Position numbers and translations under genes: made by a program
In this document: one piece after another, positions 1-64,000 of the stretch
Layout: every line of letters starts with the position of its first letter
How positions within the stretch are numbered: position 1 is the first letter of the stretch
NCBI GenBank assembly: GCA_964448115.1
Contig: CAYUVA010000006.1
Location: 43,608-107,607 of the forward strand
Direction: 5' to 3'
Origin: an uncultured bacterium
GTDB lineage: Bacteria > CAYUVA01
Length of the DNA stretch: 64,000 nucleotides
Notes under the pieces: model-generated
Seen by the model: the letters and a program-made list of their open reading frames with translations, nothing else
Told to the model about the DNA's origin: nothing
The model's database searches: none

Positions 1-560
1 AACTTCTCAGGCTGTTGGGGATGCCGAGAGAGGATCTGCGATACCTGAACATCATCTGTTACAATGTAATGGTCAAGGAAAGATGCAAGGTAGATTACCA
101 GTGGTGTTACTACGGTGGGTATAATACTATCTTTAACCGAGCATCCATCCCGGTGAACTTCAATCCATCATTGGCGCCAAAGGGAACTTTTGGCATTTGT
201 ATCGAGGTTACCGCGCTTGATCACCATAAGCTGTGGGAGATGCCCGAAGCGCTGTTCGATATCATCGGGTACCAGGTGATGAACATCGGGCTGATCAGCG
301 ATCTTAGAAACATAATAGACATAAAGGTCGAGAGGGTGGCAAACACCTATCCGATCTATACGCTAGATTACCTTCAGAAGATAAACTCGGCACTGGAAGC
401 GGTGCACGGATTGAGAAATCTCTATGCCTTCGGAAGGACAGGATCATTTTGGTATAATAACATGGATCATTCCCTTCGCGATGCTATGCAGGTGGTGTCG
501 GGCATAATAAATGGGAATTCAAGCCATCCTAGCGATGCCTTAAGACGCAATTTTTATTAA
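1..560 (+). CDS. FAD/NAD(P)-binding oxidoreductase, C-terminal part (gene starts left of the window; the ORF-track 'M' at 15 is a TTG with no upstream stop)
   Basis: The frame is open to the window edge. The C-terminal motif ...YAFGRTGSFWYNNMDHSLRDAM... is typical of amine-oxidase/UDP-galactopyranose-mutase-like flavoproteins. Confidence 0.4.
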   Translation, partial: LLRLLGMPREDLRYLNIICYNVMVKERCKVDYQWCYYGGYNTIFNRASIPVNFNPSLAPKGTFGICIEVTALDHHKLWEMPEALFDIIGYQVMNIGLISDLRNIIDIKVERVANTYPIYTLDYLQKINSALEAVHGLRNLYAFGRTGSFWYNNMDHSLRDAMQVVSGIINGNSSHPSDALRRNFY

Positions 561-577
561 AGGTTTTTTAGTTTTAC

Positions 578-1390
578 CTACTCAACGACCTTGAATTGAA
601 CTCGTCTGTTCTTGGCGCGATTCTCCTCGCTATCATTGGATGCTATGGGTAAAAGATAAGAAAAGTACCTTATCGATAGCCGCTCAGGTGAGATCCCATG
701 ATGCTGCTCAAGGTATCGCTTCACCGTCTCTGCTCTTTGCCGGGAAAGCCTAAGATTATACTCGTAGGAGCCAATATTGTCCGTATGTCCCTCTATAACC
801 AGGTTATATTTGCTCATATTCTGATGCTTTAGGGTTCTAGCCAGCATATCCAGTTGTGGATCTGGTATCTGCTTAAGTTTTGCGGATCCAAACTCAAAGT
901 TTATCTTTATCGGTATCATCGGGGTGCGCGTAATGCCCCGGAGCTTCGAGTTCTTGTCAAGAATCGCTCGAGTCTGCACTGTCGAGTAATCCTTCTCGAA
1001 GCGATCAGGGTCAAGAAATCGTGTCAGCTCTTCCTCGGTCCATAATCCCTGGTGGTTTTCAATATGGGATTGAATCTTTTCCAGTTGAGACAGCACCTGG
1101 CGGGTATCGTGATCATCGGGTCGCAAAGAAAGATAAATGCTATATGTCTCGATAGCCTTGGGATATAAACCCCAGCTATAGTAATGTTCTGCCAGAGCCA
1201 ACTGGTATTTAGCTTTTTTAGGACAAAGGTTCACCGCCTTATTCAGAAGCTCCACCTTTGTCTTTAGATCGCTGGAAGCATTGGCGCGCCTATAAACCTC
1301 GTCAGCGCTGCTGCAATCCTCACCCCACGCCAAACAACTGATGAGAAGAAAGCTCATTATCGAGAGCATTGTAACATTTGCCTTCATCAT
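578..1390 (-). CDS. OmpA-family protein (OmpA/MotB peptidoglycan-binding C-terminal domain) with N-terminal signal peptide and TPR-like region
   Basis: The C-terminus NLVIEGHTDNIGSYEYNLRLSRQRAETVKRYL...NRRVQF is the classic OmpA_C motif. The N-terminus has a hydrophobic signal peptide. Confidence 0.7.
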   Translation of the reverse strand: MMKANVTMLSIMSFLLISCLAWGEDCSSADEVYRRANASSDLKTKVELLNKAVNLCPKKAKYQLALAEHYYSWGLYPKAIETYSIYLSLRPDDHDTRQVLSQLEKIQSHIENHQGLWTEEELTRFLDPDRFEKDYSTVQTRAILDKNSKLRGITRTPMIPIKINFEFGSAKLKQIPDPQLDMLARTLKHQNMSKYNLVIEGHTDNIGSYEYNLRLSRQRAETVKRYLEQHHGISPERLSIRYFSYLLPIASNDSEENRAKNRRVQFKVVE

Positions 1391-1620
1391 ACCTTTAACC
1401 TCCTTTCACTAGACAGACTATAGTCTATCACCAGATGTTCTATTTTTCAAGATCGTTATAGGCTATCTCTGAGAAGAGATTGTCTGGATAGGTGATTTGG
1501 AGCATTAATATCTGAGCAAGTAATCTAAAGGCTATAGACTCCCGAGTTTGAAAGTTGGGAGCTATAAGTTATTAAAACAACGGAATTATCCAATCGCATG
1601 AGAGAGCATGTTCCTACATT

Positions 1621-1668
1621 CTTTGCGTGTTTGCGGAATCCTTTTTTCCTCTTTGTGCCTTTGTGCCT
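1621..1668. repeat. Copy of dispersed octamer-direct-repeat motif (CTTTGCGTGTTTGCGG ... CTTTGTGCCTTTGTGCC) in the nuoN/ompA intergenic region
   Basis: Near-identical motif blocks recur at 13790-13821 (reverse complement), 49309-49333, 53427-53442 and 53483-53500. Confidence 0.5.
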
Positions 1669-1695
1669 TAGTGGCTGATACGCTTGCAGCCGATA

Positions 1696-3120
1696 TCAGA
1701 CTATCGCTAATGTCGGCATCAGGTTGAGGATGAGAGAAGGGAACAGACCAAGCGCGAAGATGCCTGCCATGCTAAGCACTATTACTAAACCAAGTGCAAC
1801 CGGCAGCTTGATAAACGCAGCGCTCTGGCTATCTGCCATGAAGCTGCGCATGATCACCTTGAGGTAAAAGTAGGCTGCCACTACCGTGATAAGCAATCCG
1901 CCTAATGCCAGGGAATAAAGATGCCGGTCAACCAGAGCCTTGAATATAAGCAGCTTGCCGGTGAAGCCGACCGTGGGCGGTATCCCAGCCATGGCGAATA
2001 TACCCAATCCAAGCGCATAAGCCACGAACGGACTCCCCTTTGCCAAGCCAGCGAGATCGTCGAGTGAGGGCGGCCGCCCCAGGTAATGTGCAATGGCAAC
2101 ATAGGCGCCGAATACCAGGAAAACCATGAGGCTGTAACCGACCAGGTAAAACACCGCCGCTTGCGTAACATCGGGACCAACCGCAACCAGTGCCAGAACA
2201 ATATAGCCAGCCTGCCCGATGCTCGAATAGGCGAGCAGCCGCTTCAGATCCCTCTGTGCTATGGCAACGAAATTGCCGATAAGCAGGGTGAGAATAGCCA
2301 TAAAAGCGATGAGCCAGGGGAAATAACCGTGTATCAGCAGAATAAAAACAGCAAAGCCGGCAGCCTTGGATGCGCTCATTAGGAATGCAGTAACCGGATG
2401 GGGTGCTCCCTGATAGACATCGGGGATCCAGAAGTGAAACGGCGCCGCACCCATCTTGAAGCCGACACCGACCATTGCTAACGCCATGCCGATAAACAGT
2501 AAAACTGTGCCATAATGACCAGCATCAATCGGGTAGTTAAAGAATGTAAAATCAGCCAGCAGCGTAGATCCGCTTCCACTCCCCCAGATAAAGGCGATGC
2601 CGAATATTAAGAATGCGCTGGCAAAGGCGCTGACTAAAAAGAACTTGAGCAGCCCCTCGCGCCCCATCGGCTCGCTTTTGCCATGGTATCCGATCAATAG
2701 AAACATGGAGATCGATAAAAGCTCAAAGGCGATGATAAGAGTTATCAGGTCCGCGCTGCGCACCAGGATAAGCGCCCCAAAGGAAGCAGAGAACAACAAG
2801 GCATAGTAGCTCCCTTGAAGATCAGGATAAATGCTCGGCGCTGATATGAGCACGGTAAATAAAAGCGACAGGTATATAATCAAAGAAAATACGAACCCTA
2901 CATCGCTTCCCACCATCGCATTTCCGAAAATGTACTCCTGCGTCCAGTGCATGCAAGGACAGGCAGCCAGCAGAAACAGCGGTACCAGGGCTAGCACGAT
3001 GCTTGTTCCCCAAAACGATCTCGCCCGCAAGCTAGTGAGATCCAATATCAGCATAACTACGGCAGCGACCAGAACCGCCGTCTCAGGTACGAATAACGAG
3101 AAGTCTCCGAGTATATTCAT
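1696..3120 (-). CDS. nuoN: NADH-quinone oxidoreductase subunit N
   Basis: Polytopic antiporter-like subunit. The motif FHFWIPDVYQGAPHPVTAFLMSASK (PDVYQGAP is NuoN/ND2-specific) and LLAYSSIGQAGY are both present. It is the last gene of the nuo operon. Confidence 0.8.
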   Translation of the reverse strand: MNILGDFSLFVPETAVLVAAVVMLILDLTSLRARSFWGTSIVLALVPLFLLAACPCMHWTQEYIFGNAMVGSDVGFVFSLIIYLSLLFTVLISAPSIYPDLQGSYYALLFSASFGALILVRSADLITLIIAFELLSISMFLLIGYHGKSEPMGREGLLKFFLVSAFASAFLIFGIAFIWGSGSGSTLLADFTFFNYPIDAGHYGTVLLFIGMALAMVGVGFKMGAAPFHFWIPDVYQGAPHPVTAFLMSASKAAGFAVFILLIHGYFPWLIAFMAILTLLIGNFVAIAQRDLKRLLAYSSIGQAGYIVLALVAVGPDVTQAAVFYLVGYSLMVFLVFGAYVAIAHYLGRPPSLDDLAGLAKGSPFVAYALGLGIFAMAGIPPTVGFTGKLLIFKALVDRHLYSLALGGLLITVVAAYFYLKVIMRSFMADSQSAAFIKLPVALGLVIVLSMAGIFALGLFPSLILNLMPTLAIV

Positions 3121-3121
3121 A

Positions 3122-5146
3122 TCACACTAGAATGCTCAGGATTATCATTAGAGCTGATGCAGCGAAGAAATACAGTGCATAGTCCGGGAACCTGCCCGTC
3201 TGCAGGTACTTACCAGCCTGGGCAATACGTTTGACAATGGAGCCGAGCAGGTTCACCGCTCCGTCTATCACATAGATATCGAACACGAATGCCATGATGC
3301 GGGCAAGTCCCTTGGTGCCATCGACAAAGATCCGGTAGTAGCTCTTATCGATGTACCAGCCATTATCGAAGCTCTTGAGCACTATATTCTTGAATGCTCG
3401 CTGTTCCATAGCCAATGCGCCCTCACCGCCCTTACGGATGATGATAAGGTATAAGAAAAATAGCCCGATGAATGGCACCGCTATGGAGATCAGCAGAACC
3501 ACGGTATGATTATGCAAAAGGGCGATCACAGGACAGTAGCCTTGCTCGCAGGTATCAGCCGTCTCTTCCCCTTGGTGATGCTCGACCGCCGCATGTTCCG
3601 CAGGATGGACTGCCAGCTCCCTGGCAAAGGGGTATGTGGAGTGCAAGTAATGCTCGATGTGCGGCTTGCCGTGAAGCTCAGCGGGGACATTTACATACCC
3701 GCCGATCACCGACAACACTGCCAGCGCGACCAACGGATAAAGCATCACCTTTGGCGACTCGTGGGGATGGATCTCGTGTCCATAGCGCGGCTTGTCGCAG
3801 AAGGTCAAATAGACCGCGCGGAAGGTGTAAAAGGCGGTCAAGCCAGCGGTTACCAGGCTGATCGCCCAGAACCAGTAATAGACATCGTATCCGCTCTGCG
3901 CCTTGTGCAGGGTGCTTGCCAGTATCTCGTCCTTGGAGAAGAAGCCGCTCAATAGCGGAAGCCCAGAGAGGGCGGCAGCCCCGATGATAAAGGTAAAAAA
4001 GGTGCCCGGCATCTGCTTCTTCAGACCACCCATGCGCCTCATATCCTGCTCCTCGTGCATGCCGTGGATGACCGAACCGCTGCCCAAGAATAGGAGAGCC
4101 TTGAAGAATGCGTGGGTCATCAGATGAAAGAAGGCAGCAGCGAAAGCGCCTACACCGCAGGCTACAAACATATAACCGAGTTGGCTGATGGTCGAGTAGG
4201 CGAGCACCTGCTTGATGTCATACCTGGTCAGCGCAATGGTGGCAGCGACAAGGGCGGTCGCAACCCCGATGAAGGCGATGATGGTGAGAATATACGGCGC
4301 CATGACAAAGAGAACCTGGCAGCGCATCACCATATAGACACCAGCGGTTACCATGGTAGCAGCATGGATCAGGGCGCTGACCGGAGTGGGACCCTCCATC
4401 GCATCCGGAAGCCAGACAAATAATGGGATCTGCGCAGACTTGGCGGTTGCACCCCAGAAAAGTAGCGCGGCGATGCCGAAAAGGGTCATCGGAGCAACCG
4501 TGGATAGAACCTCAACTTTCAGCACATCATCGAAGTTCCAACTGCCAAAGAGCGTGAATATCCACGCCATGCCGAGTAAGAATCCGAAGTCTCCCACCCG
4601 GTTGGTCAGAAATGCCTTGACCGCTGCATCCGAGGCGCTCTTCTTCCTGTACCAGAAGCCGATCAGCAGATAAGACGACAGCCCGACACCCTCCCAGCCG
4701 ATGAACATGGTGAAGAAGTTGCCACTTAGCACCAAGGTTAGCATCATGAAGATAAACAGGTTCATATACGCGAAGAATCTATAGTAAGACTCCTCGTGAG
4801 CCATGTACCCGATGGAATAGACATGGATGATGAAGCCGACCCCGGTAACAACCAGCAGCATAAGCAAAGATAAAGGATCGAAGATCAGATTGAGCTTGAC
4901 ATCGAAATCCCCCAGCCGCATCAGGGTGTAAATATCTAGCACCTGGTGGCGATACTCGGCTGGGAGCATTGTATTGCCGATAAATAGAAGCACACCGAGC
5001 AAAAACGAGATAAGCACGCTTCCACAGGCGATGATATGCACCGTGCGCCTGCTAAATACCGTCCTGCCCAGCAAGCCGTTGAGCACAAACCCAGCCAGGG
5101 GCATAAGTATGGTCATAAACAGCATTGTCCTGGTCGATTCTACCAT
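3122..5146 (-). CDS. nuoL: NADH-quinone oxidoreductase subunit L (674 aa; start possibly at internal Met near 5125)
   Basis: The NuoL signature WLPDAMEGPTPVSALIHAATMV is present, as is the C-terminal long-helix region (IDGAVNLLG). It contains an unusual His-rich insert. Confidence 0.85.
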   Translation of the reverse strand: MVESTRTMLFMTILMPLAGFVLNGLLGRTVFSRRTVHIIACGSVLISFLLGVLLFIGNTMLPAEYRHQVLDIYTLMRLGDFDVKLNLIFDPLSLLMLLVVTGVGFIIHVYSIGYMAHEESYYRFFAYMNLFIFMMLTLVLSGNFFTMFIGWEGVGLSSYLLIGFWYRKKSASDAAVKAFLTNRVGDFGFLLGMAWIFTLFGSWNFDDVLKVEVLSTVAPMTLFGIAALLFWGATAKSAQIPLFVWLPDAMEGPTPVSALIHAATMVTAGVYMVMRCQVLFVMAPYILTIIAFIGVATALVAATIALTRYDIKQVLAYSTISQLGYMFVACGVGAFAAAFFHLMTHAFFKALLFLGSGSVIHGMHEEQDMRRMGGLKKQMPGTFFTFIIGAAALSGLPLLSGFFSKDEILASTLHKAQSGYDVYYWFWAISLVTAGLTAFYTFRAVYLTFCDKPRYGHEIHPHESPKVMLYPLVALAVLSVIGGYVNVPAELHGKPHIEHYLHSTYPFARELAVHPAEHAAVEHHQGEETADTCEQGYCPVIALLHNHTVVLLISIAVPFIGLFFLYLIIIRKGGEGALAMEQRAFKNIVLKSFDNGWYIDKSYYRIFVDGTKGLARIMAFVFDIYVIDGAVNLLGSIVKRIAQAGKYLQTGRFPDYALYFFAASALMIILSILV

Positions 5147-5442
5147 TTGAGCATATCCATCTCGTTAATATCGCTGTAGTCCTTGTCCCGGTAGATGAAG
5201 ATGATGATAGCCAGCCCGATGGCAGCCTCGGCGGCAGCCAGCGCAAGCACGAAGATGATCATCACCTCGCCGCGCACATTGTTCATGTACTTGGCAAATG
5301 CCATCAGCACAAGGTTCGCCGAGTTGAGCATAAGCTCGATGCCCATGAAAATTGCCAACGGATTTCTTCGCGCCAGGCAGACTATAGCTCCGATGATAAA
5401 CAGGATTACAGCCAGAATAATATAATGACCGACATGTATCAT
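5140..5442 (-). CDS. nuoK: NADH-quinone oxidoreductase subunit K
   Basis: A 100-aa, 3-TM protein carrying the conserved ...GIELMLNSANL...AEAAIGLAI... ND4L motifs. Confidence 0.85.
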   Translation of the reverse strand: MIHVGHYIILAVILFIIGAIVCLARRNPLAIFMGIELMLNSANLVLMAFAKYMNNVRGEVMIIFVLALAAAEAAIGLAIIIFIYRDKDYSDINEMDMLKW

Positions 5443-5987
5443 CTAATGGCTCTCCCTTCATCCCTTGGTTGGCTCTGCCGGGCAAAGTAGATCAAGCCTA
5501 TCAGCGCTGCCAGCAATAAGACCGAGATAAGCTCGAAGGCAAAGTAATACTCGGTAAGCAGGACATGGCTGACCTGGTAAGCGGTGCTTTGAACCGGATC
5601 GAAGACCTCCGCCTGGCTAGGCTGGTAATGGCTCGGCTGCATCCCCCTCAACATGCCGAAAATTACGAAAAATGGCGTGCAGAACGCAACCGAGATTAAG
5701 ATCATAAGAGCAATCTTGCCAGATCGTTTCCTTGCCGCATACGGGGAGGGCTTGAAATCTAAAAGCATAATCACGATGACGAACAGGACCATGATGGCGC
5801 CGGCATAGACGATCACCTGGAGTATAGCCAGGAACTCCGCTCCCATAAGTAAAAACAGCCCGGCAATGGCAAGGATAGTTACCACCAGGAACAGGGCATT
5901 ATTGACTAGGTTGCGATGTAGCAATAGCCCCAGCGCCCCGCCGATCGCTATCGCTGCCAAGATGTAAAAAATTGCTATGCTCGCCAT
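5439..5987 (-). CDS. nuoJ: NADH-quinone oxidoreductase subunit J
   Basis: A 182-aa membrane protein with ND6-like topology, placed between nuoH and nuoK. Confidence 0.7.
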   Translation of the reverse strand: MASIAIFYILAAIAIGGALGLLLHRNLVNNALFLVVTILAIAGLFLLMGAEFLAILQVIVYAGAIMVLFVIVIMLLDFKPSPYAARKRSGKIALMILISVAFCTPFFVIFGMLRGMQPSHYQPSQAEVFDPVQSTAYQVSHVLLTEYYFAFELISVLLLAALIGLIYFARQSQPRDEGRAIR

Positions 5988-5991
5988 GTCT

Positions 5992-7008
5992 TTATTTCAA
6001 GTATATGATGTAAAAGCCTGTCCAAAGGATGTTCAAAAGCGCCAGGGGGAACAAGAAGTACCACCCAAAGCGCACCAACTGGTCGAAGCGAAGCCTGGGG
6101 AGTGTCCCCCGCACCCAGATAAAGAAGAATATGAAGAAAGCCATCTTGCCTAAAAGCCAGAAGATGCCTGGAATATAGGTGAATGGCGCAAAGGGTATCA
6201 GCGGCTTGTAGCCGCCTAAAAAAAGCGTGGAGGCGATCAGCGATACAACCACTAGATGCACATACTCACCTAGGAAAAACAGGGCAAACTTCATCCCGCT
6301 GTACTCGACATTGTACCCGCTGACCAGCTCAGCCTCTGCCTCGGGAAGATCGAACGGGGTGCGGTTCATCTCCGCCATAGCGGCGATGAGATAAGCCAGA
6401 AATCCGAGCGGTTGCACCAGGATAAACGGGTACCTGCCCTGTGCCTCGACGATGCTGGTCAGGTTAAGGCTGCCGGTGATCATCACGATCCCGATCACGG
6501 AGAGCCCCAATCCAAGCTCGTAGCTTATCATCTGCGAGGTCGCCCGGACTCCGCCGATAAGCGACCACTTGTTCCTAGACGCCCAGCCACCCAGCGCAGT
6601 GCCATAAACTGCAAGCGATGATAGAGCGAACAGCACCAGGAGCCCGACCTCCATATCGGCTATGGTCAACGAGACCGGCTCAAAGAAAAGTCCGAACAGC
6701 GTGGTTTCAGGGATGATCGGGATCACCGATACCATCAGCATGGCTGGGATGACAAGAAAAGCTGGCGCCAAATAATAAAGCATCTTGCGCACATCAGCGG
6801 GGATAAGGTTCTCCTTGAACTGAAGCTTGATGAAGTCAGCAAAGGGCTGGAACAGTCCCCATGGACCAATGCGGTTGGGTCCTGGTCTCAGTTGTATCCA
6901 GCCGAGTATCTTGCGCTCGAACAGCACCGCATAAGGCATGACTATCATCAGTCCGCCGAAGACGAGCAGAACCTTGATCAGGGCTATGAGCCACGGCGAG
7001 GAGATCAT
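5992..7008 (-). CDS. nuoH: NADH-quinone oxidoreductase subunit H
   Basis: A 338-aa protein with ND1 motifs (...RGPWGLFQPFADFIKL..., EAEAELVSGYNVEYSG). Confidence 0.85.
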   Translation of the reverse strand: MISSPWLIALIKVLLVFGGLMIVMPYAVLFERKILGWIQLRPGPNRIGPWGLFQPFADFIKLQFKENLIPADVRKMLYYLAPAFLVIPAMLMVSVIPIIPETTLFGLFFEPVSLTIADMEVGLLVLFALSSLAVYGTALGGWASRNKWSLIGGVRATSQMISYELGLGLSVIGIVMITGSLNLTSIVEAQGRYPFILVQPLGFLAYLIAAMAEMNRTPFDLPEAEAELVSGYNVEYSGMKFALFFLGEYVHLVVVSLIASTLFLGGYKPLIPFAPFTYIPGIFWLLGKMAFFIFFFIWVRGTLPRLRFDQLVRFGWYFLFPLALLNILWTGFYIIYLK

Positions 7009-7266
7009 GCCGAACCCCCTATTGATGATGTCTCAAACCCCCTAAAACCTGTCATCCCGAGCGCAGTCCCAACTCCGCTGGAAATTGAGACGAAGTCGAG
7101 GGATCTCAGCAAGGCAATGATTACAAAGAGATTCCTCCACTCGCTTGTCCCGAAAAATTGGAACAAGCTCAATCGGAATGACATATTTCGGATTTGCCTT
7201 GACCTTTTTGGACAGACTGCCCTTGTTTGGCGCATCCGCTCGGTTGACACTCTCTTTATATTTCCT

Positions 7267-7290
7267 CTTATCATTCTATCACTTCATATC
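7267..7290. repeat. Repeat copy CTTATCATTCTATCACTTCATATC with preceding GCTCGGTT in the 286-bp nuoA-nuoH spacer; homologous to 54143-54187
   Basis: 26 of 29 nt match between 7259-7290 and 54160-54187. The upstream GCTCGG(A)TT motif is shared. Confidence 0.5.
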
Positions 7291-7294
7291 ATGT

Positions 7295-7657
7295 CTAAAA
7301 GTGAAAAACATTCTTCTTGACAGCATAAAGATATCCCAACAACACGAAGAATAGAAAAACGCCCATCTCGATAAGCCCGAACAAGCCAAGATCCTTGAAG
7401 ATCACCGCCCAGGGGTAGAAGAATACTACCTCGATATCGAATATAAGGAAAATCAAGGCGACCACGAAGAACTTGACGCTGTAGCGCACATAAGTCTTTG
7501 TTGGCGGGATACCGCACTCGTAGGTCTCCTGCTTGATCGGGTTGGGGGAGACGCCGCCAAGTATGCGCTGGAAGAAGACCACCGCCACGACGAATAGAAG
7601 TGCGAACAGAAACAGTATGAAAAAGGCGAGATACTCCATTACTTCTGCTTCCCCCAC
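7295..7657 (-). CDS. nuoA: NADH-quinone oxidoreductase subunit A (alternative start at 7639 overlapping nuoI stop)
   Basis: ND3 motifs YECGIPP...FDIEVVFFYPWAV are present. The position is unusual: it lies after nuoI rather than at the operon head. Confidence 0.8.
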   Translation of the reverse strand: MGEAEVMEYLAFFILFLFALLFVVAVVFFQRILGGVSPNPIKQETYECGIPPTKTYVRYSVKFFVVALIFLIFDIEVVFFYPWAVIFKDLGLFGLIEMGVFLFFVLLGYLYAVKKNVFHF

Positions 7658-8109
7658 TTCTTTATTATATCGTGATGTACTCCGCCGCGGGCAAGAAGCG
7701 CCTCCTTGTTATAAATCAAGGACTGGCGGCTCGGTCCCTGGAACGCCCATTCTTTCTTGCAGAAGATAGCCTGCTCAGGGCAGACCTCCTCGCAGAACCC
7801 GCAGAAGATGCACTTGTTCATATCGATGGTGAACTCGGCAGGGTACTTTTCAACCTTGTTATCTTCGGGCAGCTCCCCAGCTTTTATTGAGATAGCCTGC
7901 GGGGGGCAGATGAACTCGCAGAGGCAGCAAGCCACGCACTTAGCTCTTCCATCCTGGTCGGTTACTAGCACTGGCGCGCCGCGATAGTTGTCCTGAACCT
8001 GCCAGACAACGAACGGGTGCGGGATAGTAGAGTGGGGGCGCAGCATGTTGCGCAGCGTGATCGAGAGACCGCGCACGAACTCGAAGGCTATGCTGAATGG
8101 ATTGCTCAT
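7639..8109 (-). CDS. nuoI: NADH-quinone oxidoreductase subunit I (2x[4Fe-4S] ferredoxin)
   Basis: Two motifs are present, CxxCxxCxxxCP (CVACCLCEFICP) and CIFCGFCEEVCP. Confidence 0.85.
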   Translation of the reverse strand: MSNPFSIAFEFVRGLSITLRNMLRPHSTIPHPFVVWQVQDNYRGAPVLVTDQDGRAKCVACCLCEFICPPQAISIKAGELPEDNKVEKYPAEFTIDMNKCIFCGFCEEVCPEQAIFCKKEWAFQGPSRQSLIYNKEALLARGGVHHDIIKKWGKQK

Positions 8110-9581
8110 GCGGTTACGCCCTTTGCTATCATGGCTAGCAGGTTTATTATCTCGCTCTCTGTTTTCACGCTCTCCGGCTTCTCTGCGCCGGGGGTGAAGT
8201 GCTGCGTGATGCCCTGGAAATTAGTCCAGTCCCCCTCTTTCTCTGTATAGACCGCTGATGGGAGTATGATGCCGAAGTAAGAGTTGGTGCTATGCGAGCT
8301 GGTGCCGACGAATATCGACTGTTGAAGCACCTTTGCCACATTTCCCGAGGCAGCCTCGCCTAGCCAGTTATCGCGGAAGGAGAGCACGAAATCAACGCCT
8401 TGCTTTTCGATCAGGTCAAGGATCTCGCCATCGGTCTCAAATAGCTTATATCCGAGCTGCTTCAAGCCGTATGCGTTGGGTCCCTTGTCAGCCCTGATCA
8501 GCAGCTCATCATCCTGCCCGGCGACGAGGCTCTTGAAGCCAAAGATCGCCTGGGGGAAGATATCCTTGAAGGTCTCCATTAGCAAGCTCGCCTCCTGGTT
8601 GCTCAGCCACTCGCTGGCAAGGATGAGCTGTTTTGCCTTGCGCTCCCTGCCGGCTTGCAAAAGCATCTCCCTGCACTGTGGCACGGCTTGCTCCCAACCG
8701 ACGCTCTCGAAGGCGCTCTTCAGCTTGCGCCAGGGGGTGAGGATGCGCTTAGGTGAATAGGCTTCCTTGTAGGACTCCCGTCCCTTGTCGCACATCCAGT
8801 AACCGTTGACCATCTCGTTGTATCTAGGAAGGATGCGCCGAACCACGAACCTTCTCGACTGCAGCCATATATTGCACCCCCGCGAGCACATGGGGCAGAT
8901 AGACTCGAAGGAGCGCAGAAACCAAACCCGATCCTTGAAGCGGAAATCCTTGGAGGTAAGCGCGCCGACCGGGCAAAGATCCACCGTGTTCAGCGAGTAG
9001 GGATCATCGAACGGCTGACCCGGCGCGGTTGCTACCGAGTTGCGATCCCCCCTTGCGATAAAGGTGAGCTGTTCGCTTTTGGATACCTCAGTGCAGAAGC
9101 GGATGCAGCGCGAGCACTTGATGCAGCGCTCGCCATCGTAAACGATGCGCGGACCTATGGGATATCGCTTGCGATCTTTCTCCTTGGGGAACTCGAAGCG
9201 GCTCCTTCCCCTGCCGCAGTCGTAGGCATAGTCCTGCAGCAGGCACTCGCCAGCCTGGTCGCAGATCGGGCAATCGAGCGGGTGATTTATCAGTTGGAAC
9301 TCCATAGCCGCTGCCCTTGCTACAAGCACCGGCTGCGTATTCGTATATACCTTCATCCCCTGGGTAGGGGAGAGCTTGCATGCGATGGTAGGATTCGGAT
9401 TATCTCCAACTTGTACCATGCACAGCCGGCAGTTGCCGGCAACCGACAGCGCTGGATGATAGCAAAGATGAGGTATGTATATATCATTAGCCAGGGCGAC
9501 CTCGAGGACATTGCTTCCCTTGTTAGCCACAATCTCGCGGTCGTTTAAGAAGAATGTAATCCTGTCGCTATCCTTGCTCAT
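8106..9581 (-). CDS. nuoG: NADH-quinone oxidoreductase subunit G, short form (491 aa)
   Basis: The N-terminal 2Fe-2S ferredoxin (CYHPALSVAGNCRLCMV) and 4Fe-4S clusters (HPLDCPICDQAGEC, CIKCSRCIRFC) are present. The C-terminal molybdopterin-like domain is reduced. Confidence 0.8.
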   Translation of the reverse strand: MSKDSDRITFFLNDREIVANKGSNVLEVALANDIYIPHLCYHPALSVAGNCRLCMVQVGDNPNPTIACKLSPTQGMKVYTNTQPVLVARAAAMEFQLINHPLDCPICDQAGECLLQDYAYDCGRGRSRFEFPKEKDRKRYPIGPRIVYDGERCIKCSRCIRFCTEVSKSEQLTFIARGDRNSVATAPGQPFDDPYSLNTVDLCPVGALTSKDFRFKDRVWFLRSFESICPMCSRGCNIWLQSRRFVVRRILPRYNEMVNGYWMCDKGRESYKEAYSPKRILTPWRKLKSAFESVGWEQAVPQCREMLLQAGRERKAKQLILASEWLSNQEASLLMETFKDIFPQAIFGFKSLVAGQDDELLIRADKGPNAYGLKQLGYKLFETDGEILDLIEKQGVDFVLSFRDNWLGEAASGNVAKVLQQSIFVGTSSHSTNSYFGIILPSAVYTEKEGDWTNFQGITQHFTPGAEKPESVKTESEIINLLAMIAKGVTA

Positions 9582-10849
9582 TCAGCCACTTGCGCCTTTG
9601 AACCCGATTTGATGTATCTCATGAATTCGTCCCTGAACTTGGTAACGAAGCTCTTGACCGGCATAGCGGCGGCTGCTCCCAGCGCGCATATAGTCCTGCC
9701 GTTTATGTTATCCGAGATCTCGCATAGCAGATCCAGGTCCGACTCCTTGCCGTTGCCCTTGAGTATGCGGTCGATGATCTTGAGCATCCATCGGCAGCCC
9801 TCGCGGCAGGGGACGCACTGACCGCAGGTCTCGTGGGTATAAAAGCGAGTGATGTTCCATAGCGCCCTGACCATATCGACCGTCTCGTCCATCACGATAA
9901 CCGCTGCGGATCCCAAGAATGTGCCCTTTGCCTGCAGGGCATCGAAGTCCATTGCCACATCGATCTCGCTCGCCTTGAGCAGCGGCACCGATGACCCGCC
10001 GGGGATGACCGCCTTGAGCTTATTGTCGTTGCGGATGCCCCCGCAGTGCTCGTAGATCAGCTCCTTGAGGTTGATGCCCATGGGGAACTCATAGACCCCC
10101 TGTTTCTTGACATGACCGCTGACGCAGTAGAGCTTGGGTCCGTAATTCTTCTCCCTGCCGTAGCTCTTGAACCAATCGACCCCCTTGTTCATTATCATAC
10201 CTGCGAGGGTAAGCGTCTCCACATTGTTGACCGTAGTGGGCAGGTTCCAGGCGCCGGCGGTGGCGGGGAAGGGTGGCTTGGGTCTCGGATAGCCGCGTCG
10301 CCCCTCAAGCGAGCTGATCAAGCCCATCTCCTCGCCGCAGATATAAGCGCCCGAGCCCCTGTCTATGACCAGGTCGCAACTGAACTTGGATCCAAGAATA
10401 TTCTTTCCGAGATAACCAGCGGCATAAGCCTCCTCGATCGCTTTATTCATTGATGCGAAGCTGTCTGGGTACTCGCCCCTGATATAAATGTACGCAGTAT
10501 CAGCACGGTTGGCGTAAGCAGCGGTCAGGATGCCCTCGATGAGTAAATGAGGGGCATTCTCCATTATGACCCGGTCCTTGAAGGTCCCCGGTTCGGATTC
10601 ATCAGCGTTGCAAATAAGGATATGCCGGCGATCATCCTTGGGCACGAAAGACCACTTGACGCCAGCGGGGAAGCCAGCGCCGCCGCAGCCACGCAGTTGG
10701 CTATCCTTGATGGTTGCGATAACATCATCGGGGCTAAGCTCATGAAGGGTCTTCTTAAGCGCCTCGTAGCCGCCCATGGCAAGATAGTCCTTCAGGCTCT
10801 TGGCTCTGGCATCCTTGGTATAGGCGGTTATCTCCTCGATCTGCTTCAT
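9578..10849 (-). CDS. nuoF: NADH-quinone oxidoreductase subunit F (NADH/FMN-binding, 51-kDa)
   Basis: The motifs GCGGAGFPAG, the SGAYICGEE FMN site, and CGQCVPCREG (4Fe-4S) are all present. Confidence 0.85.
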   Translation of the reverse strand: MKQIEEITAYTKDARAKSLKDYLAMGGYEALKKTLHELSPDDVIATIKDSQLRGCGGAGFPAGVKWSFVPKDDRRHILICNADESEPGTFKDRVIMENAPHLLIEGILTAAYANRADTAYIYIRGEYPDSFASMNKAIEEAYAAGYLGKNILGSKFSCDLVIDRGSGAYICGEEMGLISSLEGRRGYPRPKPPFPATAGAWNLPTTVNNVETLTLAGMIMNKGVDWFKSYGREKNYGPKLYCVSGHVKKQGVYEFPMGINLKELIYEHCGGIRNDNKLKAVIPGGSSVPLLKASEIDVAMDFDALQAKGTFLGSAAVIVMDETVDMVRALWNITRFYTHETCGQCVPCREGCRWMLKIIDRILKGNGKESDLDLLCEISDNINGRTICALGAAAAMPVKSFVTKFRDEFMRYIKSGSKAQVAE

Positions 10850-11332
10850 TTAATCCCTTGCTTTGAGTTCCCTTATTATTTCGATCATCTTCTCTGGCGT
10901 TACCCGGTAGTATGTCTCGAAGTTGACCATTACAACCGGACCCCTGTCGCATCCGCCGAGGCACTCGACCTGCGCTAGCGAGAAGCGCTTATCCTTGGTG
11001 GTTTGCCCCACCTTGATGCCCAGTTCCTTTTGCGCCGCCTCGATGACCTCAAGGCATCCGTTCAGCTCGCAGGAGATGGTGCCGCAGCACTGTATATGGA
11101 ACTTGCCATGATGAGGGAGCTTGTAGAACGAGTAAAAATCGAGCGCTCCATAGACCCGAGCCGGAGCGATCTTGAGGATCTCTGCAAGTTCGGGGATGAC
11201 ATCGTTGGAGACAAAACCGAGGTGATCCTGCACCAGGTAGAATGCCTCCATCAGCCCCCCGCCCGGCTCGTGGAAGCGGGCAGCCACGCTTTGTATCTTC
11301 TCCCTGAGCTGGTTGTCGATCAGATTAGCCAT
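10850..11332 (-). CDS. nuoE: NADH-quinone oxidoreductase subunit E (24-kDa, 2Fe-2S)
   Basis: Thioredoxin-like [2Fe-2S] ligands are present (CCGTISCELNG...CLGGCDRGP). Confidence 0.8.
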   Translation of the reverse strand: MANLIDNQLREKIQSVAARFHEPGGGLMEAFYLVQDHLGFVSNDVIPELAEILKIAPARVYGALDFYSFYKLPHHGKFHIQCCGTISCELNGCLEVIEAAQKELGIKVGQTTKDKRFSLAQVECLGGCDRGPVVMVNFETYYRVTPEKMIEIIRELKARD

Positions 11333-12540
11333 TATTTATCCGCCTCCCCCATTACTGGATCCAGGCTGGCAAAGATGGCGACCGCATCGGCGATCAACTG
11401 CCCCTTGAGCATCTCGCCAGCCAACTGGATATTTACGAAGCTGGGAGAGTGAATCTTCAGCCTCCACGGGGACTTGCCCCCCGCCTTGTGTATGATGGTG
11501 AAGCCGAGTTCTCCCTTGGAGGACTCCACGCCCTGATAAATCTCCCCCTCGGGGAGATCCGGTCCCTCGGTTACGATCTTGAAGTGGTTGATAAGCTCCT
11601 CCATCTTGGTGAGCACATCGACCTTGGGGGGTAGCACGACCTTGGGGAGATCTGCGTTTATAGGACCGCTGGGCATGTTCTCCACGCACTGTCTTACTAT
11701 CTTGGCGCTCTCGTCTATCTCCTGCAACCTGACCAGGTATCTTGCGTAGGTATCCCCCTTTTCCTGTAACGCCATATCGAAGTCGAACTCCTCGTACCCG
11801 CTGTAAGGTCTCGCCTTGCGCACATCGTAAGGTATCCCGCTAGCGCGGGCATTGGGACCGGTTACGCCATAAGCCAGTGCAGTCTCCTTGGACAGGATGC
11901 CGACATCGACCGTGCGCTTCAGCCAGATCTCGTTCTTGCTCAGCAGACCGCGCAGCTCCTTCATCCTCCCCGGCAGGTGATCGAGCAACGCCTTTATCTC
12001 ATCGAGGTTATCCTGTGTAACATCGTTGCGCAGCCCGCCAACCCTGGTGTAGCTGGTGGTAAACCTCGCTCCGCAGATATGCTCGAAGATGTTATATATC
12101 TTCTCCCTGGTATCGAAGCAGTAGAAATAGACGGTCATTGCGCCTATATCGAGCGCGGTAGTAGCTAGCCACAGCAAGTGCGAGGAGATCCTGGCAAGCT
12201 CGCTGACCATTACTCGTATATACTTGCAGCGCGGTGGAACCTCGATACCGCCCAGCTTCTCCACAGCCAGCATGTAGCCGACATTATTGAGCATCGGGTT
12301 CAGGTAATCGAGGCGGTCCGTATGGCAGAGAAACTGCATAAAGGTCAGTCGCTCCGCGGTCTTCTCCTTGCCCCGATGCAGATAGCCAATGATCGGCTTG
12401 ACATCGGTTATATACTCGCCATCAAGGGTGATAAGCAGGCGGCAGACTCCATGGGTGGCAGGATGCTGGGGACCCATGTTCAGAACGATCTGGTTCTTGT
12501 CCTTGTCTGCTATTAACTGTTCAAGCTCTTGTCTCATCAA
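11332..12540 (-). CDS. nuoD: NADH-quinone oxidoreductase subunit D (49-kDa)
   Basis: A 402-aa protein with the NiFe-hydrogenase-large-subunit-like fold motifs (MGPQHPATHGV..., ...RIHSPSFVNI). Confidence 0.85.
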   Translation of the reverse strand: MMRQELEQLIADKDKNQIVLNMGPQHPATHGVCRLLITLDGEYITDVKPIIGYLHRGKEKTAERLTFMQFLCHTDRLDYLNPMLNNVGYMLAVEKLGGIEVPPRCKYIRVMVSELARISSHLLWLATTALDIGAMTVYFYCFDTREKIYNIFEHICGARFTTSYTRVGGLRNDVTQDNLDEIKALLDHLPGRMKELRGLLSKNEIWLKRTVDVGILSKETALAYGVTGPNARASGIPYDVRKARPYSGYEEFDFDMALQEKGDTYARYLVRLQEIDESAKIVRQCVENMPSGPINADLPKVVLPPKVDVLTKMEELINHFKIVTEGPDLPEGEIYQGVESSKGELGFTIIHKAGGKSPWRLKIHSPSFVNIQLAGEMLKGQLIADAVAIFASLDPVMGEADK

Positions 12541-13172
12541 TCACCCTTTGGCTTGTATTTTCTGACCTTAGCCATGGTCCCTTTTCTTATCTTTTGCTTC
12601 TTGCACTCGCCTGTCGTGATCCTAGCCTCGCACTCCTCGAAGGGGTAGAACTCGCACTCCTCGCGCTTGAGGTGGTGCACCTGCTCTGGACCGGCGTGTC
12701 CGGTGAAGGGAAAGTCTTTGCGCAGAGGATGCCCCTCGAAGTCCTCCCACATATATATTCGGCGCAGGTCCGGATGCCCCTCAAAGTGAATGCCCATCAT
12801 GTCGTAGGCTTCGCGCTCCAGCCAGTTGGCGCCCGCATATACCGACACCAGGCTAGGAACCATTGGCTTAGATTTTTCGATATCATCGGTGTCTGGTATG
12901 AGTGCCTTGACCAGGATGCGGTAGTTGTTTTTGATTGAAAGGAAAATGTAAATCAAGGCAAACCTCGGCTGCTTCCACCCGCTGTAGTCAACCGAGACGA
13001 TATCGAGCAGCATCTCGAAGTCGAATGGCGCGACATTGAGCCTCTCGGCAACCTTTACAATGTCGGCTGCATCGATGATGAGCATTATGTCGCCTCGATG
13101 CTCCGAGATCTCCTTTATAAGCTCTGGATTATCAGCCTGGAATCTTGATAGGATGCTCTTCAGGTCTGCCAT
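12537..13172 (-). CDS. nuoC: NADH-quinone oxidoreductase subunit C (30-kDa) with Cys/Lys-rich C-terminal tail
   Basis: The motif [21 protein letters not shown] is present. The tail is [24 protein letters not shown].... Confidence 0.8.
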
Positions 13173-13680
13173 TTTTTATCCACTCGCGAAGTTTCAGCAG
13201 TGCGTCGATTACACTCTCCGGCCTAGGGGGACATCCGCCGACATAAACATCGACAGGGAGGAAGTGATCGATACCAGGTACCACAGAGTAATTGCTGCGG
13301 TACAAGCCACCGGAACAGACGCAGGCTCCCATGGCGATCACCCACTTGGGAGTAGCCATCTGGTCGTAGATCCTGCGCACCACCGGCGCCATCTTGTAGG
13401 TTACCGTGCCTGCCACGATCATGCAGTCAGCCTGCCGGGGCGAAAAGCGCATGACCTCCATTCCGAAGCGGGAAATATCGTACCTCGGCGCCACCAGACC
13501 CATCATCTCTATGGCGCAACAGGAGATCCCCATCGGCATGGGCCAGAGGCTCCCTCGCTGCCCCCACTTGATTAGATACTTATCAATGGTCTCGATGGTG
13601 GTTAGATAGATGTTGCGAAGTAACCCGGACCTCTTTTCCGCTTCCGCTTCAGTTACTGCTAGTTCTGGTTCTGCATTCAT
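13132..13680 (-). CDS. nuoB: NADH-quinone oxidoreductase subunit B (20-kDa, N2 cluster)
   Basis: The motifs CCAIEMM...GACVCSGG...GCPPRP are present. It is the first gene of the operon and overlaps nuoC by 41 nt. Confidence 0.85.
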
Positions 13681-13690
13681 ATCGCCTGCC

Positions 13691-13719
13691 TGTATAAATC
13701 ATTTTTCAACCGATTGCAA
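13691..13719 (-). promoter_or_regulatory. Candidate sigma70-type promoter for the nuo operon (TTGCAA-17 bp-TATACA on minus strand), roughly 10 nt upstream of nuoB ATG
   Basis: Hexamer spacing was read directly. The leader would be very short. Other candidate hexamers exist further upstream. Confidence 0.25.
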
Positions 13720-13789
13720 GAGGAAAATGCACCCAAATCAAAAAAATCGTGTTTTTTTAACTTGTGGCTCTCAAAATGTACGACTCCAT

Positions 13790-13821
13790 CACGCAAAGAC
13801 GCTCACGCAAAGAACGCAAAG
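13790..13821. repeat. Reverse-complement copy of the CTTTGCGT octamer-repeat motif (plus strand reads CACGCAAAGACGCTCACGCAAAGAACGCAAAG)
   Basis: Three tandem CACGCAAAG units lie upstream of the nuo operon. Confidence 0.5.
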
Positions 13822-14009
13822 AAAGAAAGAGATACCGTGCTACCGTTTTTCTTTCATTTATCGATTCGAGCTTAGTAAGAAAAAATCCCACCGGATTCGG
13901 CCATTGCTATTGCAAAAAGGTGAGAATGGACCAAGTATGGATTAATATAATGTCAATCTAGTATTAGGTGTTATATGAATGCTTTCCAGCCTAACTGTAC
14001 CTTGAATAG

Positions 14010-14043
14010 GGCGGTGTCCTTCCTTGTTGTAAAGGACACCGCC
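14010..14043. terminator. Perfect 12-bp GC-rich stem-loop (GGCGGTGTCCTT-N10-AAGGACACCGCC) downstream of the phasin-like gene; possible terminator, U-tract weak
   Basis: The stem was read directly. T-rich sequence follows on the plus strand only. Confidence 0.35.
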
Positions 14044-14073
14044 GGTTAATCTTCTTGGAGCTAGTTTTTCAAA

Positions 14074-14472
14074 CTAGGGGGTTGCTTCTTTTTTTCCCTC
14101 GGAAGTCTGCTCGCTGGCCTGCTCTTGAGCGTTCTCCTCTTTCCTTTGTCGCTTGGTGATTTTTTCCAGTTTATTTGTTATCTCGGATAGCCTGCTTTTA
14201 ACATCCTCGATTTCCTTTTTGAACTGTAGTCGTTCAAATGCTTTGTTGATGCTCTCTTCGATTCGCTTCTGAAGCTCCTCGGTGTTTTGTTTGATTCGCT
14301 CCTTGACCTCATTGACAAATTTACGAGCCTCGATGTCGCTCGCCTCACCTTCCTTGATAAGGGTATCATAGAGTTTCTCAGCCTCAGCTTCGACCACGGA
14401 GAATGCGCCCAGGCTGATCAGATAAACCTTGCGCAGCGATTCCTTTGCTCCCTTAGTTACACTTTCCATCAT
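14074..14472 (-). CDS. Phasin-family (PHA granule-associated, PhaF-like) coiled-coil protein
   Basis: A 132-aa charged helical protein. The N-terminal ...KVYLISLGAFSVVEAEAEKLYDTLIKEGE... resembles the TIGR01837 phasin family. Confidence 0.45.
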   Translation of the reverse strand: MMESVTKGAKESLRKVYLISLGAFSVVEAEAEKLYDTLIKEGEASDIEARKFVNEVKERIKQNTEELQKRIEESINKAFERLQFKKEIEDVKSRLSEITNKLEKITKRQRKEENAQEQASEQTSEGKKEATP

Positions 14473-14509
14473 AATTTAACTCCTTTCTTTTGAAGTGTTC
14501 ATTAGCAAT

Positions 14510-14526
14510 ATAACGCATTGCGTTAT
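14510..14526. promoter_or_regulatory. Perfect palindrome ATAACGCA-T-TGCGTTAT about 38 nt upstream of the phasin-like gene start; candidate operator
   Basis: The 8-bp arms and 1-nt centre were read directly. Confidence 0.3.
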
Positions 14527-14656
14527 GAATGTCAAGAGGCAAAATCAAAAAAAGATTAATATTGATTCGGGCGCCTATGAGACGCTTGTTGGCTTAGGTG
14601 CGGGCAAGATGCAAAGGGCGCTTGCATTGCTCAATACCGTTCGTACTTTTTGTTAC

Positions 14657-14685
14657 TTGACAAGATGACTTTCAGGAGGTATATT
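14657..14685 (+). promoter_or_regulatory. Near-consensus sigma70 promoter TTGACA-17 bp-TATATT upstream of the NYN-domain gene
   Basis: The hexamers and 17-nt spacer were read directly. Confidence 0.45.
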
Positions 14686-14751
14686 ATAGATGATTATTTA
14701 TACTCAGGCGGTAAAGCGATTAGAAGCAAAGCCCCCTGGGATATAATTTAT

Positions 14752-14782
14752 AGGGCAGACTGGCGAGCTGCCCTTTATTTTT
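14752..14782 (+). terminator. Leader hairpin AGGGCAG-N9-CTGCCCT followed by TTTATTTTT, 14 nt before the NYN gene SD; attenuator-like intrinsic terminator
   Basis: Read directly. It is located between the candidate promoter and the AAGGAG SD of the 14796 gene. Confidence 0.4.
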
Positions 14783-14795
14783 AAGGAGAATACGG

Positions 14796-15845
14796 ATGAT
14801 TAAAGTTGCCATTTTTATCGACGGCAAGAACTTCTACAAGTCGCTTCGAGCACATGATCCCAACATCATAATCGACTACAAGAAATTCGCCCAATGGCTT
14901 TGCAACAAGGTCGGAGGCGAAAACGCTCGAATGGTCGGTGCTTACTATTACACTGGTTATGCACCTGACTCAGGCTCACCTTCTGAGAAGCTGCATCACT
15001 TCCTTGAAGGGCTGGATCGCCAAGAAGGCTACAATGTGCGCTATAGTCCCCTTATCTACCGTAAAATGACCTGCAAGCACTGCGGCAAAGAGATCCGCTA
15101 TACTACCGAGAAGAGAGTCGATACCAGGCTGGTCTCAGAGATATTACAGCTTGGGGCGGTAGATGCGTTCGATGTTGCTGTCTTGATCTCCGGCGACCAG
15201 GACTTTGTCCCCGCTGTGAAAGCCCTGAACACGATCGGAAAACAGGTATATATCGCCACCTGGGGAGGGCATGGACTCTCAAGGGAACTGCGCAGCGCAG
15301 CCTTCGGGGAGGTCAACTTGATCCAAGGAAAAAGTGAGTTCGTGTTCCAAAGACAGACTGATGTTATTACCAATATGAAAAAAGAGATCAACCTGGCACA
15401 TAGCTGGTTTTCCCAGAAAAATGGCTTTTTAGGCAAGAGCTTCTTTGTCGAAAAATGGATACCAAAGTTCATTATCCCCGCTGCCGGAGCGGAAAGAGAA
15501 GAACTGCTCAACAAGATGATCGAGAGGGGACAGGTGGAAGAATACAAGGTCTCAGATGCGACCGGTAAGATGATCTCGGCGATAAGGGTGCCAGAAAGAG
15601 AGCAATATGAGCGAATAGATCGCCGAGCTGATTACCGCGATGACTACCAGGAAGATGACCAGCAGTACGACCGATACGATGACTCGGATTACGACACCGA
15701 TGACGAGGACTACGAGCAGGGTAACGACCAACCATTTGATGACTATAAACCGAGTGAAGCCGACCGGGATAACATCCAGCAAGATAAATGCCAGGATGAT
15801 GATAATATTCGCACCGATGATGAGGATAATCGGTTCTCGGAGTGA
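14796..15845 (+). CDS. NYN-domain (LabA/PIN-like RNase) protein with long acidic D/E/Y/Q-rich C-terminal tail
   Basis: The NYN motifs IFIDGKNFY...DTRLV...DVAVLISGDQDF are present. The tail is ...DYRDDYQEDDQQYDRYDDSDYDTDDEDYEQ.... The SD AAGGAG is present. Confidence 0.65.
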   Translation: MIKVAIFIDGKNFYKSLRAHDPNIIIDYKKFAQWLCNKVGGENARMVGAYYYTGYAPDSGSPSEKLHHFLEGLDRQEGYNVRYSPLIYRKMTCKHCGKEIRYTTEKRVDTRLVSEILQLGAVDAFDVAVLISGDQDFVPAVKALNTIGKQVYIATWGGHGLSRELRSAAFGEVNLIQGKSEFVFQRQTDVITNMKKEINLAHSWFSQKNGFLGKSFFVEKWIPKFIIPAAGAEREELLNKMIERGQVEEYKVSDATGKMISAIRVPEREQYERIDRRADYRDDYQEDDQQYDRYDDSDYDTDDEDYEQGNDQPFDDYKPSEADRDNIQQDKCQDDDNIRTDDEDNRFSE

Positions 15846-15898
15846 GATCTGACTGGGATCTTCTGGCACGGAATACGGCGGCTTTGTAATATTGCTGC

Positions 15899-17410
15899 TT
15901 GAAAAAGATAGATATCAATATAATGTTCAAGCGCCCAATCTCCATCGTATTCATAATAACATTATGCCTTCTTGTCTATGTTGAGTCATCAAATCTAAGT
16001 TACATCGATGATGATGCCTTTATCAGCGCACGCTATGCACGCAATCTAGTAAATGGGCATGGTTTGGTCTTCAATCCAGGAGAGCGCATCGAAGGGATCA
16101 CAAACCTGCTCTGGACATTGATCCTGGCAATTCCTCACCTACTTGATATCGATTTTGTAGGTTTCGCACGGGCTTTGTCCATAATCCTGGTTGGGCTGCT
16201 TTTCACTTGTATGGCTGGATATTGCATCACAAGCCTGAAATTAAGTGACCAATCAAGCTGGCTTGCCATTTTGCTGATAGCCCTATCAGCTACACTTTAC
16301 TTATGGTCTCTTTCTGGCTTGGAGTCAGCGCTGTTTACCCTGTTAGTTTTCCTTGGCATAGCCAGAGAATATAAGCAGCAGAGGGTGAATGATCACATAT
16401 TGCAAGGGGTGATTTGGGGGGTATCCTTTGCCATAAGACCTGATGCCCTGGTCTTTCTGGGAGCATTAATCAGCTTCAGATTTTTCTTTGCAAAACAGAC
16501 CCATCGTCCCGGTGGCACCACTTGGCTAGTGATCTTTTTTCTACCTCTTTTTATCATGGTCGAGGGATTTCGGCTATGTTATTATGGTGCTCTAATACCG
16601 AACTCATATTACTTGCGGAGTTGGCAAGGGCTGGATGGATTAGCGATCAACCTCGTTCCGGGGGCAATCTATACGGGAAGGTTTCTCATCTCTAGCGGCT
16701 TATGGATGCTTCTGCCCTTGGCGATGATAGGTAATCTGCAAAAACATAGAGAATTTCAGCGCTTCATGTGGATTTTCTTCTTATATTTTCTGTATATGTT
16801 ATGGGTTGGTGGAGATAGCAAGGTGTTCTACCGGCTATGGCTGCCTCTATTGCCCCTTGGCTATATATGGCTTGCTTATTCGATAGACCGCCTCAACGAG
16901 CGATTAAGGAATCGAAAATACAACAAGGCGATAATAGCTATGGCGGTATTTTTAGTCATTTCAGCGACTTGTGCGCCAACATTCAATTGCCTCGATTTCG
17001 GCGACCACGAGAGAACAAGAAACATAGCCAAGCATCTCCACCCAGACCGGGTGAGAACCGGCAGATACCTGGCTCGTGCAGCAGGTCCTGATGATACCCT
17101 GGCATTGAGTGCCATTGGTGTAATACCATATCTTAGCGGACTTTATACCTATGACTTCATGGGGCTTATAGATCCCAGGATAAAAGCGGTGGAACTCGGA
17201 AGCGGATTCGGCATGACCGCACACAGAAAATCGCTTTTTTATCAGGTAATTAAAGATAGACCAATTTATGTTGTAATGAGTACCGTGATCCGATCTAGGG
17301 AGATAGATTACCTGGAAAAGGTGGGCTATCAAAGAATAGGTGCACCGGCTGCCTTTCCTGTATTCAAGTATCAGCCAACTGGTAGTGAAGCAAGCTCAAT
17401 CAAGCCCTGA
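15899..17410 (+). CDS. Polytopic membrane glycosyltransferase, GT-C fold (ArnT/PMT-like)
   Basis: A membrane protein of about 12 TM. The conserved first-loop motif DDDAFISARYARNLVNGHG...NPGERIEG is present. Confidence 0.5.
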   Translation: MKKIDINIMFKRPISIVFIITLCLLVYVESSNLSYIDDDAFISARYARNLVNGHGLVFNPGERIEGITNLLWTLILAIPHLLDIDFVGFARALSIILVGLLFTCMAGYCITSLKLSDQSSWLAILLIALSATLYLWSLSGLESALFTLLVFLGIAREYKQQRVNDHILQGVIWGVSFAIRPDALVFLGALISFRFFFAKQTHRPGGTTWLVIFFLPLFIMVEGFRLCYYGALIPNSYYLRSWQGLDGLAINLVPGAIYTGRFLISSGLWMLLPLAMIGNLQKHREFQRFMWIFFLYFLYMLWVGGDSKVFYRLWLPLLPLGYIWLAYSIDRLNERLRNRKYNKAIIAMAVFLVISATCAPTFNCLDFGDHERTRNIAKHLHPDRVRTGRYLARAAGPDDTLALSAIGVIPYLSGLYTYDFMGLIDPRIKAVELGSGFGMTAHRKSLFYQVIKDRPIYVVMSTVIRSREIDYLEKVGYQRIGAPAAFPVFKYQPTGSEASSIKP

Positions 17411-17687
17411 CTGCAAGATACCTGTCCATCTTCTCCCTTTTTATTCCCTCCAGGTACTCTTGCCTGCTTATTTGGGTGATCTCCTTGATGGCATCCAATG
17501 TTCCTCTTCTTTTCAGTCGAGGCATCTTGAGGGCATTGCGCATCACGGTAACCATATCCCTTCCCTTGAAGTAGCGCACGAAGGTATGACTCTTACCAGC
17601 TCCCACATGCCCACCATCAAGTATCAATTTGTAATACATCACATTCACCCACCTTAAGTATGGCAAGAATAGTGCCAGGAAGATCAT
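17400..17687 (-). CDS. Hypothetical small protein (95 aa)
   Basis: ORF only. No family recognised. Confidence 0.3.
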   Translation of the reverse strand: MIFLALFLPYLRWVNVMYYKLILDGGHVGAGKSHTFVRYFKGRDMVTVMRNALKMPRLKRRGTLDAIKEITQISRQEYLEGIKREKMDRYLAVRA

Positions 17688-17811
17688 GGGGGTGGAATGC
17701 TGTTAACCTACTGGTATTATTGGATTTTATGAGGAAAGCCCTCGCAGAAAACTTATTCTATAGTGTGCAAATATTGCGCACTACTATCCTTCTGTGCAAA
17801 TCTTGCAGGGA

Positions 17812-18816
17812 TCATCGATCGGGAAGCCCAAATAGATCTCTTTGGCATAGGGCAGCAACCCCCAAGATGGCGGAATCGTGTCCTAGCTTCGAGATCTCTA
17901 TCTTCACCGAGTCGGCTGGAGTAGTAAAGGCTCTTTTTTTCATCTCCGTGATGGCAATTGGCAAAAAATACTCGACAGCCTCGGTCAATCCGCCACCTAG
18001 CACTATGATCTCTGGGTTGAAAATATTGACCAGGTCGGCAAATCCAATACCGAGCCATCTTCCCATCTCAAAGAATATAGACCTGGATAGCTCATCATCG
18101 TTCTCTGCCGCCTGGTAAAGGTGCCGTGGGGTCAGCTCAGGAGCATCCACCTCGCTCAACAGGCTTTTTTTGCCTTGAGCCTGCCACTGATCCAGTTTTT
18201 GCGGTATTATCCTTATGAGCGCATTTGCAGAGACATACGTCTCCAGGCATCCGTTGTTACCACAGCCACACTCAGCGCCATCCGGTTGGATGGTTATATG
18301 TCCCAGCTCTCCAGCGGTTCCATCCTTTCCATGATAGATCTTGCCATCGATGATAATTCCGCCTCCCAAGCCGGTGCCGAGAGTGATGCCTAGCATGTTT
18401 CTATATCGCCGATTGAAGCCATAGACATACTCGCCATAAGCAAAGGCATTGGCATCGTTTTCCAGGATCACAGGTATGCCGAAGCGATCCTTCAAGATTT
18501 TTGTAAGGGGCACATTGTTCCAGTCAGGAAAGTTAGGAAGGGTGATTATAATCCCCTTATCGAGCAGCGCCGGTCCCGGTGTGCCTATCCCTATTCCACT
18601 TATAGCCATTCCCTCAGAGGCTGCCGTGGCAAAAAAACCATCGCACAGGTTGTACAACTTGCCAAGCACATTATCTTTGCCTTCATCTGCTTTGGTGCAT
18701 AGACTCTTTCTCTTAAGTATGGTTCCGTTGCTATCCACCAATCCAGCCTTGATATTAGTGCCTCCAAGGTCGATGCCTAGAACGGCCATGTTCCTTTGTG
18801 TCTCCAAGTCCTTCAT
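17812..18816 (-). CDS. ROK-family sugar kinase (glucokinase-like)
   Basis: The motifs LGIDLGGTNIKAG, ENDANAFAYGE, and the Zn motif CGCGNNGCLE are present. Confidence 0.75.
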   Translation of the reverse strand: MKDLETQRNMAVLGIDLGGTNIKAGLVDSNGTILKRKSLCTKADEGKDNVLGKLYNLCDGFFATAASEGMAISGIGIGTPGPALLDKGIIITLPNFPDWNNVPLTKILKDRFGIPVILENDANAFAYGEYVYGFNRRYRNMLGITLGTGLGGGIIIDGKIYHGKDGTAGELGHITIQPDGAECGCGNNGCLETYVSANALIRIIPQKLDQWQAQGKKSLLSEVDAPELTPRHLYQAAENDDELSRSIFFEMGRWLGIGFADLVNIFNPEIIVLGGGLTEAVEYFLPIAITEMKKRAFTTPADSVKIEISKLGHDSAILGVAALCQRDLFGLPDR

Positions 18817-18843
18817 ACCAAGCGGATCTAATCGATTCTGAAA

Positions 18844-20361
18844 TTATTGTTTCTTGAACTGGTCGATTAGCCTTTGAATCAATGCAAATGGGTTCAACAG
18901 GTGCAATACCCTCGTCTCCTTGGTAGTTGGACTTATGAGAACCTTGTGCTTCAAGCCGCCGGTGATGTTGCGAGCAGCGAATCGCGCCAGGTTCCCGAAG
19001 TCCATGCCCTGCATCCAAAGGTTTATGTAATCCTGGAGCAGCTTCTTATCCATTCCGACTGCGAAGATGTAGCGATCCGGCACCTGTCTCTGACACCACT
19101 GGCGTATCTTCTCCAGCGCTTTATCTCTGGGCAATCGCAGGTTTATCCGTTGTGCAAAGTCGAACTGGTTAATCTCAAATTGAGTTATGACGAATCCATC
19201 CAAATAGAAGCACAGATGCTCCTGTGGCTTGTGATCGAAAAGCTGCACCAGGAATAGAATCTTATTTTCGGGCACCTTGTCCGCATCGGGGAATACCTTT
19301 CCCTGGAGCAGCTTCCTGAATGGATACTCCAGTAGCTTGAAAAATGGGGGCATTGGCGCATAACCGAACTCTTTTTGCAGTGAGTCCGAGATCTCCCAGA
19401 GCCTCTGCCAGGTCAACTCCTGTAGTTTATTGGGCAACTCAAAGGGGATTCCGCTAGTGGATAGAAGGCGATAGACGAACTGCATATTAAAGACTACCGC
19501 TGCGTTGCTGCTCGTCTTGTCCTTCAGGTAGGAAGCGCCCTCCATCAGCTTCTGATAGGGAAGGTTCCTGGTTAGTTCGCTATCGATCGGCTCCAGGGAA
19601 AGCTCGCCTTGATGCGATATTGCCTTATATCCCAAGCCCCAGCGATCCTCGTAGTTTACATACCCGACTGCGAAGCGAAAATCTGGCTGGAGATCAGCGA
19701 TCAGGCTGCGCAACGACTCTATGTCCATCTGCGAGTATGGCTGGTAGAACTCCATTACTCGATTATAGAAGGCTGTCTCCGGCAGGTAGTAAAGCCGGTC
19801 CTCGAATGAGCCAGCGATAAGGCGAACCACCTGAAGGTAATAAAGCAGAAGGTCGCCGTGCTCTCGATATTCCCTAAATACCTTGACCACCTCGTCGAGC
19901 AGGCTTTGTTCCACAAATACCGAGGAATTGGAGCGGATTCCAAGCACTCTATGGCAGGAGTTGTTTATATATTCCTCGAAATTCTTTCGCCGGGAGCGTG
20001 TTGGCCAGGTGAGCCTTAGCTTCTCAAGATCGGGGGCTCCCATCTTGAGCGTCCTGAAAATTGTCTTGTCCTCGAAGTAATAAAGAAAAAGCTTGACCGG
20101 CTTTTGAGCCTTGCATATAACCAGGCATAGAGGATCTAGCTCCGGAAAGCGATCAAGCAGGCTCTCCACATATTGCTTGAGATTCTTCGCTTCCAGGGCA
20201 AGCCCATAGTAATCGAGCTTGATGATCTCCCGCGGCCAGCCAACCACCTTATTGTATTCCTCGGAGAATATCCGTGACAGGACGCCGGTAAGGTGTTCAA
20301 GAAGTTCATGATTGTCGTCTTGATGGTTTGAATCGCCCATGCTTTCCTTATTATAAACCAT
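18844..20361 (-). CDS. Hypothetical protein, 505 aa, no recognisable domain
   Basis: A long ORF immediately downstream of the NtrY-like kinase on the same strand. Confidence 0.55.
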   Translation of the reverse strand: MVYNKESMGDSNHQDDNHELLEHLTGVLSRIFSEEYNKVVGWPREIIKLDYYGLALEAKNLKQYVESLLDRFPELDPLCLVICKAQKPVKLFLYYFEDKTIFRTLKMGAPDLEKLRLTWPTRSRRKNFEEYINNSCHRVLGIRSNSSVFVEQSLLDEVVKVFREYREHGDLLLYYLQVVRLIAGSFEDRLYYLPETAFYNRVMEFYQPYSQMDIESLRSLIADLQPDFRFAVGYVNYEDRWGLGYKAISHQGELSLEPIDSELTRNLPYQKLMEGASYLKDKTSSNAAVVFNMQFVYRLLSTSGIPFELPNKLQELTWQRLWEISDSLQKEFGYAPMPPFFKLLEYPFRKLLQGKVFPDADKVPENKILFLVQLFDHKPQEHLCFYLDGFVITQFEINQFDFAQRINLRLPRDKALEKIRQWCQRQVPDRYIFAVGMDKKLLQDYINLWMQGMDFGNLARFAARNITGGLKHKVLISPTTKETRVLHLLNPFALIQRLIDQFKKQ

Positions 20362-20406
20362 TTACAAAAGGTATTCCATAAAGCAGCATTATAGCAGCCA
20401 TCTTTA

Positions 20407-22620
20407 CTACCATCTTATGGCAGCGACCCGCTCTCGCATGGGTAGCTCGATGATTACTTTTGCACCTTTTGGTTCATTTCTTGCGATCCGAACATAGCCA
20501 TTATGGTCATGTATGATCTTGCCAACTATTGCCAATCCGAGTCCGCTTCCCTTTTCTCCTTTGGTGCTGAAGCCGGGGGTGAAGATGCGATGAGAGATCT
20601 TCTCATCGATCCCGATACCGGTGTCGCTTATAGTTATTCTGGCTGTAGTAATAGCCCTTATCAGCTCGGTCTTGACCGTTATGGTTCCCTGTCCATTCAT
20701 GGCTGCGATAGAGTTGTCGAAGATATTCTGGAATACTCGCTTGAGCTGCTCAGCATCGATGTTCATTACTGTTATCTCAGGATCGAAATCGACCCTGAAT
20801 TCGATATCATGCCAGGCGGACTTGTATAGCTCGATCACATTTATTATCACCTCGTGCAGAGAGTCGGGCTTAGGATTTGCTTTTGGCAAACGGGCGAACT
20901 GCGAGAACTCGTTGACCATGCGCCTTAGCTCCTCCACCTGCTCGACGATCAGCCGAGTGCTGGTATTAAAGACCTCGGGAAAGTCCTTGGACTGCGCCTC
21001 GTACTTCTTGCGAAGTCGTTCGGTTGCCAATTGGATAGGTGTAAGCGGATTTTTTATCTCGTGAGCGATGCGTCTTGCGACCTCCTGCCAGGCAGCGGCA
21101 CGCTCAGCCTTGACCAGCTTGGTAAGATCTTCGAGCATTAACACCAGACCCAGATTGTTGCCTGCATTATCCTTCAGCGGTGTTATATGAGCATCGATGG
21201 TTCGAATATCATCCTGGGTCTTTATCAGCAGTTGGGTGGAACCGCTCTTGAAGAAGCTCTCCGATATAAGCCCGATAAACTTTTTTATTTCACTAAGCCG
21301 GGGGCTATCGAATATGTACCTTGCATCCTGTCCGGGCAGTTGGTCGCTTTCGATGTCGAGTATCCTGGCTATCGCCTTGTTGGCAGTGCTTATTCTGAGG
21401 CTATTGTCCATTGTAAGTACGCCGATGGAGATATTATTCAGCACGGTCTCTATGTAAGCCCGTTTCTGTTCGATCTCTATGTTCTTCTGGTTGAGCACAT
21501 TAGCAGCGGTCTCCAGTTTCGCACGAGAAGATTTAAGCTCAGCGGTCATGCTATTAAAGGCATCGACCAGTATGCCAATCTCGTCATCCGCCTTGATATC
21601 GACCTTGTAATCAAGGTTGCCCTTAGCGATCTGTTCGGTTGCTTCTGCCAGCTCTTGCACCGGCACAGCAACCCGCTTTGCCATTGATCTGCCGAACCAA
21701 CTGGCTGAAAATACTATCACCAGGGTAACCATTAAGAAAATTACTATGTAGATCCACTTGAATGGATTTGCAGAGATGCGAAGTCGTTGGTACTCATCAT
21801 AAGAACTGGAGAGTTCAACCACGGTATCAACCACATTTTTCGTGATCAGTTGATTGATAACAAGTACGCCCTTGATGACATCAGCCTGCTGTAGGGAGGG
21901 GATCGGGATGCCGAAGCGAACCAGAGTGCCCTGGGTCGTCTCCTCCAGGTCATGCATCCTCTCCCCGCGCAACGCCCCTTCTATTATCTTTTTTGACTTG
22001 GTCAATGATTCCGTGATCGCCGTATCTTTTTTCGCTCCCCTGATCAACTCCACCCCCTGGGCATTATATATCTGAATAGCATCGAGGTTATACTCCATTG
22101 CCCAGGTTTGCAGTTGCTGCTTCAAGCTCTCTGGGTCCTCGCCTTGTAACAATCCACTCTTAAGGATGCGGCTCACTAACACGCTTCCATAATGCTCATT
22201 GGTCTTTTTAAGCCATTCCACATGGTAACTAGCTACCTGATAAGCACCCTGTAAAAATTCATCCACCTCCGGGTTGAACCAGTTGTTTATGCTATCAGTT
22301 ATCAGCTTGCTGGCGAAAAAAAATAGCAAGATAGTCGGTATCAACGAGGCTGCTGAGAAGGTGAGCACCAGTTTGCGCTGAAATTTCTCCTTGCGCTCGA
22401 AGAAAACCTTGCCAATATTACGAAAAAGTAGAAGTAAAAGGATGAGAAATGCGATTACATTGACATTTACCAGTGCATGTCGGTAGAAATTTTCTATATG
22501 GTACTTATAAAAAAGAATCGAGGAGACAATACCCACAGCGAACATCAAAACCAGTAGCAAGGCTATGATGCCGTATCTTTTCTTTCTGGGCATCTCTTTC
22601 GATTTAGCTTGCTTAGCCAT
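20407..22620 (-). CDS. NtrY-like sensor histidine kinase (4TM-HAMP-PAS-HisKA-HATPase)
   Basis: The HAMP (VPVQELAEATEQIAKGNLDYKV), H-box (IAHEIKNPLTPIQL) and G-boxes (ISDTGIGIDE...GSGLGLAIV) are present. No response regulator is adjacent. Confidence 0.75.
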   Translation of the reverse strand: MAKQAKSKEMPRKKRYGIIALLLVLMFAVGIVSSILFYKYHIENFYRHALVNVNVIAFLILLLLLFRNIGKVFFERKEKFQRKLVLTFSAASLIPTILLFFFASKLITDSINNWFNPEVDEFLQGAYQVASYHVEWLKKTNEHYGSVLVSRILKSGLLQGEDPESLKQQLQTWAMEYNLDAIQIYNAQGVELIRGAKKDTAITESLTKSKKIIEGALRGERMHDLEETTQGTLVRFGIPIPSLQQADVIKGVLVINQLITKNVVDTVVELSSSYDEYQRLRISANPFKWIYIVIFLMVTLVIVFSASWFGRSMAKRVAVPVQELAEATEQIAKGNLDYKVDIKADDEIGILVDAFNSMTAELKSSRAKLETAANVLNQKNIEIEQKRAYIETVLNNISIGVLTMDNSLRISTANKAIARILDIESDQLPGQDARYIFDSPRLSEIKKFIGLISESFFKSGSTQLLIKTQDDIRTIDAHITPLKDNAGNNLGLVLMLEDLTKLVKAERAAAWQEVARRIAHEIKNPLTPIQLATERLRKKYEAQSKDFPEVFNTSTRLIVEQVEELRRMVNEFSQFARLPKANPKPDSLHEVIINVIELYKSAWHDIEFRVDFDPEITVMNIDAEQLKRVFQNIFDNSIAAMNGQGTITVKTELIRAITTARITISDTGIGIDEKISHRIFTPGFSTKGEKGSGLGLAIVGKIIHDHNGYVRIARNEPKGAKVIIELPMRERVAAIRW

Positions 22621-22635
22621 TTAAAACATACACTC

Positions 22636-23235
22636 CTAGTTATTATTTAGCGGCATTGTTACCTTTACGGTAGGGGTCTCGAAGTCAAAGGATATGAAAA
22701 ATAAGATATAGTTAAACGGGAAGAAGAGATGAGATGAATCAAGGGTTGCTTTCATTAGAAAATAGGCGCCCTCTGCCTGCTCCAAGACATGGCTGCGCAA
22801 GATCAGCGATTTTTCGATATAGCTCATGTAGTCCTTCATCAAATTGACATCATCGGTAAAATAGGTCTGATCACTCCCTCCTCTAGGAACAATAACCTTA
22901 TATTCCATGCTGGCACTATCATAGGAGACCCTGTGGGTAAATTCAGCCTCGAATAGCGTGCTGTCAATCCAGAAACCGCGTGGTTTTTTAAGTTTGATCT
23001 TGAACTTGAAGACGGTCTCAACGCCACTTCTAATAGCTTCCAGTATGTCATCGTTGAAGGCATCTACCAGGTTCCCCTTGAAAAGGAAGTTGTTGTCGTC
23101 TCGTTGGACACTAAGATTAGCGATTACAGGCTTTGCTGTCTTCTCCTTGCCGGCACAGGGGGATTGCCACAAAAACACCATTGCCCCAAAAGAAAACAAT
23201 AATAAAATCCAACGCTCTCTAGCAGCAGTCATCAT
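22636..23235 (-). CDS. Secreted/periplasmic hypothetical protein (DUF4390-like), upstream partner of the NtrY-like kinase
   Basis: The signal peptide, the 199-aa size and the position match the DUF4390-NtrY arrangement. The assignment is tentative. Confidence 0.4.
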   Translation of the reverse strand: MMTAARERWILLLFSFGAMVFLWQSPCAGKEKTAKPVIANLSVQRDDNNFLFKGNLVDAFNDDILEAIRSGVETVFKFKIKLKKPRGFWIDSTLFEAEFTHRVSYDSASMEYKVIVPRGGSDQTYFTDDVNLMKDYMSYIEKSLILRSHVLEQAEGAYFLMKATLDSSHLFFPFNYILFFISFDFETPTVKVTMPLNNN

Positions 23236-23372
23236 TGATCCCTAATTATATCATCTAAAGCCTGGTTGCTCTAATTTTCCATAAAGGGAGTAAAAACAAG
23301 AACCGCCCGGCACCATTTGCTGGCACCGAGCGATCTTTTATAGGGATATCTATCCTTATCTAAGGTTAACCT

Positions 23373-24674
23373 TTACAGTTTGAAGTCAGCTTCCTCGAAG
23401 TTATCCAGAACGCCCTTGATCTTGGGATCTTCTCTTTGCTCCTCGACCGCTTTGATAATGGTGGGGGTGATGAAAAGCACTCCATCGGATCTCCCCTCAC
23501 GGAAGTCCTTGGAGCCGAAGAGATATCCAAGTAGCGGTATCTTGTTGAAACCGGGGATGCCGTCAATCGCTCGCGAGATACGCTTGGTCAAGAAGCCTGC
23601 CAACATCAGGGTCTGATCGCTTTTCAAGTTCACGAAGGTATTGGTCCTCATGGTCTCCAGGGCCGGATTACCCTGTACTTCGTTTGCGAAATCGAGGGCG
23701 CTGAACTCCGATTCAACCTTCATATCGATGTTGTTGATCTTATCGATCTCCGGTTTAATCTTTAGCAGTGTACCATAAGGCTTGTACTCGATATTGGCGA
23801 TACCTAAGCCAGTAGTTATGGTATAAGGTATCTCACCGCCCAACTGGTACTCGATCTCCTGTCCGCTTTTCACCGTTATCTGGTGATTCTGCAGCAACCG
23901 GATCCTGTTATCATCGGAGTTAAGCTTAATAGGATTGAAGGTGTTCTTATAGGTCAGGTAGCCACCAGCCTCGCTTTGTGAGAATGGCATCAACTCGGTA
24001 ACCGAGCCATCTGGATTGATGGTTCTTTGTGGCTGCGCCATGTAAGGGGGACCGCCATCCACCAGTTGCTGATACTCGATTGCAAGGCTGCCTGCGTTCA
24101 GAAGGTCATTCCAATTCAAGCCCATCCTGAGGATATCTTCCTTATAGACCTGATAAAAGCTAAGGTCTAGCAGGATCATCCTTTGCATCTGGATATATGC
24201 TTTAGTGAAGTCAGCGAACAAAGCCACCTGGTTAGGGTAGAGTTCCTGTACCTTGCGGCACCTCTCCAGGTCTCGATCCCTGAAGACCTCGCCATCGATG
24301 ATGACCCTATCACCAACGATATGGATATTCACACCCTCTACTTCACCGATCAGTTCCATGACCTCTTTCTTAATTTCTTTGGGATCTTTAGCTAGGACTT
24401 TGACGGTGAAGGTAACCTCTTCGCCTGCTCGGTTCCAGACCGAGATGGTAGTGATACCAGGGCTCATGCCGATGACCAGAATCTTGTTGGTTCCCTGGAT
24501 GACCTTCACATCAGCAACATCCGGGTTTGCCACTGCAACCCTGTTCAAGCCGGGTATCTCCAGTGATTTTTGTTCACCCATAAGTAGCATGATGAAGTTC
24601 TCCTGGGCATAAGCCATAGTTGCGCATAAGGCAGCCAGGATAACCGCCAGGGAAAAAAGCGCTTTAGATCTCAT
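23373..24674 (-). CDS. cpaC: Flp pilus assembly secretin CpaC/RcpA
   Basis: The signal peptide, the N-terminal BON/secretin_N domains and the C-terminal secretin domain (...GIPGFNKIPLLGYLFG...VLFITPTII) are present. Confidence 0.75.
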   Translation of the reverse strand: MRSKALFSLAVILAALCATMAYAQENFIMLLMGEQKSLEIPGLNRVAVANPDVADVKVIQGTNKILVIGMSPGITTISVWNRAGEEVTFTVKVLAKDPKEIKKEVMELIGEVEGVNIHIVGDRVIIDGEVFRDRDLERCRKVQELYPNQVALFADFTKAYIQMQRMILLDLSFYQVYKEDILRMGLNWNDLLNAGSLAIEYQQLVDGGPPYMAQPQRTINPDGSVTELMPFSQSEAGGYLTYKNTFNPIKLNSDDNRIRLLQNHQITVKSGQEIEYQLGGEIPYTITTGLGIANIEYKPYGTLLKIKPEIDKINNIDMKVESEFSALDFANEVQGNPALETMRTNTFVNLKSDQTLMLAGFLTKRISRAIDGIPGFNKIPLLGYLFGSKDFREGRSDGVLFITPTIIKAVEEQREDPKIKGVLDNFEEADFKL

Positions 24675-24740
24675 TCGAACCTCCGCAACATATTGTATTC
24701 GTTAAACATAAAGTTCTTTGTAACATCAAAAAGAAGCTTC

Positions 24741-25694
24741 TTAATCTCCACCGCGTATGATGGTGATCCTCTCCTCCATCTCGCGATGCGCCCGCCGTCT
24801 GATCTCTGGCTTGATGATATTGGTGAAGGTGATCTTCGGCAGATCCTCGTCCTTGAGTATCTCCAGGTCGCTAGGATTGCGAAGTGCAAGGCTCAGCTTT
24901 CCTTGCTCCAAAGAGAAGACCAATATCTCAGCAGATAAAGGCGTAACCAAAAGGGTAACCGTGGCGTAAGCCCTGCCCTGTCCACCCCCCATGAGGTTTG
25001 CTCTCTGCATTGCCATGGCAGGGGTGATCTGAGCACCCTCTCCGCCAGCGCCAGGGAGCAGTCCAGGGAGCACGCTACCTCTTACCGTGCCTCCAACGAT
25101 ATTGCCAACAGCCAACACCAGTACATTCTGAAGCAGGGTAAGAGTAGTTCTCTTGACTTCCAGTCTCCCACCACGCCCCAGGGCTTCCAGTGCCTCAGCC
25201 ATGCGATCCTCTTTCTTGATGTTCGCCTCGGTGAGCACCATCTCTCTTGGAGTCTCGAAGGTGCCGATGATGTCAACATGATCGTCAGGATGGATGAGTC
25301 CAGCGATCCCGGATACCTCGTCCACCGGAATGGCTATGGCTCGCTGACCAACCTCGATGAGATGTGCCACTGGTGGCTCGGTAACGATGCCGTGAATATC
25401 GGACCACAAGATTGGCTGATCCTTCTTCAACGGAGTTGCAGTGATTTGCCCCAGGATAAGCTCCATATCATTGGGATGGAGCGTCTGGGGATTACGCCAC
25501 TTCAAGGGCATCTTGTCTTCCTTGAGCATGGAGACATCCAAAGCGGTGCCCTGTGGGATATCTCGCGCTGCCACCAGTACGCTTACATACTCCTGCTCAC
25601 CGGTCTTGGTCTTCTGGACGATGTAAAGGTGCATCAAAGCAACCGCGGCGGCTCCAAGGAAGATAGCAAAGATTAAGATACCGACCTGTTTCAT
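24741..25694 (-). CDS. cpaB: Flp pilus assembly protein CpaB/RcpC (SAF domain)
   Basis: The N-terminal TM is followed by the SAF motif VLVAARDIPQGTALD. Confidence 0.7.
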   Translation of the reverse strand: MKQVGILIFAIFLGAAAVALMHLYIVQKTKTGEQEYVSVLVAARDIPQGTALDVSMLKEDKMPLKWRNPQTLHPNDMELILGQITATPLKKDQPILWSDIHGIVTEPPVAHLIEVGQRAIAIPVDEVSGIAGLIHPDDHVDIIGTFETPREMVLTEANIKKEDRMAEALEALGRGGRLEVKRTTLTLLQNVLVLAVGNIVGGTVRGSVLPGLLPGAGGEGAQITPAMAMQRANLMGGGQGRAYATVTLLVTPLSAEILVFSLEQGKLSLALRNPSDLEILKDEDLPKITFTNIIKPEIRRRAHREMEERITIIRGGD

Positions 25695-25789
25695 AGCTAA
25701 CCTAACTTCTCCCTTCTATAAAGGTGATTCTCTCATGTTTCTACAAACAACTATCTCAAGAGCGTTTATATCTGCTTCAAGCTCTTTCT

Positions 25790-26818
25790 TTACCGCATCT
25801 TGTCTCGATCCTGGTAAAAAACATTGGTATATACCCTACCGTCTTCTTTGCTTTTCGAGATACCAATTATACATACTTTTTGATCTTTTACATAGAGCAA
25901 AGTTTTTCCTTCACCGTAAGAGCTTCGCATTATCTCCTCGATGTTATCCATAGTGTTCCAGCCATAATAGCGCATATTGGAACGATAGTACAGCATATTC
26001 GAGGTAACTGATCCGCTGCTGACATAGACCTTCATCATCGCCTCCCCCTTGCTGCCATAAGCGATGTCAAAGACCTTAACCGAACCAGGCGGTCGAGGAA
26101 CATCGGGGAGATCGTCTCCTGGAACCTCCTCGTATTTGGGGCTATTCAAGGCATCGGTTAGCGCCGGTAAAAAGTTGCTTTGCACCTGCGGCTCCCGCCA
26201 GAAATCCTCCGGTAACAGCTTCAGCAGATCCACCGGGCTTATGTTGTTCTTGCCAAAATTCTCCAGTATTTCCGCTGGGATACCATACTGCTGCAGCATA
26301 GCGACAAGATCGAACCCAAGGGTCCCCCCTTCTTTAATAGAGGCGGTAAATAACTTCTCTAGCCTCTCGTTCTCAGCAGTAGGATCATCGCTCCAGGCAA
26401 AGCCGAGCCTGGTCTTTCCGGTCCATTTATCCTTTGAGGCGGTGATAAGGTAGATTGTCTTTCCATCAAAAGCGCCCAAAGCCCCCTTTTCCGGGGTTAC
26501 ATGGTATCGAAGTACAGCCTTGGTTCGCTCCAGCTTCTGAATATAGCTCTCCATTATGGCGATCACCGATGAAGAGCTGTAGGAGCGGGAAAAGTGAAAT
26601 GTCCGCCCATTGAGGGTAACATCACCATAAGGTGTAAAGGGTCTGGCGCCAGGGGGAGGATTGCGATCCGGGCGGATGAAGCCAACCGTACCCTCGACCG
26701 TTGCATATAAAGGGGATCCCAGGAATGACAGGATCAATAAGGTCGCAACCGTTGCAACCATGATCGTTTTATCTTCGAAACCAAAGTATTTACCGTTTGT
26801 TATCAACATCACGCTCAC
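25790..26818 (-). CDS. Hypothetical secreted/membrane-anchored protein (342 aa) embedded in tad locus
   Basis: It has an N-terminal hydrophobic segment and no known family. It lies between the pseudopilin genes and cpaB. Confidence 0.5.
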   Translation of the reverse strand: MSVMLITNGKYFGFEDKTIMVATVATLLILSFLGSPLYATVEGTVGFIRPDRNPPPGARPFTPYGDVTLNGRTFHFSRSYSSSSVIAIMESYIQKLERTKAVLRYHVTPEKGALGAFDGKTIYLITASKDKWTGKTRLGFAWSDDPTAENERLEKLFTASIKEGGTLGFDLVAMLQQYGIPAEILENFGKNNISPVDLLKLLPEDFWREPQVQSNFLPALTDALNSPKYEEVPGDDLPDVPRPPGSVKVFDIAYGSKGEAMMKVYVSSGSVTSNMLYYRSNMRYYGWNTMDNIEEIMRSSYGEGKTLLYVKDQKVCIIGISKSKEDGRVYTNVFYQDRDKMR

Positions 26819-26944
26819 CCCCTTTGGAGCCTTCTGTCTATCAAGCTCACAAAAGGATTATACAAGGTTAACAACTCAGCATAACAATGTCAAACCATTT
26901 CCTCGATCAACTCGGTCAAATTCAAGCAAACGGTTGAGCATCCT

Positions 26945-26991
26945 ATTCCAAAGAAAAGGGAAGGCATCCCCTATTATGGACTCCTTCCCCC
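26945..26991 (-). terminator. Intrinsic terminator on minus strand (GGGAAGG-N19-CCTTCCC followed by TTTTCTTTGG) after the pseudopilin genes
   Basis: The stem and T-tract were read directly. Confidence 0.4.
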
Positions 26992-27022
26992 TATAATTAA
27001 AAGCTTGATCCTCTGATTGTCT

Positions 27023-27649
27023 TTATAACAGCAAAAGTATGTAGCTGAACGGTACCCCCCACCAGAGGGTGTCGCCGCCAAAGTTGATGAAGTGCCCATA
27101 GAAGACCAGCCAATGCAGCCAATACAGGTGTTTTATTCCCCAGACATCGAACCAGTATGGCTTTCGCCACGAGTTGGCATCTATCCCGCAGTCTGCCGAG
27201 ACGCTATGGGTTCCCACCCAACTTAGCCCCGGCGGCGGCTGTATCACCGCGGATGCATGTCCATAATAGGCATCCTCCGGAAGTGCTATTATGGCATAAA
27301 TCCAAGGAAACAGATGCGGATAGTCCCCATGGAACAAAGGATCTACAATCATGACCAAGGAGAGCCATAGCCATGCAGCATACTTAGTCCAGGGATCCGA
27401 ACGATACCAGTAGTTCAATGGTGGTCCATCATGGAAAAACTTATGGTGCAGATCCCCTATGTTCTCTTGTCTTGCCTGCTTGAGCGCAACATAACGAGCC
27501 GCTCCGGCTACCCTGACCTTGTAGGAATACGCGTTGCCAAGGTACATGGTGCAAAGTAGAATGAGCACTAAGGGAGGTATAACGATCAGGGTTTCTACCA
27601 TTGCTTGACCATCTCTTCTTTTTAACCTGCCCATAATTCTATTTATCAT
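27023..27649 (-). CDS. TadE-like pseudopilin
   Basis: The N-terminus RRDGQAMVETLIVIPPLVLILL is the TadE-like motif. Confidence 0.55.
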   Translation of the reverse strand: MINRIMGRLKRRDGQAMVETLIVIPPLVLILLCTMYLGNAYSYKVRVAGAARYVALKQARQENIGDLHHKFFHDGPPLNYWYRSDPWTKYAAWLWLSLVMIVDPLFHGDYPHLFPWIYAIIALPEDAYYGHASAVIQPPPGLSWVGTHSVSADCGIDANSWRKPYWFDVWGIKHLYWLHWLVFYGHFINFGGDTLWWGVPFSYILLLL

Positions 27650-27667
27650 TGGCTTCTCCCTCCCTTT

Positions 27668-28573
27668 CTAGTGAAGAATAACAAAGTCGGTGATCAGTCC
27701 AAGGATTGGACCTATAAACGGTATTAAAGCCAGTAGCCTGTTATCCACGGTAATGGGCATCAGTTGCACCTCCCAGTCGGTGTCCGGCCACCAGTTCCAG
27801 ACATCATCTCCGAGTAGTTGTGGGTCCCCGCGACACGGTCTCGCTTGCGCCAGTGCCAGGTATCCATTGAATAGATAGCTTTCCGCCCTGAATGTACGAT
27901 GTAACAATGGCTCCTCGTGGAAGTTCTTGTAGCAGGCAGCGAAAACGAAGGTGGCATCAGGATAGTTGGGCTTCTGGCAGGCTGATGTCTTCAGGTTGCC
28001 AAAGAACCAGCCGGTACTCTGATTCTGATGGATATAAAGTTGTGGCCATAAGAACCAGAAGCCACCTAGTGGAATAGTAAGATCGGCGTCGTTCAAACCC
28101 CAGCCGAACATACCACCTATCCACAGCGGCTCTATCAGGGCGGTTATAGGAACCCAGATATTGGCTATATCTCTTTGTACTCCATTAAGAAACCCATTAT
28201 ACATCTGGATCCTGGAAAGCTCGGAGAAGTAGTCCGCGGTCTGGGTGATGCACCCCTCGATCTCGTAAATACCGATTGTGCACCAGTAGATCGCCTCCAG
28301 TTCCTCCATCATCAGGTGCCATCCGAGCCACATTATGTGTACATTCATCATCTCGATGAGGTTCAATCCCCTAGCCTGCCAGGAAGCGCCGGATAGTGCA
28401 GCCGCATCTGCTATGCCCTGTAGATCGGCCTTGGTGTAGATGAAATCACCTACATTTATAGCCAAGGCGATAAACACGATCAGCCCGGTAATTATCAATG
28501 CCACAAAGGCGAGGGTTTGACCATCCTCATCTCTGGAGACCTTGAGCAAGTCTTTGAATAGTATGTTAAACAT
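27668..28573 (-). CDS. TadG-like pseudopilin / pilus assembly protein
   Basis: The N-terminus DEDGQTLAFVALIITGLIVF plus a large C-terminal domain are present. Confidence 0.5.
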   Translation of the reverse strand: MFNILFKDLLKVSRDEDGQTLAFVALIITGLIVFIALAINVGDFIYTKADLQGIADAAALSGASWQARGLNLIEMMNVHIMWLGWHLMMEELEAIYWCTIGIYEIEGCITQTADYFSELSRIQMYNGFLNGVQRDIANIWVPITALIEPLWIGGMFGWGLNDADLTIPLGGFWFLWPQLYIHQNQSTGWFFGNLKTSACQKPNYPDATFVFAACYKNFHEEPLLHRTFRAESYLFNGYLALAQARPCRGDPQLLGDDVWNWWPDTDWEVQLMPITVDNRLLALIPFIGPILGLITDFVILH

Positions 28574-28593
28574 CTTCTATTATCCCCCTATCA

Positions 28594-29406
28594 TCATGGC
28601 CAATACCAGGTCCATTGGCTTGGTTCCCATTCAGCACTGACCTCCTTGCCCTCATAAGGCATGGTGCAGTAGGACTCTATTGCCCAGAAGTTGGTGTCGT
28701 AATTGCCAGCCAGGGCGGTTGGTGGGTTGGGTGGCTCTCCCCGCAGGTAAGGCGCATACTGGGCTATAAAGTGATTGATGAAGGGGATGCCCAGAAACAT
28801 GTAGTAACGAACCAGGACCACTATATCCCCGCGATCCCATTGAGATTCGTTTATGTAGTGATCCGTGCCCCATATCTCTTGGTTAACATCTTTGGAGATA
28901 GAGGTGCCGCAGCCAAACCAAGGCGCAAAGCCATTGACGCTGACTGCGGCATAAGCATATACGAATCTATCCACCCCGTCTGCGATAGTGTGCCAGATAC
29001 CGGGAAGTGACTCTATGATCGCTCGAATTATCCCGGCGATCCCACCAACGCCTGGCCAGGTCTGGATGACCTCGGTTACTCCTGGCGATACGACCATAAG
29101 TGGCATAGCTACTGCCACATGTATCTTAAGGTACTTCTTGAACCAGTCAACTTGCCCCGCCTGTCCACTGAATGAGTAGCCAAATACAGTTATCCACTCC
29201 CAGCGTGGAACAAATACCGTGGCGCACCTGGCGCCGCAGAAGGCAGCGTAGTCCACCATTGCCTTGGCATTATACATCAGGGCAATCTGCATGATGGCAA
29301 GGACGATGAGAACTACCCAGGGAAAGGTGATGGCGAACTCCACCATCGCCTGCCCGTCCTCACCGAGCTTGCGCTTTCGATATCCCTTTATCCTGAATCT
29401 ATCCAT
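28594..29406 (-). CDS. TadE-like pseudopilin
   Basis: The N-terminus is GEDGQAMVEFAITFPWVVLIV. Confidence 0.55.
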   Translation of the reverse strand: MDRFRIKGYRKRKLGEDGQAMVEFAITFPWVVLIVLAIMQIALMYNAKAMVDYAAFCGARCATVFVPRWEWITVFGYSFSGQAGQVDWFKKYLKIHVAVAMPLMVVSPGVTEVIQTWPGVGGIAGIIRAIIESLPGIWHTIADGVDRFVYAYAAVSVNGFAPWFGCGTSISKDVNQEIWGTDHYINESQWDRGDIVVLVRYYMFLGIPFINHFIAQYAPYLRGEPPNPPTALAGNYDTNFWAIESYCTMPYEGKEVSAEWEPSQWTWYWP

Positions 29407-29434
29407 GTAATCAGCCTCCCTTTGAAGCCTTAGT

Positions 29435-29920
29435 TTACCTTGCTTGTCGTATCAGTATCTTCATTCTCATGTAAGTTATAACCATCAAAAGAGCTATGAT
29501 TGCGAAGCCGAGAGCATATAAAAAGTAAACCTTGACCGACTCAGCCCTGTACTTCCAAAGAGCCTCCTTGTACTGCTTCGGATCCGTGCGTATCTTGGAG
29601 TACTCGCTCTGGTAGCGAGCGATCACCTTTTCGCGCAGTGTCATCGGCTTTGGCGGGGTGGAGGCTTGCGCCTTAACCTCGCCCTTTTTCCCCTGCCTCT
29701 GCTGTCTCCCTTTCCCTGCATCCCCTTTTAGCTCATCAGTAGAGACTTCGGATTCAACGCTCTTGCCAGCTCTGAAGATCAGGCTGATCAACGAGTCGCT
29801 GAAAAGCATAAGGGAGAACATGCTCGACAAGACAACCACCGACAGCACCAAGATATACTCGGTAGTCGCTTGAGCAAGCTCCCCAGCATCTTTACTCAGC
29901 GGCCGGGAGATCGCTCGCAT
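29435..29920 (-). CDS. Flp/TadE-like pseudopilin with extra C-terminal TM
   Basis: It contains a prepilin-like GELAQATTEYILVLSVVVL segment. Confidence 0.45.
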   Translation of the reverse strand: MRAISRPLSKDAGELAQATTEYILVLSVVVLSSMFSLMLFSDSLISLIFRAGKSVESEVSTDELKGDAGKGRQQRQGKKGEVKAQASTPPKPMTLREKVIARYQSEYSKIRTDPKQYKEALWKYRAESVKVYFLYALGFAIIALLMVITYMRMKILIRQAR

Positions 29921-29922
29921 GA

Positions 29923-30528
29923 CTAAAGCTGATACTCCTTGATAACACCACCAAGAAACAAAAGCCAGGTTATTAGCGTCCCGACCGAGATGCCGTATCC
30001 ATAAGGTATCTTGAAGCTATCCTTGGGATCCGGCAGCTCGGTCTTGTAGCCCGGCATCAATGCGGTAAAGACCGTCCTTGCCACATTGCGCAGGCTCTTG
30101 AACAACCTGCCCCTTAGGATAATGACCACGATGGCGATCAGTCCGCCGACCATTGCCGAGAGGAAACTTGCATATATGACAAAGGGGTAACCCTGGAGGG
30201 CGCCGATAGCTCCGACCAGTTTCACATCACCCCCGAAGATCCCGCCCATCATGTATGCCAGGAAAAACAGCCCGAAGCCGATGATGAAGCCTAGGATGCT
30301 TATCTTAGCTCCCGACCATCCCGAAGCGATACTGTTCAGGGCAATACCTATTGCCACCGTGGGCAAGGTTACCAGGTTGAAGATCTTCTTGTAGATCACA
30401 TCGGTAAAACCGCAGACCACCAAGAAGACTATGGTGTACATGTTTATCACATGAAGCACCATAAGGTTGGTGGTGTTATCCAACCATGCTGGACTATTCT
30501 GAACATCAAAGATCAATTGCTCGAACAA
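29923..30528 (-). CDS. cpaA: Prepilin peptidase CpaA/TadV (A24 family)
   Basis: A polytopic protein with the catalytic motif GGDVKL. Confidence 0.75.
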   Translation of the reverse strand: MFEQLIFDVQNSPAWLDNTTNLMVLHVINMYTIVFLVVCGFTDVIYKKIFNLVTLPTVAIGIALNSIASGWSGAKISILGFIIGFGLFFLAYMMGGIFGGDVKLVGAIGALQGYPFVIYASFLSAMVGGLIAIVVIILRGRLFKSLRNVARTVFTALMPGYKTELPDPKDSFKIPYGYGISVGTLITWLLFLGGVIKEYQL

Positions 30529-30564
30529 GGCAAGTTCCTCTCGGCAATATGTGAGACTTGCATT

Positions 30565-30735
30565 TTACGCCTGGTCTAGGCTCTGGGCTGCGAAGTTGAT
30601 CTTCCTTCTAAGCGCCCTTCTGAAGTACACGAAGGCGGTAATCGCAGCCAGTGCGACCAGCACAAGGATCAGGACATACTCGGTCATACCCTGTCCTGTC
30701 TCATCCTTGAGGCATCTTTTTAGCGCCTGTAGCAT
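30565..30735 (-). CDS. flp: Flp-family type IVb pilin (56 aa)
   Basis: My own translation is MLQALKRCLKDETGQGMTEYVLILVLVALAAITAF.... The G/xxxEY processing motif is present. A perfect SD (GGAGGTG) lies 8 nt upstream. Because it is below 60 aa it is absent from the ORF track. Confidence 0.7.
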   Translation of the reverse strand: MLQALKRCLKDETGQGMTEYVLILVLVALAAITAFVYFRRALRRKINFAAQSLDQA

Positions 30736-30801
30736 ATTCTTTCACCTCCTAATTTATATAGTCGGACTCCGATACAGTCGAAGCCCCAAACAGCCTGGAT
30801 A

Positions 30802-30981
30802 TCACGGAAAGGGCATAGAAACCCACTTGGTTATCGTTGTGTAATACTCCATGAGGATCTGCCCGAACAGTTTGAAGGAGGCAGACAGTGCAACCGCAAC
30901 CGAGGCGATGAGCAGAAAATACTCTGACAGTGCTTGCCCCTTCTCGTTCCCTAGATATCTTTTTGTCATCTCTTTTATCAT
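30802..30981 (-). CDS. flp: Flp-family type IVb pilin, second copy (59 aa)
   Basis: My own translation is MIKEMTKRYLGNEKGQALSEYFLLIASVAVALSASF.... Confidence 0.65.
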   Translation of the reverse strand: MIKEMTKRYLGNEKGQALSEYFLLIASVAVALSASFKLFGQILMEYYTTITKWVSMPFP

Positions 30982-31169
30982 CTTTTAGTCCCTCGTATCT
31001 TTTCTTATGTCTCTACCTTTTCACAATCATAATATAGCAATTTCCATTCCACAAGTACAACCTCAGATCCAACCATCATCAAATACCAAGAAACTGCTTG
31101 TCTTTATTATTAAAAGCCTGCCGCACCGGATAAACTTTTTCCACTCAAAGTCTCTATTTTACGATGAAA

Positions 31170-31189
31170 CTATGCAATCTATTGCATAG
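31170..31189. promoter_or_regulatory. Perfect 20-bp palindrome CTATGCAAT-CT-ATTGCATAG plus third half-site ATTGCATA 12 nt downstream, in divergent flp/mnmA region
   Basis: Read directly. Confidence 0.3.
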
Positions 31190-31312
31190 TTGATGGACTA
31201 TGATTGCATACCCTTTGGCAAGGGGGCTCCTCTTACACGCCCGGTACTATCCTGCATTACATGCAACATAGGCTTGACAAAGACAACTCCAAGTACAACA
31301 TATAAATCTAAT

Positions 31313-32374
31313 ATGCAAAAGACCAAGGGCAAAACGGTGATTGTTGCCATGAGCGGCGGAAGCGACAGCTCAGCAGCAGCACTATTGCTAAAAGACAAAG
31401 GCTTCCAGGTGCATGGTGCAACCATGCTGATCAAGCCCGATAGCGATCCCACTAGGGAATTAAGCATACTCCATGCACAAAGGATTTGCAGGAAATTAGG
31501 CATAGATCACAAGATAGTCGATCTAAGGAAAAACTTTGAGGAAAGAATTATCTCTTACTTCGAGCATGAATATTTAAGGGGAAGAACCCCCAATCCATGC
31601 ATCCTGTGCAATCCACTGATGAAGTTCACACTGCTATGGCAAGCTATGCAGGGGCTTGATCCCGATTACATGGCTACTGGACACTATGCGAGGTTAAGAT
31701 ACAATCCGGATCTCGATGAGTATGAGCTGCTCAAGGGAAAAGACGAACATAAGGATCAATCATATTTCCTGTGCCGACTTAACCAGCAGATCCTAGCTAG
31801 AACCTTGTTTCCTCTGGGAACAATGACCAAGAGACAAGCGCGTAGGATGCTGACGGATAGGGGAATAGATGCCTATATTCAACAAGAGAGCCAGGAGATA
31901 TGCTTTATACCAAATAATGACTATCGAGCCTTCCTTTATTCAAGGGGTCTAGGCACCGGCATCGACGGCCATATCGTGGATCGACAGGGCAACATACTGG
32001 GTAGGCATAATGGCTTGGCAAATTATACAATAGGACAACGCAAGGGTTTAGGTATCAGCCTCGGCAAGCCTGCTTATGTGGTTAACATTGACCACGAGTC
32101 AAATCGTATCGTTATTGGCAGCGATGGCGATCTTTTCACCGATGGGCTGAAGGTTAGGGATATCAATTGGATAACAAGACAATTGCCCACTGAGGGAACT
32201 GAGATGTCTGTCAAGATTCGTTACCAGCATCCTGGAGCCAAAACCATTCTGCTTGGGCTTGACCAGGAAAAAGCTTATTTCAGGTTCAAGGATCCTCAAC
32301 GAGCGGTTACCCCTGGGCAGGCTGCCGTGTTTTACAAGGACGAGAAAGTGCTAGGTGGTGGATGGATAATGTAG
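31313..32374 (+). CDS. mnmA: tRNA-specific 2-thiouridylase MnmA
   Basis: The PP-loop motif VIVAMSGGSDSS is present and homology runs full length. I chose the ATG at 31313 rather than the ORF-track TTG at 31190. Confidence 0.85.
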   Translation: MQKTKGKTVIVAMSGGSDSSAAALLLKDKGFQVHGATMLIKPDSDPTRELSILHAQRICRKLGIDHKIVDLRKNFEERIISYFEHEYLRGRTPNPCILCNPLMKFTLLWQAMQGLDPDYMATGHYARLRYNPDLDEYELLKGKDEHKDQSYFLCRLNQQILARTLFPLGTMTKRQARRMLTDRGIDAYIQQESQEICFIPNNDYRAFLYSRGLGTGIDGHIVDRQGNILGRHNGLANYTIGQRKGLGISLGKPAYVVNIDHESNRIVIGSDGDLFTDGLKVRDINWITRQLPTEGTEMSVKIRYQHPGAKTILLGLDQEKAYFRFKDPQRAVTPGQAAVFYKDEKVLGGGWIM

Positions 32375-32441
32375 TATAATGAAACTCGTGGTATTGAAAA
32401 ACGACTTCTAGGGCAACAAAATTAAGGAGACCAAGATATTT

Positions 32442-32651
32442 GTGTATGATATTAAATATTTGATTTATAGCCTGATCCTGTCGGGCTTCTTTATGGCAAT
32501 CGGAACCATCGGCATATTCGCCAAGCCAAGGGAGACAACAAGAGGTCCGCTCAGACGGCTGTCATTAAGAGGCAAGCTGATCCTCTACCGTATTACAGGC
32601 TGGATCTTCTTCATCTTTGGTGTAATCAACATTATCTGGCAGGTAATCTAG
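32442..32651 (+). CDS. Small 2-TM membrane protein
   Basis: ORF with two hydrophobic helices. No family recognised. Confidence 0.3.
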   Translation: MYDIKYLIYSLILSGFFMAIGTIGIFAKPRETTRGPLRRLSLRGKLILYRITGWIFFIFGVINIIWQVI

Positions 32652-32666
32652 GAGCATACTGATATT

Positions 32667-35039
32667 ATGATAAACAAGATCCTGATCAAGATAGTAAATA
32701 GCGTGATCAACAAGCTACTTCGCAAGTATAAGATCCCGGACGAGGTGCTTTTATACCTAAGGAGCGCCTCGGCGATCAGTAGCAAGGGGAAGGTCAAGTA
32801 TCCGACCGAACTTTTGCCATTGGGGGCTAGGCTCTATAGTCAAGGATTCCTTAATTTCATGGTGCTGCAGACCAACCTGGACTGGGTATTGCCCTACTGG
32901 GCTTGTAAGCAGTACGACTACAAGACTCCCAGCTTCATCCCAAGAGCGCTCTATCCGATCTCTTTGAACGCCTCCCATCGCGATTGGACTATGTTCGGCA
33001 ATCTCGATTCCAAGCTGGAGGGTATAGTTGATCCCCGGGGGCTAACTACCCCCTGGATCAACTCCTACTCGGTAGATGTATGGCTCAAAGGGGCAGATGG
33101 GTGGATATTCCCTTCCCGGCTCACTGAATTCGAGCAGTCGGTTCCTGAGCATGCGCCAGTTGTAACCAACCGATTTAGCAGCGATGCAGCCGATGTCGCC
33201 ACCCGCATATATGCCGTTAAGGCACGAGAGAAAGACCTTTGCCGCATGGAGGTAACCGTAACAAATGTCTCCGAGGAAAAGATCGAGACCTCGCTGGCAA
33301 TAGCGGTGAGACCATTCAATCCCGAAGGGGTTACTACATTATTCGATCTTGAGTTCAAGTATCCTGGGTATTTCATACTCGACGGCAATATCGGACCGGT
33401 TTTTAGGGAATTCCCTAGCAGGATTGCTTGTTCTAGCTATGAAAGGGGCGATGTGGCCCTTGCTCTTGATGGGGCCAGCGATCGGTCATCGGCATCTTGC
33501 CCAGCCGGTTTGGCTAGCGGGGCAGCAATCTATGATATCGCCCTTAAGAAGGGAGAAACATACTCGGTGAACCTTGCCTTTCCGATGAGGGCAATCAAGG
33601 CGAACCTGGATGAAGTCCAGCATATCAAGGCATCGATGGATACCATCGTGATCGATGATGTTATATCTAGCTGGGAAGAAAGGCTCTTCGAGGGGATGCT
33701 GGTCAGATTGCCTGATAAGGAACTGGAGCGCCTTTTCAATGTAAACAAGTATTACTTACTTCTTCTCGATGATGCTGGTTCGATCACTCCCGGTCCAGCC
33801 ACCTACCATCACTTCTGGTTTCGCGATGCTGCCTACATGGTTTATGCGCTGGACCTGGTCGGATATCACAGCCTGGCAAGACGCATCCTGTTTAGCTATC
33901 CCTATCGCCAGGATGTAAATGGATTCTTCATCTCTCAAAATGGCGAATGGGACTCGAATGGGCAGGCGATCTGGGCACTGATGAACCATTACTACCTAAC
34001 CCGGGACAAGAGATTTCTGCGAGAGGTTTATCCTTCGATTAGCCGTGGCGTTGGCTGGATAAGGGAAGCGAGACTGCTCAAGGGGCATGAGAACACCCCA
34101 CATCATGGTCTCTTGCCGGCGGGGTTTAGTGCTGAACACCTAGGGAATGTTGATTATTATTTCTGGGATAACTTCTGGTGCCTTGCCGGCGTAAGGGAGG
34201 CGTTATTTGCGGCTAAGATCCTGAACAAGGTGGAGGATACAATCATGTTTCACGACCTCTTCGAGGATTATCGCAGAAGCATCGAGAGGGCGATGGATCA
34301 TGCCCAGGAGAAGCTGGGAGACAAGCTCATCCCGGCAGGTCCCTATCGGCGCATGGACTGCGGCGCCATCGGCTCGATATGCGCTGTATATCCATTGGAC
34401 CTGTTAGCCTATCATAATACAGCGGTGAGGAATACGCTAAATTATATACTAACCAACTTTTGTCATAATAAGTGCTTCTTCCAGGATATGGTGCACTCCG
34501 GCATCAATGCATACCTGACATTGCACCTGGCGCAGTCTTACTTGATGGGACGCGATAAAACTTGCCTGGAGATCTTTGAGGAGATACGCAAGCTGGCAAC
34601 TCCTACCCTTACTTATCCGGAGGCGATCCATCCGAGCAGCGGTGGAGGCTGTATGGGAGATGGGCACCATGGATGGGCAGCCGCCGAGATCTTGACCATG
34701 ATTCGAAACCTGATCTTCATGACCCATAACAACATACTGGAGCTGTTCCCGGTACCAATAGAATCATGGTTCAAAGAAGGCTCGACAATCTCGGTAAAGG
34801 ATGGGGGCAGCATATTTGGAGCGATCAGCTTTACCCTCAAGGTAGGCAAGGACCTGTTGGAGATCGACCTGGAACCGAGGTTTTTGGTCTCGCCGGATAA
34901 GATAGCCATCAATATCCCCTTGCCGTTGGCTGTTGCCGAGGCTGATGGGAGCGAGGTTGCCATACAACAAAGAGGGGATATCAGCTACCTCGAATGCGAT
35001 GTAACAACTCGACGATTGATTGCAAAGTTCAAGACATAA
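32667..35039 (+). CDS. Six-hairpin (alpha/alpha)6 glycoside hydrolase, glucoamylase/GDE_C-like
   Basis: A 790-aa protein with the central ...HHFWFRDAAYMVYALDLVGYH...NGEWDSNGQAIWAL... toroid-type motifs. The exact family is unresolved. Confidence 0.45.
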   Translation: MINKILIKIVNSVINKLLRKYKIPDEVLLYLRSASAISSKGKVKYPTELLPLGARLYSQGFLNFMVLQTNLDWVLPYWACKQYDYKTPSFIPRALYPISLNASHRDWTMFGNLDSKLEGIVDPRGLTTPWINSYSVDVWLKGADGWIFPSRLTEFEQSVPEHAPVVTNRFSSDAADVATRIYAVKAREKDLCRMEVTVTNVSEEKIETSLAIAVRPFNPEGVTTLFDLEFKYPGYFILDGNIGPVFREFPSRIACSSYERGDVALALDGASDRSSASCPAGLASGAAIYDIALKKGETYSVNLAFPMRAIKANLDEVQHIKASMDTIVIDDVISSWEERLFEGMLVRLPDKELERLFNVNKYYLLLLDDAGSITPGPATYHHFWFRDAAYMVYALDLVGYHSLARRILFSYPYRQDVNGFFISQNGEWDSNGQAIWALMNHYYLTRDKRFLREVYPSISRGVGWIREARLLKGHENTPHHGLLPAGFSAEHLGNVDYYFWDNFWCLAGVREALFAAKILNKVEDTIMFHDLFEDYRRSIERAMDHAQEKLGDKLIPAGPYRRMDCGAIGSICAVYPLDLLAYHNTAVRNTLNYILTNFCHNKCFFQDMVHSGINAYLTLHLAQSYLMGRDKTCLEIFEEIRKLATPTLTYPEAIHPSSGGGCMGDGHHGWAAAEILTMIRNLIFMTHNNILELFPVPIESWFKEGSTISVKDGGSIFGAISFTLKVGKDLLEIDLEPRFLVSPDKIAINIPLPLAVAEADGSEVAIQQRGDISYLECDVTTRRLIAKFKT

Positions 35040-35044
35040 GAATC

Positions 35045-36184
35045 ATGGGCGTTTATGGCGATGTAAGAACCTTCTCTATCCCTGATATTATCAATTGGAT
35101 AGCTATGGGGAAGCGTACCGGTATCCTTGTTTTGAATAAAGTCAGGGAGACCAAGAAGATCTTTTTCATCAAGGGGGATCTCGCCTCGGCATACTCCAGT
35201 CTTGCCAGCGACTCATTGGCTAACTTCATCGTAAAAAAAGGTATTCTATCCCGTGAGATGGTTTATGCACGAATAAACACCATCAAGGATAGCGACAAGG
35301 ATGTAGCCCTCAAGCTGATGAACCAGGGACTTATCACCCTGGAGGATGTAGTGCAGAGCCTATATATGAAGATCGAGGATGTCTTTTACTCGGTATATGG
35401 CTGGGATAAGGGGCAGTTTTTATTTTTGGATCAGGATCTTCCATATAGCCAGTTCCTCTTCGTTCGTATGCCGAGTCAAAAGTATATACTTGAAGGCTCG
35501 CGGCGAAGGGATGAGTGGAAGATCATCCGACAGGAATTCCCTGAATATGACATGATGATCCACCCCATCGAGGATAAAAAACTGGTCAAGAAAAAGGCAT
35601 CATCGCTCAGCCAGACCGCCAGGCAGATACTAGGTATGCTGGATAAGTCAATGGCAATCTTTCAGATAATCGCACTAAGCGAATTCTCCGAGTTCGATGT
35701 CATGTTCGAGCTTATGCAGCTAAAAAAAGAGGGCTTGATCAAGGTTCAGGATATTTATAAATCAGAGATCTTCGACAAGGAGGAGCGAATAGAGCAGCAT
35801 TTCAAGGAGGGTGTCAAGTACTTCCACGAGGGAAGGATAATCGATGCCATAGACTCCTTCGAGAAGGTACTCTCCCTGGAGCCAAGACACTTTTCCTCCA
35901 AGAGATATCTTCAGCAGGCAAAAAATCTCATCTTCGAGAAGATCTACAACACTATCGGACACAGCAAGAAGGTTCCACAACGCTTTGCTGAGGTCGCTGA
36001 CTGCACAATAAACGAGTTCTATTTGACCGAGCAAGAAAAACGAATCTTAGAGAAGATAGACGGAAAGGCCACGGTAAAAGACCTCTATTCGCAGGATGAA
36101 GCTGATATGAACACGGTCTATTATACGCTTTATCGGCTAATCGAGGCGAATATTATCGTGCTTTCCGAGGAGCCGGCGGCATGA
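35045..36184 (+). CDS. DUF4388 (PATAN/receiver-like) domain protein with C-terminal TPR-like region
   Basis: The N-terminal FSIPDIINWIAMGKRTGILVL is characteristic of DUF4388. Confidence 0.5.
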   Translation: MGVYGDVRTFSIPDIINWIAMGKRTGILVLNKVRETKKIFFIKGDLASAYSSLASDSLANFIVKKGILSREMVYARINTIKDSDKDVALKLMNQGLITLEDVVQSLYMKIEDVFYSVYGWDKGQFLFLDQDLPYSQFLFVRMPSQKYILEGSRRRDEWKIIRQEFPEYDMMIHPIEDKKLVKKKASSLSQTARQILGMLDKSMAIFQIIALSEFSEFDVMFELMQLKKEGLIKVQDIYKSEIFDKEERIEQHFKEGVKYFHEGRIIDAIDSFEKVLSLEPRHFSSKRYLQQAKNLIFEKIYNTIGHSKKVPQRFAEVADCTINEFYLTEQEKRILEKIDGKATVKDLYSQDEADMNTVYYTLYRLIEANIIVLSEEPAA

Positions 36185-36588
36185 GGAAAGATAAAATCCC
36201 AAAGAAACTACTAACTCCTCTAATCATCGTATTTATCGGTGCATTGCTCATCTATCTCGGATTAAGGGAGAGCACGGTCTATTACTATACTATCGAGGAG
36301 TTCAAGACCAATTATCAAGATCTGAAGGACAAAACCTTTCGTATAAACGGCTTGGTCAAGGATGGCTCCATAGTGAAAATCAATCGTCCCGAAGACAACC
36401 TGCTGTTCGATCTAATCGACAAGGATGACAACAAATCAGATAGCGTACAGATTCTCTACAGCGGCGCTGTGCCTGACCTGCTGGTCGATTCTGCCGAGGT
36501 TGTAGTGGAAGGCAGACCGATCAGCCTCCGAAAATTCAAGGCTACAACTATAATCACTAAATGCCCCTCCAAGTATGAATCTAAATAA
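36181..36588 (+). CDS. ccmE: Cytochrome c-type biogenesis heme chaperone CcmE, CxxxY (Cys) variant
   Basis: The N-terminal TM plus OB-fold are present. The C-terminus ...ITKCPSKYESK replaces the canonical HxxxY heme-binding His with Cys. Confidence 0.7.
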   Translation: MRKDKIPKKLLTPLIIVFIGALLIYLGLRESTVYYYTIEEFKTNYQDLKDKTFRINGLVKDGSIVKINRPEDNLLFDLIDKDDNKSDSVQILYSGAVPDLLVDSAEVVVEGRPISLRKFKATTIITKCPSKYESK

Positions 36589-38530
36589 CCTCGGCTCCCA
36601 CCTTTTATTCCTATCCTTTTTCACATCCATAGCAACCGTGATATTTTGTGTGATCGGGTACATAAGATCCGATGGCACTTACCTGCGAGCCGCAAGAAGG
36701 GGGCTTTTAGCGGTTGCCGTAATGGTGGGATGCTCCAGCTTCATCTTACTTAGAGCCTTAATCAATAGCGACTTTTCGGTCAAGTATGTCTGGGGCTATA
36801 CCAGCCTGGAGCTGCCCTTTCTTTACAAGCTATCAGCCTTTTGGGCAGGTAATGCCGGCTCATTGTTATTCTGGACTTTAGCCATGAGCTGGATGGTGCT
36901 TTTCGGCACCCGCAAGGTCGAGGCTACCTTTGATCTTAGAACCAGCTATTCTATCTATGGTTTAATCGCGCTTATCGAGACATTATTCCTTTTCCCACTA
37001 CTTAAGATAAGCTCCCCCTTCGTTTTATTTACCACCTGGTTGCCAAATGGAGCAGGGTTGAATCCGCTGCTACAGAACCTGGGCATGATATTCCATCCGC
37101 CGCTGTTATTTTTGGGATATGCCGGCTTCACCATCCCCTTTGCACTGGCACTAGGGAACCTGGTTGCGGGGAGTTCCAATGCGGACTGGATTCGCCTGAC
37201 CAGAAGATGGACGCTAATCTCATGGCTGTTTCTGACCATAGGTATCGTGCTAGGTGCAGCCTGGGCTTATGTGGAGCTTGGCTGGGGTGGATACTGGGCG
37301 TGGGATCCAGTGGAGAACGCATCATTCTTGCCCTGGCTCACTGCGACTGCCTTTTTGCACTCGGTGATCCTGCAGCAGCGTCGCGGGTTGTTCAAGGCGT
37401 GGAACATATCCCTGGTGGTGATAACCTTTCTGCTTTGCATCTTTGCCACCTATTTGACACGCAGCGGGGTGCTAAGCTCGCTGCACGCCTTTGGAGAATC
37501 GACCATTGGTAATTATTTTCTCGTATTCATGGGGCTGATTACCATTTTTAGCCTGGTAATCATCTTAGCCAGGATGCGGATGCTGGAGTCAGAGGAATTG
37601 AGCTTTGGATTTCATCGCGAGACCTACTTCCTGGCGAACAACTTCGTATTCGTACTTATGGCAGTGGTGGTCTTCTATGGCACAATGAGTCCAATGATCT
37701 GGCGCGTGCTGGCAGATAGGGAGGTTACCTACCAGGCTAGCTTTTATGTTCGTACCCTTGCACCGCTTAGCATTATCCTGGTTGTATCACTAGGCTTGTG
37801 TGTCATCTCAGGCTGGTCGCGGAGCATTTCGAGCAGGGTTGCTTGGCGTCTGCTTGCCTGCATAGTTACTGGGTTTGCTGTTCAGGTGGCACTTTGGGCA
37901 ACCAAGGTCAGCGAACGCTGGATACTTATTTTCATACCTGTATTAACCTTTGCACTAAGCGCGGTTTTATTGGACCTGGGAAGGCTAATGATGGCTTCAA
38001 ATTCAAGTGTAAAAAAGAGCCAAGGCTATCGATCGATCGGCTTCAAACCCCGTCAACTAGGCGCTGCTATCATCCACCTGGGAATGGTGTTGTTTCTTGT
38101 CGGCACGGTGGTCTCATCGGTTTACAATTACGAGAAGGACTTGGCGCTTCTGCCCGGCGAGAGTGCAGCGCTCGATAACTATCCACCCAGGGATTATAGC
38201 ATAGAGTACCTTAGAGAGATATCGTATTCAACGCCACTTAAGGATGTCTTTGGCATCGAGGTTATGCTTTACGAGAAGAATCGGGCAATGGCGTTACTCA
38301 ACCCGCGCAAGGATCTGCACCATCTCCACGAGCAGCCACAGACCGAGGTAGCAATACGAACCGGGCTTATGGAGGATGTTTATGTTATCCTGCGCGGCTT
38401 CGAGAATGGGCGAGCACACATATCGATAAGCGTCAAGCCGATGGTGATCTGGCTCTGGATCGGCACCGGGCTCATAGTTATCGGCGGCATGATCGCCCTG
38501 ATAGAGCCATCCCGTCCCCGCATTCAATAG
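36575..38530 (+). CDS. ccmF: Cytochrome c-type biogenesis protein CcmF (heme lyase)
   Basis: The WWD motif WGGYWAWDPVENASFLPWL is present in a 651-aa polytopic protein. Confidence 0.8.
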   Translation: MNLNNLGSHLLFLSFFTSIATVIFCVIGYIRSDGTYLRAARRGLLAVAVMVGCSSFILLRALINSDFSVKYVWGYTSLELPFLYKLSAFWAGNAGSLLFWTLAMSWMVLFGTRKVEATFDLRTSYSIYGLIALIETLFLFPLLKISSPFVLFTTWLPNGAGLNPLLQNLGMIFHPPLLFLGYAGFTIPFALALGNLVAGSSNADWIRLTRRWTLISWLFLTIGIVLGAAWAYVELGWGGYWAWDPVENASFLPWLTATAFLHSVILQQRRGLFKAWNISLVVITFLLCIFATYLTRSGVLSSLHAFGESTIGNYFLVFMGLITIFSLVIILARMRMLESEELSFGFHRETYFLANNFVFVLMAVVVFYGTMSPMIWRVLADREVTYQASFYVRTLAPLSIILVVSLGLCVISGWSRSISSRVAWRLLACIVTGFAVQVALWATKVSERWILIFIPVLTFALSAVLLDLGRLMMASNSSVKKSQGYRSIGFKPRQLGAAIIHLGMVLFLVGTVVSSVYNYEKDLALLPGESAALDNYPPRDYSIEYLREISYSTPLKDVFGIEVMLYEKNRAMALLNPRKDLHHLHEQPQTEVAIRTGLMEDVYVILRGFENGRAHISISVKPMVIWLWIGTGLIVIGGMIALIEPSRPRIQ

Positions 38531-38534
38531 GCGA

Positions 38535-39209
38535 TCACAGATCTTCAAGCACTGCTCTAGCTGGCGCGCCATCAAGCCCTATAAATGCTAAAGGAAGGCA
38601 GATCAGACGGTAATCGCCGGGTTCTATGGCAGACAGATTCAAGCCCTCAAGGATAATCACTCCAGCACCGAGCAACCTTCGATGAACCCTGGCTTCTCTT
38701 GCGCCATAGCGCTCCACGGATATATAATCGAAGCCTACAAGCTGCACGCCGGCATCGATAATCGCCTCTGCTGCCGATAGGTCAAGGTATGCATGATCCT
38801 CCCTGAATCGATTATCGCTAGTCCAAATCCGCGAGTTGGGGGTTCGGATGAGTAAACGCTTGCTCCATTGAATACCTACATTTAATAGATCCTCACCGGC
38901 AATAGCACCCCCATGTTGGACCTCGATTACTCTCGCATTGCCAACAAGAAGCTCCAGGGGCACCTGATCACTCCTGATTCCGCTGTTAACGAAGTGATAA
39001 GGGGGATCGATATGGGTGCCAGCGTGGCTGCTCATTGTAAGGCGACTGAGATTACACTTAGCCCCTTTGTCCATGGATTGCACTTGTTCTATCTTGAGCT
39101 TCGGGTCCCCGGGATAGCATAACATTCCCTCGAACAAGCGCATGCTGATGTCATGGATTTTCTTTTCTTCCATGTTTTTATGATAGTCTAGTAGCAATGT
39201 TAATATCAA
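38535..39209 (-). CDS. Cyclase-family protein (kynurenine formamidase-like)
   Basis: The motif SSHAGTHIDPPYHF (HxGTHxDxPxH) is present. Confidence 0.65.
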   Translation of the reverse strand: MILTLLLDYHKNMEEKKIHDISMRLFEGMLCYPGDPKLKIEQVQSMDKGAKCNLSRLTMSSHAGTHIDPPYHFVNSGIRSDQVPLELLVGNARVIEVQHGGAIAGEDLLNVGIQWSKRLLIRTPNSRIWTSDNRFREDHAYLDLSAAEAIIDAGVQLVGFDYISVERYGAREARVHRRLLGAGVIILEGLNLSAIEPGDYRLICLPLAFIGLDGAPARAVLEDL

Positions 39210-39365
39210 CCTTGAAATGAGAGGGGGAAGTGATATTATAAGCCATCGAAAACGGTTCGTATCGTGCGAGGCTAGAGCGACCTATCGATCTAGCCTGTGA
39301 TACGATCTGATATGGCAAAAACAAATGGCCTTATGTAAAAATGAGAAAGATGCGGGAGGACAAGG

Positions 39366-40205
39366 ATGCGAGAGATCCATGTAGATGAGATAGCGAAGCT
39401 GGTTGCGCCACTGACCTACCAGGCGAACTACTACCTTGGTGAAGATGTACTCAATTCCCTTAAAGAGGGGCTGGAAAAGGAAATAAGCCCTGCTGGCAAG
39501 GATATCTTCAGGCAGCTTATCAAGAATGCAGAGATCGCCCGTGATGAGCAGATGCCGATCTGCCAGGACTGCGGTCTGGCGGTCTATTTTGTCGAGCTGG
39601 GCGTGGATGTGCATATAGTCGGCGGCACCCTGCGCGATGCATTGGAGCAGGCTACACGAGTCGGCTACAAGGAGGGCTACCTGCGCAAATCTACCTGCGA
39701 CCCATTCACCAGAAAAAACATAGGGGACAACACCCCCAGTATTATTCATCTCGAGCAGGTTCCCGGCGACAAGATAAAGATCATCTTTGCTCCCAAGGGT
39801 GGTGGCAGCGAGAATATGAGCCGGGTTACAATGTTGGCACCTTCACAGGGAATTGAGGGAGTAAAGAAATTCGTAGTCAATCGCGTGTCAGAAGCTGGCG
39901 CTAATCCATGTCCTCCGATAGTAGTCGGCATCGGTGTCGGGGGTACATTCGAGCGCTCGGCTTATCTTGCAAAAAAGGCGCTTATCCGTGAGTTCGGACA
40001 GAGAAATCCCGAAGAGCGTTTCGCAAACTTCGAGCGCGAGGTCTGGGAGGAGTGTAACAAGCTCGGCATCGGTCCACAGGGGCTGGGTGGCAGGTTCACC
40101 GTCCTGGAAGTATTCATGGAGGTGGAGCCTTGTCATATCGCAAGCCTACCCTGTGCGGTAAATATAAACTGCCATGCGACAAGACATAAGGAGATATTGA
40201 TATAG
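39366..40205 (+). CDS. Fumarate hydratase class I / Fe-S hydro-lyase, alpha subunit (TtdA/FumA N-terminal type)
   Basis: A 279-aa protein with the motifs ...DEQMPICQDCGLAVYFVELG... and ...KGGGSENMSR.... No beta subunit gene is adjacent. Confidence 0.75.
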   Translation: MREIHVDEIAKLVAPLTYQANYYLGEDVLNSLKEGLEKEISPAGKDIFRQLIKNAEIARDEQMPICQDCGLAVYFVELGVDVHIVGGTLRDALEQATRVGYKEGYLRKSTCDPFTRKNIGDNTPSIIHLEQVPGDKIKIIFAPKGGGSENMSRVTMLAPSQGIEGVKKFVVNRVSEAGANPCPPIVVGIGVGGTFERSAYLAKKALIREFGQRNPEERFANFEREVWEECNKLGIGPQGLGGRFTVLEVFMEVEPCHIASLPCAVNINCHATRHKEILI

Positions 40206-40268
40206 GCTTTAGGCTTTAGGCTTTAGGCTTTAGGCTTTAGGCTTTAGGCTTTAGGCTTTAGGCTTTAG
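40204..40268. repeat. Tandem heptamer array (AGGCTTT)x9, beginning at the fumA-alpha stop codon
   Basis: Nine perfect 7-nt units were read directly. Confidence 0.95.
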
Positions 40269-40630
40269 TTTTTGGAAGAGCGAAGTGAGGCAATTAGACC
40301 TTGGAGAACCCTGCAAGCTTCTTGTTGAAGAACCGATAATTTTCTATGCTGGTCGCGTTTCAGGTAGCCAAGATCTTTTGACAAATCAAGTAGATAGGCA
40401 ATCTCGAAAAGAGAACCAAGTGAAATTCCTAGGAAGTGTACATAATCGCGTTGTGAAAACCTGGCACTACCTTCGACTATATTTGTTGGAACTGAAACAG
40501 CAGCGCGCCTTAGCTGAGATGTCAAACCATACAACTCTTCCTTTGGAAAGTATTGTGTTTCCTTGTAGATCTCTTTCACCAAACAATCGGCAAGTTCGAA
40601 TGCTTTTAGCCTATGATAATCCCTGGGCAT
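40265..40630 (-). CDS. Four-helix-bundle protein (23S rRNA intervening-sequence protein family)
   Basis: A 121-aa protein. The motif ...RRAAVSVPTNIVEGSARFSQRD... matches the family signature. Confidence 0.75.
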   Translation of the reverse strand: MPRDYHRLKAFELADCLVKEIYKETQYFPKEELYGLTSQLRRAAVSVPTNIVEGSARFSQRDYVHFLGISLGSLFEIAYLLDLSKDLGYLKRDQHRKLSVLQQEACRVLQGLIASLRSSKN

Positions 40631-40689
40631 ACTTGAAAACTAACATAAATAAAGAAAAAAACAACAAAAAACTATTTTCCCAAAAGCAA

Positions 40690-40731
40690 AAAGCCAAGAG
40701 CCTAAAGCCTAAAGCCTAAAGCCTAAAGCCT
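40690..40731. repeat. Inverted copy of the heptamer array: (AAAGCCT)x4 perfect plus 2 degenerate units
   Basis: It is the reverse complement of the 40204-40268 array, so together they bracket the four-helix-bundle gene. Confidence 0.9.
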
Positions 40732-40739
40732 TAAAAACC

Positions 40740-42392
40740 ATGCGATTGCCTTTTAAACGATATGGGCGACCATTCTTGGTACTGCTGGGCATTGCCCTAA
40801 CGCTCGGAATAGTGCTTAGAGTTATGGGGCTTGGCTGGGGGATCGGACCCGATCTGTTTCACCCCGATGAGTGGAAGATCGTCAACGATGTGATCCTGAT
40901 TAACGATGGTAATTTCAAGCTCGGAGACTACAATTATCCGAGCGGATTTCACTATATTTGCTCGCTGGTAACTTTCATAGCTGCCAAGGTTGGCATAATC
41001 TGGGAATCCCTGTACAGTCCTCATATTCAATTACTCTGTCGCTGGATGACCATTTTGTTCGCCATGGCGAGCATAGTATTTATAGCTCTTTGCGGAGCGA
41101 GGCTTTATTCATGGCGAGTTGGTGCTTTCTCAGCCCTCTTTTTAGCCATTGCCACTATCCATGTAGTGCACTCGCATTACTGCACGGTTGATGTTGCAGC
41201 CACCGCCTGGATTCTATTCGTGCTTTATATCTCCACTTTTATCCTGGAAAAACCGAGTATGAAGCATTATATCTGGGCGGGTATCGGGGCTGGATTGGCA
41301 GCAGCCACCAAGTACAATGCTGGTCTGGCAGTAGTTATGCCTATAACAGCACATTTATTGAACTCGATCGCCGGCGATAGCCTCAATTATAAGCTGAAAA
41401 GCTTATTCAGGGCATTATTTTCATTCCGCCTGGTGGTCTTGGGATTCGTTGCCCTGATTGCCTTTATCGCGCTGGTTCCCTATGCGGTGCTTGACTTTCA
41501 GTGGGTCATAGTTGATGGCATGATCAAGCAGATACGCCAAGCCAAGGAGGGACCGGACTTCATGCCATACATGGATAAACCGCCCGGCTGGTATTATTAT
41601 CTAATTGAATTACTCCCCATAAGCATGGGGGCGCCGCTTTTAGCCCTATGCCTACTTGGCGGAATGATAACCCTCACCCGCTGGCGAAGGGCTGATATCA
41701 TCCTTTTGTCGTTCTTGGTGCCTTATTATCTGGGGCTTGGGTCAGCAAGCCTGATGTTCATTCGCCACGCGTTGTTTTTAGTCCCCATCCTGGTGTTATG
41801 GGGAGGTATAAGCTCGGATTGGTTGATAGGCATCCATGAAAAGTCGAAGAATAAGCTGGTCGCTTATGTTCCGATTACCCTTCTCGCCATGGTGCTCATC
41901 TATTCATTGGCACATTCGCTAGCTCACTCGCTGCTGTTTGTGCGCAAGGACACCAGGGATCAGGCAATGGAATACCTGGTTCAGTGCTACGATCCCCTGA
42001 CACCGATCGGTGTTATGATAAGTCCAGTAGGTCTTGATCGCTCAGATAAGCCTGCCTTGCATGAATTCTTTGATAATATATGTTTAGGATATTACCTACA
42101 GGAGATCTTCGAGTATAAGCCAGAAGTAATGGTATTTAGCAATTATGACTACCGACAGATCTTGCGTATGCACCATAAGCTAAAGCGTAGCGAGTGGCCG
42201 CACCAGCGCGATATGGTCTGGGAAGCTGACCTTTGGAGGATATTTCTCGCTGAAAGGTTCGATGGATGGTGGGAGGAAGCCAGGTTAGAGCGCAGGGCAA
42301 CCTTGCTTGGCATGGATTTCTCCGCTGATTGGATACCGCACGACTGGATGTACCTTAACCCAACAGTTCATATATTTAGACGAGATAACTGA
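40740..42392 (+). CDS. GT-C membrane glycosyltransferase, PMT/ArnT-like (family 39/83-like)
   Basis: A polytopic protein. The first-loop motif FHPDEWKIVNDV is present. Confidence 0.6.
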   Translation: MRLPFKRYGRPFLVLLGIALTLGIVLRVMGLGWGIGPDLFHPDEWKIVNDVILINDGNFKLGDYNYPSGFHYICSLVTFIAAKVGIIWESLYSPHIQLLCRWMTILFAMASIVFIALCGARLYSWRVGAFSALFLAIATIHVVHSHYCTVDVAATAWILFVLYISTFILEKPSMKHYIWAGIGAGLAAATKYNAGLAVVMPITAHLLNSIAGDSLNYKLKSLFRALFSFRLVVLGFVALIAFIALVPYAVLDFQWVIVDGMIKQIRQAKEGPDFMPYMDKPPGWYYYLIELLPISMGAPLLALCLLGGMITLTRWRRADIILLSFLVPYYLGLGSASLMFIRHALFLVPILVLWGGISSDWLIGIHEKSKNKLVAYVPITLLAMVLIYSLAHSLAHSLLFVRKDTRDQAMEYLVQCYDPLTPIGVMISPVGLDRSDKPALHEFFDNICLGYYLQEIFEYKPEVMVFSNYDYRQILRMHHKLKRSEWPHQRDMVWEADLWRIFLAERFDGWWEEARLERRATLLGMDFSADWIPHDWMYLNPTVHIFRRDN

Positions 42393-42487
42393 GTTACACC
42401 GCATGGACGAGTGCTTGGGCTATACCTGGCTTGGAATTATTGCTTTACTGATTTTGTTTCTTTAGAATATCCTATTGAGTTGACATA

Positions 42488-43549
42488 ATGGAAGTGCTTA
42501 TCAAGACAGCGGCTCGGCAGCCAATCTTGCTTCTACTGCTAGTGGCTCTTTATTTTCTACCGGTTATTGCTTGTGCACAGGAGAATCTTATCCCAAGACA
42601 TCCTCCCGAATCGCCATTTGGCATAAATATCCATCTACTGGACTGCGGCTCGTCGGAATGGGGTTTAGTGGAATATCTCGGCGTGGACTGGGTTAGGGTC
42701 GATTTCAACTGGGCTGATATAGAAGTTCAGGATAACCAGTATATCTGGAACCTGACCGAATCGAACTATTATGATTGCACTGCCCAGACAGCTAATAAAC
42801 TTGGCTTGAATGTATTTGCAACCATATCCAAGACCCCATCGTGGCTCGGCGAGAGTAACTCGGTTCCTGAAGTTCATGCCTGGATGGAATTTGTTCGCCA
42901 TGTAGTCGAACGCTATGATGGAGATGGATACGCCGATGCGCCGGGATCTCCTGTTATACGATACTGGGGGATGTGGAACGAGCCAGACAATACGGCATTT
43001 TTCACCGGCACTCTGGAGCAATATCGCGAGATCATCCTAAAGCCCGGATATCGTGCAGCCAAGAGCGCAGACCCGACCTGCAAGGTTGTGGGGCTGGCGG
43101 CAGCGGAGTACCTCTATCTGGGCTGGAATTGGGAGCCTATCTTCGATGATGGCGGAATAAATGCGCTCGATATAATTAGCACCCACGAGTACTACTACGA
43201 TGGCGATCCACTATACGAGGTGCTCAATGTGCTCGGAATTCTCGATGATCTCAACCCTTACGGCATACAGAAGGAGATCTGGATTACCGAGACCGGCTCA
43301 TATACTTATGGCGGTTCCCGCAAGGTAAGCGAGGCAGAGCAGGCCAAGAAGCTGAGAGAGATGTGCCATCATCTGATGTGTTTCTACAATGTGAGTAAGG
43401 TCTTCTTCTATGAGCTGAAGGACCTCCCCAACAGCGCTGGTTGGGGGCTTTTCAACATGAACAATACTCCCAAGCAGGCTGCCATTGCCTACCGGGAGAT
43501 CATCGAGCGATACAAGTGCAAACAGGGCGGAGATGTAACGCTGCCATGA
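42488..43549 (+). CDS. Secreted clan GH-A (GH5/GH39-like) glycoside hydrolase
   Basis: A signal peptide is present. The acid/base motif WNEPD and nucleophile motif WITETG are present. Confidence 0.5.
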   Translation: MEVLIKTAARQPILLLLLVALYFLPVIACAQENLIPRHPPESPFGINIHLLDCGSSEWGLVEYLGVDWVRVDFNWADIEVQDNQYIWNLTESNYYDCTAQTANKLGLNVFATISKTPSWLGESNSVPEVHAWMEFVRHVVERYDGDGYADAPGSPVIRYWGMWNEPDNTAFFTGTLEQYREIILKPGYRAAKSADPTCKVVGLAAAEYLYLGWNWEPIFDDGGINALDIISTHEYYYDGDPLYEVLNVLGILDDLNPYGIQKEIWITETGSYTYGGSRKVSEAEQAKKLREMCHHLMCFYNVSKVFFYELKDLPNSAGWGLFNMNNTPKQAAIAYREIIERYKCKQGGDVTLP

Positions 43550-44829
43550 TATCACAATATCGATCATTTCTGATATTGACGCTCATCTTCTACTCGATCA
43601 TACAAGCTGGCTGTCGGGAGGACTCGGTGATATTGCCATTGGAGGGGAGGGATTGGATGCGTATTGAGGCGGCGCAGATGGATGCCTCTGGGAGCCTGGA
43701 GGTAATAGCAGCCAACTACCAGGACAACGCCATCTTCGTTCTATCCGATGATGTCTCCCTGGGATGGCAGATAACTTACAAGATTGAACCTAATTTCCAG
43801 CTCGCCGATTTCATTGTGCTTGACTTCGGTGGGGGAAGGCTGAATCCATACTCGGCAAAGGATGATATTGCATATCTGCTCAAGGAATATACCCGCTATA
43901 ACACCGTGTTTATCAACCATTATTTGCAGGGAAACAAGTATGCCTTTCATGGCTGGGACATCAATCATCTAACCACCGGCGATATCGATGGAGACGGCAA
44001 CCATGAAGTCCTGTTCACTAACACATCGACTATGGGCTTCGATACCGAGCAGATCGTCTGCCTTGACCTGGTTAGCGGCATCATGGAGGAGATCATTGTG
44101 TGCGATGTGGTCATGGATTGGTGCCAGTTGATCTGCGGGGATGTGAGCGGGGACGGCGCTGATGAGGTGATCGCTGCCTCGAGGAAGTATGGTGTTATAG
44201 TGATATTCAGGTTCTGCCCTACTGACAGGAGTTTTCATATATATAAGAAGGCTTACCTGACCACCCCGATGTACGCTGGGCATATAGCGGATATGCAGAT
44301 GGCCGATAACCGTCTCTTTGTTGCCTCGGAGACACACCCCAGGGGAACTGTATTCGAGTTCATCCCTGAAGTGCTCCCCTGGCAGTATGGCTTCATTCAA
44401 AGACCGGTCGAGACCAACCCGTTTTATACCGCTCCAACGATTAGTACCGCTGATCTCGATGGAAATGGCGATATCGAGGTGGTATTCGCCAGCAAAGATC
44501 GCGGGGAGCTGTTCGCCTACGATATCGTAAATAACAACTGGCAACGAAATATCATTGCTGATATCGGAGTTCCAATAAAAGATATGGTTGCTGGCAGATT
44601 CTTAAGTCCATTCAGGCAGCAGGTGGCAGTGATCTATGATCAGGATCAACCAATATACCTGTATTCATTGCAAGATGGGCAAAAGGGATATGGTATCAAG
44701 CAGTTGACCGATCAAGGCAACAGGTTCCATGAGGCTGGCGCGGTCGATATCTATCAAGATGGTATCGATGAGCTTTTAATCGGCTGCCAGCAGGGTATCA
44801 TGCTCATCAGTCCGATCGCTGCCCAGTAA
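43546..44829 (+). CDS. FG-GAP/VCBS-repeat beta-propeller lipoprotein
   Basis: The ATG overlaps the upstream stop (ATGA). A lipobox ...IIQAGC is present. Repeats GDIDGDGNHEV, GDVSGDGADEV and ADLDGNGDIEV are present. Confidence 0.55.
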   Translation: MISQYRSFLILTLIFYSIIQAGCREDSVILPLEGRDWMRIEAAQMDASGSLEVIAANYQDNAIFVLSDDVSLGWQITYKIEPNFQLADFIVLDFGGGRLNPYSAKDDIAYLLKEYTRYNTVFINHYLQGNKYAFHGWDINHLTTGDIDGDGNHEVLFTNTSTMGFDTEQIVCLDLVSGIMEEIIVCDVVMDWCQLICGDVSGDGADEVIAASRKYGVIVIFRFCPTDRSFHIYKKAYLTTPMYAGHIADMQMADNRLFVASETHPRGTVFEFIPEVLPWQYGFIQRPVETNPFYTAPTISTADLDGNGDIEVVFASKDRGELFAYDIVNNNWQRNIIADIGVPIKDMVAGRFLSPFRQQVAVIYDQDQPIYLYSLQDGQKGYGIKQLTDQGNRFHEAGAVDIYQDGIDELLIGCQQGIMLISPIAAQ

Positions 44830-44957
44830 TCGACGCGGGTAGCGTAAACAAGTGGTCATTTATCCGAGCCGTGAGTTTAAGCGAGCGTTTATTCATTGCA
44901 ATTGATCACTCCCTAACAGTCGTGGCTCGGATTAGGGGCGCTGCCCAGTAATCTACG
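44818..44957. repeat. MITE-like element: 18-bp direct repeats GCTGCCCAGTAATC(G/T)ACG flanking about 104 bp with imperfect terminal inverted repeats ATCCGAGCCGTGAG / CAGTCGTGGCTCGGAT
   Basis: Read directly. The GGCTCGGAT core recurs at 53404 and 54143. Confidence 0.45.
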
Positions 44958-46358
44958 AAAGTTATCCCCTAATGAAGAAAAGATAAGCATCACCAGCAGC
45001 CCATACAAAGGCACAAAGATGCGCTCGAAGGACTGGATGATCACCACCTTAAGTGTTTCTGCGCCCGGTGCGCTCATGGATAATAACGATAATACTGCAA
45101 GATAAAGCAGGATCGGCGTTGTTAATAACCGGTTCTTATTGCTCCTTGTGAAATTCCTCGGAGCTAATAGAAACAGGATGGTCAATACAGTCCACAAATA
45201 TAGCCAGCAACCATCAAGGGCTATATCGTTTATAAAGCTGCTCCAGAAAATAAAGAGGTGATCAAGGTTGGATAGTATATGTAGCATTCCTGGTAACGAT
45301 AGCTCCAGGTAGTGAGCCTGCACTGCGCCCAGACCATGAACAAGGCAAAATACCTGCCAGGGTAGCACAATAAAGAAAAAAGAGAGGATGATAGGTAGCA
45401 GCCTAATAGCTTTCCTTGTTGGCGATCGCACCACCAGTACTGCGATGGCAAATCCGATGGATAATACAAGCCCCTCGTTCTTGATCATAGCTGATTGAGC
45501 ACAAAACAGCGAGGCTAGAACCAAAGCTGCTCTATCCTTTCTCTTTAGCCACCTGAGTAACCATCTCGCTGTCGCCGCCAGATATAGCCCCAGGCATAAA
45601 TCTACCTGCGCAACCACAGCTTGACTTAGAATAAGTGGGGAACTGCAGAAGATTAGGGAGATCACAAGGTTGACCCACTTTAATTCTGGATTCAATCCAC
45701 CCAGCCCCTGTGCGATGACCAGCACGAATAATAACCATAATAAAGTGGGAATTAGCTTGATCAGCCGCTCGTTGAACGAGCCGGCAAAATGGCAAACCCA
45801 AACCCCAAGCAGCGGGAAATGAAGCGGATAGTTTAAGGTAAGCGGATGCAACAATGGCATGGTAGCATTGGGATCAACCCTCGGATAAGGAGGATCCTGA
45901 TAGCGACCTGGATCTGTGAAATGCTCACCTAGCTCCCCCTGGTAATACAACAGCTTCGCCTTTAAGCCCCACACCGCGTACTCATCCAACTGTCGGAAGC
46001 CGAAATCGACTGAGGTGCTCGCCAAGGAAGCAACCAAAACCCCCATTATCCCTATTAGGGCAGTAGTGCGCTTCCATCTTATGGATAAGCATATAGAATA
46101 TAGATTTTCCCCTAGTCTCCAGAATCTAATTACGCAAACAAGAAAAGTGAAAAATAACATCAAACCCAACCAAAATGTAATGGTTAATCTGATGCCAACA
46201 AGTAACATGAGGTTTCCCGTAAAGCCGATCATTACAAGCCCCAGAAGCATTCCCCAAAGCATCACTTCGCCGAGCCTTTTGGCTTTTTGAGCGATGGACA
46301 AGTAGAGCAGGCAGCCCAGTAACAGCGGTATGAAAAGGCTGAGAACGACTGTCAGCAC
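44913..46358 (-). CDS. Polytopic membrane protein (possible GT-C glycosyltransferase or polymerase/ligase-like); last 14 codons encoded by the repeat element
   Basis: An ORF of about 12 TM. The C-terminal ...LLGSAPNPSHDC maps onto 44916-44957. Confidence 0.45.
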   Translation of the reverse strand: MLTVVLSLFIPLLLGCLLYLSIAQKAKRLGEVMLWGMLLGLVMIGFTGNLMLLVGIRLTITFWLGLMLFFTFLVCVIRFWRLGENLYSICLSIRWKRTTALIGIMGVLVASLASTSVDFGFRQLDEYAVWGLKAKLLYYQGELGEHFTDPGRYQDPPYPRVDPNATMPLLHPLTLNYPLHFPLLGVWVCHFAGSFNERLIKLIPTLLWLLFVLVIAQGLGGLNPELKWVNLVISLIFCSSPLILSQAVVAQVDLCLGLYLAATARWLLRWLKRKDRAALVLASLFCAQSAMIKNEGLVLSIGFAIAVLVVRSPTRKAIRLLPIILSFFFIVLPWQVFCLVHGLGAVQAHYLELSLPGMLHILSNLDHLFIFWSSFINDIALDGCWLYLWTVLTILFLLAPRNFTRSNKNRLLTTPILLYLAVLSLLSMSAPGAETLKVVIIQSFERIFVPLYGLLVMLIFSSLGDNFRRLLGSAPNPSHDC

Positions 46359-46369
46359 AGATAGGATTA

Positions 46370-46954
46370 TTACCGTTCCTCCTTTCTTTTCAGAATATAA
46401 GCTGATTCGCTGTATGCCAGGACTTTCTCATACTTACTTTCCAGGATGTTTCGCAACTCCTCATCCTCCAGCTTCAGGGGATCCCTGAAATATACTAGCG
46501 CATATTCGGCATCCGGTGGCAGTGCCCAGATATCACGCGGCGCAAGCAGATACTCGGCGCGCACATAATGATAGGGAAAGTCGGCGATCATCAATAGAAA
46601 TACAGAGTCATCCTGGTTGATCATCGCGCAACTGGCTGCTAGGAAATTCTCCAGCAAGGTAAATTTTGATGGCAACCCGGAACTGCTATATTCAGCTTGC
46701 AAATAATCCCGATTGAAAGTCAAACAATTCCAGAGATCTGGCACTGATTTAATTACCCCTAGTAGCAAAAAAACAAGCGCCAGGGTTAATGCGTATCCTC
46801 TCCATATACGAAGCGCCTGTGCCCATCGAGCCTTTCTAAGCGCCACTAAGGTCAGCATGACTAGCCAAAATAGAACTATAAATAAACCAGCAATGACCTC
46901 GAGACGATTCAATCCCCAGGTGAGAGCATAAAAGCGTAAGGCAGGCAAGCTCAA
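46370..46954 (-). CDS. Hypothetical membrane protein (194 aa)
   Basis: ORF with 2-3 TM segments. Confidence 0.4.
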   Translation of the reverse strand: MSLPALRFYALTWGLNRLEVIAGLFIVLFWLVMLTLVALRKARWAQALRIWRGYALTLALVFLLLGVIKSVPDLWNCLTFNRDYLQAEYSSSGLPSKFTLLENFLAASCAMINQDDSVFLLMIADFPYHYVRAEYLLAPRDIWALPPDAEYALVYFRDPLKLEDEELRNILESKYEKVLAYSESAYILKRKEER

Positions 46955-46957
46955 CCG

Positions 46958-49243
46958 TTATCTACCTCCTTTTTGTCGAGATATCTCACGCTTGAGCACG
47001 GACAGATTACGCATAAGGTTTATATTGCGGGGATCTATATTCAAGGATAGCTCCCAGTGCTTTATTGCCTTATCATAGTCGCCGGTGATATAATAGATGT
47101 TGCCCAGATTGGCGTGTGCGTTTGCATCATTGAAATCATAGTTCAGGATCACCTGGTATTGGTCTAGCGCGGCGCGGTAATTGCCCATCTGGGTATATGC
47201 CACTGCCAGGTTGAAATGCGCTGACATAAGGTGGTAATCGAGACGAATAGCACGCTTGAAATAATCGATTGCTTTTGCGTATTCTTTCCTGTCGAGATGA
47301 ATATTTCCTAGATTGATCAATGCTTGGGTCATCTTTGGGTTTTTCTCGATCACCTGTTCATATAACCTTTGTGCAAGTTGCAGTTCTCCCTGCTCATAGG
47401 CTATATTGCCCATGATGAAGTAAGCCAGGTGAAGCTTGGGATTTCTCTGGATTGCCAACTGAAGGTGCTGCCATGCCCTGCTTTTTTGCTTAAGATGTGC
47501 ATATACCATGCCTAGTCCGAGCTGCTCGGCGCCGATAGTTCCTATTAAACTGGCATCGGATACTATCTCCTCAGCCTGCAGGTGGGCTTTGGCAGCCTTG
47601 CCTTCTTCGCCTGTATTGGCATAATAACCCGCCAGCAGGTAAAGATAGTTTGCCACAAGATTCTTCATGATAAAGTCGATATAGACTCGCTTATCATGCA
47701 GGTTCCTCAATCCAAAGACCATTTTCTTTTCTCCAAGCGCCCTGTACCAACCGTTCAGATCATAGCCTGAATCGACCACTCGGCAGGTGGCACCGTGATA
47801 AAGGTGCTGGTAACCATCGATAAAGTCGAGCGAGCGGGGGTATATATAAAAGACAGGCTTATGCCCCTGGCTAATCAGCTTCGCCTCTATGCGCAGGCGC
47901 TCTGCCGGGGGAAGCAAGAAGAAGTCATAACCACCTTGAAAGATGTATCCGTTGATATCCAGGATCTCGACATCCTGGCGCATCCTATTCACCATCTGCA
48001 TGTAAGCACAAATAAAGGCTGCGTTATCCCCTTCCACATGCAGCACGCAGCCTGGCGGAAGGTGCAATAAAAGCTCCCTGCCATAGTCGAAGGCGATGTA
48101 ATTGTCCTGGCGATGGGCTTTATAGTAATTATTTATGAGAATATAAATATTGAGTAAAATTGCGATTATTACTGCTGATAAAGCTATCCATCGCTTTTTT
48201 ATCCTATAAACCAGCCTTAACAGCCAGTTAAAGCCTACGGCAGCAAACATGCCCATTATCAAGTAGGATGGGATGAAGAAGGGATCGATCTCAGCCAGTC
48301 CCCTCGGCGAGGTGGGATACTTCAATATGAGCATGAATCCAACCGATGATACGAGATATAATACGAGCAGTAGGGTCATGGCTCTATTTCGCGTCTTTAT
48401 TACCTTATACAATCCGAGCAAAGACAATAATGTCCAGGGGAATGCCTGCCATAGAGAAGATTTGAGATACTCCTTCAATTGGCTGAGTAAAAGCGACCCG
48501 CTGAGAGGATTCTTACTCAGGGTGCCATACTGTCGGCGTACAACATGCTCGGTAAACTCGGTCATCGTGTCCGGGCTTCCCCAGTTGAGCGCTGGATGCG
48601 CCGATGATCGCAATGGAAGGTATAGATAAAGGCTAGCGCCAAGCATAATCAAACAAACAATTATCCAAAGGGTATTCATTCTCAAGGCACCTTTGCCCAT
48701 AAAGGGGATTATCAGCGCTACGATAGTAACAACTAAAACCATTGGGGCTGTATAATGATTGCCGATACCGATCGACATGAGGAAAAATCCTGCCAGGATG
48801 TATGGTTTTCTAGGTGCCCTGATTTCCCTCATGACAAAGTAAAGCCCTGCCATGATACTAAGAGCATTGATAGCATAGACCTCGGCGGTAACTGCATTGC
48901 TCCATATCGAGCTGAATGTCGATATAATAAGGGTGGATATTGCCGCAACCCTGGTCGATTTTACCAGCGCTTGAATGATTAGAAAAACGAAGCAGAGAGC
49001 TATTGACATAAAGGCTGCGTTGGCGACATTGCTCCGAAAGGCGATGTTGCCAAAGGGTAGCAACTGCCATGGCTTGACGGCAAGGCTGAACAGGGGGTAT
49101 CCTGGAGGGTGTGCGATGCCCAGGTAATGAGCTGCGGTGATAAGCTCGCCATTGTCGCCGATATAGACATTAGGGCAGGCAGTATTCAGGTAGAGCGCAA
49201 AAACGGCTAGACATAGTATTAACTCGTACTTCCTATTTTGCAC
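46958..49243 (-). CDS. DUF2723-family GT-C membrane glycosyltransferase with C-terminal TPR repeats (TMTC-like)
   Basis: The N-terminal motif NVYIGDNGELITAAHYLGIAHPPGYPLFSL is present. The C-terminal roughly 250 aa are TPR-like repeats. Confidence 0.65.
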   Translation of the reverse strand: MQNRKYELILCLAVFALYLNTACPNVYIGDNGELITAAHYLGIAHPPGYPLFSLAVKPWQLLPFGNIAFRSNVANAAFMSIALCFVFLIIQALVKSTRVAAISTLIISTFSSIWSNAVTAEVYAINALSIMAGLYFVMREIRAPRKPYILAGFFLMSIGIGNHYTAPMVLVVTIVALIIPFMGKGALRMNTLWIIVCLIMLGASLYLYLPLRSSAHPALNWGSPDTMTEFTEHVVRRQYGTLSKNPLSGSLLLSQLKEYLKSSLWQAFPWTLLSLLGLYKVIKTRNRAMTLLLVLYLVSSVGFMLILKYPTSPRGLAEIDPFFIPSYLIMGMFAAVGFNWLLRLVYRIKKRWIALSAVIIAILLNIYILINNYYKAHRQDNYIAFDYGRELLLHLPPGCVLHVEGDNAAFICAYMQMVNRMRQDVEILDINGYIFQGGYDFFLLPPAERLRIEAKLISQGHKPVFYIYPRSLDFIDGYQHLYHGATCRVVDSGYDLNGWYRALGEKKMVFGLRNLHDKRVYIDFIMKNLVANYLYLLAGYYANTGEEGKAAKAHLQAEEIVSDASLIGTIGAEQLGLGMVYAHLKQKSRAWQHLQLAIQRNPKLHLAYFIMGNIAYEQGELQLAQRLYEQVIEKNPKMTQALINLGNIHLDRKEYAKAIDYFKRAIRLDYHLMSAHFNLAVAYTQMGNYRAALDQYQVILNYDFNDANAHANLGNIYYITGDYDKAIKHWELSLNIDPRNINLMRNLSVLKREISRQKGGR

Positions 49244-49308
49244 CTCGCACCATCTTTCTTACTTGTATCCTCTGTATCTCGGTGGTTATCTTCTCTTTAT
49301 TGGTCTTT

Positions 49309-49333
49309 TCTTTGTGTCCTTGTGCCTTTGTGG
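49309..49333. repeat. Copy of octamer-repeat motif TCTTTGTGTCCTTGTGCCTTTGTGG
   Basis: Same motif family as 1621-1668. Confidence 0.5.
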
Positions 49334-49363
49334 TTAACCAATCCTAGTGCATCAAGCCTATAC

Positions 49364-50890
49364 TCACCCGCCGAAGTCCACTCGTTGCACCTGCAGGGCA
49401 GCGCGCCTTGCTGGAGATAAGCGATTCTTAAAGCGACGCAATACGAAATATATCCAGCGATGTCTCATTGGGCGCACTAACTTCCAGTAGGCAGCATAGA
49501 CCGTGTAGTAATAAAGGTAAAAGCTCGCCTTGCGAAAGCGACTCCTGGGATTTGCATTCCAGAATCGAATCAGAAAGTAAGGAGTTCTGGGGATGATGCG
49601 CAGGATTCGGTTCAGGTAATTCGGCTCATAACACCAGAACTCCCTGGTGAAGACCTCATTGAGCCTTTCTTGCGGTATCCCTTCCTGGCGCGCCCTTTTT
49701 TCTAGTTGGGTGGCAGGGTAGAACATAAGGTGGGTGATCCCCAGGAAATAGGGCTTTTTAACCTTGGTTACCAGGTCGATGGTCTGTTGTGTATCCTCCT
49801 CGGACTCCCAGGGGCAGTCGGTAATGATATCGAGCCGAAGATCGAGTATGCGATCTCTGTACCTGTCAATAATTTCCATCACTTTCAGGAACTTTTTTCG
49901 GGAGGAATGTCGGTTGTATATATGCCTGGCTATGCGGTCGCTTCCGGTCTCCAGTCCAAGGTGAATGCCGACCAGTCCGGCATCGACCAGCAGGGCTAGC
50001 TTATCCTCCTTGATGGAGTTAGGATTTGACCAGCAAAAAAATGGCATATTTACCCGTTTCTTGTATTCCTCAGCAAAGCGCACCATCCATTCTTTTTTAT
50101 GAAACAAAAAGCTATCGTCCATGAAGACGAAAGCCTCGACAAAGGGAAGCCTATGTTTGATATCCTCAAGCTCGGTGATGAAGTTCTCGGCAGACCTTTC
50201 CCGCAAATACCTTCCGCCAGCAAGGCTATTGAAGAAGGAATTCAGGCAGTACGTACAGGAATACGGACAGCCGCGACTGGAGATGACATAGTGCAACCTC
50301 ACCGTTCCGGGGTATGTTCTTTCCATTATCTCCAGGCTCATGGGCACAATTTTCCCCCTGATTTGTATGAAATGATCCCGGTAGTCATAATCGGGGAATT
50401 CAAAGATATCGAGGTTACCGATTCGGTCCCTAGGCTCGTTTTTATGGATCACCCCGTCCTTTCTTACCCAGAGGTTGGGTATCTTGCGGTAGTCTTTTCC
50501 ATCCCTGATCGCCTCGGCAAGCTCGACCATAGGAAGCTCACCCTCCAGCACGCAGTTTATATCGACATGCTCCATGGAGACTTCAGGGAATGAGGTGGCA
50601 TGGACCCCTCCCCAGACAATAGGTGCATGGTTTACCTCTTTAATCCGCCTGGTGATGGCCACCCCCCTGGGGACATGACTGGACATGAGGCTGACACCGA
50701 TAAGGCCAGGCTTCTGCTCCCTTATCCAGCCAGCGATCTCGTCCAGCTCCAGCTCACTCTCCATGTCATGATGCTCCCTGACCAGGAAAAGGATGCTGGT
50801 GTCGAAGCCTGCTTTCTTGAGCATGGCAGCGATATACCTTATACCAAAGGCGACCAGGGTGTTTTCAAGGCTGATCAGGAGTACCTTCAT
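49364..50890 (-). CDS. B12-binding-domain radical SAM protein
   Basis: The N-terminal cobalamin-binding fold is present, followed by SSRGCPYSCTYC (CxxxCxxC). Confidence 0.75.
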   Translation of the reverse strand: MKVLLISLENTLVAFGIRYIAAMLKKAGFDTSILFLVREHHDMESELELDEIAGWIREQKPGLIGVSLMSSHVPRGVAITRRIKEVNHAPIVWGGVHATSFPEVSMEHVDINCVLEGELPMVELAEAIRDGKDYRKIPNLWVRKDGVIHKNEPRDRIGNLDIFEFPDYDYRDHFIQIRGKIVPMSLEIMERTYPGTVRLHYVISSRGCPYSCTYCLNSFFNSLAGGRYLRERSAENFITELEDIKHRLPFVEAFVFMDDSFLFHKKEWMVRFAEEYKKRVNMPFFCWSNPNSIKEDKLALLVDAGLVGIHLGLETGSDRIARHIYNRHSSRKKFLKVMEIIDRYRDRILDLRLDIITDCPWESEEDTQQTIDLVTKVKKPYFLGITHLMFYPATQLEKRARQEGIPQERLNEVFTREFWCYEPNYLNRILRIIPRTPYFLIRFWNANPRSRFRKASFYLYYYTVYAAYWKLVRPMRHRWIYFVLRRFKNRLSPARRAALQVQRVDFGG

Positions 50891-51771
50891 GATTCCTTTT
50901 TTCTTAAAAGCAGATATTCACCGGCAGGTATTCGATAGCATATTCGAGCCAGGTTCTCCATCCTATCGAGCATCCTGTAGCCTCTTTCATACTTGCCTGC
51001 CAGCCTGGTTAGCAGCTTTCTCATCGGTCCAACTATGTTTATGAAAGCAATGGGATATCGCTGCAATAACCTTAATCCGCTGCTATCGATCTTTGTTTCA
51101 ATGCCTCGTGGAGTAAAGAATCGATAATATTGAAGCTTCTCGGAAAAGCTCAAGTAGTGTTTCAACCGCACCGGTTCGCCCCAATGCTTAGGGCTTTGCC
51201 CGAAGAGGAGGTAGGTGAAGAAAGATAGGCTATATTTTCTCGGATATGCCAGTAGCATGTAACCACTGGGTTTCATAACAGAGGCGAGATTGCTCAACAC
51301 GGCAGCCGGATCATCCAGGTGCTCGATAACACCAAAAAAATGTACCATGTCAACCTGGGGGATATCTAGCTTTGCTGCCTCTTCCAGGTCGCCAAGGATA
51401 GGCTTGAAGCGGTCGTTGAATCCCAGGCTCTGTGCCCTGGATTGAGCTGCTTTAAGCATCGCCTCGCTCATATCCAAGCCATAAATAGCGCTTGCGCCTA
51501 ATTGTGCGTATATCTGGGAAAATTGTCCGTTTCCGCACCCGGCATCGAGGACGCTGAATCCACTGCCTTGAAAACATCTAGCTGTGAAATGGAGCAAGGG
51601 GGCGTACATAAAGCGCATATAATTCCAGTGATCGTAGGATGGCTGCGTGATAATGCCATCAAGCTTAATGATGCCATAAGAACCCGCGATACGCGAATGG
51701 GCGGTTATTATGTCTTGCTTGATCGATCCCATGGACTGTCGAATCCCCCAAAATCCATTATAGACTCTCAT
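50887..51771 (-). CDS. Class I SAM-dependent methyltransferase
   Basis: Motif I VLDAGCGNGQFS is present. Confidence 0.7.
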   Translation of the reverse strand: MRVYNGFWGIRQSMGSIKQDIITAHSRIAGSYGIIKLDGIITQPSYDHWNYMRFMYAPLLHFTARCFQGSGFSVLDAGCGNGQFSQIYAQLGASAIYGLDMSEAMLKAAQSRAQSLGFNDRFKPILGDLEEAAKLDIPQVDMVHFFGVIEHLDDPAAVLSNLASVMKPSGYMLLAYPRKYSLSFFTYLLFGQSPKHWGEPVRLKHYLSFSEKLQYYRFFTPRGIETKIDSSGLRLLQRYPIAFINIVGPMRKLLTRLAGKYERGYRMLDRMENLARICYRIPAGEYLLLRKKES

Positions 51772-51874
51772 TATCTATCCTAAATACCAATAAATATCAA
51801 TATACACATATCTCCGGGTCTCGGTAAACTAAATTCGATTTGAAAAAGTGTTAAAGTACCATTACCATTGAGTC

Positions 51875-53320
51875 ATGGATTCAATATCGGTAACTTCTTA
51901 CCGCATAGAAAAGGGAGGGTATAAGTTGAGAATACGGGTGTTCTTTTTAATCATTTTAGCTTTCTTGGTTGGGGCTCAAAGCGCTTCAGCCAATCCTTAT
52001 GATGTTTTCAGCTATGACTCGCGCAGCGCAGCCATGGGGAGTGCATTCGTAGCGATGAGTGATAGCCTGGCTGCGCCATACTTCAATCCAGCACTGCTAA
52101 TGTCCGATGGCAAAGCGGACTGCGGCGTTAGCTACTTCAGCTCTTATCCATCGCTCGACTTTCAGGTCATCGGTGAGAATAGCTACATGGATCCTGATAT
52201 CGATGGAAATATCATCGAGAGGAACCAGCGACTGGCAGAGGAAGCCAGGGATGTTGAGTCGGTAACTGGCTACAGCCTGGTCATTACATCTCCTTTAAGC
52301 GAAAGGATCTCTGCCGGCGTTGCCATCCACCTGCCAAAGCACAGGATTATCAGGGAGCGCTTCCAACTGCCCACCAAGCCATTTTATCTCGATTATGACA
52401 ATCGTTGCCAGCGTCTTGTGGTTCTTCCCAGCCTGGCATATAAAGTCAACCAAAGACTGAGCGTTGGCGCTTCGGTATCCCTTCTTTCCGATACAACGGG
52501 AGTAATAGTCGGCGATGTGCCACTAGGTGACGAAAACAAGATAGTAGAGATAAGCACCGACCTTTCACTCGATCTCATCATGGCTGGTATATACGGCTTG
52601 CATTATCGTTTCTCCGACAAGTGGTCTGTAGGCGCAGCCTACCATGAGAAGATGTACCTTTGGGTCTCGACCCACCAGGATATAACCTCCACCATCGGCA
52701 CCGTACCGATCAGCATACCGCTCGATGTCAAGTCTGTAACCCTATTCCAGCCGGCACAGTGGATCATCGGCTCGGCATGGACTCCGAGCCAACGATTCTC
52801 CATGGGGTTCGATTTGGCTTATGTGGTCTGGCATGAATATATTCCGCCATTCCCGGAGATAGATATAGACTTCAGCGATGTAGAGGAACTTGCCGAGCTA
52901 CCCAAGGTGCTGGATATCCACGATCCCTTGATCAAGAAATACTGGGACTTCAAGGATACAATAGTTCCTCGCATGGGCTGGGAGTACGCAGTGAACGATT
53001 TATTAACTCTACGATGGGGATATACATTCGATCCCTCGCCGGTGCCCAAGCAGGATGGCATGGTAACCATTTTAGACGAGGATACCCATATCTTAAACGG
53101 CGGATTCGGATTAAAGCTGAGCAAGAATCTCACTGTTGATATGCATGCACAGTTCTTTTATATGCCAAATTACAAGGTAACTAAAGATCCTGATATGTTC
53201 GAGGACGAGGTCTCGGATAACACTCGTCCTGGAAAGCAGATCTTCAATCCGGCATTTCCATCCTTCGAGGCGGGGGGAAGTATCCTGAGCCTGGGAGCAT
53301 CCTTGATGTTCCGATTTTAA
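51875..53320 (+). CDS. Outer-membrane transporter, OMPP1/FadL/TodX family (likely true start TTG at 51927 after GGAGGG)
   Basis: The signal peptide ...FLVGAQSASA is present, as are the N-terminal hatch motif ...SLAAPYFNPALL and a C-terminal Phe. Confidence 0.6.
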   Translation: MDSISVTSYRIEKGGYKLRIRVFFLIILAFLVGAQSASANPYDVFSYDSRSAAMGSAFVAMSDSLAAPYFNPALLMSDGKADCGVSYFSSYPSLDFQVIGENSYMDPDIDGNIIERNQRLAEEARDVESVTGYSLVITSPLSERISAGVAIHLPKHRIIRERFQLPTKPFYLDYDNRCQRLVVLPSLAYKVNQRLSVGASVSLLSDTTGVIVGDVPLGDENKIVEISTDLSLDLIMAGIYGLHYRFSDKWSVGAAYHEKMYLWVSTHQDITSTIGTVPISIPLDVKSVTLFQPAQWIIGSAWTPSQRFSMGFDLAYVVWHEYIPPFPEIDIDFSDVEELAELPKVLDIHDPLIKKYWDFKDTIVPRMGWEYAVNDLLTLRWGYTFDPSPVPKQDGMVTILDEDTHILNGGFGLKLSKNLTVDMHAQFFYMPNYKVTKDPDMFEDEVSDNTRPGKQIFNPAFPSFEAGGSILSLGASLMFRF

Positions 53321-53348
53321 TGTCCTTGATCGTAAGGCTTGAGGATCT

Positions 53349-53365
53349 CCCGACAAAGTCGGGAC
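53349..53365 (+). terminator. Hairpin TCCCGAC-AAA-GTCGGGA after the FadL-like gene
   Basis: A 7-bp stem. The downstream tract is only moderately T-rich. Confidence 0.35.
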
Positions 53366-53403
53366 CACTTCTTCTGGGCAAGGAAGGATTACCACTCCCT
53401 TAC

Positions 53404-53500
53404 GGTCGTGGCTCTGATTTTGCTATCTTTGTGCCTTTGTGATTTAATAATCATCGAATTTCGCACTCTTTCTTCTTTTCGCCTTTGCGTGTTTGCGTGA
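53404..53500. repeat. Composite repeat: GTCGTGGCTCTGATTTT + CTTTGTGCCTTTGTGA (53427-53442) + CTTTGCGTGTTTGCGTGA (53483-53500)
   Basis: It matches motifs at 1621-1668 (15 of 15 nt CTTTGCGTGTTTGCG) and the GGCTCGGAT family. Confidence 0.5.
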
Positions 53501-53823
53501 GATCTGCGGCTGGTGACGAAGATTTTTGGAGGCGGCACCCCCCAAGAGCCGAGTTATAAGCAATATCAATTATTATTAACTAATTAAAATCTTCAATTAT
53601 ATCAATGAGTTATCCCCCTTGTGTGCCATTTTGGCACGATATATTTGTGGTGAACTCTCCTGAGTGAGGATCCTCGGAAGAGGTTTTTAAAAAAATACTT
53701 CTTTAATATCAAGGAGATATCCTAAATAGATCAATTAGCAACCCTCTTTTTGGGCTTTTAAACTTGAGTCGATCCACGAAGATTTCGAGCAAAACCACCT
53801 AAAAAATCAAATAGTTAAGTCAT

Positions 53824-53841
53824 ATGTTCCACATGGAACAT
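53824..53841. promoter_or_regulatory. Perfect palindrome ATGTTCCA-CA-TGGAACAT in the long AT-rich intergenic region
   Basis: Read directly. Confidence 0.25.
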
Positions 53842-54142
53842 TAATTCATTTTTTGACAAAGCTCCTGTTTGCGCGATCTAGTTTTAAAAAATAGCAGTGG
53901 CACTCGGATCCTCAAATTTTAACCCTATAAATATTGGCTTAAAAGGGTGGTTTATATGCCCTATTTAGGCAATTATACTTATCAAATAGCCTGATATCGG
54001 GTATAATGTAGAATAATTGGATCTTTAGGAGGGTGGTTTTCGGATTCGCCTTTTTGAAGCTGCTATGAAAAGATTACCACTCGATTATCCCGACCATAAG
54101 GGAGTGGTCAAAGACAGACCGCTCATCGCGATTTAATCGGGA

Positions 54143-54187
54143 CTCACGGCTCGGATTTTTTCCCTTATCACTCTATCACTTCATTTC
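54143..54187. repeat. Repeat copy CTCACGGCTCGGATTTTTTCCCTTATCACTCTATCACTTCATTTC (homolog of 7233-7290; GGCTCGGAT core)
   Basis: Aligned by eye to the nuoA-nuoH spacer copy. Confidence 0.5.
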
Positions 54188-54264
54188 TTGACTACGATAG
54201 ACTATTTTACTATCAATGAGAGGGTTCAGCGGTAATTTATCCGCCTTTATATGGGTATTGAAGC

Positions 54265-54873
54265 ATGAAGGTTACCGATTATAACTACTATAAGATCCTT
54301 GGCGTAAATCAGAACGCCTCGCCGGATGAAATCAGAAGCGCCTTCAGGTTCATCTCCAAGCGCCACCGACCATCTGCCGATGAAGAAAAATACGAAGAAG
54401 AGACCCCAATAGAGGAAAAACTGCAATTCGTAAAGGCGCACCTGGCTTATGATATCTTAAGCGATGAGGATAAAAGGAGGGAACATGACGAATTTCTTAG
54501 ACGAATCGCCAATAAAGAACAGCTCATTGAACAGGCGGACAAACAAAGGCGAATAAAAGAAGTCAAGCAGGGTGAGGATGCCGGCGCTCAAGGGATCGAA
54601 ATCCTGCTGCTAAAGGGCGAACTTTTCCAGATAATAAGCCGCCAAAGGCGAAAGTTCTTCGAGCTTCTTAAGGAAAAGGCTGAACAGTTGGATATATTCG
54701 AGCTAATCGATTATATAACCGAGCTTGAGGAGACCACGGTGGAAAGAGAGCGAGAATACCTATCCGAATCGCTCAAGGCACCAGTGGATTACACAGGATA
54801 TCGAGTGGATCCGGAAGCTAAGAAATTGAGATATGATAAAGCATTAGCCATTATCAAAGAGCTGACCTGGTAA
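54265..54873 (+). CDS. J-domain-like protein with degenerate HPD motif and charged coiled-coil C-terminus
   Basis: The N-terminal sequence is YYKILGVNQNASPDEIRSAFRFISKRHRPSAD...AYDILSDEDKRREHD. HPD is replaced by HRP...SAD. Confidence 0.5.
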   Translation: MKVTDYNYYKILGVNQNASPDEIRSAFRFISKRHRPSADEEKYEEETPIEEKLQFVKAHLAYDILSDEDKRREHDEFLRRIANKEQLIEQADKQRRIKEVKQGEDAGAQGIEILLLKGELFQIISRQRRKFFELLKEKAEQLDIFELIDYITELEETTVEREREYLSESLKAPVDYTGYRVDPEAKKLRYDKALAIIKELTW

Positions 54874-54877
54874 CTTA

Positions 54878-55849
54878 TTGAAGACATTGAGCATAAGTAT
54901 AGAGGAAATCAATGGCGCTATCGAGGTAAAAAGATTGCTCACCGCTAAAGCGCTATACTCGGGCGACCTGTTCGTGCTCCAGGAATACTACCGTCGCCCC
55001 TTTGAACGGTTCGATGAATATACCAGGCACTTGGTCCCTCCCAAGAATATTCTTGAAGATCCTGAATTCGAGAGGATATACAACTCGGTACCCATTGAGC
55101 ATCTTGAGTCTGATGTGCCTTATGCGACCGTGCTCGAAGAGGTCGGTTTTCAGGCTATACGGCTCGGAAAGCTCTCCTATGCAGCCAAGTGCTTTGAGAT
55201 GATAAACAACACCGAGGGATACTTCGATGTTTTCACTCAGGTGGGCGAAGATCTTATAAATCTAGGCGATATAATGGGAGGTGGCAAGGCATGGGTGATC
55301 GCCTCGGCGATCAGGGACCCGGTGCTCAAAGTCCAGTATAAAGCCATAGAAAGACATCGCAATTGCCTGCAAAAGCCCTTCAATTGTATAGACAAGATCA
55401 AGCCGGACAACTGGATAAAGTCGGGAATAACTTACCTGCTCAACGATATCAAGATGCCCCAGGTGCAGGATCTTGCTCCCCAGAGGGCTGCCGAGCTGTT
55501 TCGCTTCCTGTGTCTCTTTCGTGATTATAACTTCGATGAGCTTCTGGATAATCTTACCAGGGCTGCGGACTATGTGCTCTCCAAGAGTAGTTTTACCAAA
55601 GAGGATTACCAGAGGGTACAAGACATGATACTCGGCTTTGATAGCAGCAACCAAAGCCTCGACTTCAACCTTGCCGATCTCGCCTTGGAGCATCCAGCGG
55701 GAGCGCTGTTGGTTTGTCCCCTGCGATACGAGGATGAGTATTACCTGTTCCCTATCCTGGTCAAAAATAAGCCCTTATTCAAGGTAGTTGAGTTGCACAA
55801 GGCTTTGACATTCAGGGCTAGCCTGCCCGAATCGAATCAGCGTGAATAA
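54878..55849 (+). CDS. Hypothetical protein (323 aa)
   Basis: ORF between the J-like gene and the radical SAM gene. No family recognised. Confidence 0.5.
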   Translation: MKTLSISIEEINGAIEVKRLLTAKALYSGDLFVLQEYYRRPFERFDEYTRHLVPPKNILEDPEFERIYNSVPIEHLESDVPYATVLEEVGFQAIRLGKLSYAAKCFEMINNTEGYFDVFTQVGEDLINLGDIMGGGKAWVIASAIRDPVLKVQYKAIERHRNCLQKPFNCIDKIKPDNWIKSGITYLLNDIKMPQVQDLAPQRAAELFRFLCLFRDYNFDELLDNLTRAADYVLSKSSFTKEDYQRVQDMILGFDSSNQSLDFNLADLALEHPAGALLVCPLRYEDEYYLFPILVKNKPLFKVVELHKALTFRASLPESNQRE

Positions 55850-55864
55850 TCGCCATACTCACTT

Positions 55865-56998
55865 ATGAACTATGATCGCATCTATCGGCTTGCAACCAAC
55901 TTGTATAGCGGAGCGCAGAGATATCTTATTCCAGCCGGCTGGGCATATCGTCCCTTATCGGTCATAATGGTTGTTACGCTAAGGTGTAATTTTAGGTGCT
56001 CAATGTGCTTCATCAACAAGGAGAATGCTCTTAGTAGCGATCAGACAGAGGTTCCAGCCAGGGAGCTATCCAGGGATAGCATCCTTAGCTTCATAAATAA
56101 ACTACCTCGATACACCATCCTGACTTTCACCGGCGGTGAGCCTTACATGCGCAAGGATTTCGATGAGATACTCCAAGCCACGGCAACAAGGCATCCATGT
56201 CATATAATTACCAACGGAATGCTGCTTAATGATTCGAGGATCCAACAACTGGTCGAGCTTAGGCAAAAGGGAGCATTTTCGCCGGGTGTGGCACTGGTAG
56301 GTGTTTCCTTGCTTGGACCTCGTGATGTACACGATGATCTATGCAAGGTAAAAGGCTCTTTTGAGCAGGTAGTTGACCAGACCGTGCTTCTCAGCGACAT
56401 GGCGCATCACCAGGATAGTTTGAAGCCCTTAATAGACCTAAAGGTTGTGGTAACAGCCGACAACTATGAATCATTACCCGAACTACTGCCGACCATCCGC
56501 AAGATAAAACCAAGATATCTCACCCTTCAAGCCGAGTCCCAGATAAGCTATTACTGGTACACGCCGATTCCTAAGCATAATCAGGATGTGAACCACCTGG
56601 ATGCAACCGCCTTTGATAGGTATCCCCCGGCAACACACATACCTGATATCTATACATTGAAGCGAAACATCGAGGCGATAAGGCAGGGATTAAAAGGACA
56701 GGGAACTAGGCTACGCCTGTATCCTCATGCACCTTTGGAGCGATTTATCGAACAATTCGATAAGCCGCTGACCGGCAGGTATCACTGTAGTATTCCCTGG
56801 TACACGATGGTGGTCGATGCTGCCGGCAATGTAGGTAACTGTATCGATGGAGTCTATGGCAACATAAGCGAATATTATGAAGATCCCTTGAGGATGTTCA
56901 ATCATCCCCGGATGCGTGCCTTTCGTAAGCTCTTAGGAAAACATCGCTTTTTCAAGGCTTGTCGTGGCTGCTGCTGGCTCGAGTACATGCCGTGGTAA
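55865..56998 (+). CDS. Radical SAM protein with C-terminal SPASM/twitch-like Cys cluster
   Basis: The N-terminal motif is VTLRCNFRCSMC. The C-terminus has CSIPW...NCIDG...CRGCCW. Confidence 0.7.
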   Translation: MNYDRIYRLATNLYSGAQRYLIPAGWAYRPLSVIMVVTLRCNFRCSMCFINKENALSSDQTEVPARELSRDSILSFINKLPRYTILTFTGGEPYMRKDFDEILQATATRHPCHIITNGMLLNDSRIQQLVELRQKGAFSPGVALVGVSLLGPRDVHDDLCKVKGSFEQVVDQTVLLSDMAHHQDSLKPLIDLKVVVTADNYESLPELLPTIRKIKPRYLTLQAESQISYYWYTPIPKHNQDVNHLDATAFDRYPPATHIPDIYTLKRNIEAIRQGLKGQGTRLRLYPHAPLERFIEQFDKPLTGRYHCSIPWYTMVVDAAGNVGNCIDGVYGNISEYYEDPLRMFNHPRMRAFRKLLGKHRFFKACRGCCWLEYMPW

Positions 56999-57021
56999 GA
57001 TGGAACGAATATAGCAGTATC

Positions 57022-59391
57022 TTACTGAAATCTCAGCTCTACCAGCCCAACGGATAACCGCCTAGGATCATCGCTCATACCGAGAGCTTTCGGGGAGCGA
57101 GCCTTGGATGCAAACAGCTCGATGGTATTGATGCCCCTTACTATACAATTCCCGTTAAATCTAAAATAGTACTCCCTTATTTCAGGTTCGAGCTGGATAT
57201 TAAATTTCGCTTTGCGGTTGATGACTACGATTAGGTTTTGATCTTTTGCATCATAAGGAAATGGAAGAGCCTTGATTATCATCTGGTCTATCTCATTGTT
57301 TGTTGCGTAGAGGATAATTTCTCCCCGGAACCCTTCCATCCAGGTGCCGAAGGATTCGGGTTCAGAGAATCCCTTTACCAGGTAGCGTTTGCTTTCTTGG
57401 ATATTGAACTCGATGCGATTGTCCTTTACTTCAAGGTATTTCAGGTCCGAGATATCGGCGTTTGCCGTTGGATAATAAAGATGATCCGAGCCTTTTATAG
57501 CTATTGCCTTGAACAGTGGCAATCTTTCAATGATCGCCTCATACTGCCTGGGAGCAGTTTTGATTATGCTGCCGGTCTCCTTGTCCAAAGCGACCAGGTT
57601 CAATCCGGGAAGATCAGGGGATACCTGACGGCCATTAACATAGATATGTGCGAAATCTCCCATATCAAAGGCTCCGAGTTCGATTCTTATACCAGTCGGC
57701 ATCCTTGCGTTGAACATGCCTTGATAATCGTTGGGATAAAGGTTCACTGCACCGAGATTATCGATAGTTCTTATCATGCAGGTTCCCATCAGGTTGCCGA
57801 TGATACAAAACGGCTTGTCCGCGCTTCTATGGTTGAGATCATGGATGCACCCAAGCATCGACTCGAAATCGAGCAGCTCGCTCAGCCATCTTCTCCCCTG
57901 TTTACGCTCTGCTAGGAGTATTACCGCATCCCGCTCGAGATCGCTTAATGCCCGATAGACCGCCTGCCCGGGTGATGGCTGGCGAATACGCCGAAACAGC
58001 ATCTCATCGGCAATGCCGGCAGGCAACTTGTATGCGTAAGCCCGCATAGGCTGGTTAGGCTTTTCTATCGATCCAATAACAGGGATCCAAAGGTCATCTC
58101 GATATCGCATCACCGAAGATGCATAAGCGAGAGTCCAGTACCATTCCCATTGCACTGGCAGATAAACTGCCGCATTGAATCCCAGCGGATCGAGCATCTG
58201 GTGGATCAACCTCATGCCATCGGTTTGGGTCGATGCTTCTATGCTAGTAAGTTTCCCAGGAAGCATACCAATGCAACGGCTTATTACGATAAGGACGACC
58301 AGAACGGCGAGCCATCCATGGAGCTTTCTTTTATCCTGTAGTATCCATCGCAACGAGAAGGCAGCGAAAATGGCTAGTAGAGCAGTGGTGGGCAACAGGA
58401 AATACCTGATATCACTTATCGCATAGCCTAAGGCAAAGGCGACCTGCAAAAGGCACCCTATGCTCATCGCTAGCCAGATCATGGATCTACTTGCCAGGAG
58501 CAATGCAAAGCCGATTGATGCTAATAATAGGACGATAAATGGCATATCCCTTGTGATATAGATTCCGAAGAGTCGCAGCCGATCAGCGAGTTTCTCCAGC
58601 GGTAAGGCATATACAAGCTGACTGTATTGCCTGGCGGTTATGTGATGCAGCGCCCCTTTTAGTCTGCTCAGATCCTGCGGATACGCCGATTCGGGCAGCC
58701 TTATGAAGACAAACAAATAAACAGAGATCCCCATGAGAAAAAGTAAGACCAGGATGGGTGCTTTTCGGAGAAAAAACCGCCAATCTTTGATGACAATGAC
58801 AAGCGCACCCGGTAGCAAAAATGCTATGAAAGTGAGGTGGTGAGCAACTCCTAGCCCTGCAATGAAGCCTGATAGATATAATAATCGCTCTCTTCCAAAA
58901 TGAAGGTATGCATAAATGGAGGTTATAAAGAAAAGGGTCAATACCAGGTTTAACGAGTAAACCTCAGCCTGCATGCTCGATTCCAGGAATATACCCCCCG
59001 TGCCAACGAATATCGCTGCTCCGAGTGCACAAAACCAAGAGCCGGTGGCTAATAAAAGAAGATAATACGTCGCCTGCACCGCGATGGATGCAAACATTGC
59101 GTTGATGACATGAGCCTTGAAACAGGCAGAGCCAGTCGGAAGCAACATGCCAAATCGGGTCAACAGCACGGCGAGAGGATAGCCGGGGGGATGCAGAGGA
59201 TGCAATCGCCAGCTATTTACCGCTATCGAGGAGGTATCATAATAACCGATATCCTGGTTGATGGATAATAGGAAAAGCTGAAGAGCAACTAAAAACACCA
59301 CTGGAAGATGTTTAAGTGAGCAACCTGTCTTGGCTTGGTCTTTGCAGTCATATTTAATGCGCCGAGCTGGAAACATGGTTTTTTCAAGCAC
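57022..59391 (-). CDS. DUF2723-family GT-C membrane glycosyltransferase with large C-terminal extracytoplasmic domain
   Basis: The motif ...WRLHPLHPPGYPLAVLL is shared with the 46958 gene. An N-terminal roughly 450-aa polytopic region is present. Confidence 0.6.
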   Translation of the reverse strand: MLEKTMFPARRIKYDCKDQAKTGCSLKHLPVVFLVALQLFLLSINQDIGYYDTSSIAVNSWRLHPLHPPGYPLAVLLTRFGMLLPTGSACFKAHVINAMFASIAVQATYYLLLLATGSWFCALGAAIFVGTGGIFLESSMQAEVYSLNLVLTLFFITSIYAYLHFGRERLLYLSGFIAGLGVAHHLTFIAFLLPGALVIVIKDWRFFLRKAPILVLLFLMGISVYLFVFIRLPESAYPQDLSRLKGALHHITARQYSQLVYALPLEKLADRLRLFGIYITRDMPFIVLLLASIGFALLLASRSMIWLAMSIGCLLQVAFALGYAISDIRYFLLPTTALLAIFAAFSLRWILQDKRKLHGWLAVLVVLIVISRCIGMLPGKLTSIEASTQTDGMRLIHQMLDPLGFNAAVYLPVQWEWYWTLAYASSVMRYRDDLWIPVIGSIEKPNQPMRAYAYKLPAGIADEMLFRRIRQPSPGQAVYRALSDLERDAVILLAERKQGRRWLSELLDFESMLGCIHDLNHRSADKPFCIIGNLMGTCMIRTIDNLGAVNLYPNDYQGMFNARMPTGIRIELGAFDMGDFAHIYVNGRQVSPDLPGLNLVALDKETGSIIKTAPRQYEAIIERLPLFKAIAIKGSDHLYYPTANADISDLKYLEVKDNRIEFNIQESKRYLVKGFSEPESFGTWMEGFRGEIILYATNNEIDQMIIKALPFPYDAKDQNLIVVINRKAKFNIQLEPEIREYYFRFNGNCIVRGINTIELFASKARSPKALGMSDDPRRLSVGLVELRFQ

Positions 59392-59578
59392 TCCGAAAAA
59401 TCAAACGAGCATTAGCACTAATACTATCATCAATACCGATTATATCCACTCATTATCCCGGTTATTAAGCCGGGTTTTTCCTGGCATTTGCATCTTGATT
59501 ATCTGAAGGGGTAATATTTCTCTGTTTATGGCACGAGACTTTGGAAACATGAATGTTTAATGTGGAAAACGAAAGGGA

Positions 59579-61273
59579 TTGCAAATGTCATCCAAAAGCT
59601 CAAGACGAATAGTGATTATAGGCGGTGTAGCTACGGGTCCCAAGGCTGCTGCCCGGATAAGACGACTCGACCCAGATGCGGAGATAATAATAATCGAACA
59701 AGGAGAGTACTTCTCCTATGCATCCTGTGGATTGCCATACCTGGTTGCAGGTGCAGTGCCAGGCGTTTCCGATTTGCTCACCACCCCCTGGGGCGAAAAG
59801 CGAGATGCAGATTTCTTCAAGCGGACAAAGAATATCGAGGTGAGAAACTGTACCCGCGCCTTGAGCATCAATCGAGAGATGAAAGTGCTTAAGGTCGAGG
59901 ATCTACAAAATGGCAGTAAGTACGATTTGCCCTATGATAAGCTAGTAATTGCCACTGGAGCCGAGCCGGTAAAACTCGATATCCCGGTCGATGAATATGA
60001 GAATGTCTTCGGTGCCCACAGCATAGACCAGGCGCAACGAATAATCGATTACATCAATGATATGGATGTTGAAAATGCGGTTGTTGTCGGGGCAGGGCTT
60101 ATCGGACTGGAGATGGTCGATGCATTATCAGCCATGGCAGTTGAAGCGACTCTAATTGAATCTCAGCAACACATTGCACCCTATATCCTCGACCCCGAGA
60201 TGGCGACCTTGCTTAAAGCCAACCTGGAGAAGATGCAAGTAAAGGTTATCGCCGGTCAGCGAATCGTCGATCTCGAAGGTGAAAATAAAAGGGCAAATAC
60301 AGTGATTACCGATAAAAGCCGCCTCCAAACCGAGATGATCATCCTCTGTACCGGCATGAAACCGAATGTTCGGCTGGCTCAACAGGCAGGACTGAAAATA
60401 GGAGAAACTGGAGCTATCACGGTTAATCAATTCATGCAGACCAGCGATCCTGACATCTACGCCGGCGGTGATTGCATTGAAAATATCCATAAGATCACCG
60501 GCAAGCCCTATAATCAGCCCCTAAGCGGCTCTACAGCCAATCGGCATGGCAGGATCATCGGCAGCAATATCTGTGGTATAAAGGAGACGCTTCCACCGGT
60601 TGTAGGGACGGTTATCTTCAAGACTATGGGTATGAATATGGGCAAAGTAGGTCTTGGCGAAAGGGAGGCAATTAACCTTGGCTATGAGACCATTTGTGCC
60701 TATGCTCCTACAAAGGACAAGGCGCACTATTTCCCCGGTGGCAAGCCCTTTATTATAAAGCTGATCGCAGATAGAAAGACGCAAAGGCTGTTAGGTGCTC
60801 AATTCCTCGGCTCTGGGGAGATCTCCAAGCGCCTGGATGTGGTAGCCACCGCATTGTACCTGGGGGCGAGCATCGATGATCTTTCCTCGATTGAATTAGG
60901 TTATTCGCCACCTTTTAGTGGCGCGATACACGGGCTGACACATGCGGCAAACACCATGAGAAACAAAATCGAGCTCAATATTCCATCCATGCCCATTCAA
61001 AAGATAAAGCAAAAGATAAAACTAGGCGAGGATTTCATTTTGCTCGATGTGCGCACAACTGCCGAGTTCGACAAGGGAAGCATCAATGATCCTAGAACTA
61101 GAAATATACCACTTGACCAGCTTCGAGGTAGATTGAAAGAGCTTCCTTCTGACACGCAGATTATTACCTTCTGTAAGATTGGCGCGCGCGGATATGAGGC
61201 AGCAAAGCTACTCAGGGATTCTGGTCTCAGGAATGCTTGCTTTATGGACGGCGGCTTCGAGATGTGGTGGTGA
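59579..61273 (+). CDS. CoA-disulfide reductase/NADH oxidase-family flavoprotein fused to C-terminal rhodanese domain
   Basis: The FAD motif RIVIIGGVATG is present, as is the single redox Cys SYASCGLPY. The rhodanese domain has ...FILLDVRTTAEF...FCKIGARG. Confidence 0.75.
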   Translation: MQMSSKSSRRIVIIGGVATGPKAAARIRRLDPDAEIIIIEQGEYFSYASCGLPYLVAGAVPGVSDLLTTPWGEKRDADFFKRTKNIEVRNCTRALSINREMKVLKVEDLQNGSKYDLPYDKLVIATGAEPVKLDIPVDEYENVFGAHSIDQAQRIIDYINDMDVENAVVVGAGLIGLEMVDALSAMAVEATLIESQQHIAPYILDPEMATLLKANLEKMQVKVIAGQRIVDLEGENKRANTVITDKSRLQTEMIILCTGMKPNVRLAQQAGLKIGETGAITVNQFMQTSDPDIYAGGDCIENIHKITGKPYNQPLSGSTANRHGRIIGSNICGIKETLPPVVGTVIFKTMGMNMGKVGLGEREAINLGYETICAYAPTKDKAHYFPGGKPFIIKLIADRKTQRLLGAQFLGSGEISKRLDVVATALYLGASIDDLSSIELGYSPPFSGAIHGLTHAANTMRNKIELNIPSMPIQKIKQKIKLGEDFILLDVRTTAEFDKGSINDPRTRNIPLDQLRGRLKELPSDTQIITFCKIGARGYEAAKLLRDSGLRNACFMDGGFEMWW

Positions 61274-61297
61274 TACAGGCTTGAGGTTGGAGATTTT

Positions 61298-64000
61298 TTA
61301 GCTGCCGACCGCTATTTGCTGTTTACGCTTGAGTTGCTTTGTCTGAGCTGATATCGCCTCCACATAACCGGGATCAATCTTCAGTATATCGAGCTTTTCT
61401 TGGAGTAGATCCTTAAGTTCAAGCTCGCCGAGGCTTAGCATTCTAAGGTTGAAATGAGGGTTCTTATCCAATGCCATCGATCTAAAGCGAGTAAAATGAT
61501 TTACACAATCCTGGTAGCGATGTTCCATCCCATAGGCGATGCCAATAAGCAGGTAACTAAGCGGAGCCCCTTTCTCGGCGAGGTTCTGACTATCGATATA
61601 CTCTAATACCTTTTTGTAGGCGTTACCGCGCAATAGTTCGATGGCGAAGCGGAGCTTTTCCTTGTTGTTTTTGAAAAGTGCGCCGATGTCATACCCCCTG
61701 AGATACATTTCGCAGAGCCTTCCCCAATCACCAGTTTTATAATAAACCCTCGCCAGGGGATCATCGAATACGGCGGGATCGGGGCTGCGAAGCTGACATT
61801 GCTGGTAAAAAAACTTGGCAGGGCTGTAAAGATGCAGCCCATAAGCAATCCTGCCCATAAGGCGATGAATCTGGTATGCAATCCCCCCTATAGTGTATAT
61901 ACCTACCTTGTCGATAATCGCAGAGTCAACCGATCCAGGGCTATTGATAATCGATATCTTGCCAGCTATCCCAAGCTCAAGCTTAATCTTTCCAGCCTGC
62001 CAGAATAAGTACCTGCTATTGAAGCGCCCAAGCTCCTGATTATTATTCTTCACCAGCACTTCTGCTTTGGCTGGGGATTTACAGAATACTACCAGTCTTC
62101 TTGGATGCTTGGTTGGCTTGATTTCAAGGCTTATCCAGTCGCCGGGCTGAAGTTCCCAGCCATAATATGACTCGCCATGATAGTAGGGATCCTTTTTTAC
62201 AGGGAAGATTCTGCCTCCATTTTTGTAAAAATCGTGCTTGTCCTCAGCCTCGAAGACATGCTGCCTGAGGGTCGCTGCAAAAAATAAGATGATGACAACC
62301 AGGCTAAAAATAGCTAAAAAACAGGTGGAGCGTGCCAGATACAATGGATATTTATCAAGGCACGGCTTTTTGCGTATCACTAAGAAAAGTCCAAGGAGGA
62401 CTATCCCCAATAGTGCCATGATAATTCCAATGCCGTTTACTCGGATAAAGGAGGGGAATACTTGTGTGAAGGCGAGGCGGCTGCCGTCATCGAATATCTC
62501 GAAGAGTACACCAGTTCCATCAGCCATGTTTGCCCGCACATCTGGTATGCAATAGGATAGGGCTAATATAATTGATGATAGCAACATCAACGGCGGAAAT
62601 AGAGCCGATGAGATCGCTGGATATCGTTTTACCAAGGCAGCCAGGTAAAGACCGCCAAACGGGATAAGCAACCCAATATACCTCCCCGGTGGCGTGGGGG
62701 CGCTGTGCCACATCGGATGACACGAGTAAACAAAATATCCCAGAACAATGGCAGCCTTTATTATTCTATCAAGATGCCGATATTCCAGCCTTGCTAGTAA
62801 CATTCCCACTAACACTAGTCCTAAAACCGGGCTGTAGATCAGCAATCCAGCCTCCTGATCAAAGAGCAAGCCAAACAAGCCCCTTATCGCACTTGAATCA
62901 GGAAGGTAGTTTTTTAGCTGGTAGATGGCGCCAAAGCGTTTGAAAATGAGATCCCCCTTCAAGAGCGTTAAATCCCCTAGGATTATGATCCCAATCAAGG
63001 GGATCAGTGTTAGCAGTAGGTACAATCTAAGGGCACGCTTTTGGGCATGAGTCAATACAATAAGCGCACCGATAACCAAGGTCAAAGCCACCGGCGCATA
63101 TCGTATCTTCAAGACCATCAACCCTAGTGCTAGCAGTAATATAATTGTGGTCGCTCCAAGGATTTGCTTTAAGGTGGGATTTGATGAACCATGCTTCAAT
63201 AAAAGCGCCAACATGCCCCCCAAAATGAGCATTGCCACTGTCTCTGGATATATCTGGGTAGCTAACAGCCCAATGGGCATGGTAAAGGCGATCGCCGTCC
63301 AGGCAATTATGGATCCCCTCCCCTCGCCGATAACTTTTACATAGAGTCGGTAATAAACAGCCATTGCACAGGCTGAGATGATGGCAATGGTTAATGTGGC
63401 GCCTAGCCGCCCGAGAACCGCAAATAAAGGCAACAAGACCAGGGGAAACAAGACACCTAGCCCCTGAGAACGTATCTCCCCTTTTATGACTATATCAGAT
63501 GGCTTCGGCTCCAGTTCATACCAATAAAAATCTTGGTAGTCCTTATCTTGATAACCCCGATACTGATTTATGCTGCCGTCCTTCAGGATCGCATTAGTGA
63601 TCATCAGGTAATGTGGCTCATCGCCGGTTGTGCTATAAGATATGACCGCCAGGTGTGCGAGCGAAATATAGACTACAGTGCAGACAAGCAAAGCTTTAAG
63701 GAACCCATGTTTACTCGATGATTTGCTTGATGCCCCCAGGAGCCTTGAGGTGCAAAGAATGACAAAACCCGCTGCATAAGCCAGGTGAACTAGTTGAATG
63801 AAGAGTATCTGCGACCAGACCGATCGACTGGCAAATAATCCAATCAAAGGCAGAAGGCTGATATTTATCGAGCTTAACAATAAAGGGGATGGGGAACCTG
63901 GAAAAAACAAGGTCCTATGAAAAAAGGCTGCCAGCGGAAAAATGAATGACCATATAGCGATCAGATCAATAAAAGGCTTGGATCGTGCACAGAAGTGGAT
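61298..64000 (-). CDS. Large polytopic GT-C-like membrane protein (GDEPHYL loop motif) with C-terminal TPR region; 5' end beyond window
   Basis: The reading frame is open to 64000, and the ORF-track start at 63910 is a TTG. TPR-like repeats are present in the C-terminal 300 aa. Confidence 0.55.
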   Translation of the reverse strand: MHFCARSKPFIDLIAIWSFIFPLAAFFHRTLFFPGSPSPLLLSSINISLLPLIGLFASRSVWSQILFIQLVHLAYAAGFVILCTSRLLGASSKSSSKHGFLKALLVCTVVYISLAHLAVISYSTTGDEPHYLMITNAILKDGSINQYRGYQDKDYQDFYWYELEPKPSDIVIKGEIRSQGLGVLFPLVLLPLFAVLGRLGATLTIAIISACAMAVYYRLYVKVIGEGRGSIIAWTAIAFTMPIGLLATQIYPETVAMLILGGMLALLLKHGSSNPTLKQILGATTIILLLALGLMVLKIRYAPVALTLVIGALIVLTHAQKRALRLYLLLTLIPLIGIIILGDLTLLKGDLIFKRFGAIYQLKNYLPDSSAIRGLFGLLFDQEAGLLIYSPVLGLVLVGMLLARLEYRHLDRIIKAAIVLGYFVYSCHPMWHSAPTPPGRYIGLLIPFGGLYLAALVKRYPAISSALFPPLMLLSSIILALSYCIPDVRANMADGTGVLFEIFDDGSRLAFTQVFPSFIRVNGIGIIMALLGIVLLGLFLVIRKKPCLDKYPLYLARSTCFLAIFSLVVIILFFAATLRQHVFEAEDKHDFYKNGGRIFPVKKDPYYHGESYYGWELQPGDWISLEIKPTKHPRRLVVFCKSPAKAEVLVKNNNQELGRFNSRYLFWQAGKIKLELGIAGKISIINSPGSVDSAIIDKVGIYTIGGIAYQIHRLMGRIAYGLHLYSPAKFFYQQCQLRSPDPAVFDDPLARVYYKTGDWGRLCEMYLRGYDIGALFKNNKEKLRFAIELLRGNAYKKVLEYIDSQNLAEKGAPLSYLLIGIAYGMEHRYQDCVNHFTRFRSMALDKNPHFNLRMLSLGELELKDLLQEKLDILKIDPGYVEAISAQTKQLKRKQQIAVGS

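Follow-up and report, generated by a model that had tools for sequence, protein, structure and literature searches.

Octamer arrays in a 64-kb stretch of bacterial DNA as probable gene-less copies of a repeat family linked to GxxExxY nuclease genes

Here, we propose that the intergenic octamer arrays in a 64-kb stretch of DNA from an uncultured bacterium (the whole stretch being called the window hereafter) are gene-less half-elements of a REPIN/MITE-like family, the complete form of which is a cassette carrying a GxxExxY gene; we regard this as the probable reading. Direct observation covers the existence of the family, how its elements are built, how widely they occur and the fact that they lie next to GxxExxY genes. 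From these we infer that the GxxExxY protein recognises the octamer units and so mobilises or maintains the arrays, and that the copies in the window are probably inert relics and not controllers of nuo.

The unit of these arrays is CTTnGyGn, repeated at a period of 8 nt, with a pyrimidine tract before it and often TGAGA or GTTAA after it. In the window, a degenerate two-unit pattern (TTTGYGNNTTTGYG) has 4 exact matches, all of them intergenic, against 0.00 expected from 100 dinucleotide-preserving shuffles, and with one mismatch allowed it has 9 matches against 0.90 expected and a shuffle maximum of 4. The enrichment is one of clusters, as the lone octamer unit is not generally enriched in the window. 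The blocks listed in an earlier note on this DNA are real and present as described, save for the spacing of one of them, and they resolve into six arrays and one further copy:

1621-1636, plus strand: array A1, two GCG-type units (CTTTGCGT GTTTGCGG), about 230 nt upstream of the start of an OmpA-family gene (1390, minus strand)
1651-1673, plus strand: array A2, three GTG-type units (CTTTGTGC CTTTGTGC CTTAGTG), found by TRF as a repeat of period 8 and 2.9 copies
13790-13821, minus strand: array B, three GCG-type units of the form CTTTGCGT(G), with tails TGAG and TGAT; the three reverse-complement units are there as first described, at spacings of 9 and 14 nt and not as a strict 8-nt tandem
49310-49332, plus strand: array C, three GTG-type units (CTTTGTGT CCTTGTGC CTTTGTG), then GTTAAC
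53427-53441, plus strand: array D1, two GTG-type units (CTTTGTGC CTTTGTG)
53483-53503, plus strand: array D2, two GCG-type units (CTTTGCGT GTTTGCG, 53483-53497), then TGAGAT, with a pyrimidine tract before
45004-45018, minus strand: a one-mismatch copy (CTTTGTGCCTTTGTA) inside an unannotated 481-aa open reading frame, which may be a chance or coding coincidence

A T/C-rich leader precedes all six arrays, A1 and A2 are separated by 14 nt, and no array in the window mixes GCG-type and GTG-type units. The 15-mers at 1621 and 53483 are identical (15/15, confirming what had been claimed), and CTTTGTGCCTTTGTG is the same at 1651 and 53427; at both pairs of sites the flanks are unrelated.

All the main copies are intergenic, as had been stated, and their neighbours are varied. 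A2 lies 22 nt past the stop codon of nuoN (1696, minus strand) and is antisense to it. B follows a phasin gene by 252 nt and precedes nuoB (13680) by 109 nt, in the sense orientation to both, C follows the stop codon of a B12-binding radical-SAM gene by 31 nt and precedes a TPR/TMEM260-like gene by 66 nt (both genes on the minus strand), and D1 lies 106 nt downstream of the stop codon of a FadL/TodX-family gene (plus strand). Relative to the flanking genes, A and C are antisense and B and D are sense (2 vs 2 of the four sites). The source lineage is an isolated one: the best match of NuoF is 58% identical in a search of one genome per species (185,579 species), and that of NuoN, after the match to itself, is 38% identical among 5.8 billion clusters, the named matches being from Zixibacteria and Latescibacteria. 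Two Logan contigs (L001 and L082) cover parts of the window, with L001 being 100% identical to it.

The window copies do not fold better than shuffled sequence. Both strands of the four sites were folded against shuffled sequences and gave no hairpin (z from -0.95 to +0.77), and none of the window arrays has an inverted partner array within about 150 nt, all being solo or accompanied by direct partners only. Rfam 15 gives no match in the window at gathering score, only chance-level scores at 53250-54300, and none in 20 array-bearing loci. A structured RNA or a REP hairpin at the window sites was rejected, given fold z-scores near 0 and the lack of an Rfam match. None of the four sites holds the imperfect palindrome of 20-40 nt, forming a hairpin, by which a REP is recognised, and the window copies have neither the terminal inverted repeats nor the target-site duplication of a MITE. 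No gene for a RAYT (a Y1 HUH transposase) is present among the 30 window open reading frames scanned against Pfam, about half of those in the window, and a six-frame HMM search of the 64 kb returned no GxxExxY gene or remnant. The suggestion of a REP/MITE-like family therefore survives in its general sense of small, non-autonomous dispersed repeats, which are multi-copy, gene-less and found on hundreds of unrelated contigs, and fails in its classical sense of a REP or MITE, there being no palindrome, terminal inverted repeats or target-site duplications.

Outside this genome, the metagenome search used a two-array pattern (CTTTGYGNNTTTGYG, a gap of 12-42 nt, CTTTGYGNNTTTGYG) carrying about 45 bits, for which we estimate well under one chance match, and it is present in at least 120 metagenome contigs. 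Among the matches listed, the array-bearing contigs range from 21 to 67% GC, some have the cyanobacterial HIP1 motif, and they include marine and microbial-mat assemblies (as judged from a few descriptive names). The units at the metagenome loci are CTTTGCGC, CTTTGCGT, CTTTGTGC and CTTTGTGT, with positions 4 and 8 free and position 6 a pyrimidine; the loci among the matches listed share the pyrimidine-rich leader of the window arrays and have TGAGAT, TGAAAC or TGAAAA tails, and GTG-type arrays end in GTTCAT, GTTAAT or GTTAAC, the last unit before these tails being in many cases CTTAGTGG or CTTGGTGG. The window arrays can be placed within this range, as their units match the commonest of the family (CTTTGCGT, CTTTGTGC and CTTTGTGT), the terminal CTTAGTGG unit of A2 is typical of GTG-type arrays elsewhere, the TGAGAT tail of D2 is the joint commonest in the family, and the GTTAAC tail of C is among the common ones; the tails of A1, A2 and D1 are atypical. 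A2, C and D2 are textbook family members.

In viral contigs, a triple-unit pattern is present at 114 loci, compared with 14 for the reversed unit and 14 for a permuted unit of the same composition, and the flanking open reading frames are genuine phage genes (capsid, portal and Mu-like head proteins). The control set, 1.27 Mb of bacterial loci fetched via NuoF, has strict two-unit matches in only two loci (L076 and L070), both from acidobacterial MAGs, the first with an inverted pair and the second with a degenerate inverted partner on inspection. Several of the period-8 tandem repeats reported by TRF in the controls belong to the octamer-array family, and array density in the window is about 20 times that of the control loci. 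Among the metagenome matches listed, arrays favour convergent intergenic regions (33/76 vs 79/283 in the background) and avoid divergent ones (3/76 vs 46/283), a bias that is absent in the viral loci.

Many arrays elsewhere have an inverted partner within 150 nt, and the complete element has the form 5'-TCA(CRCnAAGn)n - loop - (CTTnGyGn)nTGA-3', in which two facing arrays pair as a long stem with interruptions, around either a gene for a 125-aa GxxExxY PD-(D/E)XK nuclease or a short loop only. Among the matches listed, A-first inverted pairs outnumber T-first ones in both collections (86 vs 20 viral, 137 vs 28 metagenome), and complete elements are predicted to fold well beyond their shuffles (z = -5.7 for L348 and -13.1 for L076). 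Solo arrays make up 57% of arrays in the viral set. Units are spaced 8, 9 or 7 nt apart in 699, 85 and 9 cases in one set and 475, 56 and 4 in another. One locus (L134) packs at least 6 palindromic copies, nearly identical to one another and without a gene, into 8.6 kb, which shows that the element can proliferate within a single genome.

The link to GxxExxY genes was found from both directions. When 150 open reading frames flanking arrays were compared with Pfam, the sole recurrent family was PF13366 (PDDEXK_3, GxxExxY), with 7 members, the rest being single housekeeping genes. By HMM search there are 8 GxxExxY genes in 0.61 Mb of array loci and 0 in the 1.27 Mb of controls, and those in the array loci lie between inverted arrays. 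For the reverse test, a profile was built from the seven array-associated GxxExxY proteins; it has at least 8000 homologues at E <= 1e-10, many of them on contigs shorter than 1.5 kb, and five independent contexts were taken by the protein profile only, for their long or multiple contigs. In all five (L345, L346, L347, the L348 group and the L356 group), arrays or complete array hairpins lie about 5-60 nt from the start or stop codon of the GxxExxY gene, a result that applies to that GxxExxY subfamily only, because the profile derives from array-associated proteins.

These cassettes sit in different surroundings, that of the L348 group being inside a type I restriction operon. The L346 cassette reads ...TCTCA CGCCAAGA CGCGAAGG CGCAAAGG gatt ATG ... 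TAA taaaatgt CTTCGCGC CTTGGCGT CTTTGCG TGAC, and in its predicted fold the closing stem is made by its two arrays. In two syntenic genomes, the L345 and L346 cassettes occupy the same site, 3' of a PF00579 tRNA-synthetase gene, and their proteins each share about 70% identity with the reference GxxExxY protein; the shared site points to long-term residence rather than to frequent movement, and no target-site duplication was seen for octamer elements. None of the 114 viral loci has a GxxExxY gene, and thus most arrays exist without one nearby. One survey lists the function of GxxExxY as unknown and notes multiple horizontal transfers (PMC3424549), and the few papers that name GxxExxY or PF13366 likewise list its function as unknown. 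No solved structure matches the protein by sequence. A model element compared by BLAST with plasmids and phages had no match, probably owing to the low-complexity filter. In the literature searched, we found no paper containing the array strings, nor any on repeats flanking GxxExxY, PF13366 or PF05635 genes, and the octamer-array family and its GxxExxY link are apparently new to that literature.

The window also holds repeats of other kinds, of which one had been grouped with the octamers:

7258-7297, plus strand: YTATCAC-type repeat, copy 1 (CTTATCAT TCTATCAC TTCAT), between nuoA and nuoH, which are 286 nt apart
54155-54194, plus strand: YTATCAC-type repeat, copy 2, about 80 nt upstream of a DnaJ-domain gene

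The two are 83% identical over 40 nt. The CTTATCAC/TCTATCAC form that had been noticed within them (7267-7290 and 54164-54187) is thus a genuine two-copy repeat, but it is related to the octamer family in architecture only, having a different unit and sharing just the layout of a T-rich leader and units spaced by 8 nt. The one open reading frame to overlap the 7267-7290 copy is a mechanical one of 89 aa, which has no Pfam match and is not called by the Logan gene caller. Arrays of TTATCAC/CTATCAC heptamers form an inverted pair in an acidobacterial locus (L056). A second motif, GGCTCGGATT, does adjoin two of the octamer arrays, as had been observed, but the association is weak, the 12-mer being at chance frequency in the window (2 vs 1.0 expected). 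We considered it as a part of the element and rejected it: it belongs to a separate, genome-specific small repeat (CACTCCCTWACRGTCGTGGCTCKGATT) that is absent from all other loci.

Elsewhere in the window (40265-40630, minus strand) is a four-helix-bundle gene of PF05635/TIGR02436, a family named from the intervening sequences of 23S rRNA. On its two sides lie (TAGGCTT)9 and the inverted complement of that array, the 55-nt arms being 89% complementary. Two control loci also have a PF05635 gene, one with inverted 6-mer arrays (L039, between nuoM and nuoN by reading of the flanks) and the other with inverted 7-mer arrays (L035). As the three are alike, placing a small gene between inverted arrays of short tandem units appears to be a general design of stem-enclosed cassette. 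The units around PF05635 genes vary from case to case, whereas the flanks of GxxExxY genes keep CTTnGyG. A tie between the octamer arrays and PF05635 itself was rejected, as no PF05635 gene is near CTTnGyG arrays in the at least 120 metagenome and 114 viral loci.

How might such a family behave? One conserved octamer encloses the GxxExxY genes and recurs in scattered copies that lack the gene, which makes its arrays a candidate for the DNA or RNA on which the protein acts. Gene-less copies would spread and persist in the manner of REPINs or MITEs, with the GxxExxY protein presumably recognising their octamer units in trans. Slippage or unequal exchange would lengthen, shorten and duplicate the arrays, which would be tolerated chiefly just past gene ends. 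The window copies cannot form a stem, because their inverted partner was lost or was never present, and for that reason they are probably inert. More tentatively, it is possible that there is a class of selfish cassette, so far unrecognised, that has the octamer arrays as its cis-acting ends and a GxxExxY nuclease as its sole protein, with the nuclease gene in the loop of the octamer stem; this would resemble a REPIN-RAYT system with another enzyme, would leave gene-less copies in bacterial and phage intergenic DNA, and might have a unit that also exploits the RNA polymerase pause consensus.

Could the arrays act through that consensus alone, as tandem RNA polymerase pause modules that serve as termination or insulator signals? 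We think this unlikely, although it is the main rival to the half-element reading. The pause consensus is G-10Y-1G+1, or G-11G-10T-3G-2Y-1G+1 in its extended form (PMC6062546, PMC9291695), and it is reported to affect polymerases all the way from bacterial to mammalian ones (PMC6336406). If the T-rich strand were the non-template one, each unit would give T-3, G-2, Y-1 and G+1, with the G of the previous unit at -10, so that mapping the unit onto the consensus finds G-10, Y-1 and G+1 together at a period of 8. The weak CUUU hybrid would add repeated stalling, and the nascent hairpin of an inverted pair would prolong the pause or release the transcript. Such a model would explain the presence of the unit across phyla and phages, as the polymerase core is universal. 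It is also consistent with several regularities: the constant G5, Y6 and G7 and the usual T4 coincide with the consensus, the sole two-fold degenerate position being Y in both; spacings of 8 far exceed those of 9, which would put a G at -11 as in the consensus, and these in turn far exceed those of 7, which would not fit; A-first hairpins are in excess over T-first ones; and A2 and C lie 22-31 nt past stop codons. No strand bias relative to the flanking genes is seen to support the model (46 sense vs 37 antisense in the metagenome loci and 48 vs 47 in the viral loci, for 178 arrays between co-oriented genes), with arrays lacking an inverted partner showing a non-significant difference (60 sense vs 44 antisense) and A2 and C being antisense to the genes that they follow. 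The consensus does not explain the conserved C1-T2-T3 or the TGAGA tail, no U-tract follows the hairpins, and by our estimate a random octamer has about a 1-in-8 chance of containing TGYG on either strand. Were the pause reading true, the arrays would be a natural and portable transcription-stalling module.

The earlier note had also offered the arrays as binding sites of a regulator, with those upstream of nuo and downstream of nuoN framing the operon. MetJ, which binds tandem 8-bp met boxes, is a precedent for operator arrays of this kind, and a MetJ-like regulator of 8-bp direct repeats could be imagined to control nuo and the other adjacent genes, given that identical 8-bp tandem repeats occur at separate loci with unrelated flanks and that B sits upstream of nuoB in the sense orientation. 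We nevertheless find this very unlikely. Arrays are also present at the unrelated radical-SAM/TPR and FadL/DnaJ loci, most of the window copies are at gene 3' ends (A2, C and D1 being 22-106 nt past stop codons) and two of these are antisense, the orientation is not fixed, and the neighbours are functionally unrelated, with no promoter location that would suit a coherent regulon. The module recurs in contigs with GC contents of 21-68% and in the structural-gene regions of phages, and among the metagenome matches listed it is depleted from divergent, promoter-rich regions. Nor is there a DNA-binding protein family that recurs beside the arrays, PF13366 being the only recurrent neighbour. Pairing of the 5' and 3' ends of a nuo transcript via B and A was tried and rejected, as its -49.6 kcal/mol ranks 56th of 576 genomic windows and is equalled by 7% of shuffles. 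A reading of the window arrays as nuo regulators is thus not supported. Lastly, that the arrays are independent, microsatellite-like expansions of pyrimidine-rich intergenic DNA, without common origin or function, is hardly credible: it would suit the unmixed GCG and GTG types (by local unit duplication), the presence of other short-period arrays in the window such as (TAGGCTT)9 and the 14 viral loci still given by each control unit, but it is already largely refuted by the enrichment across collections (114 viral loci for the real unit vs 14 per control) and the specific linkage to GxxExxY genes, as well as by identical 15-mers at two pairs of loci (vs 0.00 expected) and the conserved leader and tail.

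The half-element reading, which we prefer, bears on several wider matters. The arrays now offer a candidate target for the small, uncharacterised GxxExxY proteins (PF13366/TIGR04256), whose family is very large. The octamer family also accounts for one kind of intergenic repeat at which assemblies break, and it carries a warning for annotation, in that octamer arrays should not be taken as operon-specific operators.

Several known systems resemble the octamer elements in part. As mapped from sequence, the unit at period 8 would share G-10, T-3, G-2, Y-1 and G+1 with the RNA polymerase pause element. MetJ met boxes are likewise tandem 8-bp direct repeats in 2-5 copies, but they are palindromic (AGACGTCT) and lie in the promoters of one regulon in one lineage, while the octamer arrays are asymmetric, are spread across lineages and lie mostly at gene 3' ends. 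Cyanobacterial STRR heptamers are also intergenic short-tandem arrays with no assigned function, and some array-bearing contigs are themselves cyanobacterial as judged by HIP1 content; unlike STRRs, the octamer arrays have a period of 8 and not 7, a defined leader and tail, a link to a gene family, and a range beyond cyanobacteria. The intervening sequences of 23S rRNA (S23p, PF05635) share the small open reading frame, looped out by inverted flanks that pair into a long stem, although octamer cassettes lie between protein-coding genes and not in rRNA, and RNase III processing of them would be by analogy only. Like MITEs and foldback elements, the octamer elements are non-autonomous, multi-copy and intergenic, short tandem repeats make up the inverted ends of their complete copies, whether or not a gene lies inside, and the many near-identical gene-less copies in L134 are MITE-like; unlike MITEs, they have no target-site duplication or recognised transposase, their ends comprise only 2-4 units, and the window holds half-elements only.

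The closest working analogue is REPIN-RAYT. REPs and REPINs with their RAYTs, as known from Enterobacteria and Pseudomonas, are short extragenic repeats found chiefly past gene 3' ends, as single copies or as hairpin-forming inverted doublets, with most copies gene-less and with an associated small gene flanked by inverted repeats, all of which the octamer family shares. The differences lie in the parts: a REP is a single imperfect palindrome whereas the octamer family is built from a tandem unit array with no GTAG head (and the window copies, unlike REPs, are not palindromic); REPs are lineage-specific whereas the octamer unit is common to contigs of widely differing GC and to phages; and in place of the Y1 HUH transposase that is RAYT, the octamer arrays are linked to a PD-(D/E)XK protein, GxxExxY, that is multi-copy and present in many lineages.

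A PF05635 gene in the window is enclosed, at 40203-40734, by a (TAGGCTT)x9 array and an inverted (AAGCCTA) array, the 55-nt arms of which have a complementarity of 89%. The gene and its two neighbours are:

39366-40205, fumarase alpha, on one side of the insertion
40265-40630, minus strand, PF05635 23S rRNA-intervening-sequence protein / TIGR02436 four-helix bundle (bAvd-like), 121 aa
40740-42392, PMT_2 glycosyltransferase, on the other side

Two other PF05635 genes, in control loci fetched for NuoF, likewise have inverted arrays on both sides, of a 6-mer in L039 and of a 7-mer in L035, and that of L039 apparently lies between nuoM and nuoN. The nuo cluster of the window itself (5992-13680) has an unusual gene order, with nuoB (13132-13680) first and nuoA (7295-7657) mid-cluster, and the 286-nt non-coding gap preceding nuoH harbours a single CTTATCAT/TCTATCAC repeat.

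A second small repeat family, with the unit (GATTAC)CACTCCCTWAC-RGTCGTGGCTCKGATTT, was found in the window and in no other fetched locus. It is the origin of the GGCTCGGATT motif that the earlier note had reported as adjoining several of the repeat blocks. Its three copies are:

44907-44933, plus strand
53393-53419, plus strand
54075-54160, plus strand, with a 53-nt insertion inside

A further segment of about 103 nt (direct repeat pair and enclosed segment, 44817-44957) is bounded by the 19-nt direct repeat CGCTGCCCAGTAATC(G/T)ACG (2 matches against 0.00 expected), a repeat that takes in the codon terminating the FG-GAP gene (43441-44829). Inside the segment lies an inverted repeat of 13 bp, ATCCGAGCCGTGA...GTCGTGGCTCGGAT (fold z values of -1.6 and -2.3). 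The segment has the appearance of inserted or duplicated sequence at the 3' end of this gene.

The 944-nt intergenic region from the FadL-family gene to the DnaJ-domain gene (53321-54264) holds several hairpins along with both D arrays; it matches no Rfam family, and its ORFs do not exceed 53 aa. Within this region, on the upstream side of the DnaJ-domain gene, is a CIRCE-like inverted repeat, TTACCACTC-N19-GAGTGGTCA, with a spacer too long for a canonical CIRCE. The 91-nt tRNA-Pro (anticodon AGG) called by ARAGORN at 34109-34199 falls within a 790-aa ORF (32667-35039) and is probably a false positive.

The nuo-bearing Logan contig of the source genome terminates 196 nt past nuoN (window position ~1500), just beyond array A, and many GxxExxY homologues are carried on contigs of 600-1400 bp, which together suggest that the array repeats routinely break short-read assemblies.

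In two mutually syntenic metagenome genomes (L345, 9165-11383; L346, 8999-10378), the GxxExxY cassette directly follows the 3' end of a gene from the Trp/Tyr tRNA synthetase family (PF00579), and L346 has an additional inverted array pair without a gene at 6556-6634. Toxin-antitoxin genes (MazE, AbiEii) adjoin GxxExxY genes in other loci, as do nucleotidyltransferase/HEPN toxin-antitoxin genes, identified by inspection, in L134. In the soil metagenome loci L348-L354, a GxxExxY gene and four complete array hairpins are situated inside a type I restriction-modification operon, with the specificity gene (Methylase_S) on one side and the restriction gene (HSDR_N/ResIII) on the other.

Follow-up and report, generated by a model that had tools for sequence, protein, structure and literature searches.

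The thirteen nuo genes found in the window (the 64-kb stretch of DNA that was analysed, part of a contig of 115,870 nt) were interpreted as the main cluster of a functional complex I, reshuffled into a peripheral-then-membrane order. We give a probability of about 0.65 to this reading, in which the enzyme is an ordinary three-pump machine with nuoM elsewhere and the spacer inside the operon is a folding element and not the scar of a relocation. The host would be a diderm bacterium of a deep-branching, scarcely sampled lineage with a functional, NADH-oxidising respiratory complex I, and evolutionary reshuffling would have placed nuoBCDEFGI, the seven genes of the peripheral arm, ahead of nuoAHJKLN, those of the membrane arm. 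The pumps would most probably be NuoL, NuoM and NuoN, with nuoM at another locus. This would be complex I, a familiar machine, with its genes unusually arranged, and no new kind of enzyme.

Pfam and NCBIfam searches identified thirteen intact nuo genes on the minus strand, each with a full-length family match and coding-type codon usage, in the order nuoB (13132-13680), nuoC (12537-13172), nuoD (11332-12540), nuoE (10850-11332), nuoF (9578-10849), nuoG (8106-9581), nuoI (7639-8109), nuoA (7295-7657; PF00507 positions 2-97 of 99), nuoH (5992-7008), nuoJ (5439-5987), nuoK (5140-5442), nuoL (3122-5146; 667-674 aa) and nuoN (1696-3120; 474 aa). Judged by these matches, all thirteen are functional-looking. 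The sequence-only reading had likewise described thirteen contiguous minus-strand genes with nuoA between nuoI and nuoH. It was right about the displacement of nuoA and did not mention that nuoI, too, has left its usual place between nuoH and nuoJ (H-I-J); sorting by module describes the order better, the peripheral arm (BCDEFGI) being followed by the membrane arm (AHJKLN). Junctions measured -41 to 0 nt in the peripheral-arm block nuoB-C-D-E-F-G-I (Q-module and N-module; 7639-13680, minus strand) and -4 to +14 nt in the membrane-arm block nuoH-J-K-L-N (1696-7008, minus strand). Translation of nuoA probably starts at the ATG at 7639; the product would then have 114 aa, the length also called for this gene on a Logan contig. 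This start overlaps the nuoI stop codon by 1 nt (TAATG), and nuoA had the top codon score within the operon; the overlap and the codon score, like the spacing of 1 nt between nuoL and nuoN, point to an arrangement that would be old and settled.

The sole loose junction of the operon, all others being -41 to +14 nt, is that between nuoA and nuoH, which holds a 286-nt spacer (7009-7294, minus strand). A mechanical open reading frame of 89 aa (7005-7274) fills this gap, but its codon log-odds (-0.095) lay below every 90-codon window of the real genes, and the gap is therefore non-coding, as had been claimed. No family in Pfam, NCBIfam or Rfam matched the spacer. An element of about 140-200 nt, palindromic and folding strongly, appears to make up most of the gap. 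A three-way-junction RNA or palindromic element was predicted at 7047-7188 (minus strand), with an outer stem GUCAUUCCGAU / CUCGGGAUGAC around three hairpins. Its sense strand folded at -62.8 kcal/mol (z = -6.0; none of 200 shuffles folded as well), compared with -45.4 kcal/mol (z = -3.6) for the antisense strand. The element was single-copy within the window. The open reading frame over it had one relative in 1.84 billion proteins (P0370, E = 6e-9), mapping to 7017-7217 of the window, and a related copy of the element appears to exist in another organism. The element may have been inserted into an otherwise tight junction; in the related locus L046 the nuoA-nuoH junction is 21 nt only. Once transcribed, it would probably form an intercistronic RNA structure with a putative regulatory role, could let the two blocks differ in mRNA stability or in translation, and may act together with a weak promoter inside the operon.

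The 5′ end of the spacer carries a 40-nt motif (7258-7297) that recurs at 54155-54194, with 33 of 40 nt identical. The 21-nt core of the motif fits a degenerate search pattern exactly, with the copies differing at one base and a chance expectation of 0. A dispersed repeat had been reported in the gap before; the match to a second site stands, but two copies in the whole window do not show the motif to be dispersed. The second copy, 47 kb away, precedes a DnaJ-domain gene by about 70 nt. The motif contains the only sigma-70-like match of the spacer (TAGACA-16-AATGAT, minus strand), and one match against 1.0 expected is at chance level.

The cluster had no close relatives. Best identity to any relative ranged from 36 to 61% per subunit, no relative exceeded 61% for any nuo subunit, and all proteins of the source contig were singletons in the database. 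The full B-C-D-E-F-G-I-A-H-J-K-L-N order was found in no related locus that was fetched; among these loci H-I-J occurred in 100 and I-A-H in none. Gene order was nevertheless plastic. In L046, A-H-J-K-L immediately follows an unrelated divergent gene; L166 has H-J-K-L-M-N without nuoI; and L162 has nuoJ, nuoK, a nuoL-nuoM fusion, a transporter gene, a hypothetical gene and nuoN. nuoB and nuoI are missing from the operon in L002 and L076, and Calditrichota and Armatimonadota operons without these two genes were seen among the related loci. The nearest homologs of NuoI (55-61%) are encoded alone or as nuoI-nuoB pairs in Acidobacteriota. Runs beginning with nuoB, with no nuoA detected ahead of it, occur in L059, L146 and L171, and in L171 the gene preceding nuoB is on the opposite strand. 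None of the loci examined misses nuoM alone. Split nuo clusters have been reported to be common across clades (PMC12361115).

One alternative, which we regard as improbable, is a secondary juxtaposition of a peripheral-arm operon with a nuoAHJKL(M)N-type operon, the latter expressed partly independently from a promoter in the spacer. The stand-alone cluster of L046 is consistent with such a history, as is the position of the only sigma-70-like site of the spacer inside the shared 40-nt motif, although that match is at chance level. The nearest neighbours also differ between peripheral and membrane subunits: for NuoB and NuoD they are L059 and L146 (Verrucomicrobiales and a mat metagenome contig), for NuoI they belong to Acidobacteriota and Verrucomicrobiota, and for NuoH, NuoK and NuoL they form the L001 group, but the differences in identity are modest. 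Moreover, the loose junction is A/H and not I/A; a simple fusion would not put nuoA in the block where it stands, translationally coupled to nuoI.

The three-pump reading depends on the identity of the last gene and on the whereabouts of nuoM. The product of 1696-3120 scored 304 bits against the NuoN profile (TIGR01770) and 128 bits against that of NuoM (TIGR01972), all of its database matches bearing a name were NuoN, and its best solved structures were NuoN, ND2 and NdhB. On these three grounds the possibility that this gene is a NuoM was ruled out, and its product is, by sequence, a NuoN/ND2 orthologue, N-type over its full length and not an M/N hybrid. It is very divergent (38% identity to the nearest homolog); alignment to solved NuoN showed that the TM5 glutamate and the TM7, TM8 and TM12 lysine motifs are kept. 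The absence of nuoM, with NuoL and NuoN as the only antiporter-like subunits, was upheld within the 64 kb, where tblastn found no third Proton_antipo_M gene. Nor does nuoM adjoin the operon; nuoN is followed on its 3′ side by an OmpA/TPR lipoprotein gene and then by a convergent gene running off the window edge. Since 64 kb of the 115,870-nt contig were read, it is by inference that we place nuoM, most probably, at another locus of this genome.

The number of pumps was read from helix HL of NuoL. Counted from WYxD to QTG, the two motifs that bound it, the HL core has 52 aa (119 homologs: median 53, IQR 52-53); the TM16 tail has 25 aa, as in the homologs. HL aligned without gaps to canonical NuoL of L-M-N operons and to residues 530-600 of Thermus Nqo12. 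An AlphaFold2 model (pTM 0.83) contained a continuous 54-residue helix (589-642), along which confidence was moderate only (pLDDT about 58-72), followed by a terminal transmembrane helix (649-666), and gave TM-scores of 0.75-0.84 against full-length solved NuoL/ND5. The functional residues E145, K229, H254, H334, H338, K342, K398 and D399 are in invariant alignment columns. Extra residues occur outside HL, in a His-rich loop after TM15 that is about 20 aa longer and as three further residues just before HL. HL itself being neither extended nor shortened, the enzyme reads as a three-pump one. The closest NuoL homolog, P0133, has an HL insertion of 24 aa (four-pump type), so that this ruler responds within the clade; where a fourth pump is added, a 26-aa HL insertion has been reported (PMC9040806).

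A reduced complex with two antiporter-like pumps, in which NuoL would dock directly on NuoN and fewer protons would be moved per NADH, is in our judgement quite unlikely. Its case consists of the 64 kb free of a third antiporter-like gene, the gap of 1 nt between nuoL and nuoN with no nuoM in between, as if the pair were a selected unit, and the divergence of NuoN, which could reflect a changed interface. However, the arm of such an enzyme should need about 25 fewer residues, judged from the 24 to 26 aa per added pump, and HL and TM16 are exactly of three-pump length. The length of HL is an indirect measure; had nuoM been lost recently, the helix would still be full-length. NuoN is also N-type throughout, and scattered nuo genes are common among the relatives. 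To our knowledge, no complex I with L and N only has been described, and none was found in the literature searched. The sequence-only reading had left open whether nuoM is encoded elsewhere or the complex is reduced to two modules; the canonical length of HL favours the former and makes a two-pump complex unlikely.

That reading had also proposed a recent repeat-mediated relocation of nuoA from the operon head to the I/H junction, with the repeat left in the spacer. The above-chance recurrence of the 40-nt motif is what speaks for it, but of only two copies the second is upstream of an unrelated gene, and neither the nuoI/nuoA junction nor the region ahead of nuoB holds a copy or similar sequence; nuoA is not flanked by the motif. 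In addition, the 1-nt overlap with nuoI and the fully native codon usage of nuoA argue against a recent arrival, a single transposition of nuoA does not explain why nuoI moved too, and A-H adjacency is independently present in L046. Relocation is thus very unlikely. In the preferred reading the gap is no scar of such a move, and the spacer is mostly a strongly folding palindromic element.

An assembly or binning artefact, in which a chimeric contig would account for the unusual order and the lack of nuoM, could be suspected from the metagenome-assembled source with its singleton proteins, but can be virtually dismissed, because the order E-F-G-I-A-gap-H-J-K-L-N was recovered on one 9.8-kb contig (L081) that Logan had assembled independently from run SRR15988951, the junctions overlap or span 1 nt, which chimeras do not produce, and composition is uniform along the whole operon.

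Thirteen of the 14 core subunits of the canonical nuoA-N operon (E. coli, Thermus thermophilus Nqo1-15, Paracoccus) are present here, N-module EFG included; the HL and TM16 lengths of NuoL are those of the canonical enzymes, and NuoL, NuoN and NuoG match solved subunits. The canonical order A-B-C-D-E-F-G-H-I-J-K-L-M-N differs from that of the window, which has no nuoM in the cluster or in the 64 kb and has a structured spacer inside the operon. Cyanobacterial ndh genes form split, partly scattered clusters. Like these and other split nuo clusters, this genome would have a core subunit gene away from the main cluster, and nuoI is out of the H/J position, with nuoA directly upstream of nuoH as in L046 and nuoB first as in L059, L146 and L171; unlike in them, all genes but nuoM stay together here, in the same orientation and sorted by arm of the enzyme. 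The four-pump (2M-type) complex I of Nitrospira and the five-pump one of 'Ca. Manganitrophaceae' are pump-number variants that can be read from HL length, whereas the extra residues of the window NuoL sit after TM15 and before HL.

Intercistronic stem-loops and REP-like elements, such as the malEFG REP and those of Rhodobacter puf, give segmental mRNA stability. The spacer resembles these in being a very stable, sense-biased structure between two cistrons of one operon, and in having a related copy in another organism. Unlike them, it is single-copy in the window, is predicted as a three-way junction and not a simple hairpin, and matches no Rfam family.

NuoG had been described as short (491 aa). 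The length is correct but not exceptional, as 17 of 102 NuoG open reading frames from the related loci have 500 aa or less. Its N-terminal Fe-S domains are complete by Pfam (Fer2_4, NADH-G_4Fe-4S_3, Fer4_Nqo3 and Fer4_NDSU1), and PDB matches span residues 5-340 of the 75-kDa subunits; the C-terminal molybdopterin-like domain is shortened, with a partial Molybdopterin match only.

The 13 complex I genes on the minus strand (13680 to 1696) were all intact, with near full-length matches to Pfam and NCBIfam models for nuoB, C, D, E, F, G, I, A, H, J, K, L and N. The Q-module is complete (NuoB, C, D and I; PF01058, PF00329 and PF00346, with NuoI recognized by TIGR01971 at 107.5 bits and by NF004538), as is the N-module with its FMN and Fe-S domains (NuoE, PF01257; NuoF, PF01512 and PF10589; and the Fe-S domains of NuoG). 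The membrane subunits NuoA, H, J and K matched PF00507, PF00146, PF00499 and PF00420, all near full length, and NuoL scored 690 bits on TIGR01974. NuoG had been singled out as short; its length of 491 aa stood but its exceptionality did not, as 17 of the 102 NuoG ORFs in related loci were of 500 aa or less (minimum 313). The N-terminal Fe-S domains are all kept and the molybdopterin-like domain is shortened, and because of this short C-terminal domain the protein scored 385 bits on TIGR01973, under the 470-bit cut-off. The length of NuoG is ordinary variation.

A canonical nuoA-N order in one operon is typical of Nuo14 complex I, although not defining. Compared with the canonical A-B-C-D-E-F-G-H-I-J-K-L-M-N, the genes of this cluster run B-C-D-E-F-G-I-A-H-J-K-L-N. 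The location of nuoA between nuoI and nuoH, first noticed in the sequence-only reading, was confirmed by the Pfam and NCBIfam calls and by an independent assembly. However, nuoA is only one of two displaced genes: it has moved from the operon head, and nuoI has moved from between nuoH and nuoJ. The seven peripheral-arm genes (BCDEFGI) all come first and the membrane-arm genes (A, H, J, K, L, N) all follow. Junctions measured -41 to +14 nt throughout, with a 1-nt overlap of the nuoI stop and the nuoA start (TAATG) and a 1-nt spacing between nuoL and nuoN; the sole exception was the 286 nt between nuoA and nuoH. The independent Logan assembly of run SRR15988951 recovered E-F-G-I-A-gap-H-J-K-L-N on a 9.8-kb contig (L081), and base composition is even over the whole operon. 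The arrangement is therefore real, and the locus is a nuoM-less, module-sorted nuo cluster with a structured internal spacer.

No relative sharing the full order was found in NuoH-seeded scans of genome and metagenome contigs covering about 160 loci or in homolog searches with NuoN, NuoL and NuoI, and none of the subunits searched in this way exceeded 61% identity. The best identities were 36% for NuoE, 38% for NuoN, 55% for NuoH, 58% for NuoF and 61% for NuoI, and all ten window proteins looked up were singletons in 90% identity clustering. The lineage is one without sampled relatives. Among the roughly 160 loci fetched by NuoH similarity, 100 had the order H-I-J, 79 had nuoA before nuoB or nuoC, and none had I-A-H. 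Apparent H-J or I-H orders in two high-GC contigs were attributed to long spurious ORFs (L144 by tblastn; L109 judged likewise).

Partial versions of the arrangement recurred among the closest homologs of single subunits. Runs beginning with nuoB, with no nuoA detectable ahead, were found in a Verrucomicrobiales locus (L059), a microbial-mat metagenome contig (L146) and a Limisphaerales locus (L171), the gene preceding the run in L171 lying on the opposite strand. In L046, nuoA-H-J-K-L lies right behind a divergent aminotransferase gene, and in L166 the run H-J-K-L-M-N is without nuoI. The operons of a Calditrichota locus (L002, 2766-15295) and an Armatimonadota locus (L076, 7937-17396) have the order A-C-D-...-H-J-K-L-M-N without nuoB and nuoI; these operons complement the nuoI-nuoB pairs found detached elsewhere. 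Indeed, the NuoI proteins nearest to that of the window, from Acidobacteriota including Polarisedimenticolia, are encoded outside any nuo operon amid unrelated genes (L168 and L169, 9434-12220; L170, 2224-3233; L167, 992-1492). The contexts seen were a nuoB-nuoI-nuoB group with a gene for a Methyltransf_28 protein (NDUFAF7-like assembly factor) behind it, a nuoI-nuoB pair, and nuoI by itself. Locus L162 (10001-16726) carries nuoJ-K, a 1155-aa NuoL-NuoM fusion, a CitMHS transporter gene, a hypothetical 121-aa gene and nuoN. The first gene of its cluster, nuoJ, directly follows an aminoacyl-tRNA synthetase gene, and the fusion protein (P0132) is 49% identical to the NuoL of the window.

In a 2025 survey, split and single-cluster complex I were reported side by side within most clades (PMC12361115). 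Together with the recurring partial orders, this survey of split clusters indicates that gene-order plasticity is normal in this part of the tree, and the order in the window is one more permutation, if an unusually tidy one. Should the explanation favored here be right, the locus mainly extends the known natural permutations of the nuo cluster by one and would be of some use for studying operon order versus the modular assembly of complex I.

The absence of nuoM from the cluster was upheld: tblastn with NuoL and NuoN found no third antiporter-like gene in the 64-kb window, in which NuoL and NuoN are the only antiporter-like subunits. The last gene (1696-3120), for which an identity as NuoM had been considered, scored 304 bits on the NuoN model TIGR01770 versus 128 bits on the NuoM model; every named database match was NuoN, and the closest solved structures were NuoN, ND2 and NdhB. 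These matches identify the gene as nuoN rather than nuoM. The NuoN model aligned over residues 9-465, which ruled out an M/N chimera left by a recombination that deleted nuoM. Nor does a canonical nuoM lie directly beyond the operon, a location that had also been entertained, because the 3′ flank of nuoN carries other genes: a 305-nt gap is followed by an OmpA/TPR lipoprotein gene and then by a convergent gene leaving the window edge.

The lateral helix (HL) of NuoL runs along the neighboring pumps and ends in TM16. In enzymes with an extra pump the HL carries an insertion of about 26 aa (PMC9040806), and pump number can be read from NuoL by the length of its HL. The HL core of the window's NuoL, from the WYxD to the QTG motif, is 52 aa, compared with a median of 53 (IQR 52-53) in 119 homologs; the inspected homolog neighborhoods (L162-L166) all also encode NuoM. 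The TM16 tail is 25 aa versus 25, and the segment just before the HL is 49 aa versus 46 (+3). The HL has no indel, i.e. no change of about 26 aa of the type found in pump-number variants. The region aligns with residues 530-600 of Thermus Nqo12, and an AlphaFold2 model of NuoL (pTM 0.83) has a continuous helix at 589-642, where confidence is moderate for the HL, and a terminal TM helix at 649-666; TM-scores of the model against full-length solved NuoL/ND5 chains were 0.75-0.84. The closest NuoL homolog, P0133 (52-54% identity), differs from the window's protein in having a 24-aa duplication inside the HL, with 77 aa between the anchor motifs versus 52-53, a signature that has been described for four-pump (2M-type) complexes. 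Judged by P0133, the HL ruler responds within NuoL's own clade. It is a simple, transferable predictor of pump number from NuoL alone.

The three-pump-type NuoL, and the fact that related lineages often have their nuo genes scattered, make a nuoM encoded elsewhere in the genome the best reading, to which, as read from a 64-kb window, we assign a probability of about 0.65. This favors the first of the two possibilities raised from the sequence, a nuoM located elsewhere, over the second, a reduced 13-subunit complex with two antiporter-like modules, which the canonical three-pump length of the HL makes unlikely. In that second model the organism would be without any nuoM and its complex I would have two pumps, NuoL beside NuoN, with the full-length HL anchoring farther along the membrane arm. 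The model agrees with the two antiporter-like genes of the window but needs nuoM to have been lost very recently or TM16 to dock in an unprecedented way, and we consider it improbable. If true, it would mean that complex I occurs naturally with one pump fewer and a lower H+/e- ratio, the converse of the 2M-type enzymes, and it would bear on the long-standing question of the antiporter modules needed for coupling. Because split clusters are common, calling a subunit missing from a single contig is unsafe.

Most of the extra length of NuoL lies in a His-rich loop between TM15 and the next TM helix (HPAEHAAVEHHQGEETADTCEQGYCP; residues ~480-545, window 3400-3700), which exceeds that of homologs by about 20 aa (86 versus 64) and was modeled with pLDDT <50. 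This loop could be metal-binding or lineage-specific.

The 286-nt nuoA-nuoH gap (7009-7294) was verified as non-coding and as the only loose junction of the operon. An 89-aa ORF there (7005-7274) had a codon log-odds of -0.095, under every 90-codon window of the real genes of the window; as a new small subunit it was rejected on codon statistics and the lack of a family match. Its sole relative seems to be a spurious ORF too, lying over a related palindrome. At the 5′ end of the spacer, a 40-nt motif (7258-7297) is identical at 33 of 40 positions to 54155-54194, with a 21-nt core that is exact to a degenerate search pattern and differs between the copies at one base. The match reported earlier between these sites is beyond chance, but the motif has only two copies in the window, the second about 70 nt upstream of a DnaJ-domain gene. 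No sequence resembling the motif was found ahead of nuoB or where nuoI meets nuoA. The copy number and placement of the motif thus provide no support for the proposed repeat-mediated relocation of nuoA. The motif may be a shared regulatory site. Neither sigma-70 promoters nor intrinsic terminators were detected above chance level in scans of the spacer and the two ends of the operon. The spacer's single sigma-70-like match, itself no better than chance, falls inside the motif.

The remainder of the spacer contains an element of about 140 nt (7047-7188) whose predicted fold is a three-way junction with an 11-bp outer stem. Predicted folding energies were -62.8 kcal/mol (z = -6.0) for the mRNA-sense strand and -45.4 kcal/mol (z = -3.6) for the antisense strand. 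No Rfam family matched the element, and searches of the spacer and of 53.3-54.3 kb gave chance-level matches only. Terminal inverted repeats and a stable fold, as in REP/MITE-like elements, are present; where these are multi-copy, the 64-kb window holds one copy. Among 1.84 billion representative proteins, the ORF over the element had exactly one relative, P0370 (E = 6e-9, 51% identity over 72 aa, corresponding to window 7017-7217), which on the simplest reading would be a similarly accidental translation of a related palindrome in the DNA of another organism. Since the A-H junction of L046 is only 21 nt, we infer that this junction was once tight in the window too and that most of the spacer is a palindromic element inserted into it. 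If transcribed, the element could act as an intercistronic structure separating the fates of the two mRNA halves. The spacer arms, GTCATTCCGA...GGAATC, might be taken for those of a widespread repeat, a reading not relied upon here. A search for these arms with a gap of ≤30 nt gave no matches in the 172 fetched loci, but it was a weak test; the gap in the window is 37 nt, so that L081 was also missed.

The second copy of the 40-nt motif lies in a 945-nt AT-rich intergenic region (53321-54264) between a FadL-type outer-membrane gene and the DnaJ-domain gene. The region carries CTTTGYG motifs as well as the nuo-spacer motif, and no credible ORF or Rfam match was found in it. The short motif CTTTGYGYSTTTGYG has nine copies in the window versus 0.03 expected, nearly all intergenic, in regions 1621-1673, 13800-13835, 45004-45018, 49310-49332 and 53427-53497, the copy at 45004 being inside an ORF. 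With copies immediately beyond the 3′ end of nuoN, and a run like it upstream of nuoB, the motif brackets the nuo operon.

Elsewhere in the window, between fumarate hydratase and PMT_2 glycosyltransferase genes, a minus-strand gene (40265-40630) encodes a 121-aa 23S rRNA-intervening-sequence protein (PF05635, E = 1e-32). It is flanked by two repeat arrays, a perfect (TAGGCTT)x9.4 at 40203-40268 and, in inverted orientation, (AAAGCCT)x6 at 40690-40731. The region 40203-40731 resembles an IVS-type cassette that could form a long stem, outside any rRNA.

Follow-up and report, generated by a model that had tools for sequence, protein, structure and literature searches.

A four-helix-bundle gene enclosed by complementary heptamer arrays downstream of fumA, and the occurrence of the same bracket around its homologs

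The window analyzed here is a stretch of 64,000 nucleotides (64 kb) from contig CAYUVA010000006.1 of an uncultured bacterium (GCA_964448115.1). Within it, a small gene of the 23S rRNA intervening sequence (IVS)/four-helix-bundle family separates the alpha subunit gene of a class I fumarate hydratase from a membrane glycosyltransferase gene, and is enclosed by two tandem arrays of a heptamer that are inverted with respect to each other (Table 1). The element spans about 530 bp including these arms, with 423 nt between them, and its gene is antisense to both neighbors, which are themselves on the plus strand. TRF and a pattern search recovered both arrays with the positions and units given in the original prediction. 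The left array has period 7 and 100% matches over its 9.4 copies; its first unit overlaps the TAG stop codon of fumA (40203-40205), as had been proposed, while its last unit holds the TAA stop codon of the four-helix-bundle gene. In the right array the stretch 40690-40731 reads AAAGCCA AGAGCCT followed by four perfect AAAGCCT units, with an extra degenerate unit from 40683, and its end is separated by 8 nt from the ATG of the glycosyltransferase gene. On the coding strand of the cassette gene the left array reads AAAGCCT and the right array AGGCTTT; hence, arm 1 is the 3' arm and arm 2 the 5' arm of this gene. A search for the 14-mer AGGCTTTAGGCTTT that allowed up to 2 mismatches gave 15 hits in the window (0.66 expected from shuffles), 14 of which fall inside the two arrays. 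No further AGGCTTT array was detected by pattern search in the 64 kb beyond the two arms.

Table 1. Features of the array-bracketed element and its flanking genes (positions in the window)
Feature	Position	Strand	Evidence
Class I (two-subunit type) fumarate hydratase alpha, fumA	39366..40205	+	PF05681 1e-109, NF004885 397 bits
Arm 1, (AGGCTTT) x 9.4, perfect	40203..40268	+	TRF, pattern search, sequence
Four-helix-bundle gene, 121 aa, intact, full length against profile	40265..40630	-	PF05635, TIGR02436
AT-rich spacer, ~22% GC, from start codon to arm 2	40631..40682	.	Composition, promoter scan, sequence
Arm 2, 3 degenerate + 4 perfect AAAGCCT units	40683..40731	+	TRF, sequence, pattern search
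550-aa membrane glycosyltransferase, PMT_2/GT-C type	40740..42392	+	PF13231 3e-09, ORF list

The copy numbers of the arms in the window (9.4 and about 7) come from one full assembly, a second assembly being broken at the arrays. In the latter, an independent Logan assembly of SRR15988951, one contig breaks off after 27 nt of the AGGCTTT array and a second begins within the AAAGCCT array, which indicates that both array junctions are real. An assembly artefact was rejected on the basis of these contigs and of the same bracket in finished plasmids (see below). The junctions in the window show no convincing target-site duplication, and the element lies outside rRNA, with an Rfam scan of the 64 kb returning no family at threshold. 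The base composition of its interior (39% GC, GC3 0.36) is foreign relative to the neighboring genes (48-52% GC, GC3 0.55-0.60). The spacer separating arm 2 from the start codon may serve the cassette gene as a promoter or leader; a promoter scan recovered no consensus sigma-70 site within the element and no obvious Shine-Dalgarno sequence in this spacer.

The 121-aa protein is a member of the 23S-IVS/four-helix-bundle family, as had been predicted from its translation, which contains ...VPTNIVEGSARF... Profile searches gave highly significant matches to PF05635 (E 1.1e-32, 112.8 bits against a cutoff of 33.8), with residues 8-110 covering positions 3-105 of the 106 in the profile, and to TIGR02436 (E 4.3e-32, 110.6 bits against a cutoff of 24). 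At the level of sequence similarity the protein also matches two proteins of known structure, PDB 2GSC (Xanthomonas XCC0516; E 7.9e-21) and PDB 2RLD (7.4e-05). Characteristic of the family is a four-helix bundle that assembles into a homopentameric toroid. The family motif GxxRxxxSxxxNxxE, for which Zhang and Ye (2013, PMC3936711) cite Lin et al., is represented in the translation by RxxxSxxxNxxE (...SQLRRAAVSVPTNIVEG...), with Q in the first position where the motif has G. A look-up of the exact protein returned no identical entry on record; 3963 homologs were recovered, the best of them 65% identical. In the window it is the sole PF05635-type copy detected by local HMM search, and PADLOC returned no defense-system match for the cassette. 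The protein-family scan covered this 121-aa ORF; a second long ORF of 144 aa (40285-40719, plus strand) overlaps it.

The collections held no close relative of this genome, the next best FumA being 68% identical. In two relatives, with about 65% identity, the beta subunit gene of fumarase directly follows the alpha gene, which bears out the expectation that it should do so here. No beta gene was detected in the 64-kb window, either among 10 candidate ORFs by Pfam or by tblastn with the beta proteins of the two relatives; thus, the fumA alpha gene is an orphan in this window. This part of the original claim stands. Its other part, that the cassette may have displaced the beta gene, is not supported: the locus contains no remnant of a beta gene, and in all three of the homologous filled and empty site pairs described below the cassettes are clean additions with no loss of host genes.

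To place this arrangement in the context of the family, a survey of 80 homologous loci was made on one-genome-per-species contigs from many phyla. Arrays of period 7 or 8 make up 13.2% of the bases within 300 nt of the gene, but 0.97% of those farther away in these loci, a 13-fold enrichment. Arrays of the same period flank the gene on both sides in 46 of 75 loci, and in 36 of these 46 the upstream and downstream units are reverse complements of each other, give or take 1 mismatch, a direct arrangement being seen in just two; about a third of the loci have no clear array pair. Local alignment of the flanks was better in the inverted than in the direct sense in 70 of 78 loci. The 39 complementary loci, including the window, use 36 distinct units, and shared 9-mers between the two flanks average 6.8 in the same locus as against 0.37 across loci. 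Hence, the two arms covary on a large scale across loci, and the bracket of 7- or 8-nt units is a trait of the four-helix-bundle gene family, with the unit differing by locus. The window element conforms to this class in having an array upstream and its reverse complement downstream of the gene. Its arms, described earlier as unusually long and perfect, mark the upper range of a feature found throughout the family (median 4.4-4.6 units, maximum about 18). The bracket is also present in finished plasmids of Nostoc, Trichormus and Geminocystis, and is therefore not an artefact of metagenome-assembled genomes. Departures from the common form include an Armatimonadetes element in which the arrays are direct rather than inverted. 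Several of the homologous loci hold many other heptamer arrays nearby, built of other units.

The position of the arrays relative to the gene is likewise regular. The upstream array frequently ends just 2-30 nt ahead of the start codon, and in Nostoc an AGGAG Shine-Dalgarno sequence sits inside it, which places the arrays in the leader transcribed with the gene. In 43 loci the gene runs in the direction of both its neighbors and in 6 it is antisense to them, so that the arrangement in the window is of the minority type. The median gap between the gene and the flanking ORFs is 82-87 nt, and homologous genes occur in short operon spacers such as cas6-cas4, cmr3-cmr2 and nrdA-nrdB.

Comparisons of filled and empty sites in Nostocales plasmids showed that array, gene and array are present or absent as one unit. 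Three such pairs were available, namely an nrdA-nrdB spacer, the rep_cluster_1671 plasmids (whose flanks are 98% identical) and the pNPUN02-type plasmids; a comparison of the filled site of Calothrix PCC 7716 with NIES-4105 was discarded, the spacer being too diverged to define boundaries. Filled sites are carried by Nostoc punctiforme, Trichormus variabilis and Nostoc edaphicum. The unit is about 430 nt long and inserted in operon spacers of 3-40 nt, its boundaries are exact at the outer edges of the arrays, and none of the three empty sites contains an array. In the rep_cluster_1671 plasmids GTAAT flanks the insert on both sides but is present once in the unoccupied site, a pattern resembling a 5-bp target duplication; none is visible at the other two filled sites (nrdA-nrdB and pNPUN02-type). 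Related elements with similar arms were also found at different loci. These observations show that the arms belong to the inserted unit and that arms and gene are gained and lost together in these plasmids, consistent with the original description of the element as a mobile IVS-like cassette. The slipped-strand variability that it foresaw is likewise seen in homologs: an identical protein, that of the Armatimonadetes element, is preceded by an array whose length differs between samples, from 8.7 to more than 13.7 units, and the Scytonema array is two units shorter than that of Trichormus. Array copy number is therefore polymorphic in nature.

The converse search, starting from arrays of at least four AGGCTTT units in metagenome contigs, gave a different picture, with 3 of 72 arrays adjoining a four-helix-bundle gene. 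The remaining 69 indicate that such arrays also exist independently of the cassette. Some pairs of AGGCTTT arrays flank unrelated small genes (one inverted pair encloses a gene for a cytochrome-oxidase-subunit-IV-like protein) or nothing, the gene-less inverted pairs having gaps of 20-166 nt. The association is thus one-directional: the gene predicts the arrays, and the arrays do not predict the gene. A full-text literature search revealed no link of the gene family to flanking tandem arrays, bar a passing remark on the Coxiella heptamers, and the complementary-array bracket seems not to have been described before as a general rule. The label "gvip" turned out to be just a locus-tag prefix.

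In terms of potential RNA structure, the two arms of the window element can pair in 12 registers, the longest pairing reaching 55 nt with 89% complementarity, which agrees with the predicted stem potential of more than 40 bp. The arm duplex alone has a computed energy of -80 to -83 kcal/mol on either strand, and for the entire 556-nt RNA the predicted folding energy is -177.7 kcal/mol (z = -7.85). The co-directional fumA and glycosyltransferase genes imply that read-through RNA would carry both arms along with the antisense of the cassette gene. On balance we favor a model in which the element is an IVS-type selfish cassette residing outside rRNA, whose register-tolerant RNA stem of about 50 bp is probably cut by RNase III. 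Under this model a transcript crossing the element, most likely a read-through from fumA to the glycosyltransferase gene, would carry both arms, which could anneal to give a helix of about 45-55 bp. This helix could form in many registers because both arms are tandem repeats, and would therefore survive the expansion or contraction of either arm. By analogy with the experiment on the Coxiella IVS, RNase III would then cut the arm helix, freeing the cassette RNA and splitting the flanking cistrons, while slippage may keep the arrays both homogeneous and variable in length. The idea that a stop codon in the unit is a selected feature was rejected, as only 12 of 39 units have a stop on either strand.

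A competing view is that the arms act mainly in DNA, as the terminal inverted repeats or hairpin ends of a non-autonomous transposable element. Such an element would carry the four-helix-bundle gene as cargo or helper and be moved by an enzyme that it does not itself encode, and RNA pairing would be a by-product. We regard this as a serious possibility, albeit not a probable one. It accommodates the presence or absence of the unit with exact boundaries at the outer array edges, the GTAAT duplication at one site, the related elements with similar arms at different loci and the foreign GC content of the interior, and the gene-less inverted array pairs resemble MITE-like derivatives. Moreover, mismatches in the arms across homologous loci show no G-U-compatible bias (44 sense, 48 antisense, 94 transversions), i.e. 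no wobble signal specific to RNA, and their complementarity could equally be explained by upkeep at the DNA level. However, no transposase is encoded in the element or adjoining it, and the second and third filled sites, as well as the window, lack a duplication. The 36 different units in 39 loci rule out a single sequence-specific transposase, so that recognition would need to be structural. Further, the predominance of co-orientation with the neighbors (43 versus 6) and the Shine-Dalgarno sequence within an array suggest that the arrays function in the transcript. The two views are compatible, and action of the arms in DNA and in RNA may both hold.

Alternatively, the arrays could be protein-binding or phase-variable regulatory microsatellites, bound by the four-helix-bundle protein itself or by a host factor, with changes in copy number tuning the expression of the cassette gene and its neighbors. 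Avd, a member of a distantly related family, is a nucleic-acid-binding cofactor, which would be in line with such binding, as would the natural variation in copy number next to an identical protein and the placement of arrays directly on the start or stop codons of neighboring genes. Heptamer arrays have also been proposed to be regulatory in Geobacter and Beggiatoaceae (PMC2700814, PMC4679880). This proposal gives no reason for the arms being reverse complements of each other, as they are in 36 of 46 loci, when the unit itself varies freely, and arrays of the same unit mostly have no such gene nearby; we accordingly consider it quite unlikely. A chance location of the gene between two arrays, in host genomes rich in intergenic heptamer microsatellites, might be suspected from the abundance of (AGGCTTT)≥4 in metagenomes without this gene beside it (69 of 72), from the loci with many other heptamer arrays and from the inverted pair around the cytochrome-oxidase-subunit-IV-like gene, but it is very improbable, being largely refuted by the enrichment next to the gene, the locus-specific complementarity of the flanks (6.8 versus 0.37 shared 9-mers), the absence of arrays from all three empty sites and the lack of any other AGGCTTT array in the 64-kb window. 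Finally, identity of the gene with the Avd accessory protein of a diversity-generating retroelement, suggested by weak similarity (bAvd PF22296 24 bits, NF033474 22 bits, phrog_3206 1.4e-06), is practically negligible and was rejected, as these scores are far below the cutoffs of PF22296 (40 bits) and NF033474 (80 bits), the IVS-family models score above 110 bits, and the gene has fumA and the glycosyltransferase gene as neighbors, with no reverse transcriptase or pair of template and variable repeats beside it.

The questions of where ORF-bearing rRNA IVSs come from, how they move and what they and their S23p protein do have stood since the early 1990s, and to our knowledge such IVSs have been studied almost only in a few pathogens. 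The same cassette outside rRNA in many phyla offers thousands of natural replicates for studying its movement and processing, and finished cyanobacterial plasmids supply clean filled and empty pairs. The cassettes split operons (cas, nrd and, here, fumA-to-glycosyltransferase), and they break short-read assemblies exactly at the arrays. They also exemplify a design principle, a stem of tandem repeats that pairs in any register and therefore tolerates slippage, and they may account in part for the excess of heptamer microsatellites in bacterial genomes, which has lacked an explanation. A more far-reaching synthesis would see in them a widespread, unrecognized class of mobile elements, in which the Avd-like protein acts as a mobility or RNA-chaperone factor and spread occurs via the hairpin-ended RNA excised by RNase III, for example with a reverse transcriptase of the host brought in by the protein, as happens with Avd in diversity-generating retroelements. 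The many heptamer arrays of bacteria that are solitary or lack a gene, including cyanobacterial STRR sequences, would then be footprints or miniature derivatives, and the 23S IVS a special case of insertion into rRNA. We consider this synthesis speculative and, as a whole, doubtful.

Among known systems the closest parallel is the 23S IVS. Besides Coxiella, ORF-bearing 23S IVSs occur in Leptospira, Brucella and Xanthomonas; the sites of 23S IVSs are helix 9, 25 or 45, and their excision by RNase III without religation has been shown for Coxiella. The Coxiella burnetii IVS is 428-444 nt long and ends in a 28-bp stem at which RNase III cleaves (Warrier et al. 2016, PMC4990558). Two to three tandem GACAGAT heptamers, their number varying between strains, lie upstream of its S23p ATG, and the 5' RNase III cut falls at the start of the first of these repeats (PMC4990558). 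Like the window element, it encodes a PF05635 protein, has inverted terminal arms around one small ORF and a GC content below that of its host, is of a similar size class (428-444 nt versus some 530 nt including the arms, or 423 nt excluding them), and carries tandem heptamers in an arm, namely the 5' arm. The window element thus has the complementary termini and long stem of an IVS, but it lies in a spacer between two protein-coding genes rather than in 23S rRNA. Further, its arms of 9.4 and about 7 units are near-pure microsatellites, as opposed to 2-3 units within a 28-bp stem, and its gene is antisense to the flanking genes, unlike in the ORF-bearing 23S IVSs. The original prediction took RNase III-cleaved stems to be established for stand-alone copies as well; the reports that we found concern rRNA IVSs (PMC4990558), and cleavage of stand-alone copies is thus an extrapolation from these, albeit a probable one.

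Stand-alone four-helix-bundle protein genes (TIGR02436) have been noted in cas operons (Zhang and Ye 2013, PMC3936711). These resemble the window gene in belonging to the same family and occupying very short operon spacers; in the papers searched they are genes of unknown function with a possible nuclease link, and flanking complementary arrays go unmentioned. The Avd proteins of diversity-generating retroelements belong to a distantly related four-helix-bundle fold family, and the window differs from Avd systems in its sub-cutoff scores and in having neither reverse transcriptase nor template and variable repeats. With MITEs and the REP/REPIN elements, the latter with their RAYT transposase, the array-bracketed cassettes share short length, inverted ends, intergenic location and filled and empty sites; the parallels extend to one possible 5-bp target duplication and to gene-less hairpin versions. 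They are unlike these elements in that they have no known transposase, that their ends are tandem repeats of a varying unit, and that their cargo is a four-helix bundle without known catalytic motif. Lastly, cyanobacterial STRR sequences are intergenic tandem arrays of heptamers, and the Nostocales cassettes are built from such heptamers. Described arrays include GGGGA(T/C)T in Nostoc, TAACTGA in Beggiatoaceae and heptanucleotide elements in Geobacter (PMC4692102, PMC4679880, PMC2700814), and heptamer repeats have been cited for Calothrix PCC 7601. Such arrays are similar to the cassette arms in being intergenic, of period 7, variable in copy number and often abutting start codons. However, they are described as direct repeats with neither a cargo gene nor an inverted partner, whereas the cassette comprises a complementary pair of arrays around a member of one gene family, with arrays and gene being gained and lost together.

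The minus-strand ORF between the two heptamer arrays belongs, as originally proposed, to the four-helix-bundle/23S rRNA intervening-sequence (IVS) protein family: its product matches both PF05635 (23S_rRNA_IVP, 1.1e-32) and TIGR02436 (four helix bundle protein, 4.3e-32), in each case along the whole profile, and its closest solved structure is that of Xanthomonas XCC0516 (2GSC, E 7.9e-21). It is the only long ORF between the arrays with a match to a protein family, an overlapping 144-aa plus-strand ORF lying outside that scan; no second copy of the gene is present within the window, and the anti-phage defence models gave no match to its product. Reading of the sequence and Tandem Repeats Finder confirmed both arrays with the minus-strand ORF between them, and in the right array AGAGCCT, AAAGCCA and AAAGCAA units stand ahead of four perfect AAAGCCT units.

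Coordinates of the cassette, its host genes and related repeats in the window
Feature	Position	Strand	Description	Basis
fumarate hydratase alpha gene (fumA)	39366-40205			
left array (AGGCTTT)	40203-40268		perfect heptamer, 9.4 copies, 100% matches	Tandem Repeats Finder and reading of sequence
four-helix-bundle gene	40265-40630	-	121 aa, contains VPTNIVEGSARF	PF05635 and TIGR02436 matches
overlapping ORF	40285-40719	+	144 aa	
right array (AAAGCCT)	40683-40731		reverse-complement unit, imperfect	Tandem Repeats Finder and reading of sequence
glycosyltransferase ATG	40740-40742			
octamer arrays	1651-1673, 49310-49332		CTTTGTGC x 2.9 each	
repeats related to the octamer	1621-1640, 53484-53499		TTTGCGTG	

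The 14-mer AGGCTTTAGGCTTT occurs 15 times in the whole window with up to two mismatches, against 0.66 expected, and 14 of these occurrences fall inside the two arrays. These two arms can pair in 12 registers, over a length of up to 55 nt with 89% of positions complementary, which bears out the anticipated stem potential of more than 40 bp; alone, as RNA, they are predicted to fold at -80 to -83 kcal/mol on either strand, and the 556-nt minus-strand RNA has a predicted fold of -177.7 kcal/mol (z = -7.85 against shuffles), in which the arms form the closing stem. The first unit of the left array begins with the TAG stop of fumA and the last contains the TAA stop of the cassette gene, and the ATG of a 550-aa PMT_2-type glycosyltransferase lies 8 nt past the end of the right array. 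Because the array ends touch or nearly touch both host genes, the element spans the entire gap between them. The host genes are co-directional and the cassette gene is antisense to both. No recognisable Shine-Dalgarno sequence precedes the glycosyltransferase or the cassette gene (start 40630), fumA has GGGAGG, and the predicted long stem would lie immediately 5' of the translation start of the glycosyltransferase. Inside, the element has 39% GC (GC3 0.36) as against 48-52% (GC3 0.55-0.60) in the neighboring genes, a contrast that suggests a foreign origin. An Rfam scan of the 64 kb found no families, rRNA included. A protein 100% identical to FumA is also encoded on an NCBI contig and in the Logan assembly of SRR15988951, in which one contig breaks off after 27 nt of the AGGCTTT array and a second begins within the AAAGCCT array. 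Since this independent assembly has contig ends inside each array, both junctions are real and not assembly artefacts, the copy numbers being those of one assembly.

The original prediction had further proposed that the cassette may have displaced a fumarase beta gene, and this part of it found no support. In two relatives (~65% identity) the beta subunit (PF05683) directly follows alpha, as had been expected, the gene order there being malic enzyme, alpha, beta and succinate dehydrogenase. There is no beta gene or beta remnant anywhere in the 64-kb window, so that alpha is an orphan within it. Given the lack of a remnant, the different upstream synteny of fumA in the relatives and the clean insertion of homologous cassettes into tiny spacers, displacement is unsupported. 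The fumA neighborhood lacks the usual TCA genes; upstream lie genes for a cyclase and for cytochrome c biogenesis (ccm).

The cassette protein has 3963 detectable homologs, the best 65% identical, and many lie on 1-2 kb contigs, as expected if repeats break assemblies. We sampled 80 homologous loci from one-genome-per-species contigs, which by their record titles cover Planctomycetota, Omnitrophota, Acidobacteriota, Elusimicrobia, Myxococcota, Calditrichota, Nitrospirota, CPR and others. Period-7/8 arrays make up 13.2% of the sequence up to 300 nt from the gene as against 0.97% in the remainder of the same loci. Arrays of the same period occur on both sides in 46 of the 75 loci with full flanks, and in 36 of these 46 the units of the two sides are reverse complements of each other (in any rotation, with at most one mismatch), direct arrangement being seen in only two. 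Independently of Tandem Repeats Finder, the upstream flank and the reverse complement of the downstream flank share at least one 9-mer in 63/73 loci (mean 6.8), whereas flanks paired across different loci share 0.37 on average, and three or more are shared at 42 of 417 control positions within the same loci. Local alignment favors the inverted over the direct arrangement in 70 of 78 loci, with a median arm of 39 nt at 88% identity. Including the window, 39 loci have complementary arrays, with periods of 7 (n=26), 8 (n=12) and 9 (n=1) and median copy numbers of 4.4 and 4.6, and the complementarity of the arms covaries across 36 different units. The perfect arm of the window, predicted to be unusually long, is therefore at the upper end of the family with its 9.4 copies but not unique. 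Variant-unit patterns are mirrored between arms (exact inverted matches of 27-39 nt spanning different unit variants), suggesting that one arm served as template for the other or that both were copied recently. The polarity of the 5' arm is weak (G>C in 24 loci versus 10). In this sample the gene is co-directional with both neighbors in 43 loci, antisense between co-directional neighbors, like that of the window, in six, and otherwise arranged in 18, with a median gap of 82-87 nt to the flanking ORFs. Eight loci (L017, L020, L028, L031, L055, L060, L074 and L076) carry many additional heptamer/octamer arrays of other units in nearby intergenic regions, and another (L069) has four four-helix-bundle genes in tandem. 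The octamer arrays of the window lie in two intergenic spacers, far apart and downstream of minus-strand genes, with the related TTTGCGTG repeats close by; an identical unit, CTTTGTGC x 7.1, is present in the homologous locus L033 (3095-3149), and the window octamers may be solitary counterparts of the repeats that build the cassette arms.

Finished plasmids allow filled and empty sites to be compared. tblastn recovered the gene in 26 complete plasmid records, mostly of Nostocales, and the inverted heptamer bracket is present in Nostoc edaphicum, Geminocystis, Nostoc punctiforme and Trichormus variabilis, for example as (AGTAGGG)7.9 with (TCCCTAC)4.9 or as TCAGGAG-type units. The nrdA-nrdB spacer is ~40 nt in Calothrix NIES-4105 and contains array, gene and array in Nostoc edaphicum; plasmids of rep_cluster_1671, with 98% identical flanks, have a 13-nt spacer in PCC 7120 pCC7120beta, N. 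linckia and six other listed plasmids and a 428-nt insert in Trichormus and Scytonema; and pNPUN02-type plasmids have a 3-nt spacer, empty or filled, with no clear duplication. In all three comparisons the empty site lacks the arrays and the host lost a few bases at most; arrays and gene are hence gained and lost as one unit, in line with the predicted mobility of the cassette. GTAAT flanks the 428-nt insert on both sides and occurs once in the empty site (alignment of L101/L106 with L104/L105), and may represent a 5-bp target-site duplication; nothing like it was seen at the other two filled sites. In the Nostoc elements the upstream array ends at most 2 nt before the ATG and provides an AGGAG ribosome-binding site. 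Departures from the simple bracket also occur: in the cas6-cas4 gap of Pseudanabaena galeata plasmid pPg_01 (L098), (GCTTTTA)x5, 47 nt and (AAAAGCT)x15.6 stand in this order ahead of the gene, where there is a hairpin, and the (AAAAGCC)x14 that follows the gene is direct relative to the proximal upstream array. The arrays of an Armatimonadetes element are likewise direct, (GGTCCAA)n upstream and (AGTCCAAGGTCGAT)n downstream. Its 147-aa protein (P0108, loci L087-L096) is identical in ten samples and in the same context, with TumE, a nucleotidyltransferase/HEPN pair and DUF433 among its neighbors; by sample the upstream units number 8.7, 9.7, >10.4 and >13.7, beside unresolved N-gapped arrays (N gaps inside the array in two scaffolds), and the downstream 14-mers 3.8, 4.8 or 5.8. 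Together with Scytonema, which has two upstream units fewer than Trichormus, this copy-number polymorphism agrees with the variability that had been foreseen.

Conversely, an exact search of metagenome contigs for (AGGCTTT)x4 gave at least 120 loci. Among the matches listed, a four-helix-bundle ORF adjoins just three of the 72 arrays flanked on either side by 500 nt or more, so that arrays can be predicted from the gene, but not the gene from arrays. Also among these matches, the array has a single orientation at 97/120 loci and both orientations at 23; many of the latter are hairpins that enclose no gene, with 20-166 nt between the arms and mostly of AGGCTTT...AAAGCCT polarity. Inverted AGGCTTT/AAAGCCT arrays in L159 (4405-4810), L198 (715-1137) and L131 (2074-2625) enclose cargo outside the family. 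By eye, from translation, such cargo includes a membrane protein of 99 aa that resembles cytochrome oxidase subunit IV and is preceded by a subunit-III-like ORF, and a small 81-aa coiled-coil ORF, and L131 has several arrays downstream of a tRNA-synthetase-like gene. AGGCTTT-type microsatellites thus also exist alone, as independent elements or remnants.

Within operon spacers, the arrays form part of the gene's leader and trailer. Transcripts crossing the element, in the window most likely read-through from fumA to the glycosyltransferase gene, would carry both arms, which could zip into a ~50-bp helix in any register and so tolerate any slippage event. By analogy with Coxiella, RNase III would then cut this helix, releasing the cassette RNA and separating the flanking cistrons. 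As a whole, we regard this scenario as moderately probable. That the primary function of the arms is instead a DNA-level role in transposition is rather doubtful, though compatible with the RNA model; a G-U test gave no strand-specific signal and therefore does not separate the two readings. It is unlikely that the arrays are protein-binding or phase-variation elements, and, set beside the cross-locus and control comparisons, a coincidental association of arrays and gene is very improbable. An identity of the cassette gene with Avd of diversity-generating retroelements can practically be dismissed, as its similarity to the Avd models is far below their cutoffs.

Zhang and Ye (PMC3936711) described 18 family members within cas operons, with repeats unmentioned. 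Family genes are also found in rRNA insertions of CPR bacteria, and tandem heptamers between genes are known, but unexplained, from Nostoc, Xanthomonas, Beggiatoaceae and Geobacter. In the full-text literature open without subscription we found no link of the family to flanking complementary tandem arrays; the architecture, to which the window element offers a way in, appears undescribed, though an earlier description is possible. In Coxiella burnetii the IVS comprises 428-444 nt in helix 45 of 23S rRNA, has inverted repeats at its ends, which pair into a 28-bp stem, and is cut by RNase III in vitro, its ends mapping to mid-stem (Warrier et al., PMC4990558). Its 5' region has two to three tandem GACAGAT heptamers and a degenerate one ahead of the start codon of S23p, the protein it encodes; their number is strain-dependent, and the 5' RNase III site is the start of the first repeat (PMC4990558). 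Hence, the sole experimentally dissected member shows the feature of the window in miniature. Unlike that IVS, with its few heptamers and short stem within rRNA, the element of the window is an IVS-type cassette with long microsatellite arms located outside rRNA, and in this respect the original prediction stands.
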